From: Candidatus Latescibacterota bacterium
Lineage (GTDB): Bacteria > Latescibacterota > UBA2968 > UBA8231
Direction of reading: 5' to 3'
Assembly (NCBI GenBank): GCA_965215195.1
Contig: CBDCDC010000002.1
Location: 4,032,001 to 4,096,000, forward strand
DNA length: 64,000 bases
Part shown: one piece after another, positions 1 through 64,000 of the stretch
Numbering within the stretch: position 1 is the stretch's first letter
Layout: each line of letters begins with the position of its first letter
Notes under the pieces: model-generated
What the model was told of the DNA's origin: nothing
Databases searched by the model: none
Seen by the model: the letters and a program-made list of their open reading frames with translations, nothing else
Translations under genes and position numbers: made by a program

Positions 1-1
1 C

Positions 2-856
2 CATACCGTGGTTGAAGCAGAATGCCTGAGTGCGGTTGAGCGCGCTGAACGCGATAGAAAAGCGGCCGCCGATAGCCTCAAGGTGGCTAAAGCAAAAGCC
101 GACTCGGCAAGCAAAGCCGCAGAAAAGGCCAAGGCCAAAGAGAAGGTCGCTCGGCGGGCGGCAGAACGGGCGAAAGCGCGGGCCGATTCCGCAGAGAAAG
201 TGACCGCCGATAGCCTGAAGATGGCGAAAGCGCGGGCCGATTCCGCGAGTAAGGCGGCCAAAGCCAAAGCCGACAGCCTCAAAGCAGCAGAAGTGCAGGC
301 GCAAGCCAAAGCCGACAGCCTCAAAGCGGCCAAAGAAAAGGCCGCGCAGCGATTGCAGTGGGGCCTTGCTGCCGGGGCGGGACTGGTGCTGCTCGCCCTC
401 CTCGGTTGGTGGCTTTCTTCGCGGCGGAAAAAGGAGCAATTACAGAGCGCTGAGTCCCGAGTGAGTGAAGCCGAACAAACGGCTGAAGCCGCGCGCCAAG
501 CCGCGGCGAGCGCACCGCAGCCCGCGCCTTTCAGGTGTCTATTGGAAGGCCAAGATAGCACCGGCCGGCCATTCGCCTTGACCCTATCGGCCTTGGCCTT
601 GGGGGATCGAACCGGTGTGACGCTCGGCAGAAGCCCGGCCAACGCCGAATTTATCATTGACCACGAACAAGTCTCCCGCGAACACGTCCGGCTCGCGTGT
701 GCTGACGGCCAACTCTACGCAGAGGATTTGAATGCTCTGAATGGGACCAAGGTGAACGGCCGCCTGCTCAACCCCGGCGAACAGGTGCTGTTGCAAAACA
801 ATGATCGGCTTGAGATCGGGCCGGTCGCTTTTGCCGTGCGTTTGGTGCAGGAGTGA
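2..856 (+). CDS. Membrane-anchored FHA-domain protein, 5'-partial (probable paralog of the next protease-TM-FHA gene)
   Basis: Frame is open from the window start. Ala/Lys-rich KAKADS repeats, TM helix (WGLAAGAGLVLLALLGWWL), C-terminal FHA motifs GR..., VSREH, NALNGT. Confidence 0.85.
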   Translation, partial: HTVVEAECLSAVERAERDRKAAADSLKVAKAKADSASKAAEKAKAKEKVARRAAERAKARADSAEKVTADSLKMAKARADSASKAAKAKADSLKAAEVQAQAKADSLKAAKEKAAQRLQWGLAAGAGLVLLALLGWWLSSRRKKEQLQSAESRVSEAEQTAEAARQAAASAPQPAPFRCLLEGQDSTGRPFALTLSALALGDRTGVTLGRSPANAEFIIDHEQVSREHVRLACADGQLYAEDLNALNGTKVNGRLLNPGEQVLLQNNDRLEIGPVAFAVRLVQE

Positions 857-859
857 ACA

Positions 860-2188
860 TTGCACCGCTTCAGACGCTGGCATCGCGTCTTTTTTCTACT
901 CGCGCTTCTGCTGCCGGGCCGCGCCGTTGCCGCGCCAGACTTTGACGCGCTTGAGCGGAGCGTGGTACGCATTGTAACCCAGACCAGCCAAGGACCTAAT
1001 GCGGGCACTGGATTCGCCATAAACGACCAAGGCTATATTGCGACCAATGCCCACGTCATCGCCCACGCCCACTCGATCCAAGCCATCCCAACCAACTCCA
1101 ACGCGCTATACGAGGTGGAAGTAATCGCCACGTCCCCAGAATTCGACCTCGCAATCGCCCATATCCCCGACATAACCCTGCCTCCGATTGCGCTGTCGCT
1201 CGCACCGGCCACAAAAGGCCAGAAGGTATGGTCCATAGGCTATCCCGGTGGGGCTGACCGCAACAGACCGGCGCACGATCCGACCGTGCAAGACGGCGTC
1301 ATTGGGCGGATTTTTTCGGGCGCGTGGCACGCGCAAGAACTCAGGATTATTCAGCACAATGCGCCGACCAATCCGGGCAACAGCGGCGGCCCCTTACTAG
1401 ATGATTGTAGCCGGGCCGTCGGCGTCAATACGCAGGCGTCGCTCGTGGTCATTATCAGTCCATCGAGTGGGGTGACGCGGGTGCCCCATGCGGCGGGCAT
1501 TTACTGGTCTTCGCATATCGAGGAGTTGACAACTCTGTTGGACGACCACGGCATTGCTTTTCAATCAGAGAGCGACGATTGTGTAGCGGCTGGCGGCACG
1601 GGAGGTTCTGGCACGGCGGAAAAGGCGCAGCGCGAGGCGGAGAAGGCGCGGCGCGAGGCCGAACAAGCGCGGGTGCAAGCCGAAGAAGCGAGCGATCAAT
1701 TTTTCATCTACCTACTCTTGTTGGGCGGTGTGGCTTTGGTCGCCTTGGTCGTTGCCTTAAAGAAGCCGCGCCAGTTCGCCCAGCAGACCTTGGCGAAGCC
1801 GCGCCAACTCGTCCAACAGATAAGTCGGCGCGTAGGGGTAGGGGCCGTTGCCAAAGGCCCAAGGCACGGCATCGTGCTAGCTGGTTTTGACGGTCGCGGC
1901 CACCGCGTCTGCATTGAGTTGTCGCCGGCCCGATTTGCTGGTCAACGCTTGGGGCTTTCGCTCGGCCGGCATCCCGAGTTGGTCGATGAAGTCGTCGCCG
2001 ATGGAAACGTATCCCGCCGGCATCTGCGCATTGTCGCCCAAGGCAATCGATTGTATGTCGAAGATTTGAACTCCAGCAATGGGACGTTTTTGAACGAGCA
2101 ACGCCTGTCGCCCTTTAAGCCGGCGCGATTGGAATATGGTGCCAAAGTCGCGCTGGGCGATTTGGTGCTCATGGCCTCCAAACTTTAG
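860..2188 (+). CDS. Trypsin-like serine protease - TM - FHA domain protein
   Basis: Signal peptide; catalytic triad motifs TNAHV, DLA, GNSGGP; TM helix; FHA motifs GRH, VSRRH, NSSNGT. Confidence 0.9.
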   Translation: MHRFRRWHRVFFLLALLLPGRAVAAPDFDALERSVVRIVTQTSQGPNAGTGFAINDQGYIATNAHVIAHAHSIQAIPTNSNALYEVEVIATSPEFDLAIAHIPDITLPPIALSLAPATKGQKVWSIGYPGGADRNRPAHDPTVQDGVIGRIFSGAWHAQELRIIQHNAPTNPGNSGGPLLDDCSRAVGVNTQASLVVIISPSSGVTRVPHAAGIYWSSHIEELTTLLDDHGIAFQSESDDCVAAGGTGGSGTAEKAQREAEKARREAEQARVQAEEASDQFFIYLLLLGGVALVALVVALKKPRQFAQQTLAKPRQLVQQISRRVGVGAVAKGPRHGIVLAGFDGRGHRVCIELSPARFAGQRLGLSLGRHPELVDEVVADGNVSRRHLRIVAQGNRLYVEDLNSSNGTFLNEQRLSPFKPARLEYGAKVALGDLVLMASKL

Positions 2189-2200
2189 AAGGTATCGGGC

Positions 2201-3154
2201 ATGAAGAAACGCAGCCGCGAGCTCAACATCTTTAGTATGTCTGCGCTTGATCTGTTCGCATCGGCTCTCGGTGCTTTCATACTCATTACCATGGTGCTGC
2301 TGCCCTTTTTCCCGAATCTGAACTTGTCGGGACAGGAAAAGGCCGAGTTGGCGCAGGCGCAGGCCGAGTTGGCGAAGTCGAAGGCCGAGTTGGCGCAAGC
2401 GGAGGCCGAGTTGGAGCGAGAGAAAGCCAAGCTAAGACAGGAAAAAGCCAAACTAGAGCGGGCCAAGGCCAAAGTTCCGAAAACAGAAAATCCGCTTGCA
2501 AAACGAGTGGAGGCTTTGCAACAGGAGCTGAAGCAGGCAAAGGCCGAAGCGGCGAAAGCAAAAGGTCAGCTTGCAAAACGGGTGGAGGCTTTGCAACAGG
2601 AGATAGATGACACAACCGTTTTATTGGGCATTAAGACGAAGGCGAGAAAGTTCGCGTTCGTCATAGATATGTCGGGCAGTATTTATCAGCCTGGAAAGCA
2701 AGATTATCGCCAGTTCATATTATTGGCCATACAAGACATGCTTGCTGCTTTTAAGGCGGAAATAGAGGTCTGTCTCATTGGTTTTCAAGGCTCGAATCGG
2801 CTGCACTATTGGCCTCAAAATAGAGGGTACTTTCAAGTAAAAAGGAATACGCGAGATCGCGTCGTAGGACAGGTAAACGACTGGATGAGATTAGTGGATG
2901 GCGACACGCCCACACGCGCTGCGTTGCTGGCGGCGATTGCACTGCACCCCGAAGAAATCGTCCTGTTGAGCGATGGGGCCCCCTCTGAAGATTGGCGCAT
3001 GGTCGTGCAGGCTGTAACGGCTGAAAATAGGCGGAAAATACCCATACACGCCGTAGCCGTTGGCAATTACGTGACAGACCGGAAATTTATTGATTTTCTA
3101 GTGCAGCTAACCGAACAAAACAACGGCTATCTCATAGGTGCTAAGCCGGGTTGA
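2201..3154 (+). CDS. Single-TM (Asp-containing) coiled-coil vWA domain protein
   Basis: N-terminal SMSALDLFASALGAFILI helix; heptad repeats; MIDAS DMSGS, GDTP, LSDG. Confidence 0.85.
   Translation: MKKRSRELNIFSMSALDLFASALGAFILITMVLLPFFPNLNLSGQEKAELAQAQAELAKSKAELAQAEAELEREKAKLRQEKAKLERAKAKVPKTENPLAKRVEALQQELKQAKAEAAKAKGQLAKRVEALQQEIDDTTVLLGIKTKARKFAFVIDMSGSIYQPGKQDYRQFILLAIQDMLAAFKAEIEVCLIGFQGSNRLHYWPQNRGYFQVKRNTRDRVVGQVNDWMRLVDGDTPTRAALLAAIALHPEEIVLLSDGAPSEDWRMVVQAVTAENRRKIPIHAVAVGNYVTDRKFIDFLVQLTEQNNGYLIGAKPG
2339..2420 (+). repeat. ~4 x 21-bp coding tandem repeat (xAELAxx heptads)
   Basis: aggccgagttgg recurs every 21 bp. A second ~34-bp duplication (LAKRVEALQQE) lies at ~2494 and ~2569. 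Confidence 0.85.
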
Positions 3155-3155
3155 C

Positions 3156-3539
3156 ATGAACAAATCGAGGTTTTCAGTGTATCGAATTGGGCGCAGTCCC
3201 GGCGTAGATATTCAAATTGACGATGATTCGGTCTCTCGCGTCCACGCCGAGTTGATTGCGACGCCAAGCGGCTCGTACTACCTCACGGATTGCGCCAGCA
3301 GCGGGGGTACTTATGTTGCGCGAAATGGTGAGTGGAGACGCATCCGGCAAGAATTTATCAGCCCGACCGACGCGATTTTACTCGGGCATTATCAGACGAC
3401 CGCATCCGCACTCATCGCGCTGGCCGCGCAAGAGGAGCGCCATTTAGGAGGCGGCAAACCTACGCGGCAGGACAGCTTGCCCGTAGGTCCAGTGCGGCGC
3501 AACGTAGATACAGGTGAGATCATTAGCGAGGAGGATTGA
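3156..3539 (+). CDS. Stand-alone FHA domain protein
   Basis: IGRS, VSRVHA, SSGGT motifs; ATG at 3156 just after the upstream stop. Confidence 0.85.
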   Translation: MNKSRFSVYRIGRSPGVDIQIDDDSVSRVHAELIATPSGSYYLTDCASSGGTYVARNGEWRRIRQEFISPTDAILLGHYQTTASALIALAAQEERHLGGGKPTRQDSLPVGPVRRNVDTGEIISEED

Positions 3540-3540
3540 C

Positions 3541-4326
3541 ATGGCAAACGGGCAAGGGATAGAGCTGGAGCAACGTCTAAAAGCAAGCGTCATCAGCCTG
3601 TTAGGAGGCGTCATATCCATCGCGATTATGAGCCTTATTTTTGATCACCCCGATTCTGCGGTCGGTGCTTTTCTGTTGGATCGCCACACCGAGAATTTCC
3701 CGTATCCGTTTACAATCCAAAACGTCATGTGGCTGATGTTTTGGGTCGGCTGCGGTGAACTCTGGGTGCGGTTTAACCAAGCCCAGCTCGAAATGGAGCA
3801 GGTGGCGAAACGCTATCTGCCGGAAGACGATGAAGTTATGTTGCGGGCGCGGGATTTGGGTTCTTTTTATCAAAAGGTGCGGCCCATGGCCGAGGAGCGC
3901 CCCTTCTATTTACAGCGTCTGATCATGCGCTGTATTCTACAGTTTCAGGGGAGCCACTCCGTCAATCAAGCCAACTCGCTATTGAATTCATCCCTCGAAT
4001 TATTCCAGCACGAGCTCGAACTCAAATACGCGATGTTGCGCTATCTCGTGTGGCTGATCCCAACGCTGGGTTTTATTGGCACGGTGGTGGGTATTGCGTT
4101 TGCGTTGGATTATGCCGCCAACATTGAAGATCCACAGGACCCGACCTTGCTGGCGGAAATCACCGGTCGGCTGGGCGTCGCGTTTTACACGACTTTGCTG
4201 GCGTTGGTCCAGTCGGCCCTGCTGGTGTTTGCGCTGCACATTGCACAAAGCCGCGAAGAGATGGCCTTGAACCAATCCGGCCAGTACTGTTTGGACAACT
4301 TAATCAACCGGCTTTATGAGAAGTAA
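3541..4326 (+). CDS. MotA/TolQ/ExbB proton channel family protein
   Basis: Four hydrophobic segments; IPTLGFIGTVVGI and LGVAFYTTLLAL motifs. Confidence 0.85.
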   Translation: MANGQGIELEQRLKASVISLLGGVISIAIMSLIFDHPDSAVGAFLLDRHTENFPYPFTIQNVMWLMFWVGCGELWVRFNQAQLEMEQVAKRYLPEDDEVMLRARDLGSFYQKVRPMAEERPFYLQRLIMRCILQFQGSHSVNQANSLLNSSLELFQHELELKYAMLRYLVWLIPTLGFIGTVVGIAFALDYAANIEDPQDPTLLAEITGRLGVAFYTTLLALVQSALLVFALHIAQSREEMALNQSGQYCLDNLINRLYEK

Positions 4327-4379
4327 GTTGCAGGTGTGACGCCTGCGCGGCCGGAACAACCTAAAGATAGGAGGGCACC

Positions 4380-5021
4380 ATGCCTGTTTATCGCGGACCC
4401 GATGGCAAAGTCATTGAAGAGAAGACCGATAAGCGGAGCGAGGATACCAAACCACCGGGCGTGGCCAACAGGCCGTTGCCGCCGGCACCACAGGACGGCG
4501 AGCAACCCGCCGGTGGTGGGCGTTTAGAGGCACCCACCCAGCGAATGGGCGAAAGTGTCGGCGAGGAGGAGCGGACGCGCTTGGTGGGTGGGTGGCCGCG
4601 GCAAGAAGACAAGGAACGCCGGCAAGAGCGTACCGCAGAGGACCGCGGCATGGACGATCCGGTTGTGGGGTGGTTGGTGGTTGTGGAGGGGCCGGGAAAG
4701 GGGCGGGCCGTGCAATTGGGTTATGGTTCCAATTCGCTTGGACGCGGGGCAACCAACCGCGTCAAACTCGATTTCGGCGACGATCAGATTTCGCGCAATG
4801 GTCATGCGGTTGTCACGTATGATCCGCGGTCGCGGGGCCGAAAGTTTTACGTACAGCACGGCGGCGGCACCAACCTGACGTATCTCGGAGATCAGCCCGT
4901 GCTCGCGCCGGCTGAGTTGCCGGCCCTGAGTCACATCTGTATCGGCCATACGGTTCTCCGGTTCGTGCCCCTGTGCGGTGCTGAGTTTGAATGGCAGGAT
5001 ACAGAAGCAAGCGAGGCGTGA
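4380..5021 (+). CDS. FHA domain protein with disordered N-terminus
   Basis: PVVGWLVVVEGPGKG...LGRG...ISRNGHA...NLTY; RBS ggagg. Confidence 0.85.
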   Translation: MPVYRGPDGKVIEEKTDKRSEDTKPPGVANRPLPPAPQDGEQPAGGGRLEAPTQRMGESVGEEERTRLVGGWPRQEDKERRQERTAEDRGMDDPVVGWLVVVEGPGKGRAVQLGYGSNSLGRGATNRVKLDFGDDQISRNGHAVVTYDPRSRGRKFYVQHGGGTNLTYLGDQPVLAPAELPALSHICIGHTVLRFVPLCGAEFEWQDTEASEA

Positions 5022-6130
5022 TGAACGAATTAGACGGGTGCTTTGCCGCGCGGCAAATTCCCGGCCAACGGGAGTATCAAGAGGATGATTACGGCCTGCT
5101 CGATGGGCGCGACCTCGGCATAGATGGTAGCGAGCACACCATGTTGTTGGTCGCCGATGGCATGGGCGGCCACGTGGGCGGCGCGACGGCTAGTGGCCTG
5201 TTGAGCAAGACCGTTGTCGAGGCGTATCCGCAGGCGTCTGGCCCCATCGTCGATCGGCTGCGGGAGTGTCTCGAAGCGGCCAATGAAGCCATCGCCGCTG
5301 CCATTGCCGAAAATCCCGCACTCGCCAGCATGGGTTCGACCTTGGTTGCGGCGGTTGTTTCGAGCGAAGGGCTGAACTGGATCAGCGTGGGCGACTCGCC
5401 ATTGTGGTTGTTCCGCGAGGGTCAATTGGAGCGGTTGAATGCCGACCACTCGATGGCACCAGTTCTGGCGGATCTGGTGGCCACCGGGCGCATGACCGCA
5501 GAGGAAGCGGCTCAGGATCCAAGTCGGCATTCGCTGCGCTCGGCGGTCATGGGCGATGCCATCCATCTGATTGACGTGTCGTCGCAGCCGGTTGCTGTGC
5601 AGAAGGGCGACCGGGTACTCTTGGCGAGCGATGGTTTGATGACCCTCAGCGATCAAGCGATCGCAGCTATCCTCAAAGAAACGCAAGACGCGCCCTTGGA
5701 GGATAGCGCGGCGGCCCTTATCCAAGCCGTAGAAGCGGCCGAACATCCTCATCAGGACAATACGACCGTTTTGTTGTACGCGCCGGCTGCGGCTGCTCTT
5801 GGCGGGGGGGAAGCTGTTCAGGGTAAGCCGCGATTAAAACGAAAACCTTGGGGCAGACTGTTGGGAATGTTGCTATGCGTTGCTGTCTTATGGGGGGTGC
5901 TTTATTGGCTTAGGCAGGGTGAAGATGTGGCTGTTGAGATGACGCCGGCAACTGTTGAGACGCCAGCGACAACGGATGTTGAACCCATTGAAGGCTCTGA
6001 TGTTCAAGTGCCAATGGCATCCGACGCCGAAGAGGGCGTACCGGCCTCTCAGGAGAAGGCGACAGGGGACAGCGCCCGTGCGGGGGTAGGCAACGAGCCG
6101 CAAGAAGAGCGTGTGGGCGGTGAGCGGTGA
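5021..6130 (+). CDS. PP2C-family Ser/Thr protein phosphatase with C-terminal TM
   Basis: R.YQED, VADGMGGH, VGDS, ASDGL, DNTT motifs; TGATG overlap with the upstream gene. Confidence 0.92.
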   Translation: MNELDGCFAARQIPGQREYQEDDYGLLDGRDLGIDGSEHTMLLVADGMGGHVGGATASGLLSKTVVEAYPQASGPIVDRLRECLEAANEAIAAAIAENPALASMGSTLVAAVVSSEGLNWISVGDSPLWLFREGQLERLNADHSMAPVLADLVATGRMTAEEAAQDPSRHSLRSAVMGDAIHLIDVSSQPVAVQKGDRVLLASDGLMTLSDQAIAAILKETQDAPLEDSAAALIQAVEAAEHPHQDNTTVLLYAPAAAALGGGEAVQGKPRLKRKPWGRLLGMLLCVAVLWGVLYWLRQGEDVAVEMTPATVETPATTDVEPIEGSDVQVPMASDAEEGVPASQEKATGDSARAGVGNEPQEERVGGER

Positions 6131-6262
6131 GCGGTGAGCGTGGATGCAGACACAGATACGGCCCTGAGAGCGTCTGCCTTAGAGTAAAGAGGCGTAAGTG
6201 GGGAACAACATTGCTTGGGAGGGAGAATTTCCCAAGGCCATACTAAACACAGGAGGAGAGGA

Positions 6263-6760
6263 ATGAATTTCTCATATAAGCGGCTTGCCGTAGCCTTGAG
6301 CGTGGTTGTTGCGGTCTTGGTTGGAGGCAAAATGTATGTTGATCATGTTGATCATGTCGAACAGGTGGCGTTGGAGAAGGAGGTACAGGTATTTGCTGCA
6401 AAGGTGGGGCGTTCGCCACGTCCGGATGGGGTGATCACTAGCACTAGGAGATCTCGCATCGAAGAAGCACAGGTGTCCGACCTGCATGTAGCAGCGCACC
6501 TGAACCTACCCGTGCTGACTATGTCCCTAATCAAGGGGGGGGCGGATGTCCATGCCAGAATCAGGCGGTCGGTGGATAACTTTGAAAGAGGGATGACGCC
6601 GCTGCACGCGGCGGTTCGAGAGGATGCTTCTGAGGTAGCGGCGGTGTTGCTTGAGCACGGGGCCGATGTCAACGCCAAAGACAGCTATGGCCATACGCCG
6701 CTACGCTATGCGAGTGTGAGCGTAGCCAAGGTTTTGCGTCGTTACGGTGGCCGAAGGTGA
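6263..6760 (+). CDS. Membrane-anchored ankyrin-repeat protein
   Basis: N-terminal hydrophobic helix; GMTPLHAA, LLEHGADVNAKD, GHTPL; RBS aggagg. Confidence 0.85.
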   Translation: MNFSYKRLAVALSVVVAVLVGGKMYVDHVDHVEQVALEKEVQVFAAKVGRSPRPDGVITSTRRSRIEEAQVSDLHVAAHLNLPVLTMSLIKGGADVHARIRRSVDNFERGMTPLHAAVREDASEVAAVLLEHGADVNAKDSYGHTPLRYASVSVAKVLRRYGGRR

Positions 6761-6793
6761 AATAAGCTGATTTTTGCAACAATTGGAGACGCT

Positions 6794-8455
6794 ATGAGCG
6801 AAGAGCAACAACCTCTCAACGCCTTGCCCCAAGGCCATCGGCTGCAAGAATACGAACTGGTGCGCGTGTTGGGCTTTGGCGGCTTTGGCATGACGTATCT
6901 GGGCTTTGACCACCACTTGGACAAAGCCGTCGCGATCAAGGAATACCTGCCATCGGACATTGCCACCCGCACGGCCGACCACAGCGTCGCCCCGCAAACC
7001 AGCGGCTTTGGCGGCGATTTCGAGTGGGGCTTGGAGCGGTTCTTGGACGAAGCGCGCACGTTGGCGCGATTTGACCATCTCCACATCGTTAAAGTCTATC
7101 GTTTCTTTGAAGCGCACGGTACGGCCTATATCGTGATGGAGTATGTCGAAGGGGAGACCTTGTCGGCGTATCTTGAGCGCAAAGGGACGCTGAGCGAAGC
7201 CGAACTCAAAGCGCTTCTATATCCGCTTCTGGACGGTTTGGAGGTGGTGCATAAAGCGGACTTTTTGCATCGGGACATCAAGCCGGGCAACATCGTCCTT
7301 CGAGACGCAGACCATTCGCCGGTGTTGCTGGACTTTGGGGCGGCGCGTCAGGCGATCGGGGCGAAGAGCCGCTCGGTTACGTCTATCGTGACACCGGGGT
7401 ATGCGCCGATTGAGCAGTATTCGAGTCGGGGGCATCAGGGAGCGTGGACGGACCTTTATGCGTTGGGGGGCGTGTGCTATCGGGCGTTGACTGGGGACGT
7501 ACCGGACGATGCGATGGATCGGGTGCGAAATGATCCGTTGGTTCCGGTGGCAAAGCGGTGTGCGGATCGGGCGAGTGGTGCATTTTTGTCAGCGATTGAT
7601 GCGGCATTGGCAGTGGATGAGGGGGATCGTCCGCAGAGTATTGGGGCTTGGCGGGCGGCGATGGAGGCGGATGCGGTCTCGCAGGACGAGCGGCACCCTT
7701 CGTTGGTAAAGCGGTATGCGGTTCGGGTAAGCCAAACGTTTCTTTCGGTGATTGATAAGACATTGACGCAAGGAAGGCAGGGCGCGAGCAGCGAGACCGC
7801 TGATGCGCCGCTAACTACTCAGTCAGCAGCCAAAGTTAAAGAGGCGAAGCGTTTGAACGGGTGGTTTAAGCTCCACTATATTTGCCTTGCTGCCATCATA
7901 CCGGTATTGACGGCACTATTTGTTGGCATTGCGGTGGTATTAGTCTCTTCAGAAGGCGAGCGTGTCCGCAAAGACCTGAGCCGTTTTTTAGAGTCGCAGA
8001 CGCTAGAGCCATATCTGAGTAGCGTATTCGGACTATTTAGCATCATAGTCGCGATTGTTGCGGCCGTATTCGGGTTGATTGCTTTTGTATCCGGGTTGCG
8101 TATCCTACATAAATTGTGGTCCCTCATCTCCGCTCACAAAGCAAAGACGACACCAAGCGAAGCCGTTGGATTTTTCTTTATACCGCTGTTCGGTTTCTAC
8201 TGGAACTTTATTGCAATTTACGGTCTCGCCAAAGCCCTCAATAGCGAAATCGGTCGAAAATCAGTCAGTGAGGCGGCCAGTTTTATCTATTGTTGCTCAT
8301 TTTTGCTTGGCCCTCTATGGGTGATAATGGGATGGCGAGAGGATCAGATTTGGATGCTCCTTATTGGATATATTGTTATGGTTGTGCTCTGGTTCGTCAT
8401 TCTGAGGCAAATGCAGAACGCTGGTATGTTCATTTTGCAATCGGATAAGGTGTAG
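6794..8455 (+). CDS. Hanks-type Ser/Thr kinase with C-terminal multi-TM (DUF4328-like) domain
   Basis: GFGGFG, VAIKE, HRDIKPGN, DFG, YAPIEQ, DLYALG; five hydrophobic helices including FFIPLFGFYW. Confidence 0.92.
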   Translation: MSEEQQPLNALPQGHRLQEYELVRVLGFGGFGMTYLGFDHHLDKAVAIKEYLPSDIATRTADHSVAPQTSGFGGDFEWGLERFLDEARTLARFDHLHIVKVYRFFEAHGTAYIVMEYVEGETLSAYLERKGTLSEAELKALLYPLLDGLEVVHKADFLHRDIKPGNIVLRDADHSPVLLDFGAARQAIGAKSRSVTSIVTPGYAPIEQYSSRGHQGAWTDLYALGGVCYRALTGDVPDDAMDRVRNDPLVPVAKRCADRASGAFLSAIDAALAVDEGDRPQSIGAWRAAMEADAVSQDERHPSLVKRYAVRVSQTFLSVIDKTLTQGRQGASSETADAPLTTQSAAKVKEAKRLNGWFKLHYICLAAIIPVLTALFVGIAVVLVSSEGERVRKDLSRFLESQTLEPYLSSVFGLFSIIVAIVAAVFGLIAFVSGLRILHKLWSLISAHKAKTTPSEAVGFFFIPLFGFYWNFIAIYGLAKALNSEIGRKSVSEAASFIYCCSFLLGPLWVIMGWREDQIWMLLIGYIVMVVLWFVILRQMQNAGMFILQSDKV

Positions 8456-8503
8456 TTACTAACTTTCTCGTTTTTTCTCTTTTTTTATAAGGAGCAATGA
8501 GCT

Positions 8504-9334
8504 ATGAAGTCTTTTGCTGTATGTCTGCTGGGGTTGGTCTCAGTGGGATATGTGCTGGCGACGTATCTGCTGGCGGTGAGTTGCGGCGTGGGGGGTTCGT
8601 CGCAGACCTTTGAGCTTCCGGGGGGTTCGTCGATGGATTTTGTGTGGATTGCGCCGGGGACGTTTATAATGGGTTCGCCGCCTTCGGAGTCGGGTCGTAA
8701 TGATGATGAAGGGCCGATTCATGAGGTGGAGATTAGTAAGGGGTTTTATTTAGGGAAGTATGAGGTTACTCAGGGTCAGTGGAATGCGGTGATGGGGGCG
8801 CGGCCGTGGTCTGGCAAGGACGATGTTCAGTCGAATCCATCTCATCCGGCGGTGTATATTTCTTGGCGCGATGTGCAGGCTTTCATAGAGGAGTTGAATT
8901 TTGCGGCGGGTGAGGTAGTGTATCGTTTGCCGAGTGAGGCGGAGTGGGAGTATGCGTGTCGAGCGGGGAGTACGACTCGTTGGTCGTTTGGGGATGAAGA
9001 GAGGCAACTGACGGATTATGCGTGGTATGATGCTAATGCTTGGGATGTGGGTGAGAAGTATGCTCATGCGGTAGGGCTGAAGCGTCCCAACCCTTGGGGT
9101 TTGTATGATATGCATGGGAATGTTTGGGAGTGGGTGCAGGATTGGTATGACTCGGATTATTATAATAGCTCACCTCGGGTTGACCCCCCGGGGCCTACAT
9201 CCGGCTCTAATCGCGTCGGCCGGGGCGGCGCCTTCAGCAATCTCGCCCAGTACGTGCGGTCGGCGGGTCGCGTCAACGACTCGCCCGACGGCCGCTACTT
9301 CGACGTTGGCGTGCGCCTTTTAAGGATTCGTTAA
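8504..9334 (+). CDS. FGE-sulfatase (SUMF1/C-lectin fold) lipoprotein; putative DGR target
   Basis: GTFIMGS, EVTQGQW, RLPSEAEWEYACRAG, GLYDMHGNVWEW, RV.RGG...RSA.R...G.RL; possible lipobox LAVSC. Confidence 0.9.
   Translation: MKSFAVCLLGLVSVGYVLATYLLAVSCGVGGSSQTFELPGGSSMDFVWIAPGTFIMGSPPSESGRNDDEGPIHEVEISKGFYLGKYEVTQGQWNAVMGARPWSGKDDVQSNPSHPAVYISWRDVQAFIEELNFAAGEVVYRLPSEAEWEYACRAGSTTRWSFGDEERQLTDYAWYDANAWDVGEKYAHAVGLKRPNPWGLYDMHGNVWEWVQDWYDSDYYNSSPRVDPPGPTSGSNRVGRGGAFSNLAQYVRSAGRVNDSPDGRYFDVGVRLLRIR
9200..9334 (+). other. Putative DGR variable region (VR) and IMH
   Basis: C-terminal CLec segment. 26 of 40 codons at 9200-9319 end in C and none in A; the variable slots are all NNY codons. No TR found in the window. 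Confidence 0.7.
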
Positions 9335-9401
9335 CCCTTTAGCTCTTTTACCCTTTTACCCTTGGTGGGGTGTCAAGGGGTGTGGGGTGTCTTTTGGGGG
9401 A

Positions 9402-9466
9402 GCCTTTTAGGAGCCACCCCGATAAAGGGGCGTGCGGAGCCGCCCTTCGGGTGGCTCCTAAAAGGC
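9402..9466. repeat. Perfect 18-bp inverted repeat (hairpin/cruciform)
   Basis: gccttttaggagccaccc (9402-9419) pairs with gggtggctcctaaaaggc (9449-9466). Confidence 0.9.
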
Positions 9467-9497
9467 GAGGGGGAGGGGGCGTTTTTTTTCTGGTATG

Positions 9498-9519
9498 TCC
9501 GGCCTGCGTGCAGGCCGGA
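9498..9519. repeat. Perfect 10-bp-stem GC hairpin
   Basis: tccggcctgc-gt-gcaggccgga. Confidence 0.9.
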
Positions 9520-9564
9520 GCGAAATTTTTCAAATTCATTATTATGTTTACTTAGGAGGCCCTA

Positions 9565-9740
9565 TTGCTCCGCATTTTCACCCTCAAGTTCCAAAGCCCC
9601 CTAGGGGCCTTTGACGACGCCGAACTCCAAGCGTTCATCAAAGACAAAGAGGTGTTGTCCATTCGCGATCACTTCTTCACCAAGGACGAGATGCCCTATC
9701 TGGTGGTGCTGGTGACTTATCAACTCGCCGGCCCCCGATT
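9565..9740 (+). pseudogene. N-terminal fragment of an HRDC-domain DGR accessory-like protein
   Basis: RBS aggagg; LRIFTLKF...FDDAELQAFIKDKEVLSIRDHFF...PYLVVLVTY resembles (from recall) the N-terminus of DGR-linked HRDC proteins. The ORF then runs into unrelated AT-rich DNA. Confidence 0.55.
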
Positions 9741-9802
9741 CGCTTGGCGTTGCGGTTCAGGGCGGAGCTTTGATATTACGACTGTACGTAAAGAAAGCAG
9801 TA

Positions 9803-10231
9803 TTAATCCTTATCTTTCCACTCCACTTTCACTATCCACTCGCCATAATCATTTTGATAAAGTCTAGCTTTACCAACTTTATCAAACTCCTCTCCATCAA
9901 ATGCTAGACGCGCTAGAAATCGAGACGAAAAAGCGCGTTCTGGGTCTAAGTAGAAGCTTCCGCGAACCCGGACTTGTACTGGCCAATATTTTCTTTCTTC
10001 ATTGTAAGAACCCCATTTCTCTATGCTTACTTCTTCCATATCCCACCGTAGGAGGTCAGGATCTTTATCAAGTAGCCTACTATGACCAGAAGTGAATCCA
10101 TTTTTTTCTATCGCCGCTTTTACCAGAACCTTTATTTCTGACTCACTCGGCTTTGGGGCGAAACATCCAACCAACAACGTTGGCGATATAAAGGCCAATA
10201 GTAAAACAGGAAATTGAACAAGTGATTTCAT
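9803..10231 (-). CDS. Hypothetical lipoprotein
   Basis: RBS ggagg before ATG 10231; lipobox LVGC; AT-rich. Confidence 0.7.
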   Translation of the reverse strand: MKSLVQFPVLLLAFISPTLLVGCFAPKPSESEIKVLVKAAIEKNGFTSGHSRLLDKDPDLLRWDMEEVSIEKWGSYNEERKYWPVQVRVRGSFYLDPERAFSSRFLARLAFDGEEFDKVGKARLYQNDYGEWIVKVEWKDKD

Positions 10232-10374
10232 AGGTTGGCCTCCCGATCTATGACGGATTACAGAGTTGACGAGTTTACCTAGCCTAAGGCCAAAGGTACT
10301 CAAGTCCTTTTCGGAAGCCAAAGATTTTTTACAAGCCCTCTTAGGCAAAAATGGAAAAACGGGCCGGTATTCCA

Positions 10375-10736
10375 TTAAGGAGATTTCCGAGAAGCTGCGA
10401 AGGCACTGAACGAGGAAATCTTCAGTGCCCTAGACGCCCTACGTAGCGCCCTAGTCTGGTCGGCCGCCTCGGTTTGAGATAGTCGCCTTCCCAAGGTGTT
10501 CGCGGCCACCGTCGCGGGTACCCGGCCCGTCAGTGCGGTAAAGGTGCCGATTTGGCTGCCAATAATCCAGCGCGTCAAGACGTTCATACGTTCATTGAGC
10601 GCGTCTAGTCGGCGGTTTATCTCGGCGTTGTTCTGCTGCATTTCTTGGCGCAAGGCGGCGTTATCCTCGATGCAGTTTAATCGCTTGGATAACTCCATTT
10701 GCACGGGATCGAGCTTGACTTCGGGGGCTACTGCAA
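10375..10736 (-). pseudogene. Degenerate copy of the adjacent coiled-coil/TM protein
   Basis: Compared with the 11055 gene: TTG CAG TAG nonsense, a 1-bp deletion in the C run, and a scrambled 3' end. Confidence 0.6.
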
Positions 10737-10779
10737 GGTCAGTCTCTCCTTGGGGTGATGCCCGGCCAAGGCGCGAGGG

Positions 10780-11055
10780 TTAGGTCAATTTGAGGGCGGC
10801 GAACAAGAGACCCGTCAGGGCAATTTGGGTGCCAATGACCCAATAGATGCGTCCATTGAGCGCATCTAGTCGGCGGTGTACCTCGGCGATGTCTTGCCGC
10901 ATGTCCTGCCGCAAGGCGGCGTTGTCCTGCCGCAAGGCGGCTATGTCCTCGCGTTGGTGTGTCTCGATGCGGTCGAGGCGTCGCTCAATGCTGTCTAATC
11001 GCTTGGACAACTCCACTTGCACGGGATCGGGTGTGACTTCGGGGGGCTGCTGCAT
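10780..11055 (-). CDS. Small coiled-coil protein with C-terminal TM (DUF1640/XhlA-like)
   Basis: ALRQD heptad repeats; C-terminal IYWVIGTQIALTGLLFAAL; RBS aggag. Confidence 0.75.
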   Translation of the reverse strand: MQQPPEVTPDPVQVELSKRLDSIERRLDRIETHQREDIAALRQDNAALRQDMRQDIAEVHRRLDALNGRIYWVIGTQIALTGLLFAALKLT

Positions 11056-11300
11056 GATCGTTTCTCCTGAGTGGGGGTGAATGCGTGGTGATTAGTGCTC
11101 CTCTTTTTTTGTGCTCTTAACTTTAACTAATTTACGCATATCTTAACCAAGCGTAACAAAGGCCCGCGCAAGAGGGAAGTTTGTTGGGGCGGCGTTGGCA
11201 TTCTTAGGACTCGGTTATAGCCCAACCCCTTAGTACACGACCCCTAAAGTAGGCGACCCTTACTTTGAGTACGCCTTTTCTGCTGTTTCCGATGAGTCCG

Positions 11301-11347
11301 GGATCGAGGGCGTCCCGCCCTCGACGAGGGCAAGATGCCCTCGATCC
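11301..11347. repeat. REP-like double palindrome
   Basis: ggatcgagggc...gccctcgatcc outer IR enclosing two GC-rich hairpins. Confidence 0.65.
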
Positions 11348-11461
11348 TTGGCAGGCTGACGGCTGGTGTCGTGTAGTTTACGGCCTAAAGCTGAAAGGTA
11401 AGCTACGCGACGGTGTGCGTCGCGTAGGCCCGCCACCAATCACTCGCAAAAAGGAGAAGTT

Positions 11462-12307
11462 ATGTTTCGCTCGCTATCACCGGGGGCCATCGGCGCAAGC
11501 GTAGAGAGCCTCGCCGACGGGCTTGACTTGGCCGCGCGGCACGGGTTCGCCGGATATCACTTTAGCATTGGCGAAGTCGCGGCCATGGGCGCGGAAGAGG
11601 CCCTCGCGTTGGCCGTGCGCAAGGGGGTGCGCCTGTCGGCGTGGGGATTTCCCGTTGACTTTCGCGGGGAGGAGGCCGCATACCAAGCGAGCTTGGCCCA
11701 GTTGCCGGCGTTGGCAAAGGTGGCGGCGGCCTTGGGGGTGCGGCGGACGGCGACTTGGATCGCCCCGGCCTCGGACGAGTTGACCTATCAAGAAAACTTT
11801 GCCTTGCACGTGGAGCGGCTGCGGCCGACTGCGGCCGTGCTCGCCGATGAAGGCGTGTGGTTGGGCTTGGAATACGTCGCGCCGAAAACGTCGCGGTTGA
11901 GCAAGAAGCACGAGTTTGTCCACGCGATGGAGCAAATGGCGGAACTGTGCCGAGCCGTAGGCGAGAACGCAGGATTTCTGCTCGATAGCTGGCATTGGTA
12001 CACGGCCCGCGAAACCGCTGCGGATGTGCGCCGCTTGCGCCCCGAGCAAGTGGTGGATGTACACGTCAACGACGCCCCGGCCGGCGTAGAAATTGACGAC
12101 CAGCTCGACAACGTGCGCGACTTGCCCGGGGCCACCGGCGCAATCGACATTGCGGCGTTCCTCAGCGCCTTGCAGCACATTGGCTACGACGGGCCGGTCA
12201 TGGTCGAGCCGTTCAGCCAGCGAGTGCGCGCCATGGAGCGGGAAGAGGCCGTGGCGACGACGGCCGCCGCGCTGGGCCGCGTGTGGGATCAAGCCGGACT
12301 CACGTGA
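11462..12307 (+). CDS. Sugar phosphate isomerase/epimerase (xylose isomerase-like TIM barrel)
   Basis: LGLEY, LLDSWHW, VHVND, R.LPG..G.ID, GYDGPVMVEPF. Confidence 0.88.
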   Translation: MFRSLSPGAIGASVESLADGLDLAARHGFAGYHFSIGEVAAMGAEEALALAVRKGVRLSAWGFPVDFRGEEAAYQASLAQLPALAKVAAALGVRRTATWIAPASDELTYQENFALHVERLRPTAAVLADEGVWLGLEYVAPKTSRLSKKHEFVHAMEQMAELCRAVGENAGFLLDSWHWYTARETAADVRRLRPEQVVDVHVNDAPAGVEIDDQLDNVRDLPGATGAIDIAAFLSALQHIGYDGPVMVEPFSQRVRAMEREEAVATTAAALGRVWDQAGLT

Positions 12308-12308
12308 C

Positions 12309-14063
12309 GTGGAAACCCGCACTGTTGAATGCGACATCTTGGTCTTGGGCGGCGGCTTGGGTGGGGTGGCCGCGGCCGTGCGCGCCGCCCGCTTGGGCTA
12401 TCGAGTCTGCCTGACCGAAGAAAACCCGTGGATCGGCGGCCAAGCCACCAGCCAAGGCGTCGCCGCCTTAGACGAGCATCCGCACATAGAGCACTTTGGC
12501 GGTACGGCCCTATACGGCGAATTCCGCGCCGGCATCCGCGCGTACTATCGCCGCAAATACAGACTGAAAAACCCAGACGACCCGCACTTCAACCCCGGGG
12601 CCGGCTGGGTCTCGGCCCTGTGCTTTGAGCCGCGAGCCGGCCTAACGGCCCTGCTGTCCTTAGTCGTACCCCAAGTTGAGGCCGGCCGCCTGATGCTCTT
12701 TTACCGCGCCCGGGCGTCTGCCGCCGAGGTCCAAGGCCAGACCATCCGCACCGTCGATGTCGTCCAAGATGGCGGCCCGTGCGTCTTGCGCTTTGCCCCG
12801 GCCTATGTGCTCGACGCCACCGAGCTGGGCGACCTGCTGCCCCTGCTGCCGGTCCCTTACGTCTCCGGGGCTGAAAGCCGCGACCAGACCGGCGAGCCGC
12901 ACGCCCGCGCCGCCGGCCCAGCCCTGCATCTGACCCAGTCTTTTACCTGCCCGTTTGCGGTCGATTTCTGCCCGGGTCAAGACCACACCATTCCCCGCCC
13001 GCCGAACTACGAGCGCCACCGCGACCAGCAGCCCTACACCTTGACCTTGCAGTACGCCCGCGGCCTGCGCACGTACCGGTTCTTCGAGACGGCCGGCGAC
13101 TTGCCCGGCTCCTTTTGGACCTACCGCCGTTTGTTGTGCGCCAGTCAATTCGCCGAGGGACAGGTGCCCGGGGACGTGGCTTTGATCAACTGGCCGGGCA
13201 ACGACTACACCGCCGGCACCCTCATTGACGTGCCTCCCGCCGAGCAAGCGCAGCACCTAGTGGCCGCCAAGGAACTGAGCTTGGGCTTGCTGTACTGGCT
13301 GCAAACCGAGGTGCTGCGAGACGACGGGCGCGGGCGCGGCTATCCCGAGCTGCGGTTGCGCCCGGACATCATGGGGACCACCGACGGCTTCTCTCAGCAT
13401 CCCTACATCCGCGAGTCCCGGCGCATAGAGGCGCACAAAACTATTGTCGAGCAAGAGGTAGCCGCCCCGCACCAGCCCAATGCGCGCGCCGCTCCTTTTG
13501 GCGACAGCGTCGGCGTGGGCTGGTACGCCATCGACATCCACGGCCAAGCCACCGACGTGGTGTACACCGCCCCGACCAAGCCTTTCCAAATCCCGTTGGG
13601 GGCGCTCGTGTCGCGGCACTTGGACAACTTGCTGGCGGCCGCCAAGAACATCGGCACCACGCACATCACCAATGGCTGCTACCGCCTGCATCCGGTAGAG
13701 TGGAATATCGGCGAGGCGGCCGGTGCCTTGGCTGCGTTTTGCTTGGGCCAACAACGGACTCCAGCGGCCGTGTGCAGTAGCGCGGCCCTGCGCCGCCAGT
13801 ACCAGCAGACCTTGCTGGCGGCCGGCGTACCCCTGTATTGGTATGAGGACGTGCCGCTTGGACACCCGGCCTTTGCGGCCGTGCAGATGCTGGCGGTGGA
13901 GGGAATATGGCCGGGCCGCGCCGATCATTTGCGCTTCGATCCCCATGCCTTGGTCCGTGCGCCCGCCGAGCGTTTGCGGGCCGCGGGCCTGTCGCCGCAC
14001 CTAGTGGGCCACGGCCCTATAACGCGCGGGGACTTGGCGCGTCGGATGGCCCAGCATTTGTAA
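12309..14063 (+). CDS. FAD-dependent oxidoreductase
   Basis: ILVLGGGLGGVAAA Rossmann motif; DATELGDL, PYIRESRRI, THITNGCYRLHP; GTG start just after the upstream stop. Confidence 0.88.
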   Translation: METRTVECDILVLGGGLGGVAAAVRAARLGYRVCLTEENPWIGGQATSQGVAALDEHPHIEHFGGTALYGEFRAGIRAYYRRKYRLKNPDDPHFNPGAGWVSALCFEPRAGLTALLSLVVPQVEAGRLMLFYRARASAAEVQGQTIRTVDVVQDGGPCVLRFAPAYVLDATELGDLLPLLPVPYVSGAESRDQTGEPHARAAGPALHLTQSFTCPFAVDFCPGQDHTIPRPPNYERHRDQQPYTLTLQYARGLRTYRFFETAGDLPGSFWTYRRLLCASQFAEGQVPGDVALINWPGNDYTAGTLIDVPPAEQAQHLVAAKELSLGLLYWLQTEVLRDDGRGRGYPELRLRPDIMGTTDGFSQHPYIRESRRIEAHKTIVEQEVAAPHQPNARAAPFGDSVGVGWYAIDIHGQATDVVYTAPTKPFQIPLGALVSRHLDNLLAAAKNIGTTHITNGCYRLHPVEWNIGEAAGALAAFCLGQQRTPAAVCSSAALRRQYQQTLLAAGVPLYWYEDVPLGHPAFAAVQMLAVEGIWPGRADHLRFDPHALVRAPAERLRAAGLSPHLVGHGPITRGDLARRMAQHL

Positions 14064-14086
14064 AGGGTAATCCGATGGCGTATAAT
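14058..14086 (+). promoter_or_regulatory. Sigma70 promoter of tRNA-Thr
   Basis: TTGTAA-17 bp-TATAAT, 9 bp upstream of the tRNA. Confidence 0.8.
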
Positions 14087-14095
14087 TTGAGCTAA

Positions 14096-14171
<76 letters not shown>

Positions 14172-14434
14172 ATAAAACGAGCCCGGACCCGCCTAAGGGC
14201 CGCAGCGGCTCCAAACCGCGCCACCCGTTTTCACGGGCGCAGGCTTTTAGGCGCGACAAACCCCCGACGAACCGCGTTGAGCCGCCCGCCCGCCGAGTGT
14301 GTTTTCTGCACACAAGGGACAGACAGCTTCTTAAGTCGCAAGTAACCGTACATCCCCCCACCCAAAATCAGCGCTAACACCCCCGGCACCTAGCTCCAAA
14401 ACCTGCCCTCTTCCCCATACTGGTGCCGCGCCCA

Positions 14435-16576
14435 CTACCAAGCGAACAGGAAGTTGCCGGTGTGCCCGGTGAAGTAGTCGATGATGAGCCAGAGGCCGAG
14501 GGTCAGCATCTGACCGGCGATCATCCCTAGAAAAACCCCCTGAGTACGGTGGTAGAAGTTGACGCCGCCGCACCGGAGGAGGACGACCTTGATGAACCAA
14601 GCGACGAACACGCTGGTAATGATGTGCGGCATCAGGTCCACGGCCGCGACCGGGAAGCCGATCGGGTGGAGGGGCCACCAGGGCAGGCGGTGGCGAGCCC
14701 AGTACAGCAGGGCCATGACGCCGCCGCCGCCGAACAGGAAGCCGATGCCCGGCCAGTAGATGCCGGCAGGTTTTAGGTTGCGCACAGCGTTGTCGTAGGC
14801 GACCGCCGGTCCCGCCTTGAAGAACCAATAATCGAGGTTGACGCCGCCGTGGCGGTAGGCGACGTGGAAGATCATCCAGAACGAGCCCAGCGTCCCGATC
14901 AGCAGGGCGAGGATGAGAGCGAGGAAGACCAGCCGCCGGCTGTGGGCATCCATATCCTCGATCAGCTTGAGGGCGTTCGTGCAGGTCGCCATGGCGAACG
15001 ACCGGACCTCGCCGGCCCAGATGTAGGCCATGGACATGTTGAACACGCCGGTGGGACCGACGAGAGATGAACCGAGACCCATGACGACAAAGTCGGGGGC
15101 ATTGACGGGCGTCCGCAGCGTCGCCAGCCCGGCTTCGGCGATGATCCGGGTGATGCCGATAAAGATCGTCATGGATAGGACGATGAAGAAGAGGGAGACC
15201 CACAGCGGTGTGCCCATGATCCACAACCACAGGGTCATGACCGCGATCCCCCCGAGGACGCCGATCACGGCGCCGCGGTAAGAGAGTATCTCGTCCCGGT
15301 CGTCGACGTGGGGTGCCCGGCCGAGGGCCTTGAGCCAGACCGCCTTCAGATGCTCGCGGGCCGTCCACAGCACCCCCGCCACCAGCACCAGCAGGGCCCC
15401 CAGCCCCTCGTAGCCGACCAAGGGTGCGTCGGGAACGCCGTGGAAGTGTACCTGCTCCGACTTGATCCCGGCGATCGCCAGCGCGCTCTTCTGGAGCCTG
15501 CCGAGCAGGTAGAACACCCACACGCTGCCCGATATCCTCGTGTCGATGAGGTAGGTGAAGCCGGTCAGGGCGAAGTTGACCTTGCCGCCCAGATACGGTA
15601 TCGGCAGGTGCATGGACACCATGGGAATGGGGAAGTTGTAGCTCGACATGCCCCTCAGGCTGCCGGCGATGAAGGGGATGGCCATGCCGATCCATACCGA
15701 CGGACGCTTGAAGAAGCCGTTCACCAGCCCCTTCTCGTCCTCGCCGCGGATCATGGCCAGACCAACCTGAGCGATGGGATAGCTCAGCCGCTCCCGCTCC
15801 ATCCACTGGCGCCGCAGGATCACGGCGATCGAGATCATGCAGACGTACAGTGCCAGCAGAAAGACAGCCCACCACATCAACGGCTCGACCCAAGCGCCGT
15901 AGGGGATGCTGTGGCCGGGCGCGGAAATGCCCTCGTAGAACAGGGCGTTTTCGGCCCCGTCGTCGACCAAGATGTCGTGCTCGGGAAAGTGGGGGAAGAG
16001 CTTCTCCCGCCACTGGTTCTCCGGCGAGGCATAGTAGAAGATGGCGGTGAGAGAAGGCAGGATCAGCTCGGTTAGACCCATCGTACACACGGCCGAGACC
16101 ATCGCCAGCATAGCGTACACCATGATCAGTTCGGCCCGGTTGAGGGCCAAGCTGCGGCCGGACCAGACCAGCGGTACGTTGCCGAGGGCGCAGAGCAGCG
16201 CGAAAGTGGAGAAGATCAGCCCGGGCGAATGCACATCGACATCGCTCAGGGGCCAGTAGGCGCAAAGCCAAGCGACCCCCAACGCTAGGGCGAAAGCGAG
16301 GGCTGTGCCCCTGCTGCGCGCCGCCAGCTTGAAGGTTAGGTTGAGGAATCCGATCAGCACGACGAAGACGAAAATGGCCCCCGGAGTGCTGATGTCGGCG
16401 GCCACGTAGGCCCCCTTGATGACCATGTTGCTGTAGGGGGCGCTAATGGCGAGGAAGAAGCTCAGGCAGCCCCCCACCAAGAACCCCCGCCACGTCAGGC
16501 GGTGGCGCGATTCGAGGAGGGGCTCGGAGCGCGACCGCAGGTACTGGCGGTAGCTCGGGGGGATTTTCTGTTTCAC
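14435..16576 (-). CDS. Polytopic membrane protein, DUF6785/DUF6784-like putative transporter
   Basis: ~16-18 hydrophobic segments; RRQW.E.ERLSYPI and WWPLHPIGF motifs. Confidence 0.75.
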   Translation of the reverse strand: MKQKIPPSYRQYLRSRSEPLLESRHRLTWRGFLVGGCLSFFLAISAPYSNMVIKGAYVAADISTPGAIFVFVVLIGFLNLTFKLAARSRGTALAFALALGVAWLCAYWPLSDVDVHSPGLIFSTFALLCALGNVPLVWSGRSLALNRAELIMVYAMLAMVSAVCTMGLTELILPSLTAIFYYASPENQWREKLFPHFPEHDILVDDGAENALFYEGISAPGHSIPYGAWVEPLMWWAVFLLALYVCMISIAVILRRQWMERERLSYPIAQVGLAMIRGEDEKGLVNGFFKRPSVWIGMAIPFIAGSLRGMSSYNFPIPMVSMHLPIPYLGGKVNFALTGFTYLIDTRISGSVWVFYLLGRLQKSALAIAGIKSEQVHFHGVPDAPLVGYEGLGALLVLVAGVLWTAREHLKAVWLKALGRAPHVDDRDEILSYRGAVIGVLGGIAVMTLWLWIMGTPLWVSLFFIVLSMTIFIGITRIIAEAGLATLRTPVNAPDFVVMGLGSSLVGPTGVFNMSMAYIWAGEVRSFAMATCTNALKLIEDMDAHSRRLVFLALILALLIGTLGSFWMIFHVAYRHGGVNLDYWFFKAGPAVAYDNAVRNLKPAGIYWPGIGFLFGGGGVMALLYWARHRLPWWPLHPIGFPVAAVDLMPHIITSVFVAWFIKVVLLRCGGVNFYHRTQGVFLGMIAGQMLTLGLWLIIDYFTGHTGNFLFAW

Positions 16577-16625
16577 GGGAGGCGCGTCAGTGGGTGCGAG
16601 CGGAGCGTCCGCGCCGTCGATCGCA

Positions 16626-18308
16626 TCACTGTTCCTCTTGTACCAAGGTTTTCAGGTTCTCTTCGTGGATCTTGACTTGGGGCTCGTATTGGTGCCGCAG
16701 CTCGCTCACGAACCGGAAGAAGGCCGCATCGCGCTTCCGGCGCAGGACCATGGCCCGGGCTCGGGTCGCGACCTCGGCGAAGGGCTGGGGGCCGGCTCCG
16801 AAGGTTGATTCGACGACCCTGAACACGGAATAGTAGCGGTCTTCTGACGCCGCACCACCGGGGGGCACCTCCACTTCGATGGGACCCAGCAGGTCGCCCG
16901 GCCCGGCTTCCCCGGCGGCTTCAAACAGGGCCTCGTGCGCTTCTCTCTGATACCAATGGAGGTGGAATCGCCCGCTGTCTGGTATGGCCACGCGCCGCAG
17001 GGTATGCTGCTGGGCGAGGACCCGCAGGTTTTCACCGCGCTCAATCCGGTGCCGGAGCGCGACCGCTTCTTCGCGTGTCGCGAGCAAAATTTCGTCCAGC
17101 GTCAGGGCCTCTTGGGGGACGAAACTCTGCGGATTTTGGGCATAGAAGCGCCGCGCCTCGTCCTCGTCCACCTGCACCTCGCCCGTCACCTGCTTCCTGA
17201 TGACCGCCAGCAGGCGTTCCTGCTCTCTGGCTTGACGCCAAGCGACCATCTCCCGCTCGCGGTCGATTCCGGCATTGCGAGCGGCCTGCACAGCCAGCGC
17301 ACGGGGGACTAGGACGGACTCGGCAAACCAGCGTACCTGCTCTCGCACCTCGCCCGAGAACTCCCGGTAGTTCTCCCGGGCCGAGTCCACGAACTCTCCC
17401 ACCGTAATAGTGCCGCCATCGAATTCGTAGAGCACCTTGGTGCGCTCCGCCGCGGAAAACGCGCGTCCCTCGCTCTCCAGACGCACGGCGAGAAACTCGA
17501 TAGCGTCTTCTCGGGGACGCACGTCCAGAGCATCCCGCAGTTGCCGGCCGAGCTCCATGGATCGAAGGCCGGCCTTTTTCCGGTGGAGCTCGGTCACCAC
17601 TATACTCCGCACCCGTTCGAGTGAAACAGGTGCCTCGTCCATGACTTGGAACACGCCGTAGGTGCCGCCCGGCAGGGGTATGGGTTCGGAGATCTGACCC
17701 TTCGCGAGCGGAAAGACCTTTTCCTGCATGACGGGCAGGGGCATCTGGTCCTTGGTGGCGTACCCCATGAATCGGCCCCCCTGCTCGGCCGTCGCACGGT
17801 GGGTCGAGTGCTGCCGCGCCAACTCCCCGAAGTCGCTGCCGCCCTGCAACAGGCGCACGATCTCCTCGGCTTCCTCCTTGCTCTCGACCTCGATCTTGCC
17901 CCCCATGACCGCGCGATTCCGTCCAGTCTTCAGGTAGTGGTCGTGGATTTCCCGCTCTTCGAGCGCGATCTTCGCGTCCACTTCCCGGGCGAAGAATTCG
18001 TTCACCAGCCGCTCGGTCCATTCGCGCTCCAGCTTGCGGCGCATGTCGCGGTCGCGGTCCCAACCCCGCACTGCCGCTTCCCGAATGAGGATCTCCTTGT
18101 CGATTAGAGCCTGCAGATGCTGCCGTCGCCCTTCGATGCCCGCCTCCTTGGCCCTCAGGCTTTCGCCTAGGCGCTCCTCAAAGCGGCGTAGCTGGGCGGC
18201 GTGAATGCGGGTGTCTCCCACCTCGGCCAGCACCGGGCCATGCGCGTCTTCCCCGCAGCCCGCTAGGACGATGCCCAGAGCCAAGGCCAGTGGTGCTGCC
18301 TTTATCAT
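16626..18308 (-). CDS. Parvulin-type peptidyl-prolyl isomerase lipoprotein (two PpiC domains)
   Basis: Lipobox LAGC; F.ELARQHS....A..GG and GQISEPI motifs, repeated degenerately. Confidence 0.8.
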   Translation of the reverse strand: MIKAAPLALALGIVLAGCGEDAHGPVLAEVGDTRIHAAQLRRFEERLGESLRAKEAGIEGRRQHLQALIDKEILIREAAVRGWDRDRDMRRKLEREWTERLVNEFFAREVDAKIALEEREIHDHYLKTGRNRAVMGGKIEVESKEEAEEIVRLLQGGSDFGELARQHSTHRATAEQGGRFMGYATKDQMPLPVMQEKVFPLAKGQISEPIPLPGGTYGVFQVMDEAPVSLERVRSIVVTELHRKKAGLRSMELGRQLRDALDVRPREDAIEFLAVRLESEGRAFSAAERTKVLYEFDGGTITVGEFVDSARENYREFSGEVREQVRWFAESVLVPRALAVQAARNAGIDREREMVAWRQAREQERLLAVIRKQVTGEVQVDEDEARRFYAQNPQSFVPQEALTLDEILLATREEAVALRHRIERGENLRVLAQQHTLRRVAIPDSGRFHLHWYQREAHEALFEAAGEAGPGDLLGPIEVEVPPGGAASEDRYYSVFRVVESTFGAGPQPFAEVATRARAMVLRRKRDAAFFRFVSELRHQYEPQVKIHEENLKTLVQEEQ

Positions 18309-21190
18309 TCTCTCAATCCGGCGTATACAGTGAGATAGGACAGGCCGCTCGTCTCGGTCTGATCTTGGCGGTCGAACGAGTCGATCTTCCGGCGGTCCAC
18401 CCGTATTCCAAGCGTCGACATAAGCCGGTATCCCACATAGCTGGTGGAATTGGTTAGCTGTAGAGCGAGGGATAGCTCATTGAAATCGCCGGTGGGATCG
18501 CCCCGGTTCAGGCCGGCCACCGGGTCGTCTGCGAACGCCACCTCCTGCTGCGCGAAGTCGCGGAAGAGGACCTGCTCTAGGCCGACGATCACCGTGCTGT
18601 GGCTCAGCAGCGGGATGTCCAGCCGCAGGGAGGCCAAGCCGGCCCACTCTTTGCGCTCGAATACCCGGTCGTTCAGGAGCCACTCCGCGTTAAACGGCGT
18701 GTCGTCGATGAACAGCTCGTGCTTGATGCGCGGACGGAGTTGAATTCCGTTGCTGAGGCGATAAAGCCAATCTAGCTTGTTGATCAAGCCGAGCCGCCGG
18801 GTGTGCTGGGAGATTTTCCGGCCCTTCCGGTCCACGGTGAGTTTCTCCCGCTGCCGCAGCACCTCATAGATCAGCTTATTCGCGGAGTTGATGCCGGCCT
18901 GGCCTTGGCGCTCAAAGGCGAGGGATAGCTTGTTGACCCACGTATTCGGTAGGCCCAGCGGATCCGGGATCGGGGTCATGCCCTCGTCCCTGAACCTTCC
19001 ATGCAGCCATTGGAAGAGGTCGTCGGCGATGTCGTCCTCAACTCGCTTCAACAGGTTGTAAACAGTCAGCTCGCCCACGCGGGGGTAGCTGCGCTCGAAC
19101 GCGAAAAGGGCATAGCTGCTCACGTTGGTCTCGCCGGTTGAGGGACGGCGCACCCGCTGGTGGCCCGCGGTGACCTTGGTGCCCGGCGCGATCCACGCAC
19201 CGCCGTACGCGTTGAATCCGCGGCGGTCGCGCTTATACGGGTAGTCAGGTTCGTCGTCGTTTTCAAAACGGTCCCCCCAGCCGTTGTTGTTCATGTCAAT
19301 GCCGAAGAGATACTCGGGCCGGTCCACGCCGTAGCGCAGGAAAGGCTCGGCGTAGTCGGGCACATTGTTGGGCCGCACTCGAGTGTTGTTCTGGTTGAAA
19401 TCGGAGATGAAATCGTTGTTCTCGTCGAGGCCGGGAAAAACCGCCTCGTCCGCGTACCCCTCAAACACGCGAATGCTGTTGCGTTCCTCGGGTGTCCTGC
19501 CGTCGTCGAATATGCGCTGCTGGTCGTTCTTGCGGTCGTTGTCGTCGTTGTCGTCGACGAAGTCGTAGAGGTAGCGCGAATGGGCCTGCGGCGTGTCCGC
19601 GTAGTTGACCCGACCCGCCGAATCCAAAAACCGCATGGTGGTCGAGTACTGGGCGTCCATGCCGAAGGCCTCGCCGAAGAGGTAGTACGGGTGGAAATCC
19701 TTGGCCACGTTGACCATCCACCCTTCGGCCGAGGGATTGCCCCGAATGCCCGCTGAAGTGGTGTGGGTGGTCCGGCTTACATCCGGGTACTTGCGGTACT
19801 GATGGTTCACATTGAACTCGCCGTAGAGCCTGAACCCGGCCAAATTGTCGGCCTCCACCGTAAAGCCGAGGACCTGGGTGGCGGTGGGCAGTCCGTAGTC
19901 AAAGACCACGGCACCAAGGTTGGAATGGTCCTGCACATTCCCCGGTGCCCGCACCATGGTCCTGAACACCGGGCGCGGTTCGAAGAGGGCGTTGTCGGTC
20001 TGCCGGTCGGAAGTGACTTCCACCTTGTAGTCGTTGCTCAGGACCAGCCGGAAGCGGACTTTGCTGATGTTGTTGACCGCATCGGCTAGGGACACCACCG
20101 TTTCCAAGTCGTCGAGGACCGCCGGGTCCGGATCCGCCAGCACGTAGTCCAGCCGGATCCGCCCCAGTTCGCCGCTGCCTTCGGCTATCAGGGCGCCATC
20201 CCGGGGGATGCCTCCCGAAATCCTAGGATGGAAGCCGATCTGGCTGCCCACCAGCACCGTGTCCAGCTCGCCTATCCGGGTCGTAATCTCGATCTCGTGG
20301 GCGAAGAGGGCGGGACCGCGCTCGCCAGCTTCCGGCGAATCGTCGGTAATCCGCACAGTGATCCGGTTGATGCGCGCGCCCGACTGGTGGGAGCTTAGCC
20401 TGCCGGTCCATGGACTCCCGTCGAAGGGCACGGTCGAGCTTCGCCCGTTGTGCGCGTTCACGAAGGTGCCGCCGATGCGCACAAAGTCGGCCAAATTCCC
20501 GACGGCTCGGAGAGCGACGAAATTGGTGAACTCGTCGATAAAACTGCGCGCTGGCAAAAACAGCGGGACATTGATTCTGGACATGAGGGCTGTGGCCGAG
20601 CCGCGATCCGACATATAGTCGAATTGGACCCCGTTGAAGGCCGTTTTGCGAAAGGTCATGGGCGTCAAGGTCGTGCCGATCTCGTCGCCGATGCTCACGC
20701 GGAAGTGGTGTTGCCCCTTGGCGTCCGCAGAGACCACGAGGGCGCCGAAAAGGTCTTTGTACCGTTCGGTCTTGTGGAGCAGGTTCCCCTCAGAGGTCCG
20801 AGGCTGGCTCTGCTGCCAATCGTAGATCAGCCAACCTCGGGTTAGGAGCCTGCCGTAGAGATCGTAGTGATTGTCGCCCTCCTGATCGATGGCCAGATAG
20901 CGCAGGTAGCGCTCGCGGGCGTAGTTGGTCCCCGCCTCCCACCGCCAGCGGTAGTGGTGGGCGACCTCTGGGGGCATGTACCATTTCTTGAGAGACGGAA
21001 CCAAGGCGTCCGGGCGCAGGCTGGGAGCCGCCGAGTAGTAGATCGCCCGGCCGCTCTCGCGGATTCCCAAGCGATTCCCGTAGTCCGACTGGGGCGCACC
21101 GGACTCGACGTCCAACGCGACCGCGAGCCCGACGAGGATGAGGATTCGGGATCCGGGCCGCCCGGTGTGCGCTTGGGGGGACTTGTTCAT
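18305..21190 (-). CDS. Large exported hypothetical protein (paralog B), D/N-rich Ca-binding-like motifs, possible beta-barrel C-terminus
   Basis: ATG at 21190 overlaps the upstream TGA; extensive motif identity with 21190-23979. Confidence 0.75.
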   Translation of the reverse strand: MNKSPQAHTGRPGSRILILVGLAVALDVESGAPQSDYGNRLGIRESGRAIYYSAAPSLRPDALVPSLKKWYMPPEVAHHYRWRWEAGTNYARERYLRYLAIDQEGDNHYDLYGRLLTRGWLIYDWQQSQPRTSEGNLLHKTERYKDLFGALVVSADAKGQHHFRVSIGDEIGTTLTPMTFRKTAFNGVQFDYMSDRGSATALMSRINVPLFLPARSFIDEFTNFVALRAVGNLADFVRIGGTFVNAHNGRSSTVPFDGSPWTGRLSSHQSGARINRITVRITDDSPEAGERGPALFAHEIEITTRIGELDTVLVGSQIGFHPRISGGIPRDGALIAEGSGELGRIRLDYVLADPDPAVLDDLETVVSLADAVNNISKVRFRLVLSNDYKVEVTSDRQTDNALFEPRPVFRTMVRAPGNVQDHSNLGAVVFDYGLPTATQVLGFTVEADNLAGFRLYGEFNVNHQYRKYPDVSRTTHTTSAGIRGNPSAEGWMVNVAKDFHPYYLFGEAFGMDAQYSTTMRFLDSAGRVNYADTPQAHSRYLYDFVDDNDDNDRKNDQQRIFDDGRTPEERNSIRVFEGYADEAVFPGLDENNDFISDFNQNNTRVRPNNVPDYAEPFLRYGVDRPEYLFGIDMNNNGWGDRFENDDEPDYPYKRDRRGFNAYGGAWIAPGTKVTAGHQRVRRPSTGETNVSSYALFAFERSYPRVGELTVYNLLKRVEDDIADDLFQWLHGRFRDEGMTPIPDPLGLPNTWVNKLSLAFERQGQAGINSANKLIYEVLRQREKLTVDRKGRKISQHTRRLGLINKLDWLYRLSNGIQLRPRIKHELFIDDTPFNAEWLLNDRVFERKEWAGLASLRLDIPLLSHSTVIVGLEQVLFRDFAQQEVAFADDPVAGLNRGDPTGDFNELSLALQLTNSTSYVGYRLMSTLGIRVDRRKIDSFDRQDQTETSGLSYLTVYAGLRE

Positions 21191-23979
21191 CACAGCCCAG
21201 CATATACGGTTATGAAGGTGGTGCTCAATTCGCGGCCCCGGTCTTCCTTCTCCGACCTTCCTTGGTCGCCGGCGGCGATGAACTCGTCCCAAGCCCGGGT
21301 GTAAATAATGCCAAACTGGGTGGTCAGGGTATAGCCCTGGTATTCCCGGACGTTGGACCACTGGGCGGCCAGCACCAAGCTGCGGGAGTCGCCCGTGGCC
21401 CCCACCCGGTTGGCGTCGAGGGCCTCCTGCTCGTCTAGCATCAGCTCCACAACTCGATGGTATTCCAGCCCGGCCTCGAGAGACGACGCGCTCAGCATGG
21501 GATGTCGCAGCAGCAGGGTGCCCGTTCCCGTCCACTCTTGGCGCTCGTCGCCCCCTAGGATGAAAGGTGCTTGGTTCAGGTACTCGCTCTTGATCTTGGG
21601 TTGGACCTCGAGACCGCCGACGCGGTAGGTGTAATCCGCTTTGTTGATGAGCCCGAAGAAGTGGGTGCGTTTCTCGAGGATAGGGCCGACGCCCCGTGCG
21701 TAGGCGTCTCCCTGCTGAGCATACAGGTCGTACTTGATTTTGGTACGCGTTTTCAACTCGCTCACCGGGCGATAATCCAACTCCAGGTAGGTCGAGTTTA
21801 CCCAGGTGTCGCGGGCCGGGAGCAGGTCCTCGATGTTGGCGAGGTTGCCAGTGGCGAGACCGAGGTACGGAGTCATCTCCCGGCGGTCGTCGGGTATGGT
21901 GTCCTTGGTCCGCTTGAGCATGTTGTAGACCCGAACCGCGCCGAATCGGGGATAGTCGTGCGCAAAGGTGACCAGCCCGTAGGTCGTGTGGTTTTTGCGG
22001 GCAGCAGACAACGAGTTGACCCGCAGAAGCCCCAGCGTGGCCCTGATGTCGGGCGTTACAAAAGCGCCACCGTACACGTTGTACCCCTGCTGGTCTGTTT
22101 TGTAGGGATAGTCGGCCAGATCGTCGTTCTCGAAGCGGTCCACCCAGTTGTTGTTGTTTAGGTCAATGCCGAAGAGGAACTCGGGCCGGTCTGAATAGTA
22201 GCGAAAGAAGGGCTCCTCATAGTCGGGGATGCGATTCGATAGAATGACGCTGTCGTTCTGATTGAAGTCCGACACAAAGTCGTTGTTCTCGTCCCAGCCA
22301 GGGAACACATTGGCATCACCGGAGCCCTGCTCGAATCGGGCCCAGTCGGAAATCCGGTCTTGGTCGTCGTTGTCTTCGACGAACTCGTAGAGGTGTCGGG
22401 TCGAATGGTCGTAGAGGATGTCCCCTTCGCTGTTTACGAGGTACGCCGCGGTGGAGTAGTCGGGGTCTAGGCGGAAGGCCTCTGCGAAGGCGAAGAACGG
22501 ATAGGCCACCTTCGACACATTGACCATCCACGCTTCTGCCTCCTTGGAATAGCTGGACAGAGCGCGGCCTGCTTGCGCTAAGCTGGGGCTGGGGAACTGG
22601 TGGTAGGACCGGCTGATGGCCAGTTCGCCGTAGGCATCAAATCCCATCACCTCCTTGACGTCTACGGTGAATCCGTAGACCATGTTCGCCGTAGGCAAGC
22701 CGTATTCGAAGACGAGCCGGGTCTGGTTGGAGTTGTCCGGCACATTGCCTGCGGCCCGGGCCACTTCGAAGAGCGCCGGCGCGCGCTCGTCGATATCTTC
22801 GCCGCTGAGCGGCAGGTGGGGCATGGGGCGCAATCCGGTCTGGCGATCGGACCATATCTGGATGCGGTAGTCGTTGGCCACCACCAGATCGAAGGTGATC
22901 TTCGCGATGGTATTCGGCCGCGGCCCAGTGTAGGCGATGTCGGTGAAGTCGTAACTGATTACGATCTTCTCGTCCCCGTCCGCACTCTGGAAGCCCTCGT
23001 GGTGGAATCCGCCGCTGACCACGGGCCACGCGGCCGGATCGGTCACCATTGCCCGCTGGCGGATATCCTCCCGCCGCCCAGTGGCCGGGTCCTCCGTGGT
23101 TATGATGATCTCGTGCGAGAACAGGGCCGCGCCGGCCACGCCATCGTCCGGTGAATCGTCGCTCAGAACAAGGGCTAGGCCACGCACCGGGACCGCCCCT
23201 TGGTTGGCAGTTAGTGTGCCTTTGAGCGGGTTCCGCTCGAAGGCGTCCTCGAAGGTTGTGGAGTTGTGGGCGTTGACCATAGTCGCCCCTACTTCCACGA
23301 AGTCCCCAATCTGGGCGACGACCCGCCCGCCCATCAGGTTGGTGCCATTAGTCACTGTCACGGGTGCGTTCTTGGGCGTGGTACTGGCGATCGGAAAGCT
23401 GATCCGGGAAAACAGCATTGAGCCGCGGTACTTGTCCGAGGCAAAGTCCATCTGTATGCCGTTGAAATTGGGCTTGGAGAAGGTGAGCGGGGTCAACGCC
23501 GTCCTGATCTGATTTCCGGCCGTTATGGCATAGTGAAACTGGCCCTTGGAATCCGAGCTCACGAGGACGCTGCTGAACCAGCTAGAGAACCTCGGATCCT
23601 TGTAGAGGGAGGAACCGAACTGGCCGGGCTGACTCTGGTTCCAGTCGTAGACCAGCCACCCCCGGGTCAAGTAGTTGCCGTAGAGATCGTAGAAGGGGTC
23701 CCCCTCGCGGTCGGTGCCTACGTAGCGCTGGTACTGTTCGCGGGCATAGTTGGAATACTCCCACTGCTGCCAGCCGTACAGCTCGTACAGCTCCTGTGGC
23801 ACGTACCATTTCTTGAGGGCTGGATCCAAGGCGTCGTACAGGACCCCAGGTCCCTTGGGTTCATAGGTTATATCCCTCCCTCGCCGCTCGGAGGATTGAC
23901 CGCACACCTCGGATGCCTGCATCGTGGCGGTGAGCACGAACGCGCCCAGCACTCTCGCCGCCTTGCCGGTCGTCAACAT
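21190..23979 (-). CDS. Large exported hypothetical protein (paralog A)
   Basis: Signal peptide; LKKWY, LTRGWL.YDW, DENNDF.SDFNQN and GID.NNN.W.DRFENDD motifs; ends TVYAGL. Confidence 0.75.
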   Translation of the reverse strand: MLTTGKAARVLGAFVLTATMQASEVCGQSSERRGRDITYEPKGPGVLYDALDPALKKWYVPQELYELYGWQQWEYSNYAREQYQRYVGTDREGDPFYDLYGNYLTRGWLVYDWNQSQPGQFGSSLYKDPRFSSWFSSVLVSSDSKGQFHYAITAGNQIRTALTPLTFSKPNFNGIQMDFASDKYRGSMLFSRISFPIASTTPKNAPVTVTNGTNLMGGRVVAQIGDFVEVGATMVNAHNSTTFEDAFERNPLKGTLTANQGAVPVRGLALVLSDDSPDDGVAGAALFSHEIIITTEDPATGRREDIRQRAMVTDPAAWPVVSGGFHHEGFQSADGDEKIVISYDFTDIAYTGPRPNTIAKITFDLVVANDYRIQIWSDRQTGLRPMPHLPLSGEDIDERAPALFEVARAAGNVPDNSNQTRLVFEYGLPTANMVYGFTVDVKEVMGFDAYGELAISRSYHQFPSPSLAQAGRALSSYSKEAEAWMVNVSKVAYPFFAFAEAFRLDPDYSTAAYLVNSEGDILYDHSTRHLYEFVEDNDDQDRISDWARFEQGSGDANVFPGWDENNDFVSDFNQNDSVILSNRIPDYEEPFFRYYSDRPEFLFGIDLNNNNWVDRFENDDLADYPYKTDQQGYNVYGGAFVTPDIRATLGLLRVNSLSAARKNHTTYGLVTFAHDYPRFGAVRVYNMLKRTKDTIPDDRREMTPYLGLATGNLANIEDLLPARDTWVNSTYLELDYRPVSELKTRTKIKYDLYAQQGDAYARGVGPILEKRTHFFGLINKADYTYRVGGLEVQPKIKSEYLNQAPFILGGDERQEWTGTGTLLLRHPMLSASSLEAGLEYHRVVELMLDEQEALDANRVGATGDSRSLVLAAQWSNVREYQGYTLTTQFGIIYTRAWDEFIAAGDQGRSEKEDRGRELSTTFITVYAGL

Positions 23980-24016
23980 GGAGAGGCCCTCTCTCGGTGA
24001 AATCGCCAAACCAGTT

Positions 24017-26200
24017 TCAGTATATCACTTCGACCACGGTGGCGGCCGTCTCGGCACTGGCCGCGCTGTGTACCTCTACGTGCGCCAGATAGATCCCAGG
24101 CGGCACGAGCTCGCCACTGCCGTTGGTTCCATCCCATGGAATCGACCAGTGACCGCCTCCCTGCTCGCCGGAGAAGAGGCGGCGAACGAGGTGGCCGGCC
24201 AGATCGAGCACCCTCACCTCCACGGGCACGGGACCGATCACGCGGGACAGGTCGTAGGAGATACGGGTCTGGTCGTTGATCCGGTCGCCGTTGGGGCTGA
24301 GGGGCCGCGGTACGGCCCGGGTATTGATCAGGACGTGGCCGCCCGCAAGGGGCACGTCCACCGACAGCACCCGCGGGTCTGCCGTTCCCAGCGGAGGAAA
24401 GGGGGCGTCCTCGGGGCCGAGGTGGGCCGCGTTTCCGGCGAGGATCTTCTGACCGGTGATCCCGGTTTTGGTGTTGCCGGCCCACCCGGTAAAGGTCGTC
24501 CCGTATTTGAGGACGCGGCAGCGAAACCGGATCCTCAGGACGGCGGCCTCGTCGGCCTCTAGGTCGCTATCCGTTATGACCGGGAAGCGCACTCGGAACC
24601 GCCGTTCCTCCACCGCCTCGATGCCGAAGTCGGCGGCCGGATCGGTGGGCAGCACCGACGAGCTCAGATCCCAACCGGAGAAATCCGCCGCCTCGGTGCG
24701 GCCGTCGTGGAAGCGGACCTGGACCGAGTCGATCGCTTCGACCCGGACCGGCGTGGCGATCTCGAAGGTGTCGAAGCCGCTGTCTCGGCCCGGTCGTATC
24801 CGGGTTGGCATGACCGCGTAGGTGAAGGTTGCCGGAACGGCCAGCTCAGCCTGACGAGGGTAGATCTCTCCGACGATCCGCTCGGCCGCCGGCGGGAACA
24901 CCGTGAAGGATAGCTGCCCAACCCCGGTCGCTGCTTCGAGGTCCCGGCTCACCAGCTCGACCCGGACCTGAAAATAGCGCCGTGGGCCCGGAGTGGTGAC
25001 GACCGCCCCGAGCTGCTCGTCAGCGATGTTCTCGACCGCGATGCCGCTGGTGCCCTCTTGCCCATAGGGCGCCGACCACGGCGTCCAGGCGTCTGGATCG
25101 TCCCGGATCTCACCCCGTGGCCTCAGGCCGCGATAGTCCTCCAAGCTCAGAGCTACGCGGTTTTTCTCTGCCAGCGGCAGCGCCCGGTAGGCTCGTAGCG
25201 CATCGAGCGGCTCCAGATCATCCAAGGCGATCTGCTCTCCCGCGGCCGTGGTGGCGACCGCGCCCTGCTGCCAAGGGAGATTCACCGAACCACCGGGACC
25301 CGGGCGGGTGAATTCCAGCGGCGTATCGTCGTGCCCGGCGCGCGTCGCAATGCGGGCCTGCGCCATCCCTTTGGGACCCAGGCTCTCCTCAATCCATCGG
25401 ATCTTGCCCCACACGCCCCAGTTGGAACCCAGATCGTAAACATTGGAGATGTACTGGGCCTCGGGCACGAACCCCGTCCCGAATACCCGAAACTCGGCGA
25501 TTTCAAAGCCGATGGAGGTCTGCGACCTCAGTCGCAGGAAGCGAAGGTACTGGGGGGGAATCCGCAGGTCGACCACGGGCTGATCGTTCTGCAACTCCAG
25601 CTTGAAGCTGGTCATCACCGGCCGGCCGGACTCGTCTCGGGCATTCTCGCTGCCGTCGTTGACCAAAAGCTCGTACGCGCGCAGATAGTCGTTCTGGAAA
25701 GGAAAGTCGGGGGCCGCGAAATTTGGGGCGTTGCGCGGAAAGAACTGGATCCGGTTCACCCCGAAGCGCGCGCCCAAGTCAAAGTCGAGCATGGCCCCGA
25801 AGGCGAGGACCTGTGGCCCCTCCGCCTCGCTCTTGCGGGTAAAAGCCGTCTCGAGATCGCCGTCCACCATCAGGAGCAGGTCCTCGGCGATGCCGAGCGT
25901 CAAGAGGTTCGGCGAAGTCAGCGTGGCACCGGCCGCGATATTCTTGGTGGAGTCGGCTCTCTGGGGGAAGAGCCAACCCGGCTTTCCGGGAAAGTCGAAG
26001 TCCACCACATCGCCCGGGGCGTTGGTAATCGCGGCCTCGTCGACGCTGATCTGCACCGCGGCCGGGATCGCTCCACCACCGCCGCTCCAAGGTTGGCCAC
26101 TGGCGCCGCCCAACACCCGGCTTTCAGCAGCCAGATTCTGGGTCGCTAGGCAAAAGGTCCCCAGCATGCCCAAGCTGGTTCTGATCCACTGCATTTTCAC
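24017..26200 (-). CDS. Secreted protein with discoidin-like region and C-terminal FlgD-Ig/CHU_C-like domain
   Basis: Signal peptide; FDLG..F.V.R; SPNGDRIND...WDG...LVPPGIY. Confidence 0.75.
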   Translation of the reverse strand: MKMQWIRTSLGMLGTFCLATQNLAAESRVLGGASGQPWSGGGGAIPAAVQISVDEAAITNAPGDVVDFDFPGKPGWLFPQRADSTKNIAAGATLTSPNLLTLGIAEDLLLMVDGDLETAFTRKSEAEGPQVLAFGAMLDFDLGARFGVNRIQFFPRNAPNFAAPDFPFQNDYLRAYELLVNDGSENARDESGRPVMTSFKLELQNDQPVVDLRIPPQYLRFLRLRSQTSIGFEIAEFRVFGTGFVPEAQYISNVYDLGSNWGVWGKIRWIEESLGPKGMAQARIATRAGHDDTPLEFTRPGPGGSVNLPWQQGAVATTAAGEQIALDDLEPLDALRAYRALPLAEKNRVALSLEDYRGLRPRGEIRDDPDAWTPWSAPYGQEGTSGIAVENIADEQLGAVVTTPGPRRYFQVRVELVSRDLEAATGVGQLSFTVFPPAAERIVGEIYPRQAELAVPATFTYAVMPTRIRPGRDSGFDTFEIATPVRVEAIDSVQVRFHDGRTEAADFSGWDLSSSVLPTDPAADFGIEAVEERRFRVRFPVITDSDLEADEAAVLRIRFRCRVLKYGTTFTGWAGNTKTGITGQKILAGNAAHLGPEDAPFPPLGTADPRVLSVDVPLAGGHVLINTRAVPRPLSPNGDRINDQTRISYDLSRVIGPVPVEVRVLDLAGHLVRRLFSGEQGGGHWSIPWDGTNGSGELVPPGIYLAHVEVHSAASAETAATVVEVIY

Positions 26201-26216
26201 TCGATAGACCCTAACA

Positions 26217-28745
26217 TCAATGCGCTACGTGGACCACGCGCTGCACCTTGCGGCTGTCCGCGTCCGCATCCACCGCGATCTCCAACAGGTAGATCCCGGG
26301 TGGCACCAGCCGGCCGCTCTGGTCGTGGCCGGACCAGCGGAGCGCGTAGGAGCCGCTCGCGAGGGGACGCCGCTCCTCCCACGTCCGCACCAGACCGCCG
26401 CCCAGATCGCAGAGGCGAATCTGCACCGCGCGCTGCCCGGCGAGTCGGAGCACCGAGAACTCGAACCGCATTTCGTCGTTGATCCCATCCCCGTTCGGAG
26501 TCAAGATCGGAGCACGGATCGTCAACGGCCCCATCACCCGCCTGTCTGCCAACGGCCCGCGCAACAGCATCCCCTGACTCGAGGCGAGGGCGGTCGCATC
26601 GCCGGGATCCACCCGTTGCCACCGATTGGCCTCGGACGAAGTTCCCAATTCCGCCTGCAGGGTAGCGCCGGGGCGGAACAGGGTCGTGGTGAACCGCACT
26701 TCGATCAGATCGACCTCGGGCCCCACCGCCGAATCTAGACGCACCCACAGCGAATCCGATCGGGTCGGGACCTGCTCCAGATCGGCTGGTCCCAACTCGG
26801 CTACCGGGCCAGCGTCCCACTGTGCCTCCAAGCCCATGCGGAGGAGCTGAAAATCCAGATCCACCCCGGGAGCGTACAGGCGAATCTGGTCCATTCCCGG
26901 GCCGTTCCGCAGGAACCGAGCTTTGACGAACAGGGACAGGGTGTCGGTGGCACCCAACTCGGATACTAGACCTCGCTCGAGCTCGCCCAAGACCTGCTGG
27001 GCTAGGGGATCGAGGAAATTCAGGCGAATCGACCGCAGGGAAGCCGCCTGTTGCGGATCACTGGTCTTTAGCCAGGCCTGGAGCATGAGGTACGCTCGCG
27101 GGCTGGGCGACGTGATGGCCCCCCCCGAGAAGTCGTATTCCTCGCTCCAGTCGCTCCAGTCGCCCCCGGCCACCTGCTCGGTCGCGATCTCGACATCCTT
27201 CTTGGCGAATTTGTTCAGCTTGTTGTACTGCTCTTCCGTTATCTCGCTGCCGTCCTTCTTGAAATAGCGGAGGACGTCGGCGAGCTGGTTGCCGGTCCGG
27301 CTGCGCAGCGCGATGGAGGTTCCCGGGGGCATGTCTCCCTCCCACTCGATCGAACTCAGGGTCCGGGCGCCGTCCAGCGCGATCAGGGGCGACGTGAGTG
27401 AGACGCGAGGCTGGTATCCCTCGCCGTAGACTTGGATCTCCCGCGTGTCTGCGTTGCCTCCCGCCATGCCACCGGAATAGGGAATGCTGATGTAGCGGGC
27501 GACCGTGGGTTCGAACGCGTTGGCGTGGTAATCCATGCCGCCGTCGCCCCCGAGTGCCTGGCTGGTCCAGGCCAGTGTGCCCTCAGGGGTCAGACTGCCG
27601 TCTGAGGTCTGGATTTCGTACTGGGTGATGGGTCCCCAATACCCCGCGTTCAGGAAGAACATCTGCACTCGATCCACCCAGAAGAAGGCGCCTAGGTCGA
27701 AAAAGAACCAGCGCTGGCGGTGCTCCAAGGTGGTAGTTCCGACCGTCGTTTCGTACAGGCCGTCCACCAAGCTGGTGACTACGGTGGTATCAATCTCTAT
27801 CTTTTGCGCCACCCCCCGGCGGGCGGTCAACCCCAGAGCGATGTTCTCGCCTATGGTCCGCACTTCCATCTTGGCCAGACGAGGACGCTCGCGGCGGAAG
27901 TAGCGGATCTCACCACGCGATCCCGCGTCGATCGCCTCGTAGATCTCCGGTTCGACCCGGATGCTCCCGTCGGCCACCTTCTTATAGTAGTCCACCGCTC
28001 CCCGGCGATCCGGTTCTAGGGCTTCGTAGACTTCGCGGGATACTTCGGCACCTCGCACCGAGTCGCTTTCCGTCACCACGAGTTGGACATACCGGATCTC
28101 GTCTCCCCGCCAGTGCGGATCGCGGGCGTCTCCCGACGGCTCCAACTCAATGTCGAAGACCCGTTGGCTTTTGTTCGCGCCCGGACTCGCGTGGACGACG
28201 ACGTAGTCCTTGACGTCCCTCAGACCCTGCTCGGGACGCTCGCCATCCGAGGTCAGAAGGGTATACTGGAGAAAGGGATCCCCGAGAGCCTCGTCCACAA
28301 AGGTTAGGAGGATACGAGTCGCGGACGCGATCCGCCCCAGATCCAGCTCGAACCACCAGTCGCGCAATGGCTGGTCTGGGTCGGGCTGCCAGTACGAGGT
28401 CAGATCCCCGTCGAGGAGGTTGGCTACCCCGGCCGCATTGGTGCCGGCACGCACCGCATCCAGCAAGTCGACGTCTTCGGCCTTAACTCCTTTGGGTGGG
28501 TTCCGTTGCAGGTGCTCGACAATGTCTTGGGTCGCGTCGATATCCTTGGCCACAAAGTGCGGTCGGGCTGCGTTCGCTGGGGCGAAGAACTCGACCGTGC
28601 CGACCGGGAAATCCCAGGTTTTCAGATGGCGGCCCTCTACCGCGATCTGGTTGCCGCGGATGACGTACCCTTGGCCCCAGAGCGCGCTGCCACACAGGCC
28701 CCAGAGCGCCAACGCCGTGCCGATCCTGCTACATCTCTTTCGCAT
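26217..28745 (-). CDS. Secreted protein with two discoidin-like regions and FlgD-Ig/CHU_C-like C-terminus
   Basis: Signal peptide from ATG 28745; LLDGD..SYW, LDLG; TPNGDGIND...LVPPGIY. Confidence 0.75.
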   Translation of the reverse strand: MRKRCSRIGTALALWGLCGSALWGQGYVIRGNQIAVEGRHLKTWDFPVGTVEFFAPANAARPHFVAKDIDATQDIVEHLQRNPPKGVKAEDVDLLDAVRAGTNAAGVANLLDGDLTSYWQPDPDQPLRDWWFELDLGRIASATRILLTFVDEALGDPFLQYTLLTSDGERPEQGLRDVKDYVVVHASPGANKSQRVFDIELEPSGDARDPHWRGDEIRYVQLVVTESDSVRGAEVSREVYEALEPDRRGAVDYYKKVADGSIRVEPEIYEAIDAGSRGEIRYFRRERPRLAKMEVRTIGENIALGLTARRGVAQKIEIDTTVVTSLVDGLYETTVGTTTLEHRQRWFFFDLGAFFWVDRVQMFFLNAGYWGPITQYEIQTSDGSLTPEGTLAWTSQALGGDGGMDYHANAFEPTVARYISIPYSGGMAGGNADTREIQVYGEGYQPRVSLTSPLIALDGARTLSSIEWEGDMPPGTSIALRSRTGNQLADVLRYFKKDGSEITEEQYNKLNKFAKKDVEIATEQVAGGDWSDWSEEYDFSGGAITSPSPRAYLMLQAWLKTSDPQQAASLRSIRLNFLDPLAQQVLGELERGLVSELGATDTLSLFVKARFLRNGPGMDQIRLYAPGVDLDFQLLRMGLEAQWDAGPVAELGPADLEQVPTRSDSLWVRLDSAVGPEVDLIEVRFTTTLFRPGATLQAELGTSSEANRWQRVDPGDATALASSQGMLLRGPLADRRVMGPLTIRAPILTPNGDGINDEMRFEFSVLRLAGQRAVQIRLCDLGGGLVRTWEERRPLASGSYALRWSGHDQSGRLVPPGIYLLEIAVDADADSRKVQRVVHVAH

Positions 28746-28777
28746 CTGGGAGCCGTCGACTAAAGTTCCTGTGGGCC

Positions 28778-30736
28778 TCAATACGCCACCGCGATCAGGC
28801 GGGTTGCGCTGTCGCGACCTCCTGCGCGATCGACCGCGACCCGGCACACGTACAGCCCCGGCGGCACTAGCTGGCCGCCGCTGTCCCGGCCGTCCCAAGG
28901 CCGGAGGTACTGACCCGAATGGTCCCGGCCGCCATATACTTCCCGCACTAGCCGGCCCGACATATCCCACACCCCTACCTCCACTAGCCGGTCCTCGGTC
29001 AACTTGAGCAGGTCGTACTGGATCGCCACCGCGTCGTTGATGCCGTCTCCGTTGGGCGTAAACGCGGCCGGCTCAACCTGTAGCCCGCCCACAATCGACG
29101 CGCCCAGCGACAGCGTCTCGACCCACAGACGGTTGCCGTCTAGCCTGTTGGTCGCATCGCCGCCCCGCACCGGTTGCCAGACCTCCTCTGGTGCCTCGCT
29201 GTCGAAAATGCGACCTTGGAAGGTCGCCGCATACCGATACACCTCGCCCCGCAGCCGAACCTGCAGCAACTCACCGCTCTGGTCCACGTCCAGCCGCGGA
29301 AAGCTCACCACCACCCGGTTCTCGGTGCGCAGGCTGTCCGCCTCCGCGAAGGCCACCGCCGCTCCCGCCAGTTCAACCTCGACCACCTCCACCACTCGGC
29401 CCCCCTGAAAGCTCAACTCTAGGCTGTCGAAACCCCGATCCTGCAGCGACAAGGTGGGCCGCACCGCGTACGTGAAATCGGTTAGCTGCGAAGCCGCGGC
29501 CTGCCACGGATCCACCTCTCCCACCAGATCCGTCGCCGCTGGCGGCGACGAGACCGCGAATTCGAGGAAATTCACCTGACCCCCATCCAGAAAATCACTG
29601 GCGAAGTCAATCGAAAACTGCACGTAGTTGCGCGGCCGCGGCGCCACCATCGGCACTCCCAGACTGTCGCCAAATGAATACGGCGCCGACCACAGGTCCC
29701 AGTTTGCCGCGTCGTGGGTGATGCGGCCTTTCTCCTTCAGCTTGTTGTACTGCGCCCGGGTCAGGGGCGATCCGTCCGACCCATACGGCACCTCCTCGTC
29801 GGCTCGGAAGGTCCGCCGCCAGTAGCGGGACGGGTCGGGATCGTCGCCGCCATGGCTGCGGATCGCTACCCGGGCCGACTCGTCTTGGTGGCCCGACCAG
29901 CGCACCCAGCCCAGACTGGAGGGGGCACCCAGCGGAATGGTGTTCGAGGTATAGCTGGCGAACGGCACATACCCCTCGGCGAACACCTCCATCTCCGCAA
30001 TCTCCCACGCCTGCCGCTGAAACGGGTCCAGCCACAGTGCCAACTGTCGCACCGGCGTCCGGTCTAGGGGGATCTCCACCACCGGGCTCTTGTTCTCCGT
30101 GATCTCCGCCACCAGATTGAAGTCGAGTTTTGTGCGGACGAGCTTGCGCTGGAATTCTAGGTGAGACCGGTTCGGCGTTCCCCCGTGGAGTTCGCCACTG
30201 CCGGTGGCGATGGCGATGTGCTCGATGTAGTGCGGGGAGCCGGGACGCGGCGACACCCGCACTCGGTTCACCGGGAACAGGCCGCCCAGGTCGAAGTACA
30301 GGGTGAAGCCGGTGATACCGCCGCCCGGACTGTAATCCGACAGCGACGCATTGTGTACCAAGAAGAAGGTGGTGAAGTCGCCATCCGCGACCACGTTTAG
30401 GGTCGGATCGCGGCCATAGCCCGAGTAGCGCTCGGTCATCAGGAAGCCGCCCCGTTCTCCCACCGTGGATAGGATGCTCTCGTCGCTGCCGTAGTAGTAA
30501 GGGGCCAGCACTCCATCTAGGTCGACGCTGTCGAAGTCGCCGGCTTGGGCAGGATCCACATCGGCCCAACTCAACTGCTCGAACTCGACGCTGCCGTCTG
30601 CTACCTCGGGCCGCAGGGGAAAGCTAGCGTAGTCCTCGCCGCCCAGCCGGTAGATTTTGACCGCCTCTGCCGGACGCCACATCCCCGCGCTCGCCGCCAG
30701 GCACAAGAGCAAGCCTGCCAATCGCGCTCTTGCCAA
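28778..30736 (-). CDS. Secreted protein with FlgD-Ig/CHU_C-like C-terminus
   Basis: Probable TTG start after gaagg; signal peptide; FTPNGDGIND...WDGRD..G.LVPPGLY. Confidence 0.75.
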   Translation of the reverse strand: MARARLAGLLLCLAASAGMWRPAEAVKIYRLGGEDYASFPLRPEVADGSVEFEQLSWADVDPAQAGDFDSVDLDGVLAPYYYGSDESILSTVGERGGFLMTERYSGYGRDPTLNVVADGDFTTFFLVHNASLSDYSPGGGITGFTLYFDLGGLFPVNRVRVSPRPGSPHYIEHIAIATGSGELHGGTPNRSHLEFQRKLVRTKLDFNLVAEITENKSPVVEIPLDRTPVRQLALWLDPFQRQAWEIAEMEVFAEGYVPFASYTSNTIPLGAPSSLGWVRWSGHQDESARVAIRSHGGDDPDPSRYWRRTFRADEEVPYGSDGSPLTRAQYNKLKEKGRITHDAANWDLWSAPYSFGDSLGVPMVAPRPRNYVQFSIDFASDFLDGGQVNFLEFAVSSPPAATDLVGEVDPWQAAASQLTDFTYAVRPTLSLQDRGFDSLELSFQGGRVVEVVEVELAGAAVAFAEADSLRTENRVVVSFPRLDVDQSGELLQVRLRGEVYRYAATFQGRIFDSEAPEEVWQPVRGGDATNRLDGNRLWVETLSLGASIVGGLQVEPAAFTPNGDGINDAVAIQYDLLKLTEDRLVEVGVWDMSGRLVREVYGGRDHSGQYLRPWDGRDSGGQLVPPGLYVCRVAVDRAGGRDSATRLIAVAY

Positions 30737-30866
30737 GATGTCACCTTCTTGTGGTGTGTGGGCCCAACCCGCGTCCATTGTTGGGCTGATTATTAAGGAA
30801 GGGGGATGTGAGACCACATCCCCCCATGGAACTTGGCGCGCTAGCAGCGAACCTACTCGCCGTCAG

Positions 30867-31766
30867 CTACTGTCCGAACGCAGCTTTGATGCGGCCCCAG
30901 CTCTCGGCTTCGACTGCCGTGCCAAAATCGACCTCCTCCAACGGCGCCAGCAGGAAGTCGGTGGCTACCGCGGCAGTTTCCCAGTAGGTCCCCTCGCCAT
31001 TCAGGACATACTGTACGGCCTCGTTGTTGTCCATATTGTCATAGTCGCCGATCATCCAGTTCAGACCGATGATCTCGCCTTCTACAAAGTCGTGTACCAC
31101 GCTGCCGTCCGGGTCATCCCACTGCAGGTTGTCCCACAACGTCATCATCCACTCTGCCTTGCCGGTGACGTCGGCGGCGTTGAGCACGACGGAATCCGAC
31201 GTGTACCCTTGGTCGGCCCACGGCAGTTGTCCGGCCCAGGTAGCTTGGCTATGCCAGAACCAGTACCACGCTGTCTCCTCGTTGTTCACCGACGCCGGAT
31301 CGATGTCCGGGAGGCGGAAGTGGATATTCTGGGCAAAACGCCCGCGGTCCTCGGGTTCGTCCGCCCAGCTGCGTTCGCCGCCGTGGTCCCCGTCAACGCT
31401 CAGCTCGATGGTGTCGGGCAAGGGGGGAGGGCTACTTTCGATACCGGAGACATCCCGCTTGCGGAAGTTGTCGAACAGCTCGTGGTGCATATAGAGGCGG
31501 TCCAAGCTGGCGCTATAACCGACGATGATCTTGCTGTTCAGACTGGATAGGTCTGTCCACTTCTCGCCGGTCGTGGACGTATAGAGCTCTGGCCCGATCC
31601 AGTAGTCCTCGGGAACCACGGCCCACTCGGACAGATCCCCGTCCAGAGTCGGCTCGGCACCGGCCGGGAACTGGAACGCGAGCAGAACTTGGTCCTCTGG
31701 CACATGACTCCAAGCGGAAAAGGCAAAGCCCACGGTCAGGCACAGGGCGAAAGACACTTTCTTCAT
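30867..31766 (-). CDS. Secreted acidic CBM9/DOMON-like protein with TAVE..SWG.IK tail
   Basis: Signal peptide MKKVSFAL...AWS; PTLDGDLSEW; ends TAVEAESWGRIKAAFGQ. Confidence 0.7.
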   Translation of the reverse strand: MKKVSFALCLTVGFAFSAWSHVPEDQVLLAFQFPAGAEPTLDGDLSEWAVVPEDYWIGPELYTSTTGEKWTDLSSLNSKIIVGYSASLDRLYMHHELFDNFRKRDVSGIESSPPPLPDTIELSVDGDHGGERSWADEPEDRGRFAQNIHFRLPDIDPASVNNEETAWYWFWHSQATWAGQLPWADQGYTSDSVVLNAADVTGKAEWMMTLWDNLQWDDPDGSVVHDFVEGEIIGLNWMIGDYDNMDNNEAVQYVLNGEGTYWETAAVATDFLLAPLEEVDFGTAVEAESWGRIKAAFGQ

Positions 31767-31910
31767 TATTGCAGAACCTCCGTGATGTTGATTCCCCGAC
31801 CCCAGGCGCTCTGGGGCCGCAGGAATCGGGTGGCGTAGGGAATATCGCGAGTCAGAATGTATGCACTGGCCTTGGGGCGGCGCAAAAAAAACCGAGACCG
31901 GCCACACTCG

Positions 31911-33431
31911 CTAGGGGGATAGCTGTGCCATGCGTGCCTCTAGCGCTGCAAGCTGACGAGCGTCTCCGCGCCAGTGGGCGACCGCCAGCCGGTATGCCCG
32001 CAGCGCCGCATCCACTTGGCCCGTCTGTTCGTATGCCTCCCCGAGCGCGTAGTGGGCCTTCGCGCTGGTGGCGTCCAACCTCGCCACGGCCTCAAACACC
32101 GCGATCGCCCGGTCGTAGGCCTGCTGGCGGAGGTAGTACTGTCCGAGGCTCAGGCGGGAATCAACCCAATCCGGTCGGTGGCGGATCGCTGCTTTGTAGG
32201 ACTGCTCGGCCTCGCCTAGGCGTCCCTGAAGCAGCCCCAAGTTGCCCAAGGCATGGTGCCCCTTGGCATAGGTCGTGTCCACTTCTAGAGCCTGCTCAAA
32301 GGACCGACGAGCTTGGTTCAGGTGCCCTCTCCTAGCCGCCACATAACCGATGGTGAAGTGGGCCTCGCAGGCCTCGCGCTGATCCGGGGCCCGGGCGATC
32401 ACTTGGCGGGCCAGCGCCAGCGCCTCGTCTAGGTTCTGTTGGTTCAGGTGGGCATGGCTCAATCCCGAGAGGGCCCCGACATGTCCGGGCTGGTGCTTTA
32501 GGACCGCCCGGTACATTCCGCTGGCCTGCTCCCACCGGCCGAGCTCGCCGTAGAAGCGCCCCGCCGCCAGATAGGAGTTTAGGTCGCCGCCGGCCTGATT
32601 CACCTGTTTTTCTAGAGCTCGCACTTGGGCGGCCCGCCGGTTCAGCTCGGAAAAGCGGTTGAGCAGTATCTGGGCTTGCTCCACGCGCCCTTGGGCGGAG
32701 TAGAGATTGGCTAGGCTGTAGTGCGCCTCGGGATAGGCCGGGTCGATCTCGAGAGCCCAGCGCAGCATTCCCTCGGCCTCCTCGTAGTGCTCCGCGTAAG
32801 TGTAGAACACCCCGAGTTCCCGGTGGGCTTCCTTGTTGCCGGGATCGAATCTGACAGCGCGCGTCAACAGGTCCTCGGATTCTGCCAAGCGCCCCTGCAG
32901 CCGGAGGAGCCGGCCGAGGGTCCACAGTGCCTCAGCATCGGCCGAATCGGCCGCCACGGCCCGCACTAGGGCCTCCTCGGCCCGGTCGTACGCCCCTTGC
33001 TCTTGGTGCAGACCGGCCAGAAGACGGTACGAAGGAGCTGTGCCCGGATCGATGCGCACGGCCTCTTCGAGCAGGGCGACCGCCTCCCGGTGGCGTCCCG
33101 CCTCTCCGTAGGCCACGGCCAGATTGTGGTAGGCCAGAACGAGGCGCGAATCTAGGCGAATGGCGGCCAGATACGCGGTCTCAGCCGAATCCCTGTGGCC
33201 CAGTTTCATGTAGGCCGTGGCCAGATGGCAGTGGGCTTCCGCGGAAAGGGAGTCTAGGGCCACTGCCTGCTGATACGCAGCCAGTGCGTCTCGGTACCGG
33301 GCTTGGCGGAAATAGGTGTGCCCTCTCTCCGGGCCCGGTGCTGGCGATTCGGGTGCTTGGCACGCGCCCAGCCCGATCGTCATCAGGGCAGCGGCGGTGC
33401 GGCCGAACAGAACTGCGTACGTCGAATGCAT
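31911..33431 (-). CDS. Tetratricopeptide-repeat lipoprotein
   Basis: RBS ggagg; lipobox LGAC; more than 10 TPR units (A...LG..Y...G....A). Confidence 0.88.
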   Translation of the reverse strand: MHSTYAVLFGRTAAALMTIGLGACQAPESPAPGPERGHTYFRQARYRDALAAYQQAVALDSLSAEAHCHLATAYMKLGHRDSAETAYLAAIRLDSRLVLAYHNLAVAYGEAGRHREAVALLEEAVRIDPGTAPSYRLLAGLHQEQGAYDRAEEALVRAVAADSADAEALWTLGRLLRLQGRLAESEDLLTRAVRFDPGNKEAHRELGVFYTYAEHYEEAEGMLRWALEIDPAYPEAHYSLANLYSAQGRVEQAQILLNRFSELNRRAAQVRALEKQVNQAGGDLNSYLAAGRFYGELGRWEQASGMYRAVLKHQPGHVGALSGLSHAHLNQQNLDEALALARQVIARAPDQREACEAHFTIGYVAARRGHLNQARRSFEQALEVDTTYAKGHHALGNLGLLQGRLGEAEQSYKAAIRHRPDWVDSRLSLGQYYLRQQAYDRAIAVFEAVARLDATSAKAHYALGEAYEQTGQVDAALRAYRLAVAHWRGDARQLAALEARMAQLSP

Positions 33432-33564
33432 CGCGCAGTCCTCCGTTGAGTCGCGGGGTTGAGCGGGGGCGACGCGGCGAATATAGCCATCGGTATCGGC
33501 CCCAACAACGCTCAAACCGGACCTCTCTTTCCGTAAAAGGTCTCCGCAGGGAGACGCTATACTT

Positions 33565-35451
33565 TCACCACGGCGGGGCCAGACTCGGCTCGTGGACAAA
33601 GCGCTTCATGCCCAGCACGAGTCGGGCTTGGGTGCGCGGCGGCAGCGCCAGCGCGAACGTCTTGCCGCTCACCGGAACGCGCTGGGACGCCCCAGCGACC
33701 TCAACCTCGGTGAACTCGTGTTCTCCCATGCCCCCGGCTTGGATCAGCACCTCCCGGCGCTCGGTTGGGCTTACGTTCACCACGGTCAGTTCGGCCCGGT
33801 CGTCGCTCAGCCCCGACACCAGCGCGGCCACGTCGGGCGGAAGCCCCGGACGACGGCGCTGGCAGTCAAAGTGACGCAGTCTCGTGACCAGCAGGCCCCC
33901 ATTGTAGTGCGGCAGAGGAGCCCCCATGGTGAGCTGCACCAAGCCTTCACAAGTAACAGGATTCCGCTGCTGGAAATAGGCGTCGCCATAGCTGGCCGGG
34001 TCTTGGTCGTCTTGCGCCATGAAGCCGAGGCGCGCCTGCACTTGGCCCAGATTGTGTTGCAGGATCCGCTCTGGATACTCGGGGAACTCGCCGTGCAGGT
34101 AGGCCATCCAGCCCCAGTCGTGCCCGCCCTGATCCTTGGTGTGGTGCCACGAGTTGATGGCAAACGGATCACCCGACCGCTTGCGGGTCTGCTCGAATCG
34201 CCGCGAATCGGACCGGGCCATCGACATGCACCACAGATGGGCGATGTCGGACGGGTACATAGGCATGAACTCGAACCAGCCGTCCTTCTGCAGGGCGGTG
34301 CCGTCCTCCTGCCGGATCGGGTCGTACAGCCACGGGCCCGGCTCGTAGGCGACCCGCCCGGGATCATCGTACTTGTGGGGCACGTAGAGCTGATCGCCGC
34401 GCTCGATCCCGCGGGAAATGAGGACGTCGATCTGCGAGCGCGGAAAGTCCATGTATTCCAGTCGGCGCGTCAGCAGGGCGCAGTTCTGGGCTGCGACCCC
34501 CACGGCCTGCCCCACGCTGTGCCAACCGTGGGGCCAAGCCCAGCCGTAGCTCGACCCATACCACTTGCCGTTGATGTGTTCGCCCACGACACCGGAGAGG
34601 CCGACGTTGTCGGGCACGATGCCGCCGTTGGCGTCGGTGCGCTCCATCCAGGCCTCGGTGTATTCGAGGACCCAGTCGCGGTACTTCCCGTCCGCCGTCA
34701 GCAAATAGGCGTTGGCCCCGAGGGTGGTCGCGAGGAGGTTGACCACGGCGTCGCCGCGGCCCATGCGATCGCGCATGGCTTGGCCCAGCCGCTCGGCCAA
34801 CTCGGGACTACCGCGCACCACCTCGTGATTGGTGCATCCCGGCACGTCGTAGAAGGGCAGGTTGTACCCCTCATAGGGCCAATGCGGACCTTCTGCGAAA
34901 GCCCAGTAGGCCGGCCCCTTGCTGCCGTTTCTCGCGCACCGGATGATCCGGTGTTCCGGGTCGTAGTTGGGTGCCTCCGGATCCGCACCGAGGAACAGCC
35001 CGGCGAAGCGCCGGGCCCGCTCGATGTTGGCCCCATTGGTCGGATCGGCCATGCAGAGCATGTAGAACAGGTAGTTGCCCTCGCCTTGGTGGAACCAGTC
35101 GTAGCCCGGCTGGTACTCCCGCACCACCATGGGGTAGCCGTGTCCCGTGCCATGCTGGCTCATCTGCTCATTGATGGCATCGAATTCCCGCTGGGCGGCG
35201 GCTAAAAACCGGTCGCTGCCGCCGAGGAGGTAGAAGAGAGGCCAGTTGTGGAAGCTCTCGTAGCAGTCATCCAGCGCGTCAATGCTCTCGAAGTTGGGAC
35301 TCGGCGGCCAGAGCAGGCGCCCATCCGAATGGGTGTATTTCTCAAGCGCCTGCGGAGCGGCGTCCTCAATTGCGTCGAATAGCTGGCGCTGAAGCAAAGC
35401 CCACTTCGGTGGTGTCTGGGCCGATTCGCACGTCTCTAGGGAGACTGCCAT
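33565..35451 (-). CDS. Conserved hypothetical protein (possible alpha/alpha-barrel carbohydrate-active enzyme)
   Basis: Long ORF with biased codon use; Trp/Tyr-rich motifs DDCYESFHNWP and YDWFHQGEG. Function inferred only. Confidence 0.65.
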   Translation of the reverse strand: MAVSLETCESAQTPPKWALLQRQLFDAIEDAAPQALEKYTHSDGRLLWPPSPNFESIDALDDCYESFHNWPLFYLLGGSDRFLAAAQREFDAINEQMSQHGTGHGYPMVVREYQPGYDWFHQGEGNYLFYMLCMADPTNGANIERARRFAGLFLGADPEAPNYDPEHRIIRCARNGSKGPAYWAFAEGPHWPYEGYNLPFYDVPGCTNHEVVRGSPELAERLGQAMRDRMGRGDAVVNLLATTLGANAYLLTADGKYRDWVLEYTEAWMERTDANGGIVPDNVGLSGVVGEHINGKWYGSSYGWAWPHGWHSVGQAVGVAAQNCALLTRRLEYMDFPRSQIDVLISRGIERGDQLYVPHKYDDPGRVAYEPGPWLYDPIRQEDGTALQKDGWFEFMPMYPSDIAHLWCMSMARSDSRRFEQTRKRSGDPFAINSWHHTKDQGGHDWGWMAYLHGEFPEYPERILQHNLGQVQARLGFMAQDDQDPASYGDAYFQQRNPVTCEGLVQLTMGAPLPHYNGGLLVTRLRHFDCQRRRPGLPPDVAALVSGLSDDRAELTVVNVSPTERREVLIQAGGMGEHEFTEVEVAGASQRVPVSGKTFALALPPRTQARLVLGMKRFVHEPSLAPPW

Positions 35452-35491
35452 GGTCTTTCGCCTTCCGTTTTGGGCTGATAGCACTCGATGA

Positions 35492-37243
35492 TCATGGCTT
35501 CTTAGGGGCCGGGCCCACCTTGCCCTCGACCAGCGCGACGAACCGATCGGGTCTCAGACCCGCTAGGTGCTCAACCGCGCCGCTGGGCCAGCGGATCCGC
35601 ACCGAGTCGACCTGCGTCCGGGCCCCCAGCCCGAAGCTCACCCGCATGTCTCGCTGCGACAGATAGCTGAAGCTGCCCCGGACCTCCTGCACTTGGTAGA
35701 GGTCGCCCGCCCACACCTCAATCCGTGCCCCGATGCCGTCCCGGTTACTCGGTCCGCCCCGGGTGGAGAGGGTGAGCCAGTGGCGCGAATTCCCTCCCTC
35801 GTTCCTCAGCAGGGCGGGCGACTGCTCGCTGTTGGTGACCACGATGTCCGCGTCGCCGTCGTTATCGTAATCGCCCACCGCGCAGCCGCGGCTGACCCGC
35901 GCCCGCGTTAGGGCCACCCCCGCTTGGGAAGAGATGTCCCGGAACCGGTACTGGCCGCGGACATCGGGTCCTTGGTTCTGCAGCAGCAGGTTCGGCTGGG
36001 CGTAGCTACTCGACTCGTGGAACGCTGAGGTATTGTCGAGCACGTGGCCATTGGCCACGAATAGGTCTTGGTCTCCGTCGTTGTCGTAGTCGATGAAGCC
36101 GATGCCGAACGAAAGGTAGGGCAGGCTGACCAGACCGATACCTGCGGGGTACGAGGCGTGCGGAAAAAACCCGGTGCCCCGGTTCTGGTACAGGCTAATA
36201 GGCTCGTTCTCAAAATTAGTGACCGCTAAGTCCATGTCGCCATCGTTGTCGTAGTCGGCCGCATCAACCCCCATGCCCGCCTCCTGTTGGCCGTCTTGGC
36301 CGTAGGCCACGCCGGCCAGCCCGCCGAGCTCGGTGAAGCGCCCGTCGCCCTCGTTGTGGTAGAGGAAGTTGGGCACGGCGTCATTGGCCACATAGAGGTC
36401 CATGTCGCCGTCGTTGTCGTAGTCGGTGGCCACCACGCCCAGCCCCCGTCCGGCCGCGGCTGAGGTGTCCACCAGCCCGGCCAGCCGATTCACGGCGCGA
36501 AAACGCCCGTCGCCCTCGTTGCGAAATAGGTGGTCCTCGGCACCGGCGAAGTTCCGCGGATGGGGGTACGCCTCGATGCCTTCTGCGGGGGCGCGCTGAG
36601 GCGTGGCTAGGTAGGCTTCCAGATCTTTCTCGGCGTAGGATAGATCGTAGTGGACGTAGTTGGCCACGTACAGGTCGAGGTCTCCGTCGTTGTCGTAGTC
36701 GGTGAAGGTGCTGCCCATGCTCCAGATGGTGTCTCCCACCGCGGCTTGGTCCGTGACATCGCGGTATCGCCCATCGCCCTCGTTGCGGTACATGACGTTG
36801 GCGCCGTAGTTGGTCAGGTATAGGTCCGCGTCGCCGTCGTTGTCATAGTCGGCAAACGCGCATCCCATGCCATAGCCCGGGTCGTCCACCCCAGCGTCCC
36901 GCGCCACCTCCACAAAGCGGCCGCCCTCGTTGCGAAACAGCGCATTGACTGGATCCGGCGAGCCTGTGTAGCCTCGGAATGCAGCGCCGTTGACGAAGTA
37001 TAGGTCTAGGTCTTGGTCGCCGTCGAAGTCGATGAAACCAACCCCGGAGCCCATGGTCTCGGGGAAGTACCGCCGACCGCTCGCCCCGGTGACGTGCTGG
37101 AATTTGACCCCGACCTGCTCGGCCACATCGACGTACTCTATCGCGGGAAGAGGAGCGGGTTGAGCGGTCCAGCCAGCGGGCGGCCCCAGACATAGCGCGG
37201 CCACTATCCCCGCGTCGCTCAGGGCAGCGAGTGGTCGGCGCAC
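35492..37243 (-). CDS. CRTAC1-family protein (FG-GAP/VCBS repeats plus ASPIC/UnbV)
   Basis: Multiple DYDNDGD.DL repeats; SNRDGIGARI, FGLG, IRWPSG. Confidence 0.9.
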   Translation of the reverse strand: MRRPLAALSDAGIVAALCLGPPAGWTAQPAPLPAIEYVDVAEQVGVKFQHVTGASGRRYFPETMGSGVGFIDFDGDQDLDLYFVNGAAFRGYTGSPDPVNALFRNEGGRFVEVARDAGVDDPGYGMGCAFADYDNDGDADLYLTNYGANVMYRNEGDGRYRDVTDQAAVGDTIWSMGSTFTDYDNDGDLDLYVANYVHYDLSYAEKDLEAYLATPQRAPAEGIEAYPHPRNFAGAEDHLFRNEGDGRFRAVNRLAGLVDTSAAAGRGLGVVATDYDNDGDMDLYVANDAVPNFLYHNEGDGRFTELGGLAGVAYGQDGQQEAGMGVDAADYDNDGDMDLAVTNFENEPISLYQNRGTGFFPHASYPAGIGLVSLPYLSFGIGFIDYDNDGDQDLFVANGHVLDNTSAFHESSSYAQPNLLLQNQGPDVRGQYRFRDISSQAGVALTRARVSRGCAVGDYDNDGDADIVVTNSEQSPALLRNEGGNSRHWLTLSTRGGPSNRDGIGARIEVWAGDLYQVQEVRGSFSYLSQRDMRVSFGLGARTQVDSVRIRWPSGAVEHLAGLRPDRFVALVEGKVGPAPKKP

Positions 37244-37416
37244 GGGACGCCATCCTTCTTGCCGAAAGGCTGCTCAACCGGTCCCTCCTCTGCAAATCTC
37301 CCTGTACTCATCCTTCACCAGCCCGATTTGATTGGGCGGGATTTCCTCGAATCCTGTTGCCCGACTCGGGGCATCCTCTTTGAGAACGGCTGTTCCGCTG
37401 CCGTGCCAGCGCAGTC

Positions 37417-38505
37417 TTACTCGGCCAATCCCCGCTCGACCTTCCGCTCAAAGTCGCGCATTTCATCCACCCCGTCTAACACGCCGATTTCCATGTTGAA
37501 CTCGCGCACCTCGTCCGGCTCAATGTACTGCAAGGTCCCGTGCTTGCGGTTCCAAGCGCGGCCGAGCACCGAGCAGTTGCCCGGCTCAATGCCGGTGACA
37601 TACGTGCCCTTGTGGAAGTGCTGCCAGTGGTTGACGATGGGAATCTCGCTGTGCTTGAACCTCCAATACAATCCCAAGCCGAGCTCGTCGTTGAGGAGGC
37701 CGAGGTGGACGCGCCCTTGGCGGTCGGTGCGGGGCCGATGCACGTACACATCGTCGTGGGCGTGCGGTTGCGGTCCTTTGGCTATGGCGTAGTCCTGCGG
37801 GCCGACGGGCCGGTCGGCGGTCCACTCGGTGCTCTCGCGGCTGTGGAGGACGAGGCGGGCCCCTGCGTCGAGCAGGGGGAAGCCGGGGTTGCAGTGGTAC
37901 ACGAACATGAGCGGCGAGCGGTCGGCCGCGAGGTTTTCGACGCGGTCGCGGATGAAGATGCGCCGCTCCCCGAGCACGGTCGAGATCTCGCGCGACAGCT
38001 CTAAGTTCTCGGCAAAGACCTCGGCTTGGCGCATTTGGCCGCGGATGCGCACGACGTAGTCCGCGCCCTCCCAGCCCACCTCAATGCCGACGTTCTTCGC
38101 CGGTATGTACGAAAGGCGGCCGTGCAGGGGCATTTCGGCGTTTTCCTCTTCGGGATCGACTTCTGGGTGGCCGACAAAGTCGAGTCCGCAAGAGGTGACT
38201 AGCCCGCCGAACCAGCCGCGCCCCCATTTGAAGCCCTCTGGCTCGTAGAACGCCGGCCCGACGTCGCCGGGGCCGGAGCGGAAGCACAGCGACTGGCCCT
38301 TGTAGTGGGCCGAGGCAATGTCGAGGGCGCGGCCGGGCAAGACGGAAAACCCCAAGCCCGAAGCGTTGAACACGTCGATGAGGTCGGCGCCGCGCTCAAA
38401 GCCTTCGCGGCGCTCGGCGCGGCGGGCGTACATGAGCTGGCTGATGTCGCCGACGCGGTTGAGAAGCTGGCGGCGGGTGAAGTTGCGGCCAAAGAGCTTG
38501 GGCAT
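37417..38505 (-). CDS. Aldose 1-epimerase-like protein (DUF4432)
   Basis: LPGRALDI, GGLVTSCGL, PLHGR, YH.N.GFPLLD, YVTGIEP. Confidence 0.8.
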   Translation of the reverse strand: MPKLFGRNFTRRQLLNRVGDISQLMYARRAERREGFERGADLIDVFNASGLGFSVLPGRALDIASAHYKGQSLCFRSGPGDVGPAFYEPEGFKWGRGWFGGLVTSCGLDFVGHPEVDPEEENAEMPLHGRLSYIPAKNVGIEVGWEGADYVVRIRGQMRQAEVFAENLELSREISTVLGERRIFIRDRVENLAADRSPLMFVYHCNPGFPLLDAGARLVLHSRESTEWTADRPVGPQDYAIAKGPQPHAHDDVYVHRPRTDRQGRVHLGLLNDELGLGLYWRFKHSEIPIVNHWQHFHKGTYVTGIEPGNCSVLGRAWNRKHGTLQYIEPDEVREFNMEIGVLDGVDEMRDFERKVERGLAE

Positions 38506-38634
38506 GAGAAATCTCCTGTGTGGATGCGAAAACCCTTGTAGGGGTTTGGGTTTGTCAATATAAGATATAGGGCCAAACGAGCGAATGGCTTTTCTCGGTC
38601 AACCCGAACCCATTGCGGAAGGAGTACAGCAGGC

Positions 38635-39546
38635 ATGGCTTTTTCAACAGCGGTTCAGCTCGAAGACGTGTGGAAGCGCTTCGGCGCGGTCGAGGCGGTG
38701 CGCGGGGTGTCGCTGGGCGTACCCGCCGGATGTATCTACGGGCTGTTGGGTCCCAACGGCGCGGGTAAGACGACCCTTATCCGCATGATGATGAGCATCT
38801 TCTTCCCCGACTCCGGGCGCATCGGCCTGCTGGATGGGCAAAAGGCCCTCGCGGTCAAGGACCAGCTCGGCTATCTGCCCGAGGAAAAGGGCCTGTACAA
38901 GAAGATGAAGGTCGCCGAGCTGATGATCTATTTCGCGCGGCTCAAGGGGGTTGCGGCCGATGCGGCCCAGCGGCGGGCCGGCGAGTTGTTGCAGCGCTAT
39001 GGCCTCGGTGCCTATCGGGATCGGCGCTGCGAGGTGCTTTCCAAGGGCATGGAGCAAAAGGTGCAATTGCTCGCGGCGCTGATTCACGAGCCTGAGCTAG
39101 TCATTCTCGACGAGCCTTTTTCCGGGCTGGACCCGGTCAACCGCGATGTAATGCGGGACGTCATCTTGCAGATGCGCCGCGACGGCAAGACAGTGATCTT
39201 CTCGACCCACCTCATGGAGCAGGCCGAGCAGCTATGCGACTTTGTCGCGCTGATCAACAAGGGGCAAAAGGTCGTCGATGGCCCGTTGGGCCAAGTGCTC
39301 GCCAGCGGAGGGCGCGCGGCCGTGCTCGACTACGACGGCGATGGGCGTCTACTGCGCGATCTGCCGGGCGTTATGCGGGTCAACGACTCGGGCAAGCGGG
39401 CCGAGCTCTTTCTGGCCGAGGACGCGGATTCGCAAGCGATATTGGCCGCGCTCTTATACAAGGTGCAGATACGGGGTTTCGCCCTGCGCACGGCCTCTTT
39501 GCACGAGATCTTCATCCGCGCCATAGGGGAGGCCGACGATGCGTAA
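38635..39546 (+). CDS. ABC-2 transporter ATP-binding protein
   Basis: GPNGAGKTT, LSKGM, LDEPFSGLD. Confidence 0.92.
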   Translation: MAFSTAVQLEDVWKRFGAVEAVRGVSLGVPAGCIYGLLGPNGAGKTTLIRMMMSIFFPDSGRIGLLDGQKALAVKDQLGYLPEEKGLYKKMKVAELMIYFARLKGVAADAAQRRAGELLQRYGLGAYRDRRCEVLSKGMEQKVQLLAALIHEPELVILDEPFSGLDPVNRDVMRDVILQMRRDGKTVIFSTHLMEQAEQLCDFVALINKGQKVVDGPLGQVLASGGRAAVLDYDGDGRLLRDLPGVMRVNDSGKRAELFLAEDADSQAILAALLYKVQIRGFALRTASLHEIFIRAIGEADDA

Positions 39547-41056
39547 GGTTGCTTTAGTTGCGCGGCGCGAATACATAGAGCACGTCCGCACCAAGGGGTT
39601 TTGGATCGGCGTCTTGGCCTTCCCGCTCATCCTCGCGTTGAGCGTTGTGGTGCCCCTTCTATTGAGCGAGACCAAACAGGCGCGCACCTATGCCGTGATC
39701 GACCATTCGGGTTTTGTGCTACGGGAGGTGGAAAAGGGCATTTTGGCCGAGGATCTAGGCATGGTGCTGCGGGACGCGGCAGAGCGCTACCGCGACGGCG
39801 GTCGGGCTTGGGAGCGCTCGCCGGATGCGGTGCGGGCCGCCGCAAAGGTCTATGTGAGCTTGGCGGAAGCGGAGCGGCCGGCGCTGATCGAGGACCTCGC
39901 TGCGGGCAGAGGTGAGGTCGCGGCCGGCCTCGTCGAGTGGTGGCAGCAGGTGTCGGCTGAAGATCTGGAGGCCCTCGGCTTGGAGCTCTCGCGCAGCCGC
40001 TACGTCCGGGTGGAGGTCGGCGATGATCCGCCAGCCGCACTCAATCGCATGGTGAACGAAGGATCACTCTTTGCCTACTTCGTCATCGCCTCAGATCCAG
40101 TCGCCAGCGACGAGGGGTGCAAATACATCTCTTTGAACCTGACCGACCGGGACTTGCGCCATTGGTTTGCAGACCGGGTGTTCCAAGTGGTGCGAGCGCG
40201 GCGCATTGAACAGGCGGGCCTCGACGCGGAAACGAGCTACTGGTTGCAGACCCCAGTGCATTTCGCGGAACGCAAGGTCGATAAGCGCGGCGGAGAGGCT
40301 GAAGTTTCCACAGTCGACAGAGTCCAGCAGTGGGCCGTCATACCGTTCGTTTATCTATTGTGGATGGCGGTATTTATCAACGCGCAGACGCTTATGACCA
40401 ATACCGTAGAGGAGAAGTCGTCGCGCCTCATCGAAGTGCTGCTGTCCGCGCTTTCGCCCTTTGAGCTGATGGCCGGCAAAATCGCCGGCACAGCCGCGGT
40501 TGGGCTGACCTTGGTCTTTACCTGGGTTGCGTGCGTCGCAGTGGGGGTGGTAATCGCGCCGGCCGCGTTGGGGGACGATGTGGCTTCCATCGTCGGCATT
40601 GCCAGCACTCCTCTGTACTTGTTGTCCTTTGTCTTTTACTTCTTGGCTGGCTTTCTGCTGTACGCCTGCTTGCTGGTGGGGGCCGGCTCGCTGTGCAACA
40701 GCTTAAAAGACGCGCAGAGCCTGATGTTGCCGCTCCTCGTACCGCTGATAGTGCCGTTGCTTATGATGGTCCCCATCACCCAAGATCCCAACGGCACCTT
40801 GGCGCGGGTTGTGTCCTACATACCGCTCTTTACCCCTTTTGTCATGATGAATCGGGCCGCTGGCTCACCGCCGCTGTGGGAGTATTTGGCCACCACAGTG
40901 CTGCTTCTTTTGTCCATCTACTTCGCGGTGCGGGGGGCGAGCAAGGTCTTCCGCACCGGCATCTTGATGACGGGCAAGCCGCCGCGCTTGGGAGAGGTCA
41001 TGCGCTGGTTGACGACCAAAGAAGACATCAGCCCAGCGGAGCGCGAAGCGGGCTGA
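39539..41056 (+). CDS. ABC-2 transporter permease (NatB/YhaP-like)
   Basis: EEKSSRLIEVLLS...LMAGKI; six TM segments; overlaps the ATPase gene. Confidence 0.88.
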   Translation: MRKVALVARREYIEHVRTKGFWIGVLAFPLILALSVVVPLLLSETKQARTYAVIDHSGFVLREVEKGILAEDLGMVLRDAAERYRDGGRAWERSPDAVRAAAKVYVSLAEAERPALIEDLAAGRGEVAAGLVEWWQQVSAEDLEALGLELSRSRYVRVEVGDDPPAALNRMVNEGSLFAYFVIASDPVASDEGCKYISLNLTDRDLRHWFADRVFQVVRARRIEQAGLDAETSYWLQTPVHFAERKVDKRGGEAEVSTVDRVQQWAVIPFVYLLWMAVFINAQTLMTNTVEEKSSRLIEVLLSALSPFELMAGKIAGTAAVGLTLVFTWVACVAVGVVIAPAALGDDVASIVGIASTPLYLLSFVFYFLAGFLLYACLLVGAGSLCNSLKDAQSLMLPLLVPLIVPLLMMVPITQDPNGTLARVVSYIPLFTPFVMMNRAAGSPPLWEYLATTVLLLLSIYFAVRGASKVFRTGILMTGKPPRLGEVMRWLTTKEDISPAEREAG

Positions 41057-41057
41057 G

Positions 41058-41900
41058 TCAGTTGAGCGGGATCAGGCGATTGGCAAGAACGCGGATGTTG
41101 TGCTCAATGGTGGGGGCGTCCGGGGCGTCGCCGGCCCAGCGGAGGTACGCGCTAAAGGCCTCAATGGCCTTGAGGTAATCGCAGGTGTGGTGGTAGAGGA
41201 AGCCGAGATCGCGGTAGTTTTCGGCTTCAGCCGGCTGTAGATACGCGATTTTCTCGGCCCAGCCAATGGCCGTGGGAAACTCGCGGGCTTGGCAGTGGAG
41301 GCGTTTGAGGTTGCGGAGCATGCGCGCTAAGATGTGCCGCGACGAGGCCGGCTCAATGAACTCGGCGGCCAATTCGAGTTGGCGTCCCTCAATGACCGGC
41401 AGCCGCTCGCCCAAGGACGCAGTATCGACAAAAGCGCCGTTGGCAAAGGGATCGACGAAGAGCGGCTCGTCGCCTTGGGTGCTGCGCACGAGGAAGTGAT
41501 GCGGAAAATTGACCCCTGCGAGGGGGAAGGACAGCCGCTTTCCTAACTCTATATAGACGACCGCCAAGGTGATGGGAATGCCGAGGCGGCGGTTGAGTAC
41601 CTCGTTGAGATAGCTGTTGCGGGGGTCGTCGTAGTGAGCGCGGTTGCCGCGGAAGCCGAGGTCGCCGAACACGTATTGGCTCAGGTTGGCCAGAGAGGCC
41701 GGCAGGGAATTGGCCGCGGCATAACGGGTGTAAAAGCCTTCGCTCAACTCGTCGAGCTGCTGTAGGTAGTGCTCGATATCGAGGTCGGGATAGGCTTGCA
41801 GGGCGATGAGCAAGGCACCGCGGGCGAGGTCGATCTCGTCGGAGGAGTCGTGCGCCTTTTGGACGAGCGCGAAAAAAGGATCGGAAGACCGCGGACGCAT
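41058..41900 (-). CDS. SirB1/transglutaminase-like protein with C-terminal TPR
   Basis: GFRGN..HY.DPRNSYLN.VL.RR.GIPITL, GVNFP.HFL, DPF..G. Confidence 0.85.
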   Translation of the reverse strand: MRPRSSDPFFALVQKAHDSSDEIDLARGALLIALQAYPDLDIEHYLQQLDELSEGFYTRYAAANSLPASLANLSQYVFGDLGFRGNRAHYDDPRNSYLNEVLNRRLGIPITLAVVYIELGKRLSFPLAGVNFPHHFLVRSTQGDEPLFVDPFANGAFVDTASLGERLPVIEGRQLELAAEFIEPASSRHILARMLRNLKRLHCQAREFPTAIGWAEKIAYLQPAEAENYRDLGFLYHHTCDYLKAIEAFSAYLRWAGDAPDAPTIEHNIRVLANRLIPLN

Positions 41901-41916
41901 GCCGACTGCGCCCCGC

Positions 41917-42906
41917 TTAAACGCTGCGGTTGTGGATCCAACTAAACCGCAGCGGCGCGGCGTGGGTCTGCCGCCGCTCGTTGCGCTCGGCCAACTTGGC
42001 GTAGCGCGGCCCGAGCTTGCACAAATAGTCTTGGGCGGCGGCCGCTTCGCCCGTGAGGCCGCAGAGCGAATCCAACCCCCACTGGCGGACCAAGTGTTGG
42101 GTGATTTCGGCGTAGTGCTTGGCCGTGTACACCCCGAGTCGCTGGGCCACGATAGAGAAGTGTTCAAAGAGGTTGGGGTCCTGCCCGTCGGTCATCAGGT
42201 GAGCGGGCATGACGACTTGGCGTTTCATCAGGTCGCGGAAAGCCAATACCGCGCCCTTTGGATCTAGCTCGAAAATTTTCTTGATAAAGTTCGTGTACGC
42301 CTTTTCGTGGCGGGCTTCGTCGCCGGCCACGACGCCACAGATGGTCTTGAGGTGCGAATCGCCGGCCTTTTGCGCTAAGCGGGCTACGTTGCTGTGGGAG
42401 ATGCGGGTCGCCCGCTCTTGGAAAGAGGTATAGACGAAACCCTTGTAGGGATCTTGGGCGGCCTGCGGGTTGAAGCCATTGCGCAGCAGGTGTTGGATCG
42501 TCGTCTCGATAGCGCGCATATCGACGCGGCCCGTGAGAAAGAGGTATTTGTTGAGCAGGTCGCCGTGGCGATTTTCTTCGGCCGTCCAACCGCGCGACCA
42601 CTGGGCCCACGGGCTAGGATCCGTGCCGGTGGTGTCTGACACGCCTTCAAAGCTGTTGAGCAAGGTCTGATAGGTGGGCAGGGCTTCCTCGGTGATCATG
42701 TCGCCGACGAGGACGACGAGGACGTCGTCGGGAAGCGCTTGGGCGCGGGTGCGGAATTCGCGGATGGAGTCTTCCCAGTTTTCCTCGCCCACATTGGGGA
42801 GAAAATCGTCGGGCTGCCAACTGTCTTCTACGGGCTTGAGCAACTGGAGCTGGCCCCTGACAAAATCCTCCATGCTCGCAATGACTTCTCTCTTGTGCGG
42901 ATTCAA
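41917..42906 (-). CDS. Soluble acyl-ACP desaturase (diiron, plant FAB2/DesA-like)
   Basis: WQP.DFLP, TEEALPTY, WTAEENRHGDLL, FQERAT..SH, DE.RHE. Confidence 0.9.
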   Translation of the reverse strand: MNPHKREVIASMEDFVRGQLQLLKPVEDSWQPDDFLPNVGEENWEDSIREFRTRAQALPDDVLVVLVGDMITEEALPTYQTLLNSFEGVSDTTGTDPSPWAQWSRGWTAEENRHGDLLNKYLFLTGRVDMRAIETTIQHLLRNGFNPQAAQDPYKGFVYTSFQERATRISHSNVARLAQKAGDSHLKTICGVVAGDEARHEKAYTNFIKKIFELDPKGAVLAFRDLMKRQVVMPAHLMTDGQDPNLFEHFSIVAQRLGVYTAKHYAEITQHLVRQWGLDSLCGLTGEAAAAQDYLCKLGPRYAKLAERNERRQTHAAPLRFSWIHNRSV

Positions 42907-43045
42907 CTGAGTTTCTCCATCACTGAGGGATTGAAAGATACCCTAACCGGGTACGCGGGCAGCATGGTTTTATAAGTATAAATTATTGAATATAAGACAA
43001 AATGGACAAGTTAAGCTATTGATTCAAGCGGTGTATGTGAATAAA

Positions 43046-43073
43046 ACATTTGTTTCATATATAAAACAAATGT
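43046..43073. promoter_or_regulatory. Near-perfect 28-bp palindrome, putative operator
   Basis: ACATTTGTTT-C-ATATAT-A-AAACAAATGT in an AT-rich divergent intergenic region. Confidence 0.6.
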
Positions 43074-43304
43074 AGAATAATATAAACTTGCTCCTTTAGC
43101 CCGTCAACGTGCGCCGCAATGTGAGTGCGAGCGGCTGGCGCCTCTCGCCCAAAGTGGCGGATGCCGCCATAAACGCGGGCGGTGCCCACGCTCCTCTTAA
43201 AATCCTATCTGATTGTTTACAATTGAGTTGTGCGCCGCGCAAAACAGCGGTACGCCCTTTGCTAATAAACTGGGTGAATCCCTTACCCCAACAAGGAGGA
43301 TACC

Positions 43305-43514
43305 TTGGTCAACAAAGGATTTAGCAAGGAGCAGATCGAGCGCGTAGCGCGGATGTACAAATGCAATCAGGACGCTAGCCGGGTGCTGGGGATCACGATA
43401 CGCAGCTTTAGTCGGCTTTGCCGCAAATACGACATTGAATCGCCTTTTGCGCGGCACCAGCGGCAGCGCTGTCAGGCGACCAAAAGCACTAACCCCACTT
43501 CACCGCGCCTTTAG
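43305..43514 (+). CDS. Small Fis-like helix-turn-helix protein
   Basis: RBS aaggagga; NQDASRVLGITIRSFSRLCRKYDI. Confidence 0.7.
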   Translation: MVNKGFSKEQIERVARMYKCNQDASRVLGITIRSFSRLCRKYDIESPFARHQRQRCQATKSTNPTSPRL

Positions 43515-43535
43515 GCGCGACATAGGAGGCATATC

Positions 43536-44204
43536 ATGGGAGCAATAGAGCGGATCGCCGCCATTTGGAAGGCGAATCTCAACGAGGCGCTGGACCGGAT
43601 CGAAGATCCAGCAAAGATGGTGGATCAGATCGTCCGCGACGCAGAGTGTGCCGTTGACCAAGCTGGAGCCGCTCTGGTTAAGGCGCGGGCTACCAAGCGG
43701 CGTCTAGAGCGCGACCTCCAGCGTAACGCCGAGCAGATGCAGATGTGGCAAGCGAAGGCCGCAGCCGCGGTGGAGGCCGGCAACGACGAGGGTGCGCGGC
43801 TCGCCTTGATACAGAAGACGGAGCTGGACCAAGCGCACGTGCGGCTGGAATCGGCCCTCGCAGAGAGCGGCGATACCGTGGTCCAGCTAGAGGAGCAGGT
43901 CGAGATCCTACGCCAAAAGCTGCGCGATATCCGCACGCGGCGGGGCAAGCTGATCGCCCGCTGTCGCGCCGAGCGCGAGCGCGGCGTAGCATTTGGCGAA
44001 GACGCGTCCGCGCTCCGCTTTGCCGCGATCGCGCAGCGGGTGCAGCAAAGCGAGCGCGAACTGGCGCGCTTTGAGGAACAGGTGGATCAGACAGCCGCTG
44101 AGGCCGAAGTGCTGCGCGAATTAGCCGCCGAGCGCCGCGCTGAGCGCGACCGCAAAGTCGCAGAGGAACTAGCCGCGCTGAAAGCGGCTTCACCCCGCCT
44201 TTAG
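43536..44204 (+). CDS. pspA: PspA/IM30 family protein
   Basis: ANLN..LD.IEDP.KM..Q, W..KA..AV.AG....AR.AL, EELAALK. Confidence 0.85.
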   Translation: MGAIERIAAIWKANLNEALDRIEDPAKMVDQIVRDAECAVDQAGAALVKARATKRRLERDLQRNAEQMQMWQAKAAAAVEAGNDEGARLALIQKTELDQAHVRLESALAESGDTVVQLEEQVEILRQKLRDIRTRRGKLIARCRAERERGVAFGEDASALRFAAIAQRVQQSERELARFEEQVDQTAAEAEVLRELAAERRAERDRKVAEELAALKAASPRL

Positions 44205-44237
44205 GCGACGCTAAAGGCATCGTAAAGGAGGCCGGTC

Positions 44238-44609
44238 ATGTTGGCCAGAATACTAGGTGTGATATTGCTAATTGGGGGCGTTGCTTGGGGGCTCAAGCTG
44301 ATTTGGCCCTTGTTCGGCAGCCTCTTTGGGTTGCTCGGCGCGGTTGCAGTCGGCCTCTTGGCTGCCGGAGCGCTCTACATAGGTCTGCGCTGGCTGCGCG
44401 GCGAGAGCATCTTGGGCCGGGTCGTCGGGGCCTTGGCCTTACTCGCCGGGGTCTATCTGGCCTTTAAGGCCGCGTTGAGCTTAGTGGCCGGCGTCTTTGG
44501 TGCCGCGTTCTTGCTGCTGCAAGTTGCCTTGGTGCTGGCGATTTTCTACGTGGGCTGGAGGTGGCTGGACAACGGCGAGTTCAGCCTGCGGGGACGAGGC
44601 GACTTCTAA
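44238..44609 (+). CDS. Small 4-TM membrane protein (internal two-fold repeat)
   Basis: RBS aggagg; two similar halves, each ending Y.G.RWL. Confidence 0.75.
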   Translation: MLARILGVILLIGGVAWGLKLIWPLFGSLFGLLGAVAVGLLAAGALYIGLRWLRGESILGRVVGALALLAGVYLAFKAALSLVAGVFGAAFLLLQVALVLAIFYVGWRWLDNGEFSLRGRGDF

Positions 44610-44659
44610 AGCGGCTTTCGGAAGAGCCTGAGCTAGGGTACAGTGAGGTGGGGGTAGCC

Positions 44660-44688
44660 TTGACTTTGTATGATATGCTCATTATAAA
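44660..44688 (+). promoter_or_regulatory. Putative sigma70 promoter
   Basis: TTGACT-17 bp-TATAAA. Confidence 0.5.
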
Positions 44689-44736
44689 AGAAAGGTAGCA
44701 GGTAGTACAACTTATCTCATAAATGCCCACCCTCTC

Positions 44737-44772
44737 GTATGGGGCGTTCCTAGTGGACGCCCCATACTTTTT
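44737..44772 (+). terminator. Intrinsic terminator
   Basis: gtatggggcgt/acgccccatac stem followed by TTTTT. Confidence 0.7.
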
Positions 44773-44800
44773 ACTCCGCTCAATCAGGAAAGGTGTTTAT

Positions 44801-45458
44801 ATGGCGAACCCCGTCAGTTGTTGAGATATTTAAGGAGTATCAGCCCCCAACTTCCGATAAGCCATCACCAAGTCCGCTCAATATCCGTGATGCAGTCCAC
44901 TCGGTTAATTCCAATTTGGATATTATTCCCTCGAAGTTTGATTTTTCCGATCACCTGATTGACTCAATTAAGCCTGATCCTCGAGTTCTGGCGCGGCTCA
45001 TTGCCCGTGATTTTCAGGACAAAAATCTCATACTCATAGATTGCGCTCCGACTGAGTCGATATTTACTCAGGCTGCGTATCACGCATCTCGTTACATTCT
45101 TGTTCCCGTCAAACCAGAGTACTTCGCTACCATTGGCTTCCCGTTACTAAATGATTCCCTTACTAAATTCAAGGACGAGAATCGAGGCCACTTGATTGAT
45201 GTCATCGGGGTGGTCATCAATAATTCCACTTATCAAAGTTCCAACTCTGGAGGGCCTGAATCAAAAAGAGCAAAGGGGGAGATACGTGACGAGGCAGCTA
45301 AGAATGGATGGCACGTATTCTCGCAAGAGATACCTTTTTCCCGTGGGTTTCCTAAAATGATGCGCGGCGATTTCAATCATCTTGGAGATGCCAAAGAGTT
45401 TCAGTTTTTTGCGAAGAGTTTTTTCGCAAAACTTGGATTTTTATTCAAGTTTTTTTAA
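44801..45458 (+). pseudogene. ParA/Soj-family ATPase lacking Walker A (internal deletion)
   Basis: RBS plus ATG (MANPVS) is out of frame with the body (LDIIPS, ILIDCAP, ILVPVKPE); no KGGVGKT motif. Confidence 0.7.
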
Positions 45459-46078
45459 GAGTATGTTTATATGGGAGATTGAGAGCGTATGAATAATCCT
45501 ATTGAAGCGGCACTACGCCCAATAGTCCGCCAGTATGGCTTAGGGAGTGTTCTTGAATCTCTGGGTAAAATTGCGGACGCTCAACGCGAAAGTTCTGTGC
45601 AGGCCGGAGCAGGCACTGGGAAGAAGCCCAAGAAGCGCAGTGTAAAAGCTACGGCATCAGAATACGTTTCCAAGTTGGAACTCTCCTTAGAGAAGGGAGC
45701 ACCAGTAGTTGAGCTTGCAGAGCACTTTGAGCGCAAGGCGTTTTTGCCCACTGTTGGCGATATTGCTCACTTCTGTCAGATGTACGGAATTGAGGTGCCG
45801 GCCTCCAAGACTCGCGCAAGTGCCATCCCAAGGGTTTTCAAGCACATAGCATCGATGGAAACCGAAGCAATTCAAAGGATATTGGACGATGGGCTATTCT
45901 CCGGCCCAGCGCGTTTAGGGCCTATTGCGGATGCAATCCGGCGCAATGGCAGAAGCAGCCCCCCTCCTGACTCCTCGCCAGCGCACGACGCTGCTCGCCA
46001 GCCTACCGAGAGACATCCATAGCCCGAAACCGGCGCCGGCGTGGGCGACTCGTCCAGCAGCACCTAGACAACGGCGAG
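45450..46078 (+). repeat. 629-bp inverted repeat, copy 1
   Basis: Reverse complement of 49902-50530; the encoded ORF translations are identical. Confidence 0.95.
45489..46022 (+). CDS. Hypothetical protein (copy 1)
   Basis: 177-aa ORF with RBS, downstream of the parA remnant. Confidence 0.7.
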   Translation: MNNPIEAALRPIVRQYGLGSVLESLGKIADAQRESSVQAGAGTGKKPKKRSVKATASEYVSKLELSLEKGAPVVELAEHFERKAFLPTVGDIAHFCQMYGIEVPASKTRASAIPRVFKHIASMETEAIQRILDDGLFSGPARLGPIADAIRRNGRSSPPPDSSPAHDAARQPTERHP

Positions 46079-46160
46079 CAATGGGCCGCTACCCAAGCCA
46101 AACGGCTATTCGACGAAGAACTGGGCAGCGATTCTCGGGAAGGATGACGCCCTAAGAAGC

Positions 46161-47225
46161 CTAGCGATATTTCTCTTTGAGAAGGTCCACCGCGTCTTTC
46201 ACCTGCTGCGCCGCCCCCTTCGCGCACACCAACAGCGCGTCTTCAGTATCCACCACGACCAAGTCCTCTACCCCCAATAGCAGCACGATTTTGTCGGCCT
46301 GCCCGTACACCGTCGAACGGGCCGCGTCCAACGCCACCACCTCGCCCGCCAGCAAATTGCCCGCTGCATCTGTCGGCAATACGTCCGTCAGTGCCGTCCA
46401 AGAGCCGATGTCGCCCCAGTCGATAGCCGCCTCTAGCGTGGCCACCTTGGGGGTGCGCTCGACCAAGGCGTGGTCGATGGAAATCGGCTTGAGTTTTGGA
46501 TACTCGCAGGCGATGACCGCTTCCTCTTGTGGCGTGCCAACGGCGGCTTGGATGCGCCGCAATCCGGCGTGCATTTCCGGCTCAAAGCAGGCGAGAAGCT
46601 CCAGCACGGTCGCCGCCTTCCAGACAAACGTGTTGCTGTTCCACAAATAGTGGCCGCTGGCTGCGTACTCGGCCGCCTGTTGTTCGGCAGGCTTTTCAGT
46701 AAACTCGGCGACTGCGTACACCGGCGTCCCGCGCACCTGTGCCAGCACGGGGCCGCGGCGGATATAGCCATAACCGGTCTCAGCGCGCGTCGGCTTGACT
46801 CCGAGCGTGAGCAAGTAGTCCGGCCGGTCGGTTAGGGCTTGGTTGGCGACCTGCAACAAGCGGCAGAACTCCTCGGGCCGACCTATGTAGTGGTCCGATC
46901 CCAAGCTAGCGACCGTGCATCCCGGATGGCGGGCCTCCAACAGTGCGCATTCCAAGCCGATGGCCGGCCCGGTATTGCGCAGCACCGGCTCGACGATTAG
47001 CTGCTCGGGCAGCAGCGTCGGCACCTGCTCGCTCACCAGCGACCGAAGCTGGCGGCCAGTCGATACGTACACATCGGCCGGCGCGGCAATCGCGCCAATG
47101 CGGGCGACCGCGTCTTGGAGCATGGTCTGCTCGCCGGCCATGCAGTGGAACTGCTTGGGCTTGTGTGCGCGGCTATAGGGCCATAGCCGCGTACCGACCC
47201 CTCCAGCGCGAATGACGAATTTCAT
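46161..47225 (-). CDS. manC: Mannose-1-phosphate guanylyltransferase
   Basis: AGG.GTRLWP.SR...PKQF, EP..RNT.PAI, TGYGYI, F.EKP, W.D.GSW. Confidence 0.88.
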   Translation of the reverse strand: MKFVIRAGGVGTRLWPYSRAHKPKQFHCMAGEQTMLQDAVARIGAIAAPADVYVSTGRQLRSLVSEQVPTLLPEQLIVEPVLRNTGPAIGLECALLEARHPGCTVASLGSDHYIGRPEEFCRLLQVANQALTDRPDYLLTLGVKPTRAETGYGYIRRGPVLAQVRGTPVYAVAEFTEKPAEQQAAEYAASGHYLWNSNTFVWKAATVLELLACFEPEMHAGLRRIQAAVGTPQEEAVIACEYPKLKPISIDHALVERTPKVATLEAAIDWGDIGSWTALTDVLPTDAAGNLLAGEVVALDAARSTVYGQADKIVLLLGVEDLVVVDTEDALLVCAKGAAQQVKDAVDLLKEKYR

Positions 47226-47301
47226 TGGTTGACACTCCCGTACAGGTGAATTCAGCGCCGGGCAATATAACTAATCGCCCGGACTTGAGCAGGGCGCACT
47301 A

Positions 47302-47329
47302 TTGACAGCTTAACCTGATGCTGTACTAT
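47302..47329 (+). promoter_or_regulatory. Putative sigma70 promoter of the ispH operon
   Basis: TTGACA-16 bp-TACTAT. Confidence 0.55.
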
Positions 47330-47364
47330 GTCCTTCATTATAGAAATTCCACGAGGAGCTTCGC

Positions 47365-48621
47365 ATGGCGTACCCGCAATTCGACCAAGTCCCCAACCAC
47401 TATGCCGGCCCCGTCATCCAGCGCGTCAAGGACTACCGCCTGAAAAACGGCAAGCGCTCGCTGTGCCCGACGCTCCTGCAAATCGGCCAGCTACAGGTCT
47501 TAATCCCCCGGCACTTTGGCTTTTGCTTTGGGGTTGAGCGGGCCATTCACATGGCCTTTTCAGCCCTAAAGGAGAACCCGGATCGCAAGGCGTACCTCGT
47601 CAGCGAGATCATCCACAACCCCTTGGTCAACAACGACCTCAAAAAGCAAGGCGTCCGCTTCATCTACGACTCCGAGGGGGACCGCCAAATCTCCGAAGAG
47701 GAGCTGAACAGCGACGATATCGCGCTCATCCCGGCCTTTGGCACCACCATGCAGATCGAGGAATCGCTCCGCCAGAGCGGCATCGACATCGAGTCCGAGG
47801 AATACCGGGAAAATTACGATACCACCTGCCCCTTTGTGTCCAAAGTGTGGAAGCGCGGTGAGGAGCTAGGCCGCCAAGGCTATACCATCATCATCCACGG
47901 CAAGTACAACCACGCCGAGACCCAAGCGACTCATTCGCACACCGAGGGACACACCAAGACCCTAGTGGTGTTCGACGCCGCCGAAGCCGAGAAGGTGGCT
48001 GCGTACATCGCGGGCGCGATGCCGCTCGCCGACTTTGAGCGCACCTTTGCCGGCAAAAGCTCAGAAGGCTTCGACCCACAAAAGGACCTAGAGCGGGTGG
48101 CCGTGGTCAACCAGACGACCATGCTCGCCGAGGAAACTCAAGAAGTGGCCGCAATTTTGCGCCGCGCCATGCGCCAGCGCTATGGCGAGGAAAACCTCGA
48201 CTACCACTGCGCCGACACCAATGACACGCTGTGCTACGCCACTCACCAAAACCAGAACGCCACGCGCTCGCTGCTAAGCTCTGGAGCCGATTTGGCCCTG
48301 ATCGTCGGCGGCTACAATAGCTCGAACACCTCCCATTTAGTCGAGCTGTGCCGCCAATCCATGCCGAGCTTCCTCATCGCCAACAGCGACGAGATCCTAT
48401 CGGACCAGCGCATTCGCCATTTCGACGTCTACGCCAAAAAAATAATCGAGAGCGAGGGTTGGCTGCCGCGCCCCCTACCCATGCGGCTGATCATTACCTC
48501 GGGCGCGTCCTGCCCGGATATCCTCATGAACCAAGTACTGGAAAAGGTCGCCGGCTTGTACGGGTACGGCGCACAAGAAATCGACACCGCCCGCTTGCAG
48601 ATCTTTGAGGAGAGCCTGTGA
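47365..48621 (+). CDS. ispH: 4-hydroxy-3-methylbut-2-enyl diphosphate reductase
   Basis: GFCFGVERA, IIHNP, DTTCPFV, NQTT, DTLCYAT, GG.NSSNT, TSGASCP. Confidence 0.95.
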   Translation: MAYPQFDQVPNHYAGPVIQRVKDYRLKNGKRSLCPTLLQIGQLQVLIPRHFGFCFGVERAIHMAFSALKENPDRKAYLVSEIIHNPLVNNDLKKQGVRFIYDSEGDRQISEEELNSDDIALIPAFGTTMQIEESLRQSGIDIESEEYRENYDTTCPFVSKVWKRGEELGRQGYTIIIHGKYNHAETQATHSHTEGHTKTLVVFDAAEAEKVAAYIAGAMPLADFERTFAGKSSEGFDPQKDLERVAVVNQTTMLAEETQEVAAILRRAMRQRYGEENLDYHCADTNDTLCYATHQNQNATRSLLSSGADLALIVGGYNSSNTSHLVELCRQSMPSFLIANSDEILSDQRIRHFDVYAKKIIESEGWLPRPLPMRLIITSGASCPDILMNQVLEKVAGLYGYGAQEIDTARLQIFEESL

Positions 48622-48920
48622 TACTCGGCCTCGTCAAAGGGCACGTGGTCTCCAGCGCCAAGGTAGATGCGCTCGCGGGCGAGAAACTCTTAATAGTCGA
48701 AATCCTCGCTGCCACGCCCGAGGGATTGGAGCGCACCCAGAAGCACCTCGTCTGCATCGACGCCGTGCAAGCAGGCGAAGGTGCGCTCGTCGTCGTCGTG
48801 CAGGGCAGTTCGGCGCGGCAGGCACCGGGCATGGATCAGATACCCGTAGATGCGCTGATCATCGGCATCGTGGATTCGCTACAGGCGTTTGGACGCACCC
48901 TAGAAAATCAAGTCGCATGA
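48618..48920 (+). CDS. EutN/CcmL BMC vertex (pentamer) protein 1
   Basis: G.V.G.VVSS.K...L.G.KLL.V, D.V.AG.G, GSSAR, PVDA.IIGIVD. Confidence 0.9.
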   Translation: MILGLVKGHVVSSAKVDALAGEKLLIVEILAATPEGLERTQKHLVCIDAVQAGEGALVVVVQGSSARQAPGMDQIPVDALIIGIVDSLQAFGRTLENQVA

Positions 48921-49177
48921 GGGTCTGCCGCGTCATTGGCCGCGTAGTCGCCAGCAGCAAACATTCCTTGCTCGCCGGGCAGAAGATCATGGTGGTGTGC
49001 CCCGAAGGCGAGGAGGGCGGTGCTTTGCAGGTGGCGGTGGACGGGAGCCAAGCGGGGATCGGCAGCAAAGTGCTGGTCGTTCAGTCAGGTGTTGCCGGGG
49101 CTGAGGTGACCGGGACCGAGCGGCCGCCGTGCAGGAGCGTGATCGTGGGAATTATCGACGAAGGAGCCGCCGCGTGA
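48917..49177 (+). CDS. EutN/CcmL BMC vertex protein 2
   Basis: MRVCRVIGRVVASSKH..L.G.K, VAVD..QAG.G, IVGIID; ATGA overlap. Confidence 0.82.
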   Translation: MRVCRVIGRVVASSKHSLLAGQKIMVVCPEGEEGGALQVAVDGSQAGIGSKVLVVQSGVAGAEVTGTERPPCRSVIVGIIDEGAAA

Positions 49178-49437
49178 AGCTAGCCAAGGTAGTGGGCACC
49201 GTAGTGCTCTCGCAGTGCATTGAGCCGTTCCGCGGCCACATATTGCACCTGACCCAAGACATCGACGAGTGCCTAGAGCCTGTGGGCGAGGCCGAGGTCT
49301 GCGCAACTTGGGCGGCCCTGCGCGAGGGAGACGCGGTGATCGTCGAGGTTGCGCGCGAAGCCTGCAATGCCTTCGCCCCTCCACTGCCTGTGGACGCGGC
49401 CATAGTCGGCAAGGTGGACGAGATACAGCTCGGCTAG
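49174..49437 (+). CDS. EutN/CcmL BMC vertex protein 3 (divergent)
   Basis: MKLAKVVGTVV...REA...PVDAAIVGKVD; GTGA overlap. Confidence 0.78.
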   Translation: MKLAKVVGTVVLSQCIEPFRGHILHLTQDIDECLEPVGEAEVCATWAALREGDAVIVEVAREACNAFAPPLPVDAAIVGKVDEIQLG

Positions 49438-49439
49438 CC

Positions 49440-49733
49440 TCAAGCCGCACAGCGCTCGGCCCGGGCACTGCGCACCCTTTCCAACTCTAGCATCCAAGCA
49501 TCTTCGTACTGGCGCAGCACCCGATACCACGCGCTCAGATCCGCTTCGCCGCGCAGGAGCTGGCGGGCGGTTTGATCGACGACTTTCTCGGCCCGTTGCA
49601 CCCGGGGACGGGCGGCCGAGCCGCGCATGGGAATGGGGCCGAAAGCGCTTCGCACTCGATTGATGACCGCGCTGAGCTCGCCGCCCAGACGGGATACAGA
49701 TGGGGACGTGGGGGATACGCGCTGTCTGTGCAT
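49440..49733 (-). CDS. Small hypothetical protein
   Basis: RBS aggagg before ATG 49733; consensus-like promoter upstream. Confidence 0.6.
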   Translation of the reverse strand: MHRQRVSPTSPSVSRLGGELSAVINRVRSAFGPIPMRGSAARPRVQRAEKVVDQTARQLLRGEADLSAWYRVLRQYEDAWMLELERVRSARAERCAA

Positions 49734-49799
49734 TGGAAACCTCCTAAGGGAGTGCCGGCGGCTCGGGGATGCGCCGGAGAGGACGTGGGGAATCGCCTT

Positions 49800-49852
49800 A
49801 CTGCACCTATGTTCACCAAGCAAAATATACTGAACATAAGTGCAGTTGTCAA
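49800..49852 (-). promoter_or_regulatory. Sigma70 promoter overlapped by a 16-bp inverted repeat
   Basis: TTGACA (49852-49847)-17 bp-TATATT (49829-49824); IR actgcacctatgttca / tgaacataagtgcagt with 1 mismatch. Confidence 0.7.
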
Positions 49853-49901
49853 GCAATTTAATCCCTTATGGCGCGTTTTTTTCGCCCTCAAACCCTCCAT
49901 C

Positions 49902-50530
49902 CTCGCCGTTGTCTAGGTGCTGCTGGACGAGTCGCCCACGCCGGCGCCGGTTTCGGGCTATGGATGTCTCTCGGTAGGCTGGCGAGCAGCGTCGTGCGCT
50001 GGCGAGGAGTCAGGAGGGGGGCTGCTTCTGCCATTGCGCCGGATTGCATCCGCAATAGGCCCTAAACGCGCTGGGCCGGAGAATAGCCCATCGTCCAATA
50101 TCCTTTGAATTGCTTCGGTTTCCATCGATGCTATGTGCTTGAAAACCCTTGGGATGGCACTTGCGCGAGTCTTGGAGGCCGGCACCTCAATTCCGTACAT
50201 CTGACAGAAGTGAGCAATATCGCCAACAGTGGGCAAAAACGCCTTGCGCTCAAAGTGCTCTGCAAGCTCAACTACTGGTGCTCCCTTCTCTAAGGAGAGT
50301 TCCAACTTGGAAACGTATTCTGATGCCGTAGCTTTTACACTGCGCTTCTTGGGCTTCTTCCCAGTGCCTGCTCCGGCCTGCACAGAACTTTCGCGTTGAG
50401 CGTCCGCAATTTTACCCAGAGATTCAAGAACACTCCCTAAGCCATACTGGCGGACTATTGGGCGTAGTGCCGCTTCAATAGGATTATTCATACGCTCTCA
50501 ATCTCCCATATAAACATACTCTTAAAAAAA
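49902..50530 (-). repeat. 629-bp inverted repeat, copy 2
   Basis: Reverse complement of 45450-46078. Confidence 0.95.
49958..50491 (-). CDS. Hypothetical protein (copy 2, identical to 45489-46022)
   Basis: Identical 177-aa translation. Confidence 0.65.
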   Translation of the reverse strand: MNNPIEAALRPIVRQYGLGSVLESLGKIADAQRESSVQAGAGTGKKPKKRSVKATASEYVSKLELSLEKGAPVVELAEHFERKAFLPTVGDIAHFCQMYGIEVPASKTRASAIPRVFKHIASMETEAIQRILDDGLFSGPARLGPIADAIRRNGRSSPPPDSSPAHDAARQPTERHP

Positions 50531-50685
50531 TTAAGGCTCATCCCAACCCGTCCTCTCGGCGTAGTGGCGGGGAACTAACCACTAACCACTTCTAAGCCTT
50601 ATGTGAAGGCGCGTCCTTTGTGTTGACATCAATTTGGCCCAATTGGATATTCAAAAAATGCCAATATACAAAAGTAATGTAAGCG

Positions 50686-51342
50686 ATGAGTAAAACGCCC
50701 CTCCGCAAAGGCCCCGGTCGGCTACAGCGGCTTTGGCGCACGATGATGGCCGGCCTGACGATCATCCTGCCCGTGTGGTTTACCGTCTGGGTACTCAAGA
50801 CGCTGTTCAATTGGGCCGACAGCTTCTCCGCGCCGTTGATTCGCCAACTGGCCAAGCGGTTGGGCGATCCCGATTTCCACATTCCCGGCTTGGGCTTTGT
50901 GCTGACCTTTGTCATTCTCTGGGTCGTCGGCGCACTCGCCGCCAACGTGGTTGGCCGCAGCCTGTTGCAATACGCACGCGAAGCGCTAGAGGGCCTGCCG
51001 TTGGTGCGCACGATCTACGCGCCCGTGCAGCATCTCATGGAGTCCCTGACCTCCCCGGGCAAGGGCGGTTTCGAGAAAGTCGTGCTCGTCGAATATCCGC
51101 GCACCGGGCTGTGGACCTTGGGCTTTTTGGCCGGCAACGTGCCCCGCGAGGACGAGGCCGCGCCGGCGCACAGCATCTTCGTACCCACAGCACCCAATCC
51201 CACGACCGGCTTCATGCTCATCGTGCCGCCCGAACAGTTGCGTCCCACCGAACTCGGCGTTGAGGAGGCCCTGAAGATGATCGTCTCGGCCGGCGTCGTC
51301 GTACCCCCGGCTCTTTCCCTGGTTGCGGAAGAGGATGTCTAA
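50686..51342 (+). CDS. DUF502 membrane protein
   Basis: GL.IILP..FT.W, P.VR.IY, VLVEYPR.G, FVPTAPNPTTGF. Confidence 0.88.
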   Translation: MSKTPLRKGPGRLQRLWRTMMAGLTIILPVWFTVWVLKTLFNWADSFSAPLIRQLAKRLGDPDFHIPGLGFVLTFVILWVVGALAANVVGRSLLQYAREALEGLPLVRTIYAPVQHLMESLTSPGKGGFEKVVLVEYPRTGLWTLGFLAGNVPREDEAAPAHSIFVPTAPNPTTGFMLIVPPEQLRPTELGVEEALKMIVSAGVVVPPALSLVAEEDV

Positions 51343-51499
51343 GCAGTGGCCAGTGGTTCGTTCACGCCCCACCAGCCCGAGAGGAAGGTTGGGGCAGTTT
51401 TCTTGCGATTGTCGGGCCCTTTCGTTATTCTCGCTAGAAACCCGGGGCGTCCCTTTCGCGTCCCAATAGAAGCCCTTCGCATATTGAGGAGATGAGGAG

Positions 51500-52174
51500 A
51501 TGTTTCCATTTTTTTTGAATCCGTTTTTCATCCTGCCGATAATCTTGGTCGCTTGGGCCCAAATGCGGGTCCGCAGTGCCTTCAACAAGTACAGCCAAGT
51601 GGCTTCGGCCGTACGCCTTTCGGGCGCTGAGACCGCGCGGCGCATCCTGCACCAGCAAGGCATCTACGACGTGTCTGTCGAGGAGACGAGCGGGATGCTT
51701 TCCGATCACTACGACCCCCGCGCCAAAGCCGTGCGCCTTTCTTCGGACAACTTCCACGGGCACCACCTAGCCGGCTTGGCCGTGGCAGCGCACGAGGTCG
51801 GCCACGCCATCCAACACGCCCGCGGCTACGTGCCACTCAACCTGCGGCACGCGATCCTACCCGTCGCCAACTTGGGCTCAACGCTGGGCTTTCCCCTGAT
51901 CTTAGCGGGGATGTTCTTTGGGGCCGCCGGCCTGATGGATCTCGGCATCATGTTCTTCGCCGGCGCGGTGTTGTTCCAAATCGTCACCTTGCCGGTGGAG
52001 TTCAACGCCAGCTCGCGGGCCATGGCCATTCTCTCGCAGGGCTACCTAGCCGGCGACGAGGTGCGCTCGGCGCGGCGGGTGCTCAACGCCGCGGCCATGA
52101 CCTACGTGGCAGCGGCCGCAACCGCCGTGCTAAACCTATTGAGTCTGTTGCTCATGCGCGGCTCGGACGAATAA
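51500..52174 (+). CDS. Membrane zinc metallopeptidase (YugP/Zn_peptidase_2)
   Basis: LSDHYDP, AAHEVGHAIQH, TLPVEFNAS.RA, VL.AAA.TYVA. Confidence 0.9.
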   Translation: MFPFFLNPFFILPIILVAWAQMRVRSAFNKYSQVASAVRLSGAETARRILHQQGIYDVSVEETSGMLSDHYDPRAKAVRLSSDNFHGHHLAGLAVAAHEVGHAIQHARGYVPLNLRHAILPVANLGSTLGFPLILAGMFFGAAGLMDLGIMFFAGAVLFQIVTLPVEFNASSRAMAILSQGYLAGDEVRSARRVLNAAAMTYVAAAATAVLNLLSLLLMRGSDE

Positions 52175-52199
52175 CAGCCGGCGCGGCAAGAAGCTTCCG

Positions 52200-52232
52200 A
52201 GGCCCCTCGCCCTTGCGGGCAGGGGCCTTTTG
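52200..52232 (+). terminator. Intrinsic terminator
   Basis: aggcccct(c)gccc-ttgc-gggcaggggcct followed by a T run. Confidence 0.7.
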
Positions 52233-52296
52233 CTTGTGGGCTACCAACTGCGTTTCGCTATATTATCGTTCCACCTCATCACAGGAGAGTGCGAGC

Positions 52297-53127
52297 ATGA
52301 TCGTGCTGTTATGTGCATTGCTCGCCAGCGCGGCGAGCGCCGGGGCCGATGTGTATTTCGAAGAAGAGGTCGTCAATCGCGGCTTTGGCAAAGACAGAAC
52401 TGGAGCGCGCAAAACGACCAACAAAATTTACATCAAGGGCAAGAGCCAGCGGGTCGAGCAGCGGATTGAGGCCGACGCGCAAACCGCAAAGGCCCTCCGG
52501 CGGCAGGGTCAATCCCTCAACACCAGCACCATTTTGCGGCTGGACCAAGCGCAAGTGTACGAAATTGACCTGACGGCCCAGACCTTCGTCCAGCAGCAGG
52601 CCCCTCCGGTGCGCAAGGTCGCTGCCAAGCCGGAAGCCGCTCCCGGCGGGCCGCAAATGGCCCTTGCGGTCAAGGTGCCGGGAGATACGGCGCGCATTGC
52701 CGGAATTCCCTGCCGGCGGGTCGTCGCGCAGATGCGCGCCCGCTACCTCGACCCCAAAACCCAAAAGCTCCGCCGCGAAAACCGCTACACGTACGATGCC
52801 TGCATTGCCAAGCAATTCCCCGGCTTTCAGGAGATCACGGCCTTTGCGGCCCTGCAGGACGCCAGCACGTCCTATCCGTCGCTAATCGGCGGCGGGCTGG
52901 ACGGGCTAGAAGACCACGAAGCCCTGAGCGACGAATTGGAGAACGCCGAGGAACTCAAAGGCTTCGCCCTGCGCTCGACCTTGACGGCTTCAGTCAAGCT
53001 CCCCGGCAGTGAGAAGCCCAGCCAAGTGTTCCGCTTAGACCGCAAGATCAAGGTCATGGTGTACGCGGCGTTGCCCGACTCGCTCTTCTATGTATCTAAG
53101 GCCCTGACTCGCCTCGAATCCGAATGA
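52297..53127 (+). CDS. Exported hypothetical protein (DUF4412-like)
   Basis: RBS aggag; signal peptide; G.T..IAG..C and LPDSLF motifs. Confidence 0.65.
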   Translation: MIVLLCALLASAASAGADVYFEEEVVNRGFGKDRTGARKTTNKIYIKGKSQRVEQRIEADAQTAKALRRQGQSLNTSTILRLDQAQVYEIDLTAQTFVQQQAPPVRKVAAKPEAAPGGPQMALAVKVPGDTARIAGIPCRRVVAQMRARYLDPKTQKLRRENRYTYDACIAKQFPGFQEITAFAALQDASTSYPSLIGGGLDGLEDHEALSDELENAEELKGFALRSTLTASVKLPGSEKPSQVFRLDRKIKVMVYAALPDSLFYVSKALTRLESE

Positions 53128-56100
53128 AGAGGAAGCTGTTCGGGGCGGCGGCCGTTTTGGTCCTCGGCCTCGTCGCGCTCACGCCCTTAGGGCCGGCCGC
53201 GCTCGCACACCTGCTAGAGCGCGGGGTTGGGGGGTGGCAGGTCTCCATCGGCGGTCGCGGGGGGGGCTTGCTCTACGGGTTTTCCCTTTCCGACTTGCGC
53301 TGCCAAAACCCGGTGCTGGGGGTGGCCGTCGATGTGGAGCACCTCGCCGTGCGGCCGTGGTCTTGGGCCGTCGATGTGCAGGCACCCAAGGTGCGAATTG
53401 AACCAGTCGCCGCAGCCGATGCGCCCGCCGCGCCCGCGGACATCGAGCTACCCATCGCCTTCCTGCCCAACCTCAACGCGACCGCCGGCGCGCTTGATTG
53501 GCAGTTGGGCGAAACGCGGATCGTGGCGCAGGACTGGCGCGGCGCGTATCGCGTAGCAGCCGACACCTTGGCGTACTTAGAGCTGGCCTTGTCCGACTTG
53601 CAGGGAGTGCCGCTGCGCTCGCTAACGCTGGAGCTTGCGCTCAGTCCGCACCGCATTGACCGCGGGGAGGTGCGGGCCGTGGGCATTAGCGACAGTCTAA
53701 GGGCCGCCCTGCACGCCTCGTTTTCCTTGGGGCTGAAGTTGCCGCGGCCTTTGCAGGTGGACGCCGAGGCAACAGTAGAGGCCGATTCCGTGCGGGGTTC
53801 CCTAGCCGCGGAGATAGACGGGGCGTTGACGCCGCTGCAGCTAGGCGGGGCGCTCAGGGGCGAGGGGAGTGCGCCAGCTATCTCGGCTGTGGACCTGCGC
53901 GGGCGCGTACGCGCCGACAGTACACGCCTAGTGCTGGACTCTCTACTCGTCTCTTTATTCGACGGCACTCTCACGGGTGCGGCGATTTATTTTCCCGGCC
54001 GCGACAGCTTGCAGGCCCAACTGCGGGGCGAGGGATTTGACCTTGCGCTAGCAGCCCCCTTTGCGGGGCGGGCGGAATTCGATCTAGCGGCTGGAGTGCA
54101 TTTGCAGCACCAGCGCTATGCAGCGGACTTTGCCGCCCGCCTGCGCGATGTGGATCTAATTCCCGATCAGCGGTTCGACGCCGAGATAAAGGCTTGGCAC
54201 CGGCCCGATGGAGCGACTCGTCTCGACCTGCAATCGCCCTTGCTGGAGCTTGTGGCCACTGGCTCTTCGAGCTTAGAGGGAGATTACGACCTCGCGCTAA
54301 CGGGCGCGGTGCAGGCGGCGTCTGTTTTGCGCGGCGCAGCGCCCGTAGCCATGGCCGGGCGGGCCAAGCCCGACACGCTGGCGTTGCAGCTAACGGCCAG
54401 CCATCTCCCCGGCGAATTGGGCGAGGAGTTTGGGCCGCTCGCCGCAGACCTACACCTGTTCGCCAACCGCTACCTCGCGGCCGCCCTGCGCCTAGAGCGC
54501 GATCTCCTAGTAGCGCGGGCAGACATCGACCTAGGGAGCAGCGAGGTCGATACGCTCGTGGCGGCCGTGAACGGACTGGCGCTGGCGCGGGTCATGCCCG
54601 GGTTGGGCGGGCGGCTCGCCGCGAATTTGCGCGGGGGGGGTGAGCTGTCGCTCAACGCGCTGCGGTTGGATGGGCGCGTTGCGACCACGCCGCTAGAGTA
54701 CGCGGGTTGGCAGAGCGGCGAACTCGCGCTGGACCTAGGCTGGGACCGGGGCGCGGCGCGGGGGGCCGGCGGCGGGCCGGGCGTGAGCGTACTGGCGGCG
54801 CTAGACGCGGCCGGGCACTTAACGGCTCGAGCGGATTTTGCCGATACCTTGTTGCGGGGGGCCAACGGCGCAGTGGCCGCACTGGACGGTACTTTGCGCT
54901 GGGACGGGCCGTTGGACAGCCTACACGCGGCTCAAGGGGGCCTCGCGCTCGACGCGCTCTTGCTGCGGCAGGGGGAATGGACGCTGCAAAACTACGGTCC
55001 CCTCCAGGCCGACTATGGCGACGGGCGCATGGACCTCGCGGCGGTACAACTGCAAACGCCGGTCGGCCTAGTGGGCCTTTCAGGTTGGGTCGGCAGGGAT
55101 TCGCTCGCGGTTGCAGCAGAGATGCCGGCCCTCGCGCTGTCTAATCTCGTGCCCGACCTCAGCGCGGCGGGCGACGGGCATCTGCGGGTCAGCGGCACCC
55201 TAGCGCGGCCAGAGGCCCAAGGCGTGGTGACGCTGGCGGAGATGCGCCTCGACACCCTCGCCCTCGGCAGTGCTCGGCTGCGCCTTGCGCTGGCGGATTC
55301 GCTCCTTACCGAGTTCAGCGCCGATGCCGGCGTGCGCCTTGCGCTCACCTGCCCGGCCGCACCGCTCTTCGGGCCGGGGGAAGCCCCGGCGCGGCTCGCA
55401 ATTGAGGCGGTGGCAGCCGACTTGGGGCCGGTGCTCAGTTATGCTTTGGGACGCCCGCTGCACGGGCGGCTCAACCTCGACGGGCACTTAGAAGCGGCCT
55501 TAGGGGATTCCATGCCGAGCTGGCGGGACTTGTCCGGGCATATCGACGTGCGCGGCTTGTCCATCGAGAGCCAAGCCACGGTTGACTCCCTGCGGCTGGA
55601 CCTCCTGTCCGGCGGGCGATTCGCGCTCGGCGAGGGCCGCGTAGTGCTGGACTCGGTGGCGATTGGCTTGCGGCACTACGACCGCGACCGCCTCGCCGTA
55701 CAGCCGGCCGGCACCTTGCGGCTGGCGGGTCAACTAGCGGGCGAAGGTTCGCAAATCGGGCTGACCCTCGAAGACTCGGGCTTGGCTTTCTTCGGCGGCC
55801 CCAAGGGCTTGGTCCAGCTCGACGCCGAGGTCCGCGGCACAGCATCCGCTCCCCAGCTCGCCGTCGATCTGGCCGTGGCAACCGCGGACCTCGGACAGTT
55901 GCGCGGGAGGCTCGTCGGCGACCGGGACGGCGGCGATTGGCATTTGAACTGGACGACCTTGCTCGACGACAGCCTCACCGTGGTCGGTCGAGTGCCTTGG
56001 GATTTGCAGGCCGGCGCACTCTCCTTAGACGAGGGCTGGCTAGAGGCGCGTTCCGACGGCATCGGACTCCTCTTCCTCGGCGACCTAATAGCCGAATTGG

Positions 56101-57401
56101 ACCATCTCGACGGCCGGATTAGCGCGGATCTGCGGGCCGAGGGGCTGGATTCAACGCTCTCGTTACAAGGCCAAGTAGGGGTCGAGGACCTCGAATTTGC
56201 CCTGCTCGATCTAGAGCCGATCTACGCGCTGCCCGACGGGCACTTGCAATTCAAGGGCCGGAAGGTCGAATTGGTGGGCTTCGCCATCGAGAAAGAACCT
56301 AAGCGGGGATTTCGCAGCGCGGCGCTCACCGGGCAGCTCGACCTAGCGCAGCTCGACGACCCTAGCTTTGACTTGCGGCTCCAAGCCGAGCGGTTGACCT
56401 CCTACTACGAGGACGTCGCCCAGTCGTTTAAGGCGGACGACATCGACTTGGAGCTGTCTTTCGCCGGCTCGATCAGCGCATCTGAGTTGGCGGGACGCAT
56501 CCGCCTCGACCGGCCGCGTTCCGAGGCGAGCCTCGTAGTCTTCAACGCGCCCTCCGTGCCACCGCCGCCGCCGGCCTTGCGCGACGAGTTTTTGGAAAAC
56601 CTCGCCCTCGCGGTCGAGGTCGATATCCGCGGCCTCACCCTCGACAGCGAGCTAGCCGAGGTCGAAGCGTCGGGTGCGGTCGAGGTCGGCGGCACTTTCT
56701 ACAAGCCGCTCTTCCAAGGCGATATAACAATAGACGAAGGGCAGGTCTTCGTACTCAGCCAGAAGTTCAACATCACACAGGGGCGCGTCGTCTTCAACCG
56801 CTTAGCACCGACTAAATCGATCCTCGATGTGATGTACGACCCCCTCGAACTGAATCCCACACTCGATTTGCAGGCCGAGACCGAGGAAATCACAGACATT
56901 CAGGACCAAGAGAAATACGTAGTGACTTTGACCCTGCAAGGGCCGGCTCAGAAGATCGTGCCGGATTTTTCAGCGGCCTCGGAGAACCCGGACTTAGATC
57001 CGCTGGACGACTTTAGCATCGTCAACCTGCTGGCCTTTAACATGGCGAACCTCGACTACACCGCGGCCTTTGGCTCAACCGCCGCGGCCTTTAATACGAC
57101 CGCCGTGGCCTTTGGCACGGCCGCCGGCCAGCTCTTGAGCAAGCAAGTCGAAAAGGTAGGGCTTAATGAATTCACGGTTCTGCCGTCGAGCACTGGGGAT
57201 CCAGTCCTCCGCGCGGGCAAGTACCTCGATGGGTTGCCCCTGCCTCTTTGGGTGCGCTACGAGGCCCTGCTAGAAGAGATGGCCGCGGGCGAGGTGCAGG
57301 TCGAACACAAGATCAAGTCCTTTCTGACCATCGTCGGCTCGGCGCAAAGCAAGCACGACAACTATGGGCTGGGCATCGGTCTGAAGCGAGAGTTCCGATG
57401 A
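53124..57401 (+). CDS. tamB: TamB/AsmA-like translocation and assembly module protein
   Basis: 1425 aa, N-terminal anchor, beta-rich body, G.L..P...G motifs; adjacent to an Omp85 gene. Confidence 0.75.
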   Translation: MKRKLFGAAAVLVLGLVALTPLGPAALAHLLERGVGGWQVSIGGRGGGLLYGFSLSDLRCQNPVLGVAVDVEHLAVRPWSWAVDVQAPKVRIEPVAAADAPAAPADIELPIAFLPNLNATAGALDWQLGETRIVAQDWRGAYRVAADTLAYLELALSDLQGVPLRSLTLELALSPHRIDRGEVRAVGISDSLRAALHASFSLGLKLPRPLQVDAEATVEADSVRGSLAAEIDGALTPLQLGGALRGEGSAPAISAVDLRGRVRADSTRLVLDSLLVSLFDGTLTGAAIYFPGRDSLQAQLRGEGFDLALAAPFAGRAEFDLAAGVHLQHQRYAADFAARLRDVDLIPDQRFDAEIKAWHRPDGATRLDLQSPLLELVATGSSSLEGDYDLALTGAVQAASVLRGAAPVAMAGRAKPDTLALQLTASHLPGELGEEFGPLAADLHLFANRYLAAALRLERDLLVARADIDLGSSEVDTLVAAVNGLALARVMPGLGGRLAANLRGGGELSLNALRLDGRVATTPLEYAGWQSGELALDLGWDRGAARGAGGGPGVSVLAALDAAGHLTARADFADTLLRGANGAVAALDGTLRWDGPLDSLHAAQGGLALDALLLRQGEWTLQNYGPLQADYGDGRMDLAAVQLQTPVGLVGLSGWVGRDSLAVAAEMPALALSNLVPDLSAAGDGHLRVSGTLARPEAQGVVTLAEMRLDTLALGSARLRLALADSLLTEFSADAGVRLALTCPAAPLFGPGEAPARLAIEAVAADLGPVLSYALGRPLHGRLNLDGHLEAALGDSMPSWRDLSGHIDVRGLSIESQATVDSLRLDLLSGGRFALGEGRVVLDSVAIGLRHYDRDRLAVQPAGTLRLAGQLAGEGSQIGLTLEDSGLAFFGGPKGLVQLDAEVRGTASAPQLAVDLAVATADLGQLRGRLVGDRDGGDWHLNWTTLLDDSLTVVGRVPWDLQAGALSLDEGWLEARSDGIGLLFLGDLIAELDHLDGRISADLRAEGLDSTLSLQGQVGVEDLEFALLDLEPIYALPDGHLQFKGRKVELVGFAIEKEPKRGFRSAALTGQLDLAQLDDPSFDLRLQAERLTSYYEDVAQSFKADDIDLELSFAGSISASELAGRIRLDRPRSEASLVVFNAPSVPPPPPALRDEFLENLALAVEVDIRGLTLDSELAEVEASGAVEVGGTFYKPLFQGDITIDEGQVFVLSQKFNITQGRVVFNRLAPTKSILDVMYDPLELNPTLDLQAETEEITDIQDQEKYVVTLTLQGPAQKIVPDFSAASENPDLDPLDDFSIVNLLAFNMANLDYTAAFGSTAAAFNTTAVAFGTAAGQLLSKQVEKVGLNEFTVLPSSTGDPVLRAGKYLDGLPLPLWVRYEALLEEMAAGEVQVEHKIKSFLTIVGSAQSKHDNYGLGIGLKREFR

Positions 57402-59464
57402 GCGTACTCGCCGCTGTGCTCTGTCTGGCCCTCGCCGAGGACGTCTTGGCCCAAGGGGAGCTACGCGAAACATCGGCCCGCGAAGCCGATGGCCACAAGG
57501 TGGCCCAGATACGCTTTGTTCACCGCGGCGAAAAGCGCATCAAAGGCGAGACTTTGCGCTCGGCCATGCTGACCCAAGAAGGCAAGCGCTTCCAGCGCCG
57601 CTTCTTCAAAAACGACCTGAGCGGACTGGTCAACCTCTACCACAGCAAGGGCTATCGCGACGCCGCGATCGTCCGCAAGTACCTGCGCTTGGACGCCAAA
57701 GACCGGGTCCACATTCACATTGAAATCGACAGCGGTGCGCTGTGGAGGGTGCGCACCCTAACGCTCTTAGGGGGTGCGCCCTTTGCGGCCGACACCTTGC
57801 GCGCTCAAGTCAGCTTGCGCGCCGGCGACGCCCTCGACTACGGCAAGGTACTCGAAGGCGAGCGCCAGTTACAGGTTTTCCTCAATCAGCGCGGCTACCC
57901 GCACGCGGCAGTGCGCAACGAGTGGGTGGGGGACGACCCCGCTAGCCGCAGCACCGAGGTCGTTTTCCGCATTGATCCCGGGCGCAAGATGTACTTTGGC
58001 GCCGTCGAGGTCGAAAACCTCGATCAGCTATACACGCGCAAGGACCTAATTGAGCGCTATCTACACTTTGCGCAGGGGGACTTGTACGATCCCGAGCAGC
58101 TAGCCAAAAGCCGCGAGCAACTGGCGCGCACCGGCCTGTTCCGCTCGGTCTTTTTGCTCACCCCCGAGACGGGCGACAGCTTGCAGCCGGTCGTGGTTCG
58201 CCTGAGCGAAAAAAAGCGCATCTCCCTAAGTAGCGAAGTCCTCTTCAGCAACATTGAGCCGCGCGTGGAAGGGCTCGTACAGCACAACAACTGGCTGGGC
58301 CGCGGCGCTCGGCTCAGCCTCGACGCCAGTTGGGGGAAGCCAGAGCAGGGCGTCACCGCGTCCTTTACCGAGCGCAACTTGCTGGGCACGGGTGCCGACT
58401 TAGTGCTGTCGGCCGGAGTCACCGACGAGTGGGGAGACAAAAAGGTGCTGGGCGACCCAGACAATCGGCGTCAATTCGCGCTTTTGACGGCCAACGATTC
58501 GGTGCTCAACAACATCTTGTTCTTCTTCGGGGAAGCGACCGCACGGGAGTACATCAGCACGGCCTCGTACGGCTACCGTTCGGTCGAGCACTTGTGGAAA
58601 GCCGAAGCAACGCTCACCAAGAGTTGGCGCGAGATCTACCAAGCCCAAGTCTCCCTTAGCGGGGAAGACTCGCGCACCCAGCCCGAGCGGAGCGGGCGCA
58701 TCGCTTACTCACCTAAGCCCCTCGAGTCCAGCGACGAGCCGACCGATGCAGACGATCTGTTTGGCGACGATGACTTCGACTACTCTGGCAAAGGCAATTC
58801 CTTCGCCCAAGACGAGGTTTTAGACTACAGCGATGGCGAGATTCCAATAACTGCGAAGTGGTTGCAGATTCTGACCACGCGCAAGCGATCGGTCGACTTG
58901 AGCACCGAGTTTTTGCGCGACTCGCGCGACGACCCCTTTGCCCCCACGCGCGGCGCGTTCTTGCGGCTGATCGGACTCTATGCCTACGCCTTCATTCTAG
59001 GGAAAGGTCCGACTTATGTGATCGATGGCGAGGCCGAGTTTCGGTATTACCAACCGCTCTCGCGCCGGCTGGTGTTGGCCCTAGCCCTGCAAGGGACGCG
59101 GACGGCCTCGCTGCGTCGGGGACGCCCACTACCGCAGGATTACTGGAAGGAGTACGGGGGCGAGGGGTCCCTGCGCGGCGTTGAGTACGACGCCATACAC
59201 GTGCTGGGCGGCGGACGCTTGGGCCTGAATATGCGCGGGGAATTGCGCTATCAGCAAAACAGCTTCGGCCTCGTTGGCTTTTGGGATCGGGCGCAGGTCT
59301 GGCGCCGGCCAAGCGAGGCGACCTTGCGGCAGATGGTGGATGGCTATGGGGTGGGGTTGCGCTACGTCTTGGGCTTTCCCTTCCGCCTTGACGTGGCGTT
59401 CAACGACGGGTTTGATAGCGAGCAAAAATATCGCTTGTATTTTTCCATTGGTCAGGCTTTCTAA
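57398..59464 (+). CDS. Omp85-family (TamA/BamA-like) outer membrane protein
   Basis: POTRA-like repeats (Y...GY..A), GG..SLRG, G.GLRY, C-terminal FSIGQAF. Confidence 0.88.
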   Translation: MSVLAAVLCLALAEDVLAQGELRETSAREADGHKVAQIRFVHRGEKRIKGETLRSAMLTQEGKRFQRRFFKNDLSGLVNLYHSKGYRDAAIVRKYLRLDAKDRVHIHIEIDSGALWRVRTLTLLGGAPFAADTLRAQVSLRAGDALDYGKVLEGERQLQVFLNQRGYPHAAVRNEWVGDDPASRSTEVVFRIDPGRKMYFGAVEVENLDQLYTRKDLIERYLHFAQGDLYDPEQLAKSREQLARTGLFRSVFLLTPETGDSLQPVVVRLSEKKRISLSSEVLFSNIEPRVEGLVQHNNWLGRGARLSLDASWGKPEQGVTASFTERNLLGTGADLVLSAGVTDEWGDKKVLGDPDNRRQFALLTANDSVLNNILFFFGEATAREYISTASYGYRSVEHLWKAEATLTKSWREIYQAQVSLSGEDSRTQPERSGRIAYSPKPLESSDEPTDADDLFGDDDFDYSGKGNSFAQDEVLDYSDGEIPITAKWLQILTTRKRSVDLSTEFLRDSRDDPFAPTRGAFLRLIGLYAYAFILGKGPTYVIDGEAEFRYYQPLSRRLVLALALQGTRTASLRRGRPLPQDYWKEYGGEGSLRGVEYDAIHVLGGGRLGLNMRGELRYQQNSFGLVGFWDRAQVWRRPSEATLRQMVDGYGVGLRYVLGFPFRLDVAFNDGFDSEQKYRLYFSIGQAF

Positions 59465-60325
59465 GTGGTCGAAATAATACATCACGCCAGCGCCAACGAG
59501 CTTATTGCGCTTGCAGGTGCTTGCCTCGAAGCGCACGAGAGCGAAAACAACTTGCCGCTCGGCCTCGCGTACGCGCTCGCCCAGGATCCCCTGCGCTACG
59601 GGCCTGAGCCACCGCTATTATTGAGCGTCTTGGAGCAAGGTGAAGTGGTCGGCGTGGCCGTAATGACGCCGCCGCGGAGAATCGTCCTGAGCAAGTTCAT
59701 CGCGAATGTCAAAGAGGCTATGGCTCCTCTCGTGCGCTACCTACTTGCAATGGATGCGCCCATCCCTGGCGTTGTGGGGCCGGCGTCCGCAGCGCAAGCC
59801 TTTTCCGCTTGCTGGGCCGAGGCCGTGCCCAGCGCATCGCCTATGGAGGCCACGCGGATGCGCGTATTTGAGGCGCACACGGTCGCCGATGTACCCCTTG
59901 CTGCGGGAGCGTTGCGCTTGACCGGCATGGACGATCATCCGCTCATGGCGCAGTGGATGGACGCCTTTGCGCAAGAGGCATTAGGCGAACCAGCCGATCT
60001 CGACGGGGCCGTGAAAAGCTCCGAGCGGTCCATCGCCGACGGGCGACTGCACATTTGGGATTGCAATGGGCCGGTCTCCATTGCCCAAGAGACGCGCCCG
60101 ACGAGAAACGGCACGACGATCAGCGCGGTGTACACGCCGCCCGAGCAGCGCAACAAGGGATACGCCACTTCATGCGTCGCGTCGTTGACCCAAAAACTGC
60201 TCTCCGAGCACTATTCATTTTGCAGCCTATTTGCCGACTTAGCCAATCCAACCTCCAACAGCATCTATGCAAGAATCGGCTACGTGCCTTTGGGCGATGC
60301 GTTGGAATTTGATTTCGCTACCTAA
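59465..60325 (+). CDS. GNAT-family N-acetyltransferase
   Basis: [29 protein letters not shown]. Confidence 0.88.
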
Positions 60326-60363
60326 AATCCGCTGCCAGACGGCAGCTTCTCAAAAGAGCTTTT

Positions 60364-62205
60364 ATGCAATCGTTTCGCAGCAGTACCACCACGCAGGGGC
60401 GGCGCATGGCCGGAGCGCGTGCTCTGTGGCGCGCCACCGGCATGAAGACCGAGGACTTTCAAAAGCCCATCGTCGCCATTGCCAACTCCTTTGCCCAGTT
60501 CGTGCCCGGACACGTGCATTTGCACCCCATCGGCCAGCAGGTCAAGGAAGTGATCGACCAGCACGGCGGCTATGGCGTGGAGTTCAACACCATTGCCGTT
60601 GACGACGGCATTGCCATGGGCCACGACGGGATGCTCTACTCCCTGCCGAGCCGCGAGCTAATCGCCGACAGCGTCGAGTACATGGTGCAGGCCCACAAGG
60701 CCGACGCCCTCGTCTGCATTTCCAATTGCGACAAGATCACTCCGGGCATGTTGCTGGCCACGCTCAGGCTCAACATCCCGGCGATCTTCGTCTCGGGCGG
60801 GCCCATGGAGGCCGGCAAGGCCGAGCTGTCAACGGGCCGCGCCAAGCTCGATTTGGTCGACTCCATGGTCGCCGCGGCCGACCCCAACTTGAGCGACGAG
60901 GACGTGGCCAAGATGGAGGAACAAGCCTGCCCGACTTGTGGCTCGTGTTCGGGCATGTTCACCGCCAACTCCATGAACTGCCTCAACGAAGCCATCGGCC
61001 TAGCCCTGCCGGGCAACGGCACCATCCTCGCCACGCACGCGCTGCGCTGGGAGCTTTTTGCCGCGGCCGGCAAGCGGATTGTCGAAATGGCCAAGGCGTT
61101 TTACCTAGCGGGCGACCCTTCGGTGCTGCCGCGCAGCATTGCGACCTTCTCGGCGTTTGAAAACGCCATGACCTTAGACATTGCCATGGGCGGATCCACC
61201 AACACGGTCCTGCACCTGTTGGCCATGGCCCGCGAGGCCGAAGTCAATTTCACCATGGCCGACATCGACCGGCTCTCGCGGCAGGTCCCTTGTATCTGCA
61301 AGGTGGCGCCGGCTTCGCAGGAGTTTCACCTAGAGGACGTCGCGCGCGCCGGTGGCATTATGAGCATCTTAGGCGAGCTATTGTGCGCCGGCAAAATCCA
61401 CCCGGAACCGAGGACCGTTGCCGGGCCGTCGCTGGGCGAGCTGATCGCCGCCAACGACATTCGCGGGTCGGGTGCGGTGGAAGCGATGGCCGAGCAGCGG
61501 GCGTTGGCGGCCCCGGGCAACGTGCGGACGAAGACCGCCTTCTCCCAGAACAACTTTTACCCCGAGTCGGACACGGACGATCAAACGGGCTGCATCCGCT
61601 CGGTCGCACACGCCTATTCGCAGGACGGCGGGCTGGCAGTGCTGTTCGGCAACATCGCCGAGGAGGGCTGCATCGTGAAGACGGCTGGGGTCGATGAGTC
61701 GATCTGGGTGTTTGAAGGCGCGGCCCGGATATTCGAATCCCAAGACGAGGCATGCGAGGGCATCCTCGGCGGCAAGGTCCGCGACGGCGACGTGGTAGTG
61801 ATCCGCTACGAGGGCCCCAAGGGCGGGCCGGGGATGCAGGAGATGCTCTATCCAACGTCGTACCTCAAGTCCATGGGACTGGGCAAGACTTGTGCGCTGT
61901 TGACCGACGGCCGCTTTTCCGGCGGCACCTCCGGGCTGTCGATTGGCCACGTCTCGCCGGAGGCGGCCGAGGGCGGGGCTCTGGCCTTGGTGGAAACCGG
62001 CGACCGGATTCGCATCGACATTCCCAATCGCAAAATCGACGTGCTACTCGCGGACGCTGCGCTCTCGGCGCGCCGGCAAAAAATAGATGCCTATCGGCCC
62101 CGCAACCGCCAACGTCCCGTCCCCCAATCGCTCCAGGCGTATGCCGCCCTGACGACGAGCGCGGCGCACGGAGCCGTGCGGGACGTGGGACAACTGCAGA
62201 AATAG
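60364..62205 (+). CDS. ilvD: Dihydroxy-acid dehydratase
   Basis: [63 protein letters not shown]. Confidence 0.97.
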
Positions 62206-62242
62206 CTTTGCGCTCAGCCCAAGTCGGTTGGATCCTCGCGGC

Positions 62243-62470
62243 ATGGAAAGCAGTTTGTCGAGGCCGTGATCAGGCCGAGGCCGACTACGAGAATGTCGCC
62301 CAATTTGATGATCACGCGCTACTCAAGTGCTCGAAGCTCGGACCGCACTTCTTGCATCTCGGACCGCAGGCCGGCTTCGCGGGTTAGCAGGTCCGCCTTG
62401 GTCGCCACCGCTTACTCTTCCCCGAATCCGGCTGTTGGAGCCTCTTTGCGGCTTTGTGCATATCGAGCCT
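62243..62470 (-). pseudogene. DUF1640/CCDC90-like coiled-coil-TM pseudogene
   Basis: Fragments D.HKAAKRLQ/AGFGEE*/VATKADL...ELRALE*RVIIKLG.ILVVGLG, with stops at 62412-14 and 62319-21 and a frameshift. Confidence 0.6.
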
Positions 62471-62614
62471 CGCTAAAAAAAGGTCTGTACCGCCCGGTGG
62501 TAGCGTTATTCGACCATCCCAATCCGAGATTACAACAGGCCCGGCGTCGGCTAAGAATGGATTTGAAGCCCCTCTCGCGTATGTATACATTGCCTTGCAC
62601 ACAAAGGGAACTCC

Positions 62615-63571
62615 ATGAAAATCACAGTACTAGACGGACACACTCTAAACCCCGGCGACAACCCCTGGGATCCAGTCGCGGCGTTGGGCGAGTTTGCGGT
62701 GTACGACAAAACTCCTGACGACCTGATTTTGCAGCGGGCTGCGGACGCCGACGTGATTTTGACCAACAAGGTGCCCCTGACGGCTGAGGCGTTTGCCCAG
62801 CTACCCAATTTGCGCTTCGTGTCGGTTATGGCCACCGGGTACAACATCGTCGATGTGGAAGCCGCACGTGCCCGCGCCATTCCGGTGTCGAACATTCCGG
62901 TGTACGGCACCGACTCGGTCGCCCAATACACCATGGCCCTGCTGCTGGAGCTGTGCCACCGAATAGGGCATCACGACGCAGCAGTGCATCGAGGGGGCTG
63001 GGCTGAATCGGGCTATTGGTGTTTCTGGGAGACGCCGCTGATGGAGCTCGCCGGGAAAATTATCGGCCTCGTGGGCTTTGGGCGCATCGGACAGCGCGTC
63101 GGCGAGCTGGCCCACGCCTTCGGCATGGAGGTCTGGGCGTATGCGCCGTCGCCCAAGGCCCCGCCGGGGTACGCGCCGTTTGCCCTCAAGAGCACGGCCG
63201 AGATTTTCGCCGGAGCCGACGTGGTCAGCTTGCACTGCCCGCAGACGCCCGACAACACTGGCTTTGTCAACGCCGAGTTGTTGGCGACCATGAAGGAAGG
63301 GTCGCTCTTGATCAACACGGCGCGCGGAGCACTCGTCGATGAACAGGCCCTTTTGCAGGCCCTGCGCGCCGGCAAGCCCCGAGCCGCGGCCACGGACGTG
63401 GCTTCGGTTGAGCCGATTGCCAGCGGCAACCCGCTCTTGCAGGCACCGAATCTGCTCATCACGCCGCATATTGCTTGGGCCACGCTAGAGGCGCGCAAGC
63501 GACTGATGCAAATGACGGCAGAAAACGTGCGGGCCTTTTTGGCCGGCGCGCCGATCAACGTGGTGAACTGA
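62615..63571 (+). CDS. D-2-hydroxyacid (glycerate/hydroxypyruvate) dehydrogenase
   Basis: LDG.TLNPGD, ATGYN.VD, GFGRIG, SLHCP, INTARG, TPHIAWA. Confidence 0.92.
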   Translation: MKITVLDGHTLNPGDNPWDPVAALGEFAVYDKTPDDLILQRAADADVILTNKVPLTAEAFAQLPNLRFVSVMATGYNIVDVEAARARAIPVSNIPVYGTDSVAQYTMALLLELCHRIGHHDAAVHRGGWAESGYWCFWETPLMELAGKIIGLVGFGRIGQRVGELAHAFGMEVWAYAPSPKAPPGYAPFALKSTAEIFAGADVVSLHCPQTPDNTGFVNAELLATMKEGSLLINTARGALVDEQALLQALRAGKPRAAATDVASVEPIASGNPLLQAPNLLITPHIAWATLEARKRLMQMTAENVRAFLAGAPINVVN

Positions 63572-63671
63572 GCGAGCGTTGGCCAGCCTCAGTTCGAGTT
63601 CGCCGCCTGCTCTGCCTTCTCGACTCGCCTCTGGCACCCAGAACAAGACATCAAAACCTGAGGAGAGGGAC

Positions 63672-64000
63672 ATGGAAGAACTCAATGACGGCAGGCCCTT
63701 CGCCACGCTCGAAGACGCCCGCGATGCAGTCCGGGAACTAAAGGCGACCTCCGGCCTGCCGGCCGGCGGCCTAAGAGTCCGGGTGCGCGGCCGGGTTCAC
63801 GCACTGGCGCACGGTGTGCGCTTCGGCCCGGAGGACTCGGGCACGGCCGCAACGCCCATCGCGTATTGCGCTGCTGAGGGCGAGACGGTGCGCCTCTTGG
63901 GCGGCCGGCAGCTCGACCCGGCGGCGTGGACGCCGGTGATCGATCCCGCGGTCCGGGCCCGTCTGGCCGAGGGGGCGAAAGAGCACGTCGTGCAGATCGA
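63672..64000 (+). CDS. Right-handed beta-helix protein (GH141-like), 3'-partial
   Basis: RBS aggagag; hand translation MEELNDGRPFATLEDARDAVR...FGPEDSGTAATPIAY.A..GE.V.L.GG. Confidence 0.75.
   Translation, partial: MEELNDGRPFATLEDARDAVRELKATSGLPAGGLRVRVRGRVHALAHGVRFGPEDSGTAATPIAYCAAEGETVRLLGGRQLDPAAWTPVIDPAVRARLAEGAKEHVVQI

Follow-up and report, generated by a model that had tools for sequence, protein, structure and literature searches.

A paralogous, accessory gene cluster of Candidatus Latescibacterota that combines a predicted ExbB/TolQ-like motor pair with FHA, PP2C and kinase genes and borders a DGR-type variable region

The ten-gene locus at the start of the window analysed here (a 64,000-nucleotide stretch of a Candidatus Latescibacterota genome) is a copy of an accessory gene cluster that occurs in three paralogous versions in this genome and is spread over many phyla. 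The three copies share the g1-g7 core, at ~88% nucleotide identity. Of the related loci, 27 of 34 have FHA, PP2C and kinase genes together next to the MotA-like gene, as do 19 of 80 loci from other phyla; these and the other locus counts come from home-made HMMs run on stop-to-stop ORFs, many loci are cut by contig ends, and the counts are approximate. Because the core occurs threefold and the linkage recurs at this frequency, the gene arrangement is not due to chance. The best reading, to which we give an even chance of being right, is that receptor kinases act through FHA docking to control a motor and its proteases, a role proposed from gene adjacency.

Gene content and the motor pair

All ten genes are real, and the domain inventory given in a preliminary description of this DNA was borne out, each named domain scoring above its curated Pfam cut-off (Table 1). 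That description had counted four FHA proteins, two of them membrane-anchored, which holds, and an exported trypsin domain in only one, which does not, as both anchored proteins carry Trypsin_2. The start of g1 lies 709 nt left of the window (L003:19291), with the N-terminal Trypsin_2 domain at L003:19291-19998 and the FHA domain within window positions 2-856 (Pfam). By hydropathy scan, g1 has TM segments at 17-35 and 355-377, and its order is signal/TM, periplasmic trypsin-like domain, Ala/Lys-rich coiled coil, TM and cytoplasmic FHA; g2 runs from a signal/TM through a periplasmic trypsin-like protease domain and TM 277-303 to a cytoplasmic FHA. The triad is intact in the g2 type (His-Asp-Ser, 37 ORFs) and degenerate in the g1 type (His-Asn-Phe at the triad columns, 27 ORFs). 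From these residues, g1 and g2 are a predicted trypsin-TM-FHA pair in which g1 is catalytically dead and g2 is live.

Table 1. Positions of the genes and sequence features of the locus (window coordinates)
Feature	Position	Strand	Length (aa)	Description
g1	1..856 in window	+	521	Pfam Trypsin_2 + FHA
g2	860..2188	+	442	Trypsin_2 95.5 bits, FHA 59.7 bits (Pfam)
g3	2201..3154	+	317	VWA_3/VWA (Pfam)
g4	3138..3539	+	133	small soluble FHA protein, 55.2 bits (Pfam)
g5	3514..4326	+	270	MotA_ExbB 40.5 bits, cut-off 22.9 (Pfam)
g6	4380..5021	+	213	soluble FHA protein, 28.2 bits (Pfam)
g7	4991..6130	+	379	PP2C_2 43.5 bits (Pfam)
g8	6215..6760	+	181	TM-anchored ankyrin-repeat protein, Ank 50.8 bits (Pfam)
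g9	6794..8455	+	553	Hanks-type Ser/Thr kinase, Pkinase 128.5 bits (Pfam)
g10	8504..9334	+	276	FGE-sulfatase 174.3 bits (Pfam)
DGR-type variable region inside g10	9209..9307	+		NNC/NNT codons between nucleotide-invariant scaffold codons
IMH-like flank	9308..9390	+		conserved among variable-region-bearing paralogues (five aligned) and relatives
Long inverted repeat	9402..9466	+		stem ~16-18 bp, then T8 run at 9483-9490

In g4, residues G18, R19, S33, R34 and H36 are invariant among 27 homologues and correspond to the FHA phosphothreonine-binding set G-R...S-R-x-H. The end of the gene overlaps the beginning of g5. This pair order is seen again in other phyla, and many phospho-class loci have an FHA gene immediately before the MotA-like gene. 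The N-terminal half of g6 is disordered and charged, and its NCBIfam FhaB/FipA-like match fell under the cut-off. The DGMGGH motif of PP2C is present in g7, which is anchored by a C-terminal TM (286-308, hydropathy scan) and gave a Stp1/IreP-like match of 138.5 bits, under the cut-off of that NCBIfam model; the kinase g9 has VAIK, HRD and DFG motifs, likewise read from the sequence, and five C-terminal TM segments. In addition, the hydropathy scan placed TM segments in g3, g5 (three), g8 and the N-terminus of g10. The last of these is an exported FGE-sulfatase/C-type-lectin-fold protein whose N-terminal hydrophobic segment ends in LLAVSC, and it is possibly a lipoprotein. This topology, with kinase, PP2C and FHA parts in the cytoplasm and protease, vWA and FGE parts in the periplasm, fits the trans-envelope circuit proposed earlier.

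The MotA-like protein g5 had been assigned an ion-driven output; rather than standing alone, it is predicted to pair with the vWA protein g3, which supplies an ExbD-like helix. Pfam detected no separate ExbD/MotB domain among the ten genes. As a MotA/ExbB/TolQ-family channel subunit with three TM helices, g5 has the motifs PT.GFIGT and F..T, invariant in 27 homologues, and a search of the genome contig collection returned 477 related stretches. The order in g3 is an ExbD/TolR-like trans-pore helix with Asp17, a periplasmic coiled coil of variable length and a vWA domain with a complete MIDAS motif (D156, S158, S160, T238 and D258, invariant in 18 sequences); its structure model has helices at 14-36, 38-91 and 99-137 and an alpha/beta fold at 139-317, with the VWA domains of ITIH1 and CLCA1 as top Foldseek matches. 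In Thiosymbion and Chelatococcus, the genes next after MotA-like genes encode the same N-terminal motif as g3. A gene with such a helix was found near the MotA-like gene, co-oriented and at most 9 kb away, in 31 of 34 related loci and in 72 of the 80 from other phyla. An Asp occupies the Asp17 column in 72 of 104 helix-protein ORFs; the other 32 have Ala, mostly in the kinase-less class, and the mode of proton conduction may differ among relatives. Most likely, g5 forms the channel ring and the Asp-bearing N-terminal helix of g3 sits inside it, like the helices of ExbD, TolR and MotB, such that proton flow would turn or pull the periplasmic coiled coil and the MIDAS-bearing vWA head of g3.

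TolQ-like genes paired with vWA proteins that bear a trans-pore helix have been predicted to encode 5:2 motors (Mol Biol Evol 2025, section 8, PMC12204202). As described there, these motors resemble the present one in that the TolQ/ExbB-like gene directly adjoins a vWA gene whose product is tethered by a TM, tolR/exbD is missing, a proton-binding Asp lies on the helix, and the TM helices of the channel protein hold conserved Thr residues. Their vWA genes are mostly heterologous pairs, in Proteobacteria and Verrucomicrobia, whereas each of the present clusters, from Latescibacterota-type genomes, has a single vWA gene, whose product includes a long coiled coil. The FHA/PP2C/kinase/protease layer is not described in the main text of that paper, in which the words kinase, phosphatase and trypsin do not occur.

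Distribution and kinase neighbourhoods

The MotA-like gene is distributed patchily over many phyla and was found in 35 of 168 genomes of the phylum and in 16 of 30 congeners. The cluster is missing from the other 14, five of which are single-contig genomes, and is therefore not essential. The 19 loci from other phyla with the full FHA, PP2C and kinase set include Acidobacteriota, Acidimicrobiia, Gamma- and Betaproteobacteria, Desulfobacterota-type MAGs, Bdellovibrionales and Balneolales. Since the motor pair occurs with no phospho genes nearby in 48 of the 80 other-phyla loci, the motor can exist without phospho regulation.

The flanks of the clusters vary and consist of Hanks kinase arrays with differing outer parts (FGE, ankyrin or polytopic). 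Of the nine Pkinase genes of the genome, seven are inside the three clusters or no more than 12 kb away from them, so a chance neighbourhood is hard to argue. The receptor kinases f1 and f2 have the order kinase, one TM, repeat coiled coil and FGE; the TM region of the ankyrin protein g8 (TM 19-43) resembles theirs when compared by eye, and paralogous cluster 1 holds a fused kinase-ankyrin gene. The FGE gene, which the preliminary description had treated as part of the system, proved to be a variable accessory. Among the related loci, 8 of 34 have a kinase-FGE fusion inside the cluster, and so do 6 of the 80 from other phyla; an FGE domain beside the core was seen in just these eight related loci, every time fused to a kinase and only 35-39% identical to g10, and no close g10 orthologue was seen there. 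On these counts, the tie of g10 to the motor/phospho cluster may be loose. FGE genes bearing the variable region are also present in two congeners that lack the motor gene, G021 and G009.

The variable region of g10

The DGR-like tail ascribed to g10 is real. Compared with f1, its closest paralogue, g10 has 14 non-synonymous and 0 synonymous differences in the last 52 codons (9/11/0 by codon position), against 68 and 28 in the rest of the gene (48/52/68). The NNC/NNT pattern emerged when codons were tabulated for 11 genes from 6 genomes, and mismatches to the template repeat of a relative, G132, fell at template A in 16 cases and elsewhere in 8 (0.71 vs 0.12 per site). Furthermore, third-position base use shifts at ~9170, with C in 12 of 222 body codons and 28 of 54 tail codons. 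Judged by this mutation signature, the tail is a genuine DGR-type variable region. The IMH-like flank reaches ~55 nt beyond the g10 stop codon, and the inverted repeat folds with -36.8 kcal/mol (z -4.5; none of 200 shuffles did as well). Elsewhere in the genome, PD40/dockerin surface proteins and a dynamin-ankyrin protein terminate in this variable-region module as well.

The earlier term 'hypervariable' is apt for the history of the gene, as recorded in these mutations; its use for current activity finds no support in the assembly, which as a whole has no template repeat, Avd or DGR-type reverse transcriptase. No such reverse transcriptase was found in the 30 congeners; one was present in 1 of 76 family genomes (G132), in an intact cassette with the same scaffold (reverse transcriptase, template and FGE target), and decayed cassettes occur in two others, G021 and L186. 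The exact g10 variable-region sequence was unchanged in contigs from runs spanning up to 3 samples of one study. The last 33 codons would have been written by a diversity-generating retroelement outside the present assembly, either lost or carried on an unassembled mobile element. That gene conversion among paralogues and diversifying selection on ligand-contact residues made the tail with no retroelement would suit the absences from the assembly and the congeners and the homogenised tract common to g10 and f1, which runs past the coding region as gene conversion would give, but is very improbable, because it leaves the C/T third position of the saturated codons and the adenine bias unexplained and has the intact and decayed cassettes against it.

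DGR-marked lectin-fold sensors with trypsin effectors have been proposed as conflict systems (PMC7159879, PMC10907252). In those accounts the sensors, like g10 and its relatives, have a C-terminal FGE/CLec domain with variation confined to codon positions 1 and 2, fusions to protein kinase domains, trypsin-like proteases and vWA proteins nearby, and known remote targets with no local reverse transcriptase. The present locus differs in having no MoxR, STAND NTPase or EAD adaptor, in its partners, which are FHA and PP2C proteins and a motor of ExbB/ExbD-like type, and in an assembly devoid of any template repeat or DGR-type reverse transcriptase. The main text of PMC10907252 contains none of the words FHA, PP2C and MotA.

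Proposed mechanism and alternative roles

As a whole, the earlier interpretation is partly supported. In the mechanism that we propose, membrane Hanks kinases would phosphorylate threonines on proteins of the cluster, and the four FHA domains, those of the soluble adaptors g4 and g6 and of the cytoplasmic tails of g1 and g2, would read these marks. FHA docking would then assemble, position or gate the motor and its proteases, and the membrane PP2C g7 would reset the phospho state. The kinases would form a variable input layer, in which a conserved kinase domain is joined to differing outer parts (an FGE domain carried on a stalk of coiled coil, an ankyrin part or a membrane domain of polytopic type). 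By analogy with the FGE-domain protein TagR and the kinase PpkA, we regard g10 as most likely the outer partner of g9, detached from the kinase. We infer these physical interactions and the direction of the signal from gene adjacency, on which all the functional links rest.

The periplasmic domain of PpkA is a vWA domain, whereas here the vWA is on the helix protein of the motor. TagQRST, PpkA, PppA and Fha1 constitute the threonine phosphorylation pathway of the Pseudomonas aeruginosa H1-T6SS; in the account of PMC13713981, TagR, a protein with an FGE-sulfatase domain, is predicted by modelling to bind the PpkA periplasmic domain, and PppA and Fha1 complete the pathway. The domain sets of the two systems agree: a Hanks kinase in the membrane, a PP2C, a reader of FHA type and, in the periplasm, a protein with an FGE-sulfatase domain, which in the H1-T6SS acts on the kinase from outside. 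The present cluster differs in having four FHA proteins, two of them protease-tethered, and a proton motor as its proposed output in place of a secretion sheath. The earlier statement that T6SS core genes are absent was also confirmed: the 20 kb left of the window hold no T6SS or Ter genes, and the genome (95.2% complete) has no TssC or Hcp, which rules out the locus as the edge of a T6SS/Ter cluster.

It is possible, though unlikely, that the cluster is an anti-phage or anti-invader defence of the abortive-infection type, in which diversified lectin-fold sensors detect the invader and kinase signalling unleashes the protease and the proton channel, with damage to the cell's own envelope or loss of membrane potential. 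Its patchy, multi-copy distribution resembles that of defence genes, the clusters of relatives (L076, L084) contain insertions of toxin-antitoxin genes (ParE/antitoxin, PIN) and of an FRG gene, and the conflict systems cited above point the same way. PADLOC gave weak ZorA/ZorB likenesses (ZorA2, E 1.4e-5; ZorB1, E 2.5e-4, the latter to g3), but its matches are only to generic kinase, protease and coiled-coil models; moreover, Pfam detected no nuclease, TIR, pore-former or NTPase switch at the locus, and its left-flank neighbours are housekeeping or small membrane proteins, except for one AAA_21 gene ~6 kb upstream. Zorya ZorA/ZorB, a MotAB-like anti-phage motor, shares with the present pair a MotA/ExbB-family channel and a single-TM Asp partner outside flagella and Tol/Ton. 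The Zorya B subunit ends in a peptidoglycan-binding domain, whereas here it ends in a vWA; the present cluster also has no ZorC/ZorD-type gene and no long ZorA tail, and its proposed regulation is through kinase, phosphatase and FHA.

ExbB/TolQ-type motors usually power envelope processes, and the Agl-Glt motor has accompanying FHA proteins. Both facts would suit a machine comparable to Tol-Pal or Agl-Glt that maintains the envelope or drives surface motility, in which phosphorylation merely tunes assembly and the FGE and ankyrin kinases are neighbours with other jobs, for example in symbiont-host interaction; so would NCBIfam GltG-like FHA matches (under cut-off), the 48 motor pairs with no phospho genes, and the vWA force-transducer idea in PMC12204202. 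We consider this role less probable still, since the cluster is missing from nearly half of the congeners, its three diverged copies, each with its own kinases, speak against a single housekeeping machine, and the gathering of the genome's kinases at the clusters is hard to call chance. Taken together, on the reading in which receptor kinases control the motor and proteases through FHA docking, the cluster would most likely serve to monitor either the envelope or ligands of foreign or host origin.

Gene content, membrane topology and distribution of the cluster

The ORF listing and Pfam searches bore out the ten co-oriented genes (g1 to g10) of the preliminary description together with the domains it had named, all of which scored above the curated cut-offs. 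g1 begins 709 nt to the left of the window, and its absent N-terminus, searched with Pfam in the fetched left flank, is a second Trypsin_2 domain. Topology was read from a hydropathy scan of the cluster proteins. g1 and g2 consist of a signal or TM segment, a periplasmic trypsin-like domain, a coiled coil, a TM segment and a cytoplasmic FHA domain. g3 has a short basic N-terminus followed by a TM segment, a coiled coil and a vWA domain on the outside, and the MotA_ExbB protein g5 has three TM segments. The PP2C g7 carries a C-terminal TM segment, a TM segment precedes the ankyrin part of g8, the kinase g9 has five TM segments, and an N-terminal hydrophobic segment leads into the FGE domain of g10.

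The 20 kb to the left contain genes for a polyphosphate kinase and a dehydrogenase, two ankyrin genes, a kinase-FGE fusion, and AAA_21, TM2, DUF805 and bPH genes. No T6SS or Ter genes or domains were found in this flank; the locus is thus not the edge of a T6SS/Ter cluster, as the preliminary description had allowed it might be. In addition, TssC (PF05943) and Hcp (PF05638) had no match in the whole genome (two contigs, 95.2% complete). Downstream of a hairpin that follows g10 lies g11, an orphan ORF of 100 aa; it was rejected as a member of the system because it matched no family and had no copy in the genome or the related loci. A promoter and terminator scan of positions 8300-10000 returned nothing under its rules. 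Further into the window, two short neighbouring ORFs of 109 and 91 aa encode paralogous coiled-coil proteins (their repeats, D10 and D12, are 84-87% identical), and one of the two has a weak XhlA-like match. Two long ORFs in tandem, of 1076 and 939 aa, are likewise paralogues and share blocks of 70-76% identity at a spacing of about 2.8 kb (repeats D4, D6, D9 and D14). An ORF of 583 aa contains a degenerate unit of about 60 nt six times over (families D1-D3).

Coordinates of the cluster, its paralogues and other features (C2, second contig of the genome studied; L numbers, fetched loci)
Feature	Location	Strand	Remark
Window	G000:C2:4032001-4096000
Genes g1 to g10	window 2-9334		co-oriented
Variable region of g10	window 9209-9307		C-terminal tail
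Hairpin	window 9402-9466
g11	window 9565-9867		orphan ORF
Small coiled-coil ORFs	window 10375-11055	minus	two ORFs
Large tandem ORFs	window 18305-24009	minus	two ORFs
Repeat-bearing ORF	window 35492-37243	minus
Other two clusters	C2:1.02 Mb; C2:2.89 Mb
f1	C2:2887392…		kinase-FGE paralogue
f2	L003:9380-11551		kinase-FGE paralogue, left flank
MotA-like genes with in-frame TAA	G022:C1:1131732-1132526; G002:C1:2084769-2085563; G013:C109:571-1365		three congeners
ParE/antitoxin, FRG and PIN genes	L076:3889-4421; L076:6540-7595; L084:3449-3898		in clusters of relatives
Dynamin-GTPase-ankyrin-FGE gene	L176:690-4540
Reverse transcriptase with Cas02710/CARF-like gene	L164:1501-3183 and downstream; L165 likewise		genomes G000 and G041
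L007 reverse transcriptase	L007:550-2256	minus	568 aa
Rejected template candidates	C2:2911771; C2:1272781
Orphan FGE tail	C2:1272781-1272916		outside the window
Cognate gene of orphan tail	C2:1260416-1261495
Adenine-rich half-template	L162:9636-9700	minus	congener G021
Adjoining group-II-like reverse transcriptase	L162:9713-11371		stop 28 nt from half-template
Full adenine-rich template	L186, around 2001	reverse	preceded by 28-residue reverse-transcriptase remnant
Intact cassette			G132; 303-aa reverse transcriptase (RVT_1), template, FGE target

The genome contains exactly three such clusters, with about 88% identity over g1-g7, and seven of its nine Pkinase genes (Pfam) lie inside or within 12 kb of them. 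Of 30 other genomes in the genus, 16 carry a MotA-like gene of the g5 type, as do 35 out of 168 in the phylum; none has more than three copies, the number seen here. Because it is patchy across genus and phylum and absent from five single-contig congeners, the cluster is accessory rather than housekeeping. The closest DNA matches of the genome were sponge metagenomes. In three congeners the MotA-like gene has one in-frame TAA within the matched stretch.

The putative motor pair and the phospho-signalling genes around it

The channel subunit g5 matched PF01618 (MotA_ExbB family; 40.5 bits, cut-off 22.9), and the PT.GFIGT and F..T motifs of its TM helices are invariant among its homologues. The N-terminus of g3 (…ELNIFSMSALDLFASALGAFILI…) resembles the trans-pore helix of ExbD/TolR, aspartate (Asp17) included; the Pfam ExbD and MotB models gave no match on g3 at E <= 0.01. 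In a Thiosymbion MAG and in Chelatococcus, too, genes that lie 3' of MotA-like genes open with this type of N-terminal motif. Here the gap between g3 and g5 is 360 nt, with g4 alone in between. Related loci were surveyed with home-made HMMs in two sets, one found with g5 (set 1, 34 loci) and one with an alignment of distant homologues (set 2, the best 80 of 477 related stretches). At 31/34 loci of set 1 and 72/80 of set 2, a helix protein is encoded no more than 9 kb from the MotA-like gene and in the same orientation, and helix and vWA were joined in one gene in 24 of 34 related loci. The aspartate column of the helix proteins held Asp in 72 and Ala in 32 of 104 ORFs.

In the predicted structure of g3, residues 14-36 form a helix, modelled with low confidence in the monomer; two long helices follow, and residues 139-317 fold into an alpha/beta domain. 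The best structural matches of the model were VWA domains. Furthermore, the MIDAS residues D156, S158, S160, T238 and D258 were invariant in 18 sequences, while the length of the coiled coil varied. Prediction of a g5-g4 complex (alignments A3 and A2) scored 0.00 in runs that had no controls, a result informative neither way.

The pairing of a tolQ-like gene with a vWA protein bearing a trans-pore helix was already predicted in PMC12204202 (section 8). As far as its main text goes, those pairs are like ours in the tight linkage of a tolQ-like gene to a TM-tethered vWA gene without tolR or exbD; however, the vWA genes there are mostly heterologous pairs, whereas all three clusters here have a single helix-vWA gene each. 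Supplements of that paper aside, this pair is the only part of the cluster that we found in print, as a prediction, and full-text literature searches returned no paper describing the whole combination of motor, four FHA proteins, PP2C, live and dead proteases and receptor kinases.

A Pfam check of 89 proteins revealed a recurrent order across phyla: FHA, MotA-like, helix protein, FHA, PP2C, trypsin-TM-FHA, PP2C and kinase. In set 1 and set 2, respectively, with many of the loci truncated at the end of a contig, the motor had as neighbours an FHA gene (32/34 and 32/80), a PP2C gene (27/34 and 24/80), a kinase gene (31/34 and 24/80) or a fused trypsin-FHA gene (28/34 and 15/80); FHA, PP2C and kinase occurred jointly at 27/34 and 19/80 loci, and the motor pair stood alone, with phospho genes absent, at 2/34 and 48/80. 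In the small FHA protein, the residues that bind phosphothreonine were invariant across 27 sequences. The trypsin proteins form a conserved live/dead pair, with H-D-S in the g2 type (37 ORFs) and H-N-F in the g1 type (27 ORFs), and six related loci have the dead form only. ParE/antitoxin, FRG and PIN genes were also seen within motor-kinase clusters of relatives.

The domain set is like that of the T6SS threonine phosphorylation pathway, but this genome gave no match to the T6SS core proteins TssC and Hcp. The TerY-P triad is a soluble TerY-type vWA protein with a PP2C and a kinase, often near ter genes. A vWA domain, a PP2C and a kinase are present here; the vWA domain of g3, however, is membrane-inserted behind an ExbD-like helix, and the left flank has no Ter domains.

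Receptor kinases and the variable tail of g10

In related genomes, the core (g1-g7) is flanked by varying arrays of kinase genes. Over roughly the first 300 residues these match g9 at 70-89% identity, but their C-terminal parts and neighbours differ (ankyrin at 24/34 loci, FGE at 8/34). The FGE gene, presented earlier as part of the locus, therefore did not hold up as a conserved neighbour of the core: at each of those eight loci it occurs as a kinase-FGE fusion. Such fusions lie inside clusters of Lamprocystis, Thiohalocapsa, Pseudohongiella and further Gammaproteobacteria. In the genome studied, the paralogues f1 and f2 run from a kinase through one TM segment and a tandem-repeat coiled coil to an FGE domain and are, by this architecture, receptor kinases; g9 and g10 look like a split form of the same design. 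DGR-marked lectin-fold kinases are already known, as parts of PMC10907252 and PMC7159879 record. In the H1-T6SS, as a portion of PMC13713981 describes it, TagR, a protein with an FGE-sulfatase domain, works on the kinase PpkA from the periplasmic side, and the PP2C PppA and Fha1 come downstream. By analogy, g10 may help g9 as TagR helps PpkA.

The tail of g10 had been called DGR-like, and the first tests spoke against this. The 64-kb window contains no direct repeat of the tail, and a template search over the whole assembly (blastn and nhmmer; 95.2% complete) returned paralogous variable regions only. Genomic matches were confined to paralogous FGE genes and showed no adenine bias, and the two RVT_1 genes of the genome are both distant from g10. 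Comparison at the codon level reversed that reading. Between g10 and f1, the last 52 codons differ by 14 non-synonymous and 0 synonymous changes (9/11/0 at codon positions 1/2/3), and the remainder of the gene by 68 and 28 (48/52/68). Across 11 genes of 6 genomes, the scaffold codons show no nucleotide differences and the variable codons are NNC or NNT; these 11 are the usable rows of the codon table, whose printed totals also count a mis-framed twelfth row (L126). Against a template from a same-family genome of another genus (G132), which is not cognate to g10, the 11 variable regions together had 194 mismatches over the 25 adenine sites, or 0.71 per site and region, and 105 over the 81 non-A sites (0.12); g10 itself had 16 at A and 8 elsewhere. 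The DGR-like label is thus upheld by the NNC/NNT codons and the adenine-biased mismatches, and it lacks a cognate template or a DGR-type reverse transcriptase in the assembly. Judged from these patterns, a DGR wrote the tail, which is a variable region closing a C-type-lectin/FGE fold at its C-terminal end, and this writer either was lost, leaving a frozen repertoire, or sits on an unassembled element.

Third-position base use in g10 shifts at about 9170, and paralogue conservation reaches about 55 nt beyond the stop codon, where the strong hairpin follows. The conserved 3' flank is a candidate IMH; the hairpin and its T-run may just as well form a terminator. Five or more genes in the genome carry the module, among them PD40/dockerin surface proteins and a dynamin-ankyrin-FGE gene. 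In the latter, the FGE domain is truncated and the variable-region tail belongs to another ORF about 900 nt beyond it; the gene therefore appears disrupted. In public contigs, the exact g10 tail was present in runs spanning at most three samples of one study, perhaps the source study. Four matching runs, all contigs of one study, held the exact tail and a copy with 20 differences, which is the paralogue f1; since contigs cannot show minor variants, these runs are uninformative on ongoing diversification.

The genome had no match to Avd (PF05635) and no DGR-type reverse transcriptase, and the G132 enzyme matched only a group-II-like gene at 30% identity. The reverse transcriptase of locus L006 was rejected as a DGR enzyme on its maturase and HNH domains; Rfam gave no group II ribozyme match (DV/DVI) there. 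That of L007, with RVT_1 as its sole Pfam match, was rejected for its Toprim-like C-terminus, assigned by eye, and the lack of a template nearby; by eye it looks like a retron or defence type unrelated to the FGE tails. In this genome and in G041, the group-II-like reverse transcriptase of the L006 kind is followed by a gene that is Cas02710/CARF-like by eye, and the two may be a defence-type pair. Two template candidates on C2 were rejected, being tails of other FGE-type sequences and not adenine-rich. One of them repeats roughly the final 45 codons and the 3' flank of a second FGE-tail family; it is an orphan, with no FGE body upstream and its cognate gene elsewhere on C2. The scaffold pattern of the variable region found nothing in viral_contigs and 11 loci in genome_contigs, none a template (the Planctomycetes and Kuenenia matches covered one block only), and a template 21-mer found nothing in viral_contigs.

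Templates were found in other genomes. A congener has an adenine-rich half-template cut off by an unrelated ATPase-like gene, next to a reverse transcriptase that has no ribozyme match in Rfam. Locus L186 has a full template flanked by two FGE-type ORFs, judged from C-terminal sequence, and is by its remains a decaying DGR cassette. The intact cassette is that of G132, whose type of DGR reverse transcriptase occurs in 1/76 family genomes and 0/30 congeners.

Proposed mechanism and biological role

From domains, topology, residues and linkage, we consider it an even call that the cluster is a composite of a motor, a kinase/FHA/PP2C layer and inputs from outer domains. g5 and g3 would form a proton-driven motor, and the kinases would phosphorylate cluster proteins. 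Docking of the FHA domains on the phospho marks would assemble the motor or gate it and would position the two proteases, and PP2C would restore the starting state. Inputs would come from outer domains of the FGE, ankyrin and polytopic kinds.

The biological role may be surveillance or recognition, defence or envelope mechanics. We put forward tentatively, as somewhat improbable, a receptor-kinase immune or recognition organ in which Hanks kinases with diversified or ankyrin ectodomains signal through four FHA proteins and one PP2C to an ExbB/ExbD-type rotary motor. The FGE/lectin ectodomains would be diversified by a retroelement and the ankyrin ones borrowed from eukaryote-like repeats; the rotor would be a vWA adhesin arm flanked by the live/dead protease pair, and recognition of surface ligands would be turned into mechanical and proteolytic work in the periplasm, powered by protons. 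A role in defence we regard as unlikely. The vWA-MoxR ternary conflict systems, described in part of PMC7159879 as a MoxR AAA+ ATPase with vWA and VMAP, differ in that none of the ten genes encodes an AAA/MoxR domain; compared with Zorya (ZorA/ZorB with ZorC/D or ZorE), there were weak ZorA2 and ZorB1 matches only and no match to a further Zor model. That the cluster serves the mechanics of the envelope is more doubtful still.

Cultivable carriers of related clusters, namely Chelatococcus and Xanthobacter (bare motor pair) and Lamprocystis and Thiohalocapsa (kinase-FGE versions), make the reading of the cluster testable. The g10 tail would tie DGR-written lectin-fold sensors to a kinase pathway without an NTPase switch, and, if the writer was lost, variable regions can outlast their retroelement as frozen repertoires. 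If the recognition organ is real, it would be a new output class for 5:2 motors and for bacterial Ser/Thr signalling. If the composite reading holds, the range of ExbB/TolQ-type motors would extend beyond Ton, Tol, flagella, gliding and Zorya. That reading would also bring a new control logic to 5:2 motors, eukaryote-like kinase/phosphatase/FHA control with protease coupling, and many bacterial Hanks kinases that are now orphans would gain a defined target.

Follow-up and report, generated by a model that had tools for sequence, protein, structure and literature searches.

The 64,000-nt window analyzed here (C2:4032001-4096000 of the genome under study, G000) carries a gene whose 3' end is a variable region (VR) of a diversity-generating retroelement (DGR). 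The most probable reading (probability roughly 0.78) is that this locus is a DGR that acted in cis and was recently inactivated, and that its variable region is now frozen. The VR matches templates (TRs) found in relatives at nearly all positions other than template adenines, and a truncated accessory gene lies directly behind it.

Target gene, kinase and codon usage of the variable region

The following features, all on the forward strand, make up the coding part of the locus.

6794-8455, + strand: Ser/Thr protein kinase (Pkinase, E = 3.9e-37) with a C-terminal membrane region, directly upstream of the target gene
8504-9334, + strand: target gene, an ORF for a 276-aa protein with a hydrophobic N-terminus, an FGE-sulfatase (C-type-lectin-fold) domain and the VR at the C-terminus
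9201-9307, + strand: variable region proper, homologous to the TRs of relatives; the varying codons lie within 9206-9307

Pfam places PF03781 at residues 45-274 of the target protein (E = 4.9e-51), and the top match among solved structures was Treponema denticola variable protein 1 (TvpA, a classic DGR target of the FGE type; 2y3c, E = 4.2e-32). The predicted fold of the target is clearly a C-type-lectin/FGE-sulfatase scaffold. No cysteine is encoded in the VR block, which we take to mean that the FGE catalytic Cys pair is absent from the target protein. The ORF stays open to 9334, with no stop codon within the VR.

In the paralogues at C2:2889 and C2:4023, a homologue of the upstream kinase and the VR-bearing FGE domain are fused as one protein. 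Paralogues of 755 and 723 aa have the domain order Ser/Thr kinase, TM, repeats, FGE and VR, and another VR paralogue is a 1569-aa multi-repeat protein with the FGE-VR module at its end. The best explanation is that the VR encodes the face with which a C-lectin/FGE-fold domain binds its ligand, and that this domain works together with a Ser/Thr kinase. An apparent GC-skew gradient towards the VR is a property of the FGE module shared by all paralogues; we discounted it because paralogues sharing this module are not independent.

The 37 codons quoted in an earlier, sequence-only reading of this DNA were found at 9206-9316, in frame with the ORF at 8504-9334 (+). Their third positions are 24 C, 5 T, 8 G and 0 A, and those of the 45 codons of 9200-9334 are 26 C, 8 T, 9 G and 2 A. 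The C bias reported in that reading (26 of 40 codons ending in C, none in A) is real, but its exact count differs slightly from ours and mixes these two ranges. Among the 234 codons in the remainder of the target gene (8504-9205), 16 end in C (117 in G, 86 in T and 15 in A; Fisher p = 7e-15 for C-ending codons, block versus remainder). With C-ending codons at 24/37 against 16/234, codon usage therefore shifts abruptly at the start of the block.

Copies of the variable region in G000

We searched G000 for copies of the block using low-stringency BLAST and an nhmmer profile. At least five close VR copies, including that of the window, are present; the other four are as follows.

C2:2889516, + strand: VR copy, the closest paralogous copy to the window
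C2:4023375, + strand: VR copy, recovered by BLAST/nhmmer
C2:1766908, - strand: VR copy, recovered by BLAST/nhmmer
C1:551868, + strand: VR copy in a truncated gene

BLAST and nhmmer also recovered more distant FGE paralogues in G000.

The scaffold and a constant 3' block, the latter running through the stop codon into non-coding DNA, are common to all five copies, and differences between the copies fall almost entirely on codon positions 1 and 2. The blocks of the window and C2:2889516 show 20 differences, of which 9 fall on codon position 1, 11 on position 2 and 0 on position 3. Across all five copies, position 3 varies at 12/37 sites, much of it owing to C2:1766 and C1:551, the copies that have diverged further.

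The sequence just before the block is conserved as well. Between the window and C2:2889516, the preceding 48 nt show 0/48 differences, compared with 103/538 (19%) in the gene bodies, and among the G000 paralogues the 48 nt before the VR are 0-10% divergent as against 18-24% for the gene bodies. Because many adenines within these identical 48 nt are unchanged, the flank may owe its conservation partly to recombination between paralogues.

Templates in relatives and the position of the variation

TRs of this kind turned up in three places only: G064, metagenome contig L062 and, as a fragment, G021. G018 and G021 belong to the same genus as G000, G064 to another genus of the same family, and G074 to another genus. 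G064 has a complete homologous DGR consisting of a reverse transcriptase (RT), a TR and an FGE-sulfatase target with its own VR. The G064 RT (303 aa, RVT_1; phrog_1423, E = 2.5e-100) has an IGNLTSQ…YMDD core; the IGNLTSQ-type motif marks DGR RTs. The G064 TR, ca. 113 nt long, begins right after the RT stop codon. The fragment in G021, only 53 nt long, reads GCGTC AAT CGGGGCGGC AAC TTC AAC AAT AAC GCC CAG AAC GTG… and has A wherever the G000 copies vary; it is preceded by ca. 20 nt resembling the 3' end of the G064 DGR RT gene. L062 (1.4 kb), which came from a 21-mer scan of metagenome contigs, carries a second TR of the G064 type.

Several other candidates were rejected. L063, from the metagenome contigs, is an unrelated DGR with a chance match to the 21-mer, and L006, L022 and L009, where the matches of relatives start at the VR, turned out to be VRs with a different gene environment. 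At C2:503336 of G000, 109 nt match the spacer behind the G064 TR, but they are part of the coding sequence of an unrelated membrane protein and no remnant of a DGR.

Mismatches between the window and the TRs concentrate on template adenines. Measured against heterologous TRs, namely that of another genus (G064) and the truncated G021 fragment rather than the cognate G000 TR, the window has mismatches at 16/27 A-sites versus 8/86 other sites (G064, p = 3e-7) and at 9/14 A-sites versus 1/39 other sites (G021). For the five G000 VRs, the corresponding ranges are 16-22/27 versus 7-17/86 against the G064 TR (p = 2e-5 to 4e-10) and 8-11/14 versus 1-4/39 against the G021 fragment. The TR-VR pair of G064 itself has 8/86 non-A mismatches. 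Between the window and C2:2889, 19/32 TR-A sites and 1/77 other sites differ, and between the window and the orthologous VR2 of G018, 25/32 and 3/77, respectively (p = 3e-15). These A-site differences between the VRs of G000 and G018 indicate that mutagenic homing continued after the two species split.

At the level of sequence, these comparisons show 9201-9307 to be a genuine DGR variable region. The earlier proposal that an FGE-type C-lectin fold carries a DGR variable region here was thus borne out by the TR adenine pattern, PF03781 and 2y3c, and the TR reconstructed in that reading agrees by eye at 95/105 bases with the G064 TR and at 51/53 with the G021 fragment. For annotation, this shows that a VR-like block can be recognized and read correctly even if its genome holds no TR.

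Constant block and hairpins 3' of the variable region

Four features follow the VR.

9308-9342, + strand: IMH-like constant 3' block with a GC-rich beginning (GGCGTGCGCC); it includes the stop codon (9332-9334) and ends in non-coding DNA
9359-9379, + strand: small hairpin from a DNA fold, with the stem CCCTTG/CAAGGG and a G-rich loop, seen in several VR loci
9402-9466, + strand: long hairpin of 65 nt from a DNA fold, with a conserved apical part (…GGAGCCGCCC…)
9498-9519, + strand: GC-rich hairpin followed by a T-run, terminator-like, with covarying copies in the 2889 locus, G018 and G003

The IMH-like block, including its bases behind the stop codon, is kept in the G000 paralogues and in VR loci of G018, G021, G022, G009, G003 and G006. 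The G064 TR diverges from the VRs inside this block, as expected for IMH versus IMH*, and we infer an IMH role for it. In known DGRs, the IMH is followed by a GC-rich inverted repeat in about a third of cases (excerpts of PMC5758913). The region 9335-9535 of the window folds at -47.7 kcal/mol (z = -5.2; 0/200 shuffles were as stable). The basal stem of the long hairpin varies in sequence between loci while its complementarity is kept: in four aligned loci, 6/28 pairs show changes on both sides with pairing kept. The same hairpin layout was found in G074; it is not obviously present in G064, which has no accessory gene. The hairpins could be the inverted repeat of DGR target recognition or terminators.

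Accessory-gene stump and probable loss of the core downstream

Behind the hairpins, the locus continues with the following features.

9565-9735 (end approximate), + strand: accessory-gene stump of the N-terminal ca. 57 codons, HRDC domain missing, ca. 230 nt downstream of the target
9736-10400, no strand assigned: replacement segment of low GC content (0.41-0.43), sitting where HRDC, RT and TR are expected
9803-10375, - strand: ORF in the replacement segment, 190 aa, no Pfam family

The called ORF of the stump extends to 9867 through unrelated sequence. Positions 9353-9701 of the window are 79% identical to the DNA downstream of VR2 in G018, and no homology to the G018 locus was found past 9701. 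The first 46-47 aa of the stump are 91-94% identical to the G018 gene, and over 57 aa the intact accessory homologues P0003 (167 aa, on a 32-kb contig) and P0007 (166 aa, on a 143-kb contig), both from public metagenome assemblies, are 93-96% identical. P0003 and P0007 consist of an N-terminal domain, a linker and HRDC (PF00570); accessory homologues with truncations or frameshifts are also present in public assemblies. The reading frame of the window leaves these homologues after '…VTYQLAGP', at residue ca. 57 (about 9736). The N-terminal domain of ca. 57 aa belongs to no Pfam family.

Relatives suggest what stood in this place. In G018, the same small ORF runs into an HRDC domain with a stop codon and a frameshift (a pseudogene), followed by an RT fragment of 30-32 aa that is 75-80% identical to the G064 RT. 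The order in G074 is target, hairpins, N-domain and HRDC (E = 6e-20). HRDC occurs in G000 only in open frames of 658 and 374 aa, far from any VR. The best explanation is that the window retains the target, the hairpins and the accessory stump and has lost HRDC, RT and TR. Because the stump lies directly downstream of the VR, we conclude that a DGR core, now deleted, once served the locus in cis, and the earlier description of the gene as an orphan or remote target is not upheld.

Search for a reverse transcriptase and a template

The G000 assembly (6.13 Mb, 2 contigs, no N) is 95.2% complete. A repeat search revealed no copy of the block that could be a TR within the 64-kb window, and nhmmer --max with a profile of four VRs detected no TR in the 6.13-Mb assembly. 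The G064 and L062 TRs matched only VRs in G000 by blastn. Likewise, neither blastn at word size 7 nor nhmmer --max gave an adenine-rich copy of the block in G000, both returning VR-type copies and more distant FGE paralogues only. An RVT_1 search yielded two RTs in G000.

C2:200788: group-II-like RT, 599 aa (RVT_1, intron maturase and HNH)
C2:298818: retron type I-C RT-Toprim (PADLOC, E = 2.5e-224)

Neither is a DGR RT, and tblastn of G000 with the G064 DGR RT matched only the group-II-like RT, at 27% identity. A TR elsewhere in the genome acting in trans, as had been proposed, is not supported: the 6.13-Mb assembly yielded neither a TR nor a DGR RT.

An intact DGR RT was present in 0/31 sampled genomes of the genus, many of them single-contig and many incomplete. 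The RT matches in the genus are group-II-like or of other classes, and a 335-aa frame in G001 is a truncated group-II-like RT. Allowing 3 mismatches, the 30-mer of the TR core was found in 1/31 genus genomes, as the truncated copy of G021, and a scan of genome contigs with this 30-mer gave G021 itself only. At the family level, where many genomes are incomplete, an RT of the G064 type was detected at E <= 1e-20 in 1/76 genomes (G064), and two further genomes carry RTs 33-36% identical to the G064 DGR RT. The TR core, the 3' half of the TR and the IMH block each had 0 matches in viral contigs. Rfam on the RT loci of G021 and G000 showed no group II intron RNA and only weak CRISPR-repeat matches.

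Possible stasis of the variable region and alternative explanations

In five sequencing runs from two studies, 73-83% of the sampled words of 8504-9600 were present. VR coverage was examined in four runs: X1, X3 and X5 of these five, and the raw-read Hi-C run X6. X1 and X3 each gave a 148-nt contig over 9188-9335 with 0 differences from the window and the same depth as the flanks, and each gave an alternative contig, also of 148 nt, with 20 differences, the count for C2:2889 versus the window. X5 gave a contig over 9228-9407 with 0 differences, and the raw Hi-C reads of X6 had zero depth over the VR. The VR is thus identical in contigs of three runs from two studies, in contigs that drop rare variants and in runs that may be the source of the assembly, and the read data give no support for heterogeneity and hint only weakly at stasis. 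In X3, a loose end behind 9230 (2 contigs, agreement 0.82) is adenine-rich and does not keep the scaffold TTC codon.

Continued diversification of the VR in trans, by a DGR (RT and TR) on a plasmid, a phage or unassembled DNA, appears quite improbable. The VR scaffold, the IMH-like block and the hairpins are intact and the non-A sites are essentially identical between copies; an undecayed scaffold fits a target that is still served as well as it fits a very recent loss. On the other hand, the cis core at the window locus is visibly deleted, and the VR is the same in all three contig-yielding runs. Non-phage DGRs can have targets over 100 kb away from the RT (excerpts of PMC5758913), and an assembly of 95.2% completeness could leave out a plasmid or phage with RT and TR; nevertheless, the 6.13 Mb hold no TR and no DGR RT, no intact DGR RT occurs in the 31 genus genomes, and the viral contigs lack matches to the TR core, the TR 3' half and the IMH block. 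Metagenome assemblies contain intact accessory homologues at 93-96% identity, so living relatives of the element probably exist, but the only metagenome TR of the same family is of the G064 type (L062).

Another reading, that the group-II-like RT (C2:200788) or the retron RT-Toprim (C2:298818) of G000 took over cDNA synthesis for the VR, is barely credible. It draws on G021, where the TR fragment lies ca. 25 nt after the stop codon of the orthologous group-II-like RT gene. However, the ca. 20 nt of DGR-RT-like 3' end before the fragment make this adjacency of RT and TR look like a rearrangement scar, both RTs of G000 belong to other well-defined classes, and G000 has no TR anywhere, including behind its own copy of the group-II-like RT. 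This reading is close to refuted because there is no template.

The block might also be no product of a retroelement at all, only an ordinary surface of paralogous proteins that positive selection and gene conversion have made hypervariable, since paralogous families can concentrate non-synonymous change and gene conversion could produce the identity of the flank; this highly improbable reading is effectively refuted by the TR matches, as the variable sites line up with adenines in the real TRs of two other genomes (p down to 3e-15), 0/20 differences between the window and C2:2889 fall on third positions, codon usage changes abruptly at the block, and relics of a DGR accessory gene and RT stand beside an orthologous VR.

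Probable recent inactivation of a cis DGR

In the preferred reading of a recently inactivated cis DGR, the core would have lain directly downstream, in the order target, hairpins, accessory gene (N-domain and HRDC), RT and TR. TR RNA would have been reverse-transcribed with random bases opposite adenines (mutagenic retrohoming), and the cDNA would have replaced the 3' end of the target gene up to the IMH. The core of G000 would then have been deleted after codon ca. 57 of the accessory gene. With no DGR RT and no TR in the assembly, the VR and the other four copies would now be frozen as the last round of diversification left them. Both the original gene order in G000 and the recency of the loss are inferred.

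The loss would be recent and lineage-specific, the sister species having lost their cores through different lesions. Three distinct lesions were observed: the accessory stump of G000, the HRDC pseudogene with an RT fragment of G018, and the TR fragment of G021. The near-zero change at non-A positions (1/77 between the window and C2:2889, and 0/48 before the VR) argues that the last homing was recent. By contrast, the VR-like block of a second FGE family (C1:903889 of G000, with counterparts in at least 7 species) hardly differs from species to species and reads as an old frozen variable region.

It is conceivable, if rather unlikely, that DGR cores come and go repeatedly in the genus ('hit-and-run' diversification) and that its VR-bearing kinase-sensor genes serve them as permanent landing pads. 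An incoming horizontal core would then rewrite all IMH-bearing paralogues in trans and be deleted afterwards by lineage-specific lesions, and selection would keep the IMH and hairpin module for re-diversification by the next core. If true, this would account for the RT count of 0/31 genomes, the A-site differences between species and the scarce decay of the scaffold.

For a recently inactivated cis DGR, the present case shows what remains of the dead element: fixed, diversified sensors linked to kinases, an intact putative target-recognition end and an accessory stump. Three genomes with three lesions and a complete cassette in another genus form a series that could date DGR loss and could be used to ask whether loss follows the fixation of a useful variant.

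Comparison with known systems

The DGR of Treponema denticola resembles the present locus in its FGE-type C-lectin-fold target with a C-terminal VR (TvpA, the best structure match 2y3c), in its HRDC-type accessory gene and in having several VR-bearing targets per genome, some far from the core (excerpts of PMC5758913). It differs in that G000 has neither RT nor TR and its HRDC domain is deleted, that the accessory protein here has an extra N-terminal domain of ca. 57 aa without a Pfam family, and that the targets here are linked to Ser/Thr kinases in a Latescibacterota-type host.

Cyanobacterial DGRs, as far as they are described in excerpts of PMC7517822, likewise have Ser/Thr-kinase plus C-terminal CLec targets with many paralogues inside and outside DGR loci. 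The same excerpts describe a paralogue that retains traces of TR-VR homology but has no RT close by, as well as one degraded cassette, and put forward the idea that diversifying parts are removed once a variant has been selected. Unlike these cases, the present one concerns another phylum and a whole sampled genus (31 genomes) without an intact RT; in addition, A-site differences between species persist here in orthologous VRs, and the lesions clearly arose independently. Kinase-CLec targets and HRDC-type cassettes are thereby extended to a Latescibacterota-type lineage.

With the prototype DGR, that of Bordetella phage BPP-1, the locus shares a C-terminal VR in a C-lectin-fold protein, adenine-specific variation at codon positions 1 and 2 of AAY codons, and, at the end of the VR, a GC-rich start of a constant, here IMH-like, block followed by an inverted repeat, here a putative one (excerpts of PMC5758913). 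In contrast to BPP-1, the element here is chromosomal and not phage-borne, has an HRDC-type accessory gene instead of Avd and has several targets; its core is missing, and its putative inverted repeat, at about 65 nt, far exceeds that of BPP-1 in length and stands about 65 nt after the stop codon.

Among known DGRs, remote and multiple targets, a kinase-domain target and WD40 plus FGE-sulfatase targets have been described, and 14/372 DGRs have HRDC accessory genes (excerpts of PMC5758913). The G000 locus is best read as a relic of this known kind of system and is not a complete active cassette.

Genes surrounding the target gene

The kinase gene upstream of the FGE-sulfatase target is itself preceded by two further genes, and a third feature lies on the minus strand beyond the target.

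Features around the target gene in the window
4991-6130, PP2C-type phosphatase, immediately preceding the kinase along with the ankyrin-repeat gene
6215-6760, ankyrin-repeat protein, between the phosphatase and kinase genes
10375-11055, minus strand, tandem pair of small coiled-coil proteins that have membrane helices at the C-terminus, as DNA repeats D10 and D13 (84-87%)

The PP2C-type phosphatase, the ankyrin-repeat protein, the kinase and the VR protein suggest a signalling module. In the sister species G018, a repetitive gene like the tandem coiled-coil genes is located after the DGR relic. Among homologues of the accessory protein in public assemblies, P0002, P0004 and P0005 are close and have a truncated or frameshifted HRDC domain. 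Since such HRDC-internal lesions occur in several close homologues, decay of the cassette seems common among related organisms.

Codon bias and GC skew of FGE-sulfatase genes

A bias toward codons ending in G or T was extreme in the DGR-target FGE genes listed below; the paralogues among them are not independent.

FGE-sulfatase genes with the bias
Window 8504-9205
G000 C2:2887392-2889689
G000 C2:4021365-4023548
G000 C1:900748-904068
L050 7574-8409

Third positions of the window gene (8504-9205) were G at.50, T at.37, C at.07 and A at.06, giving a G+T of.87, while 2846 long open frames of the studied genome G000 had a mean of.467 (sd.067; 99.9th percentile.676). The target of G064, which carries a complete DGR, showed the same bias (.78). 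GC skew was +0.2 to +0.4 in the final 1-2 kb 5' of the stop codon and approximately 0 beyond it at all five loci.

RT genes and an adenine-rich variant

The TR fragment of G021, a member of the same genus, was found inside a type III CRISPR-Cas neighbourhood (L048, 1250-12030). Here, more than 50 units of a 37-nt repeat make up a CRISPR array, after which come a group-II-like RT-maturase-HNH gene, then the TR fragment, and then genes of the AAA-ATPase, Card1-like, Cas10-palm and RAMP types. No group II intron RNA was detected around the RT gene using Rfam, and in G000 (L001, C2:199288-203016) the next gene begins ca. 55 nt past the stop codon of the orthologous RT gene. The group-II-like RT may be CRISPR-associated and not an intron protein. 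Also present in G000 is a 568-aa defence gene, a retron type I-C RT-Toprim (L002, C2:297318-300941; PADLOC E 2.5e-224).

Two contigs of sequencing run X3 extend out of the VR scaffold, behind window position 9230, and pass into an adenine-rich variant in which the TTC codon of the scaffold is not retained (consensus agreement 0.82). This variant could be the VR or TR of another organism in the same sample.

A second FGE-sulfatase family

A second FGE-sulfatase family (G000 C1:900737-905338; L010-L013, L015, L016, L023, L024 and L032) contains a VR-like block that is near-identical in at least seven species of the genus. This block is a variable region that became frozen long ago; it provides a useful contrast to the window-type VR.
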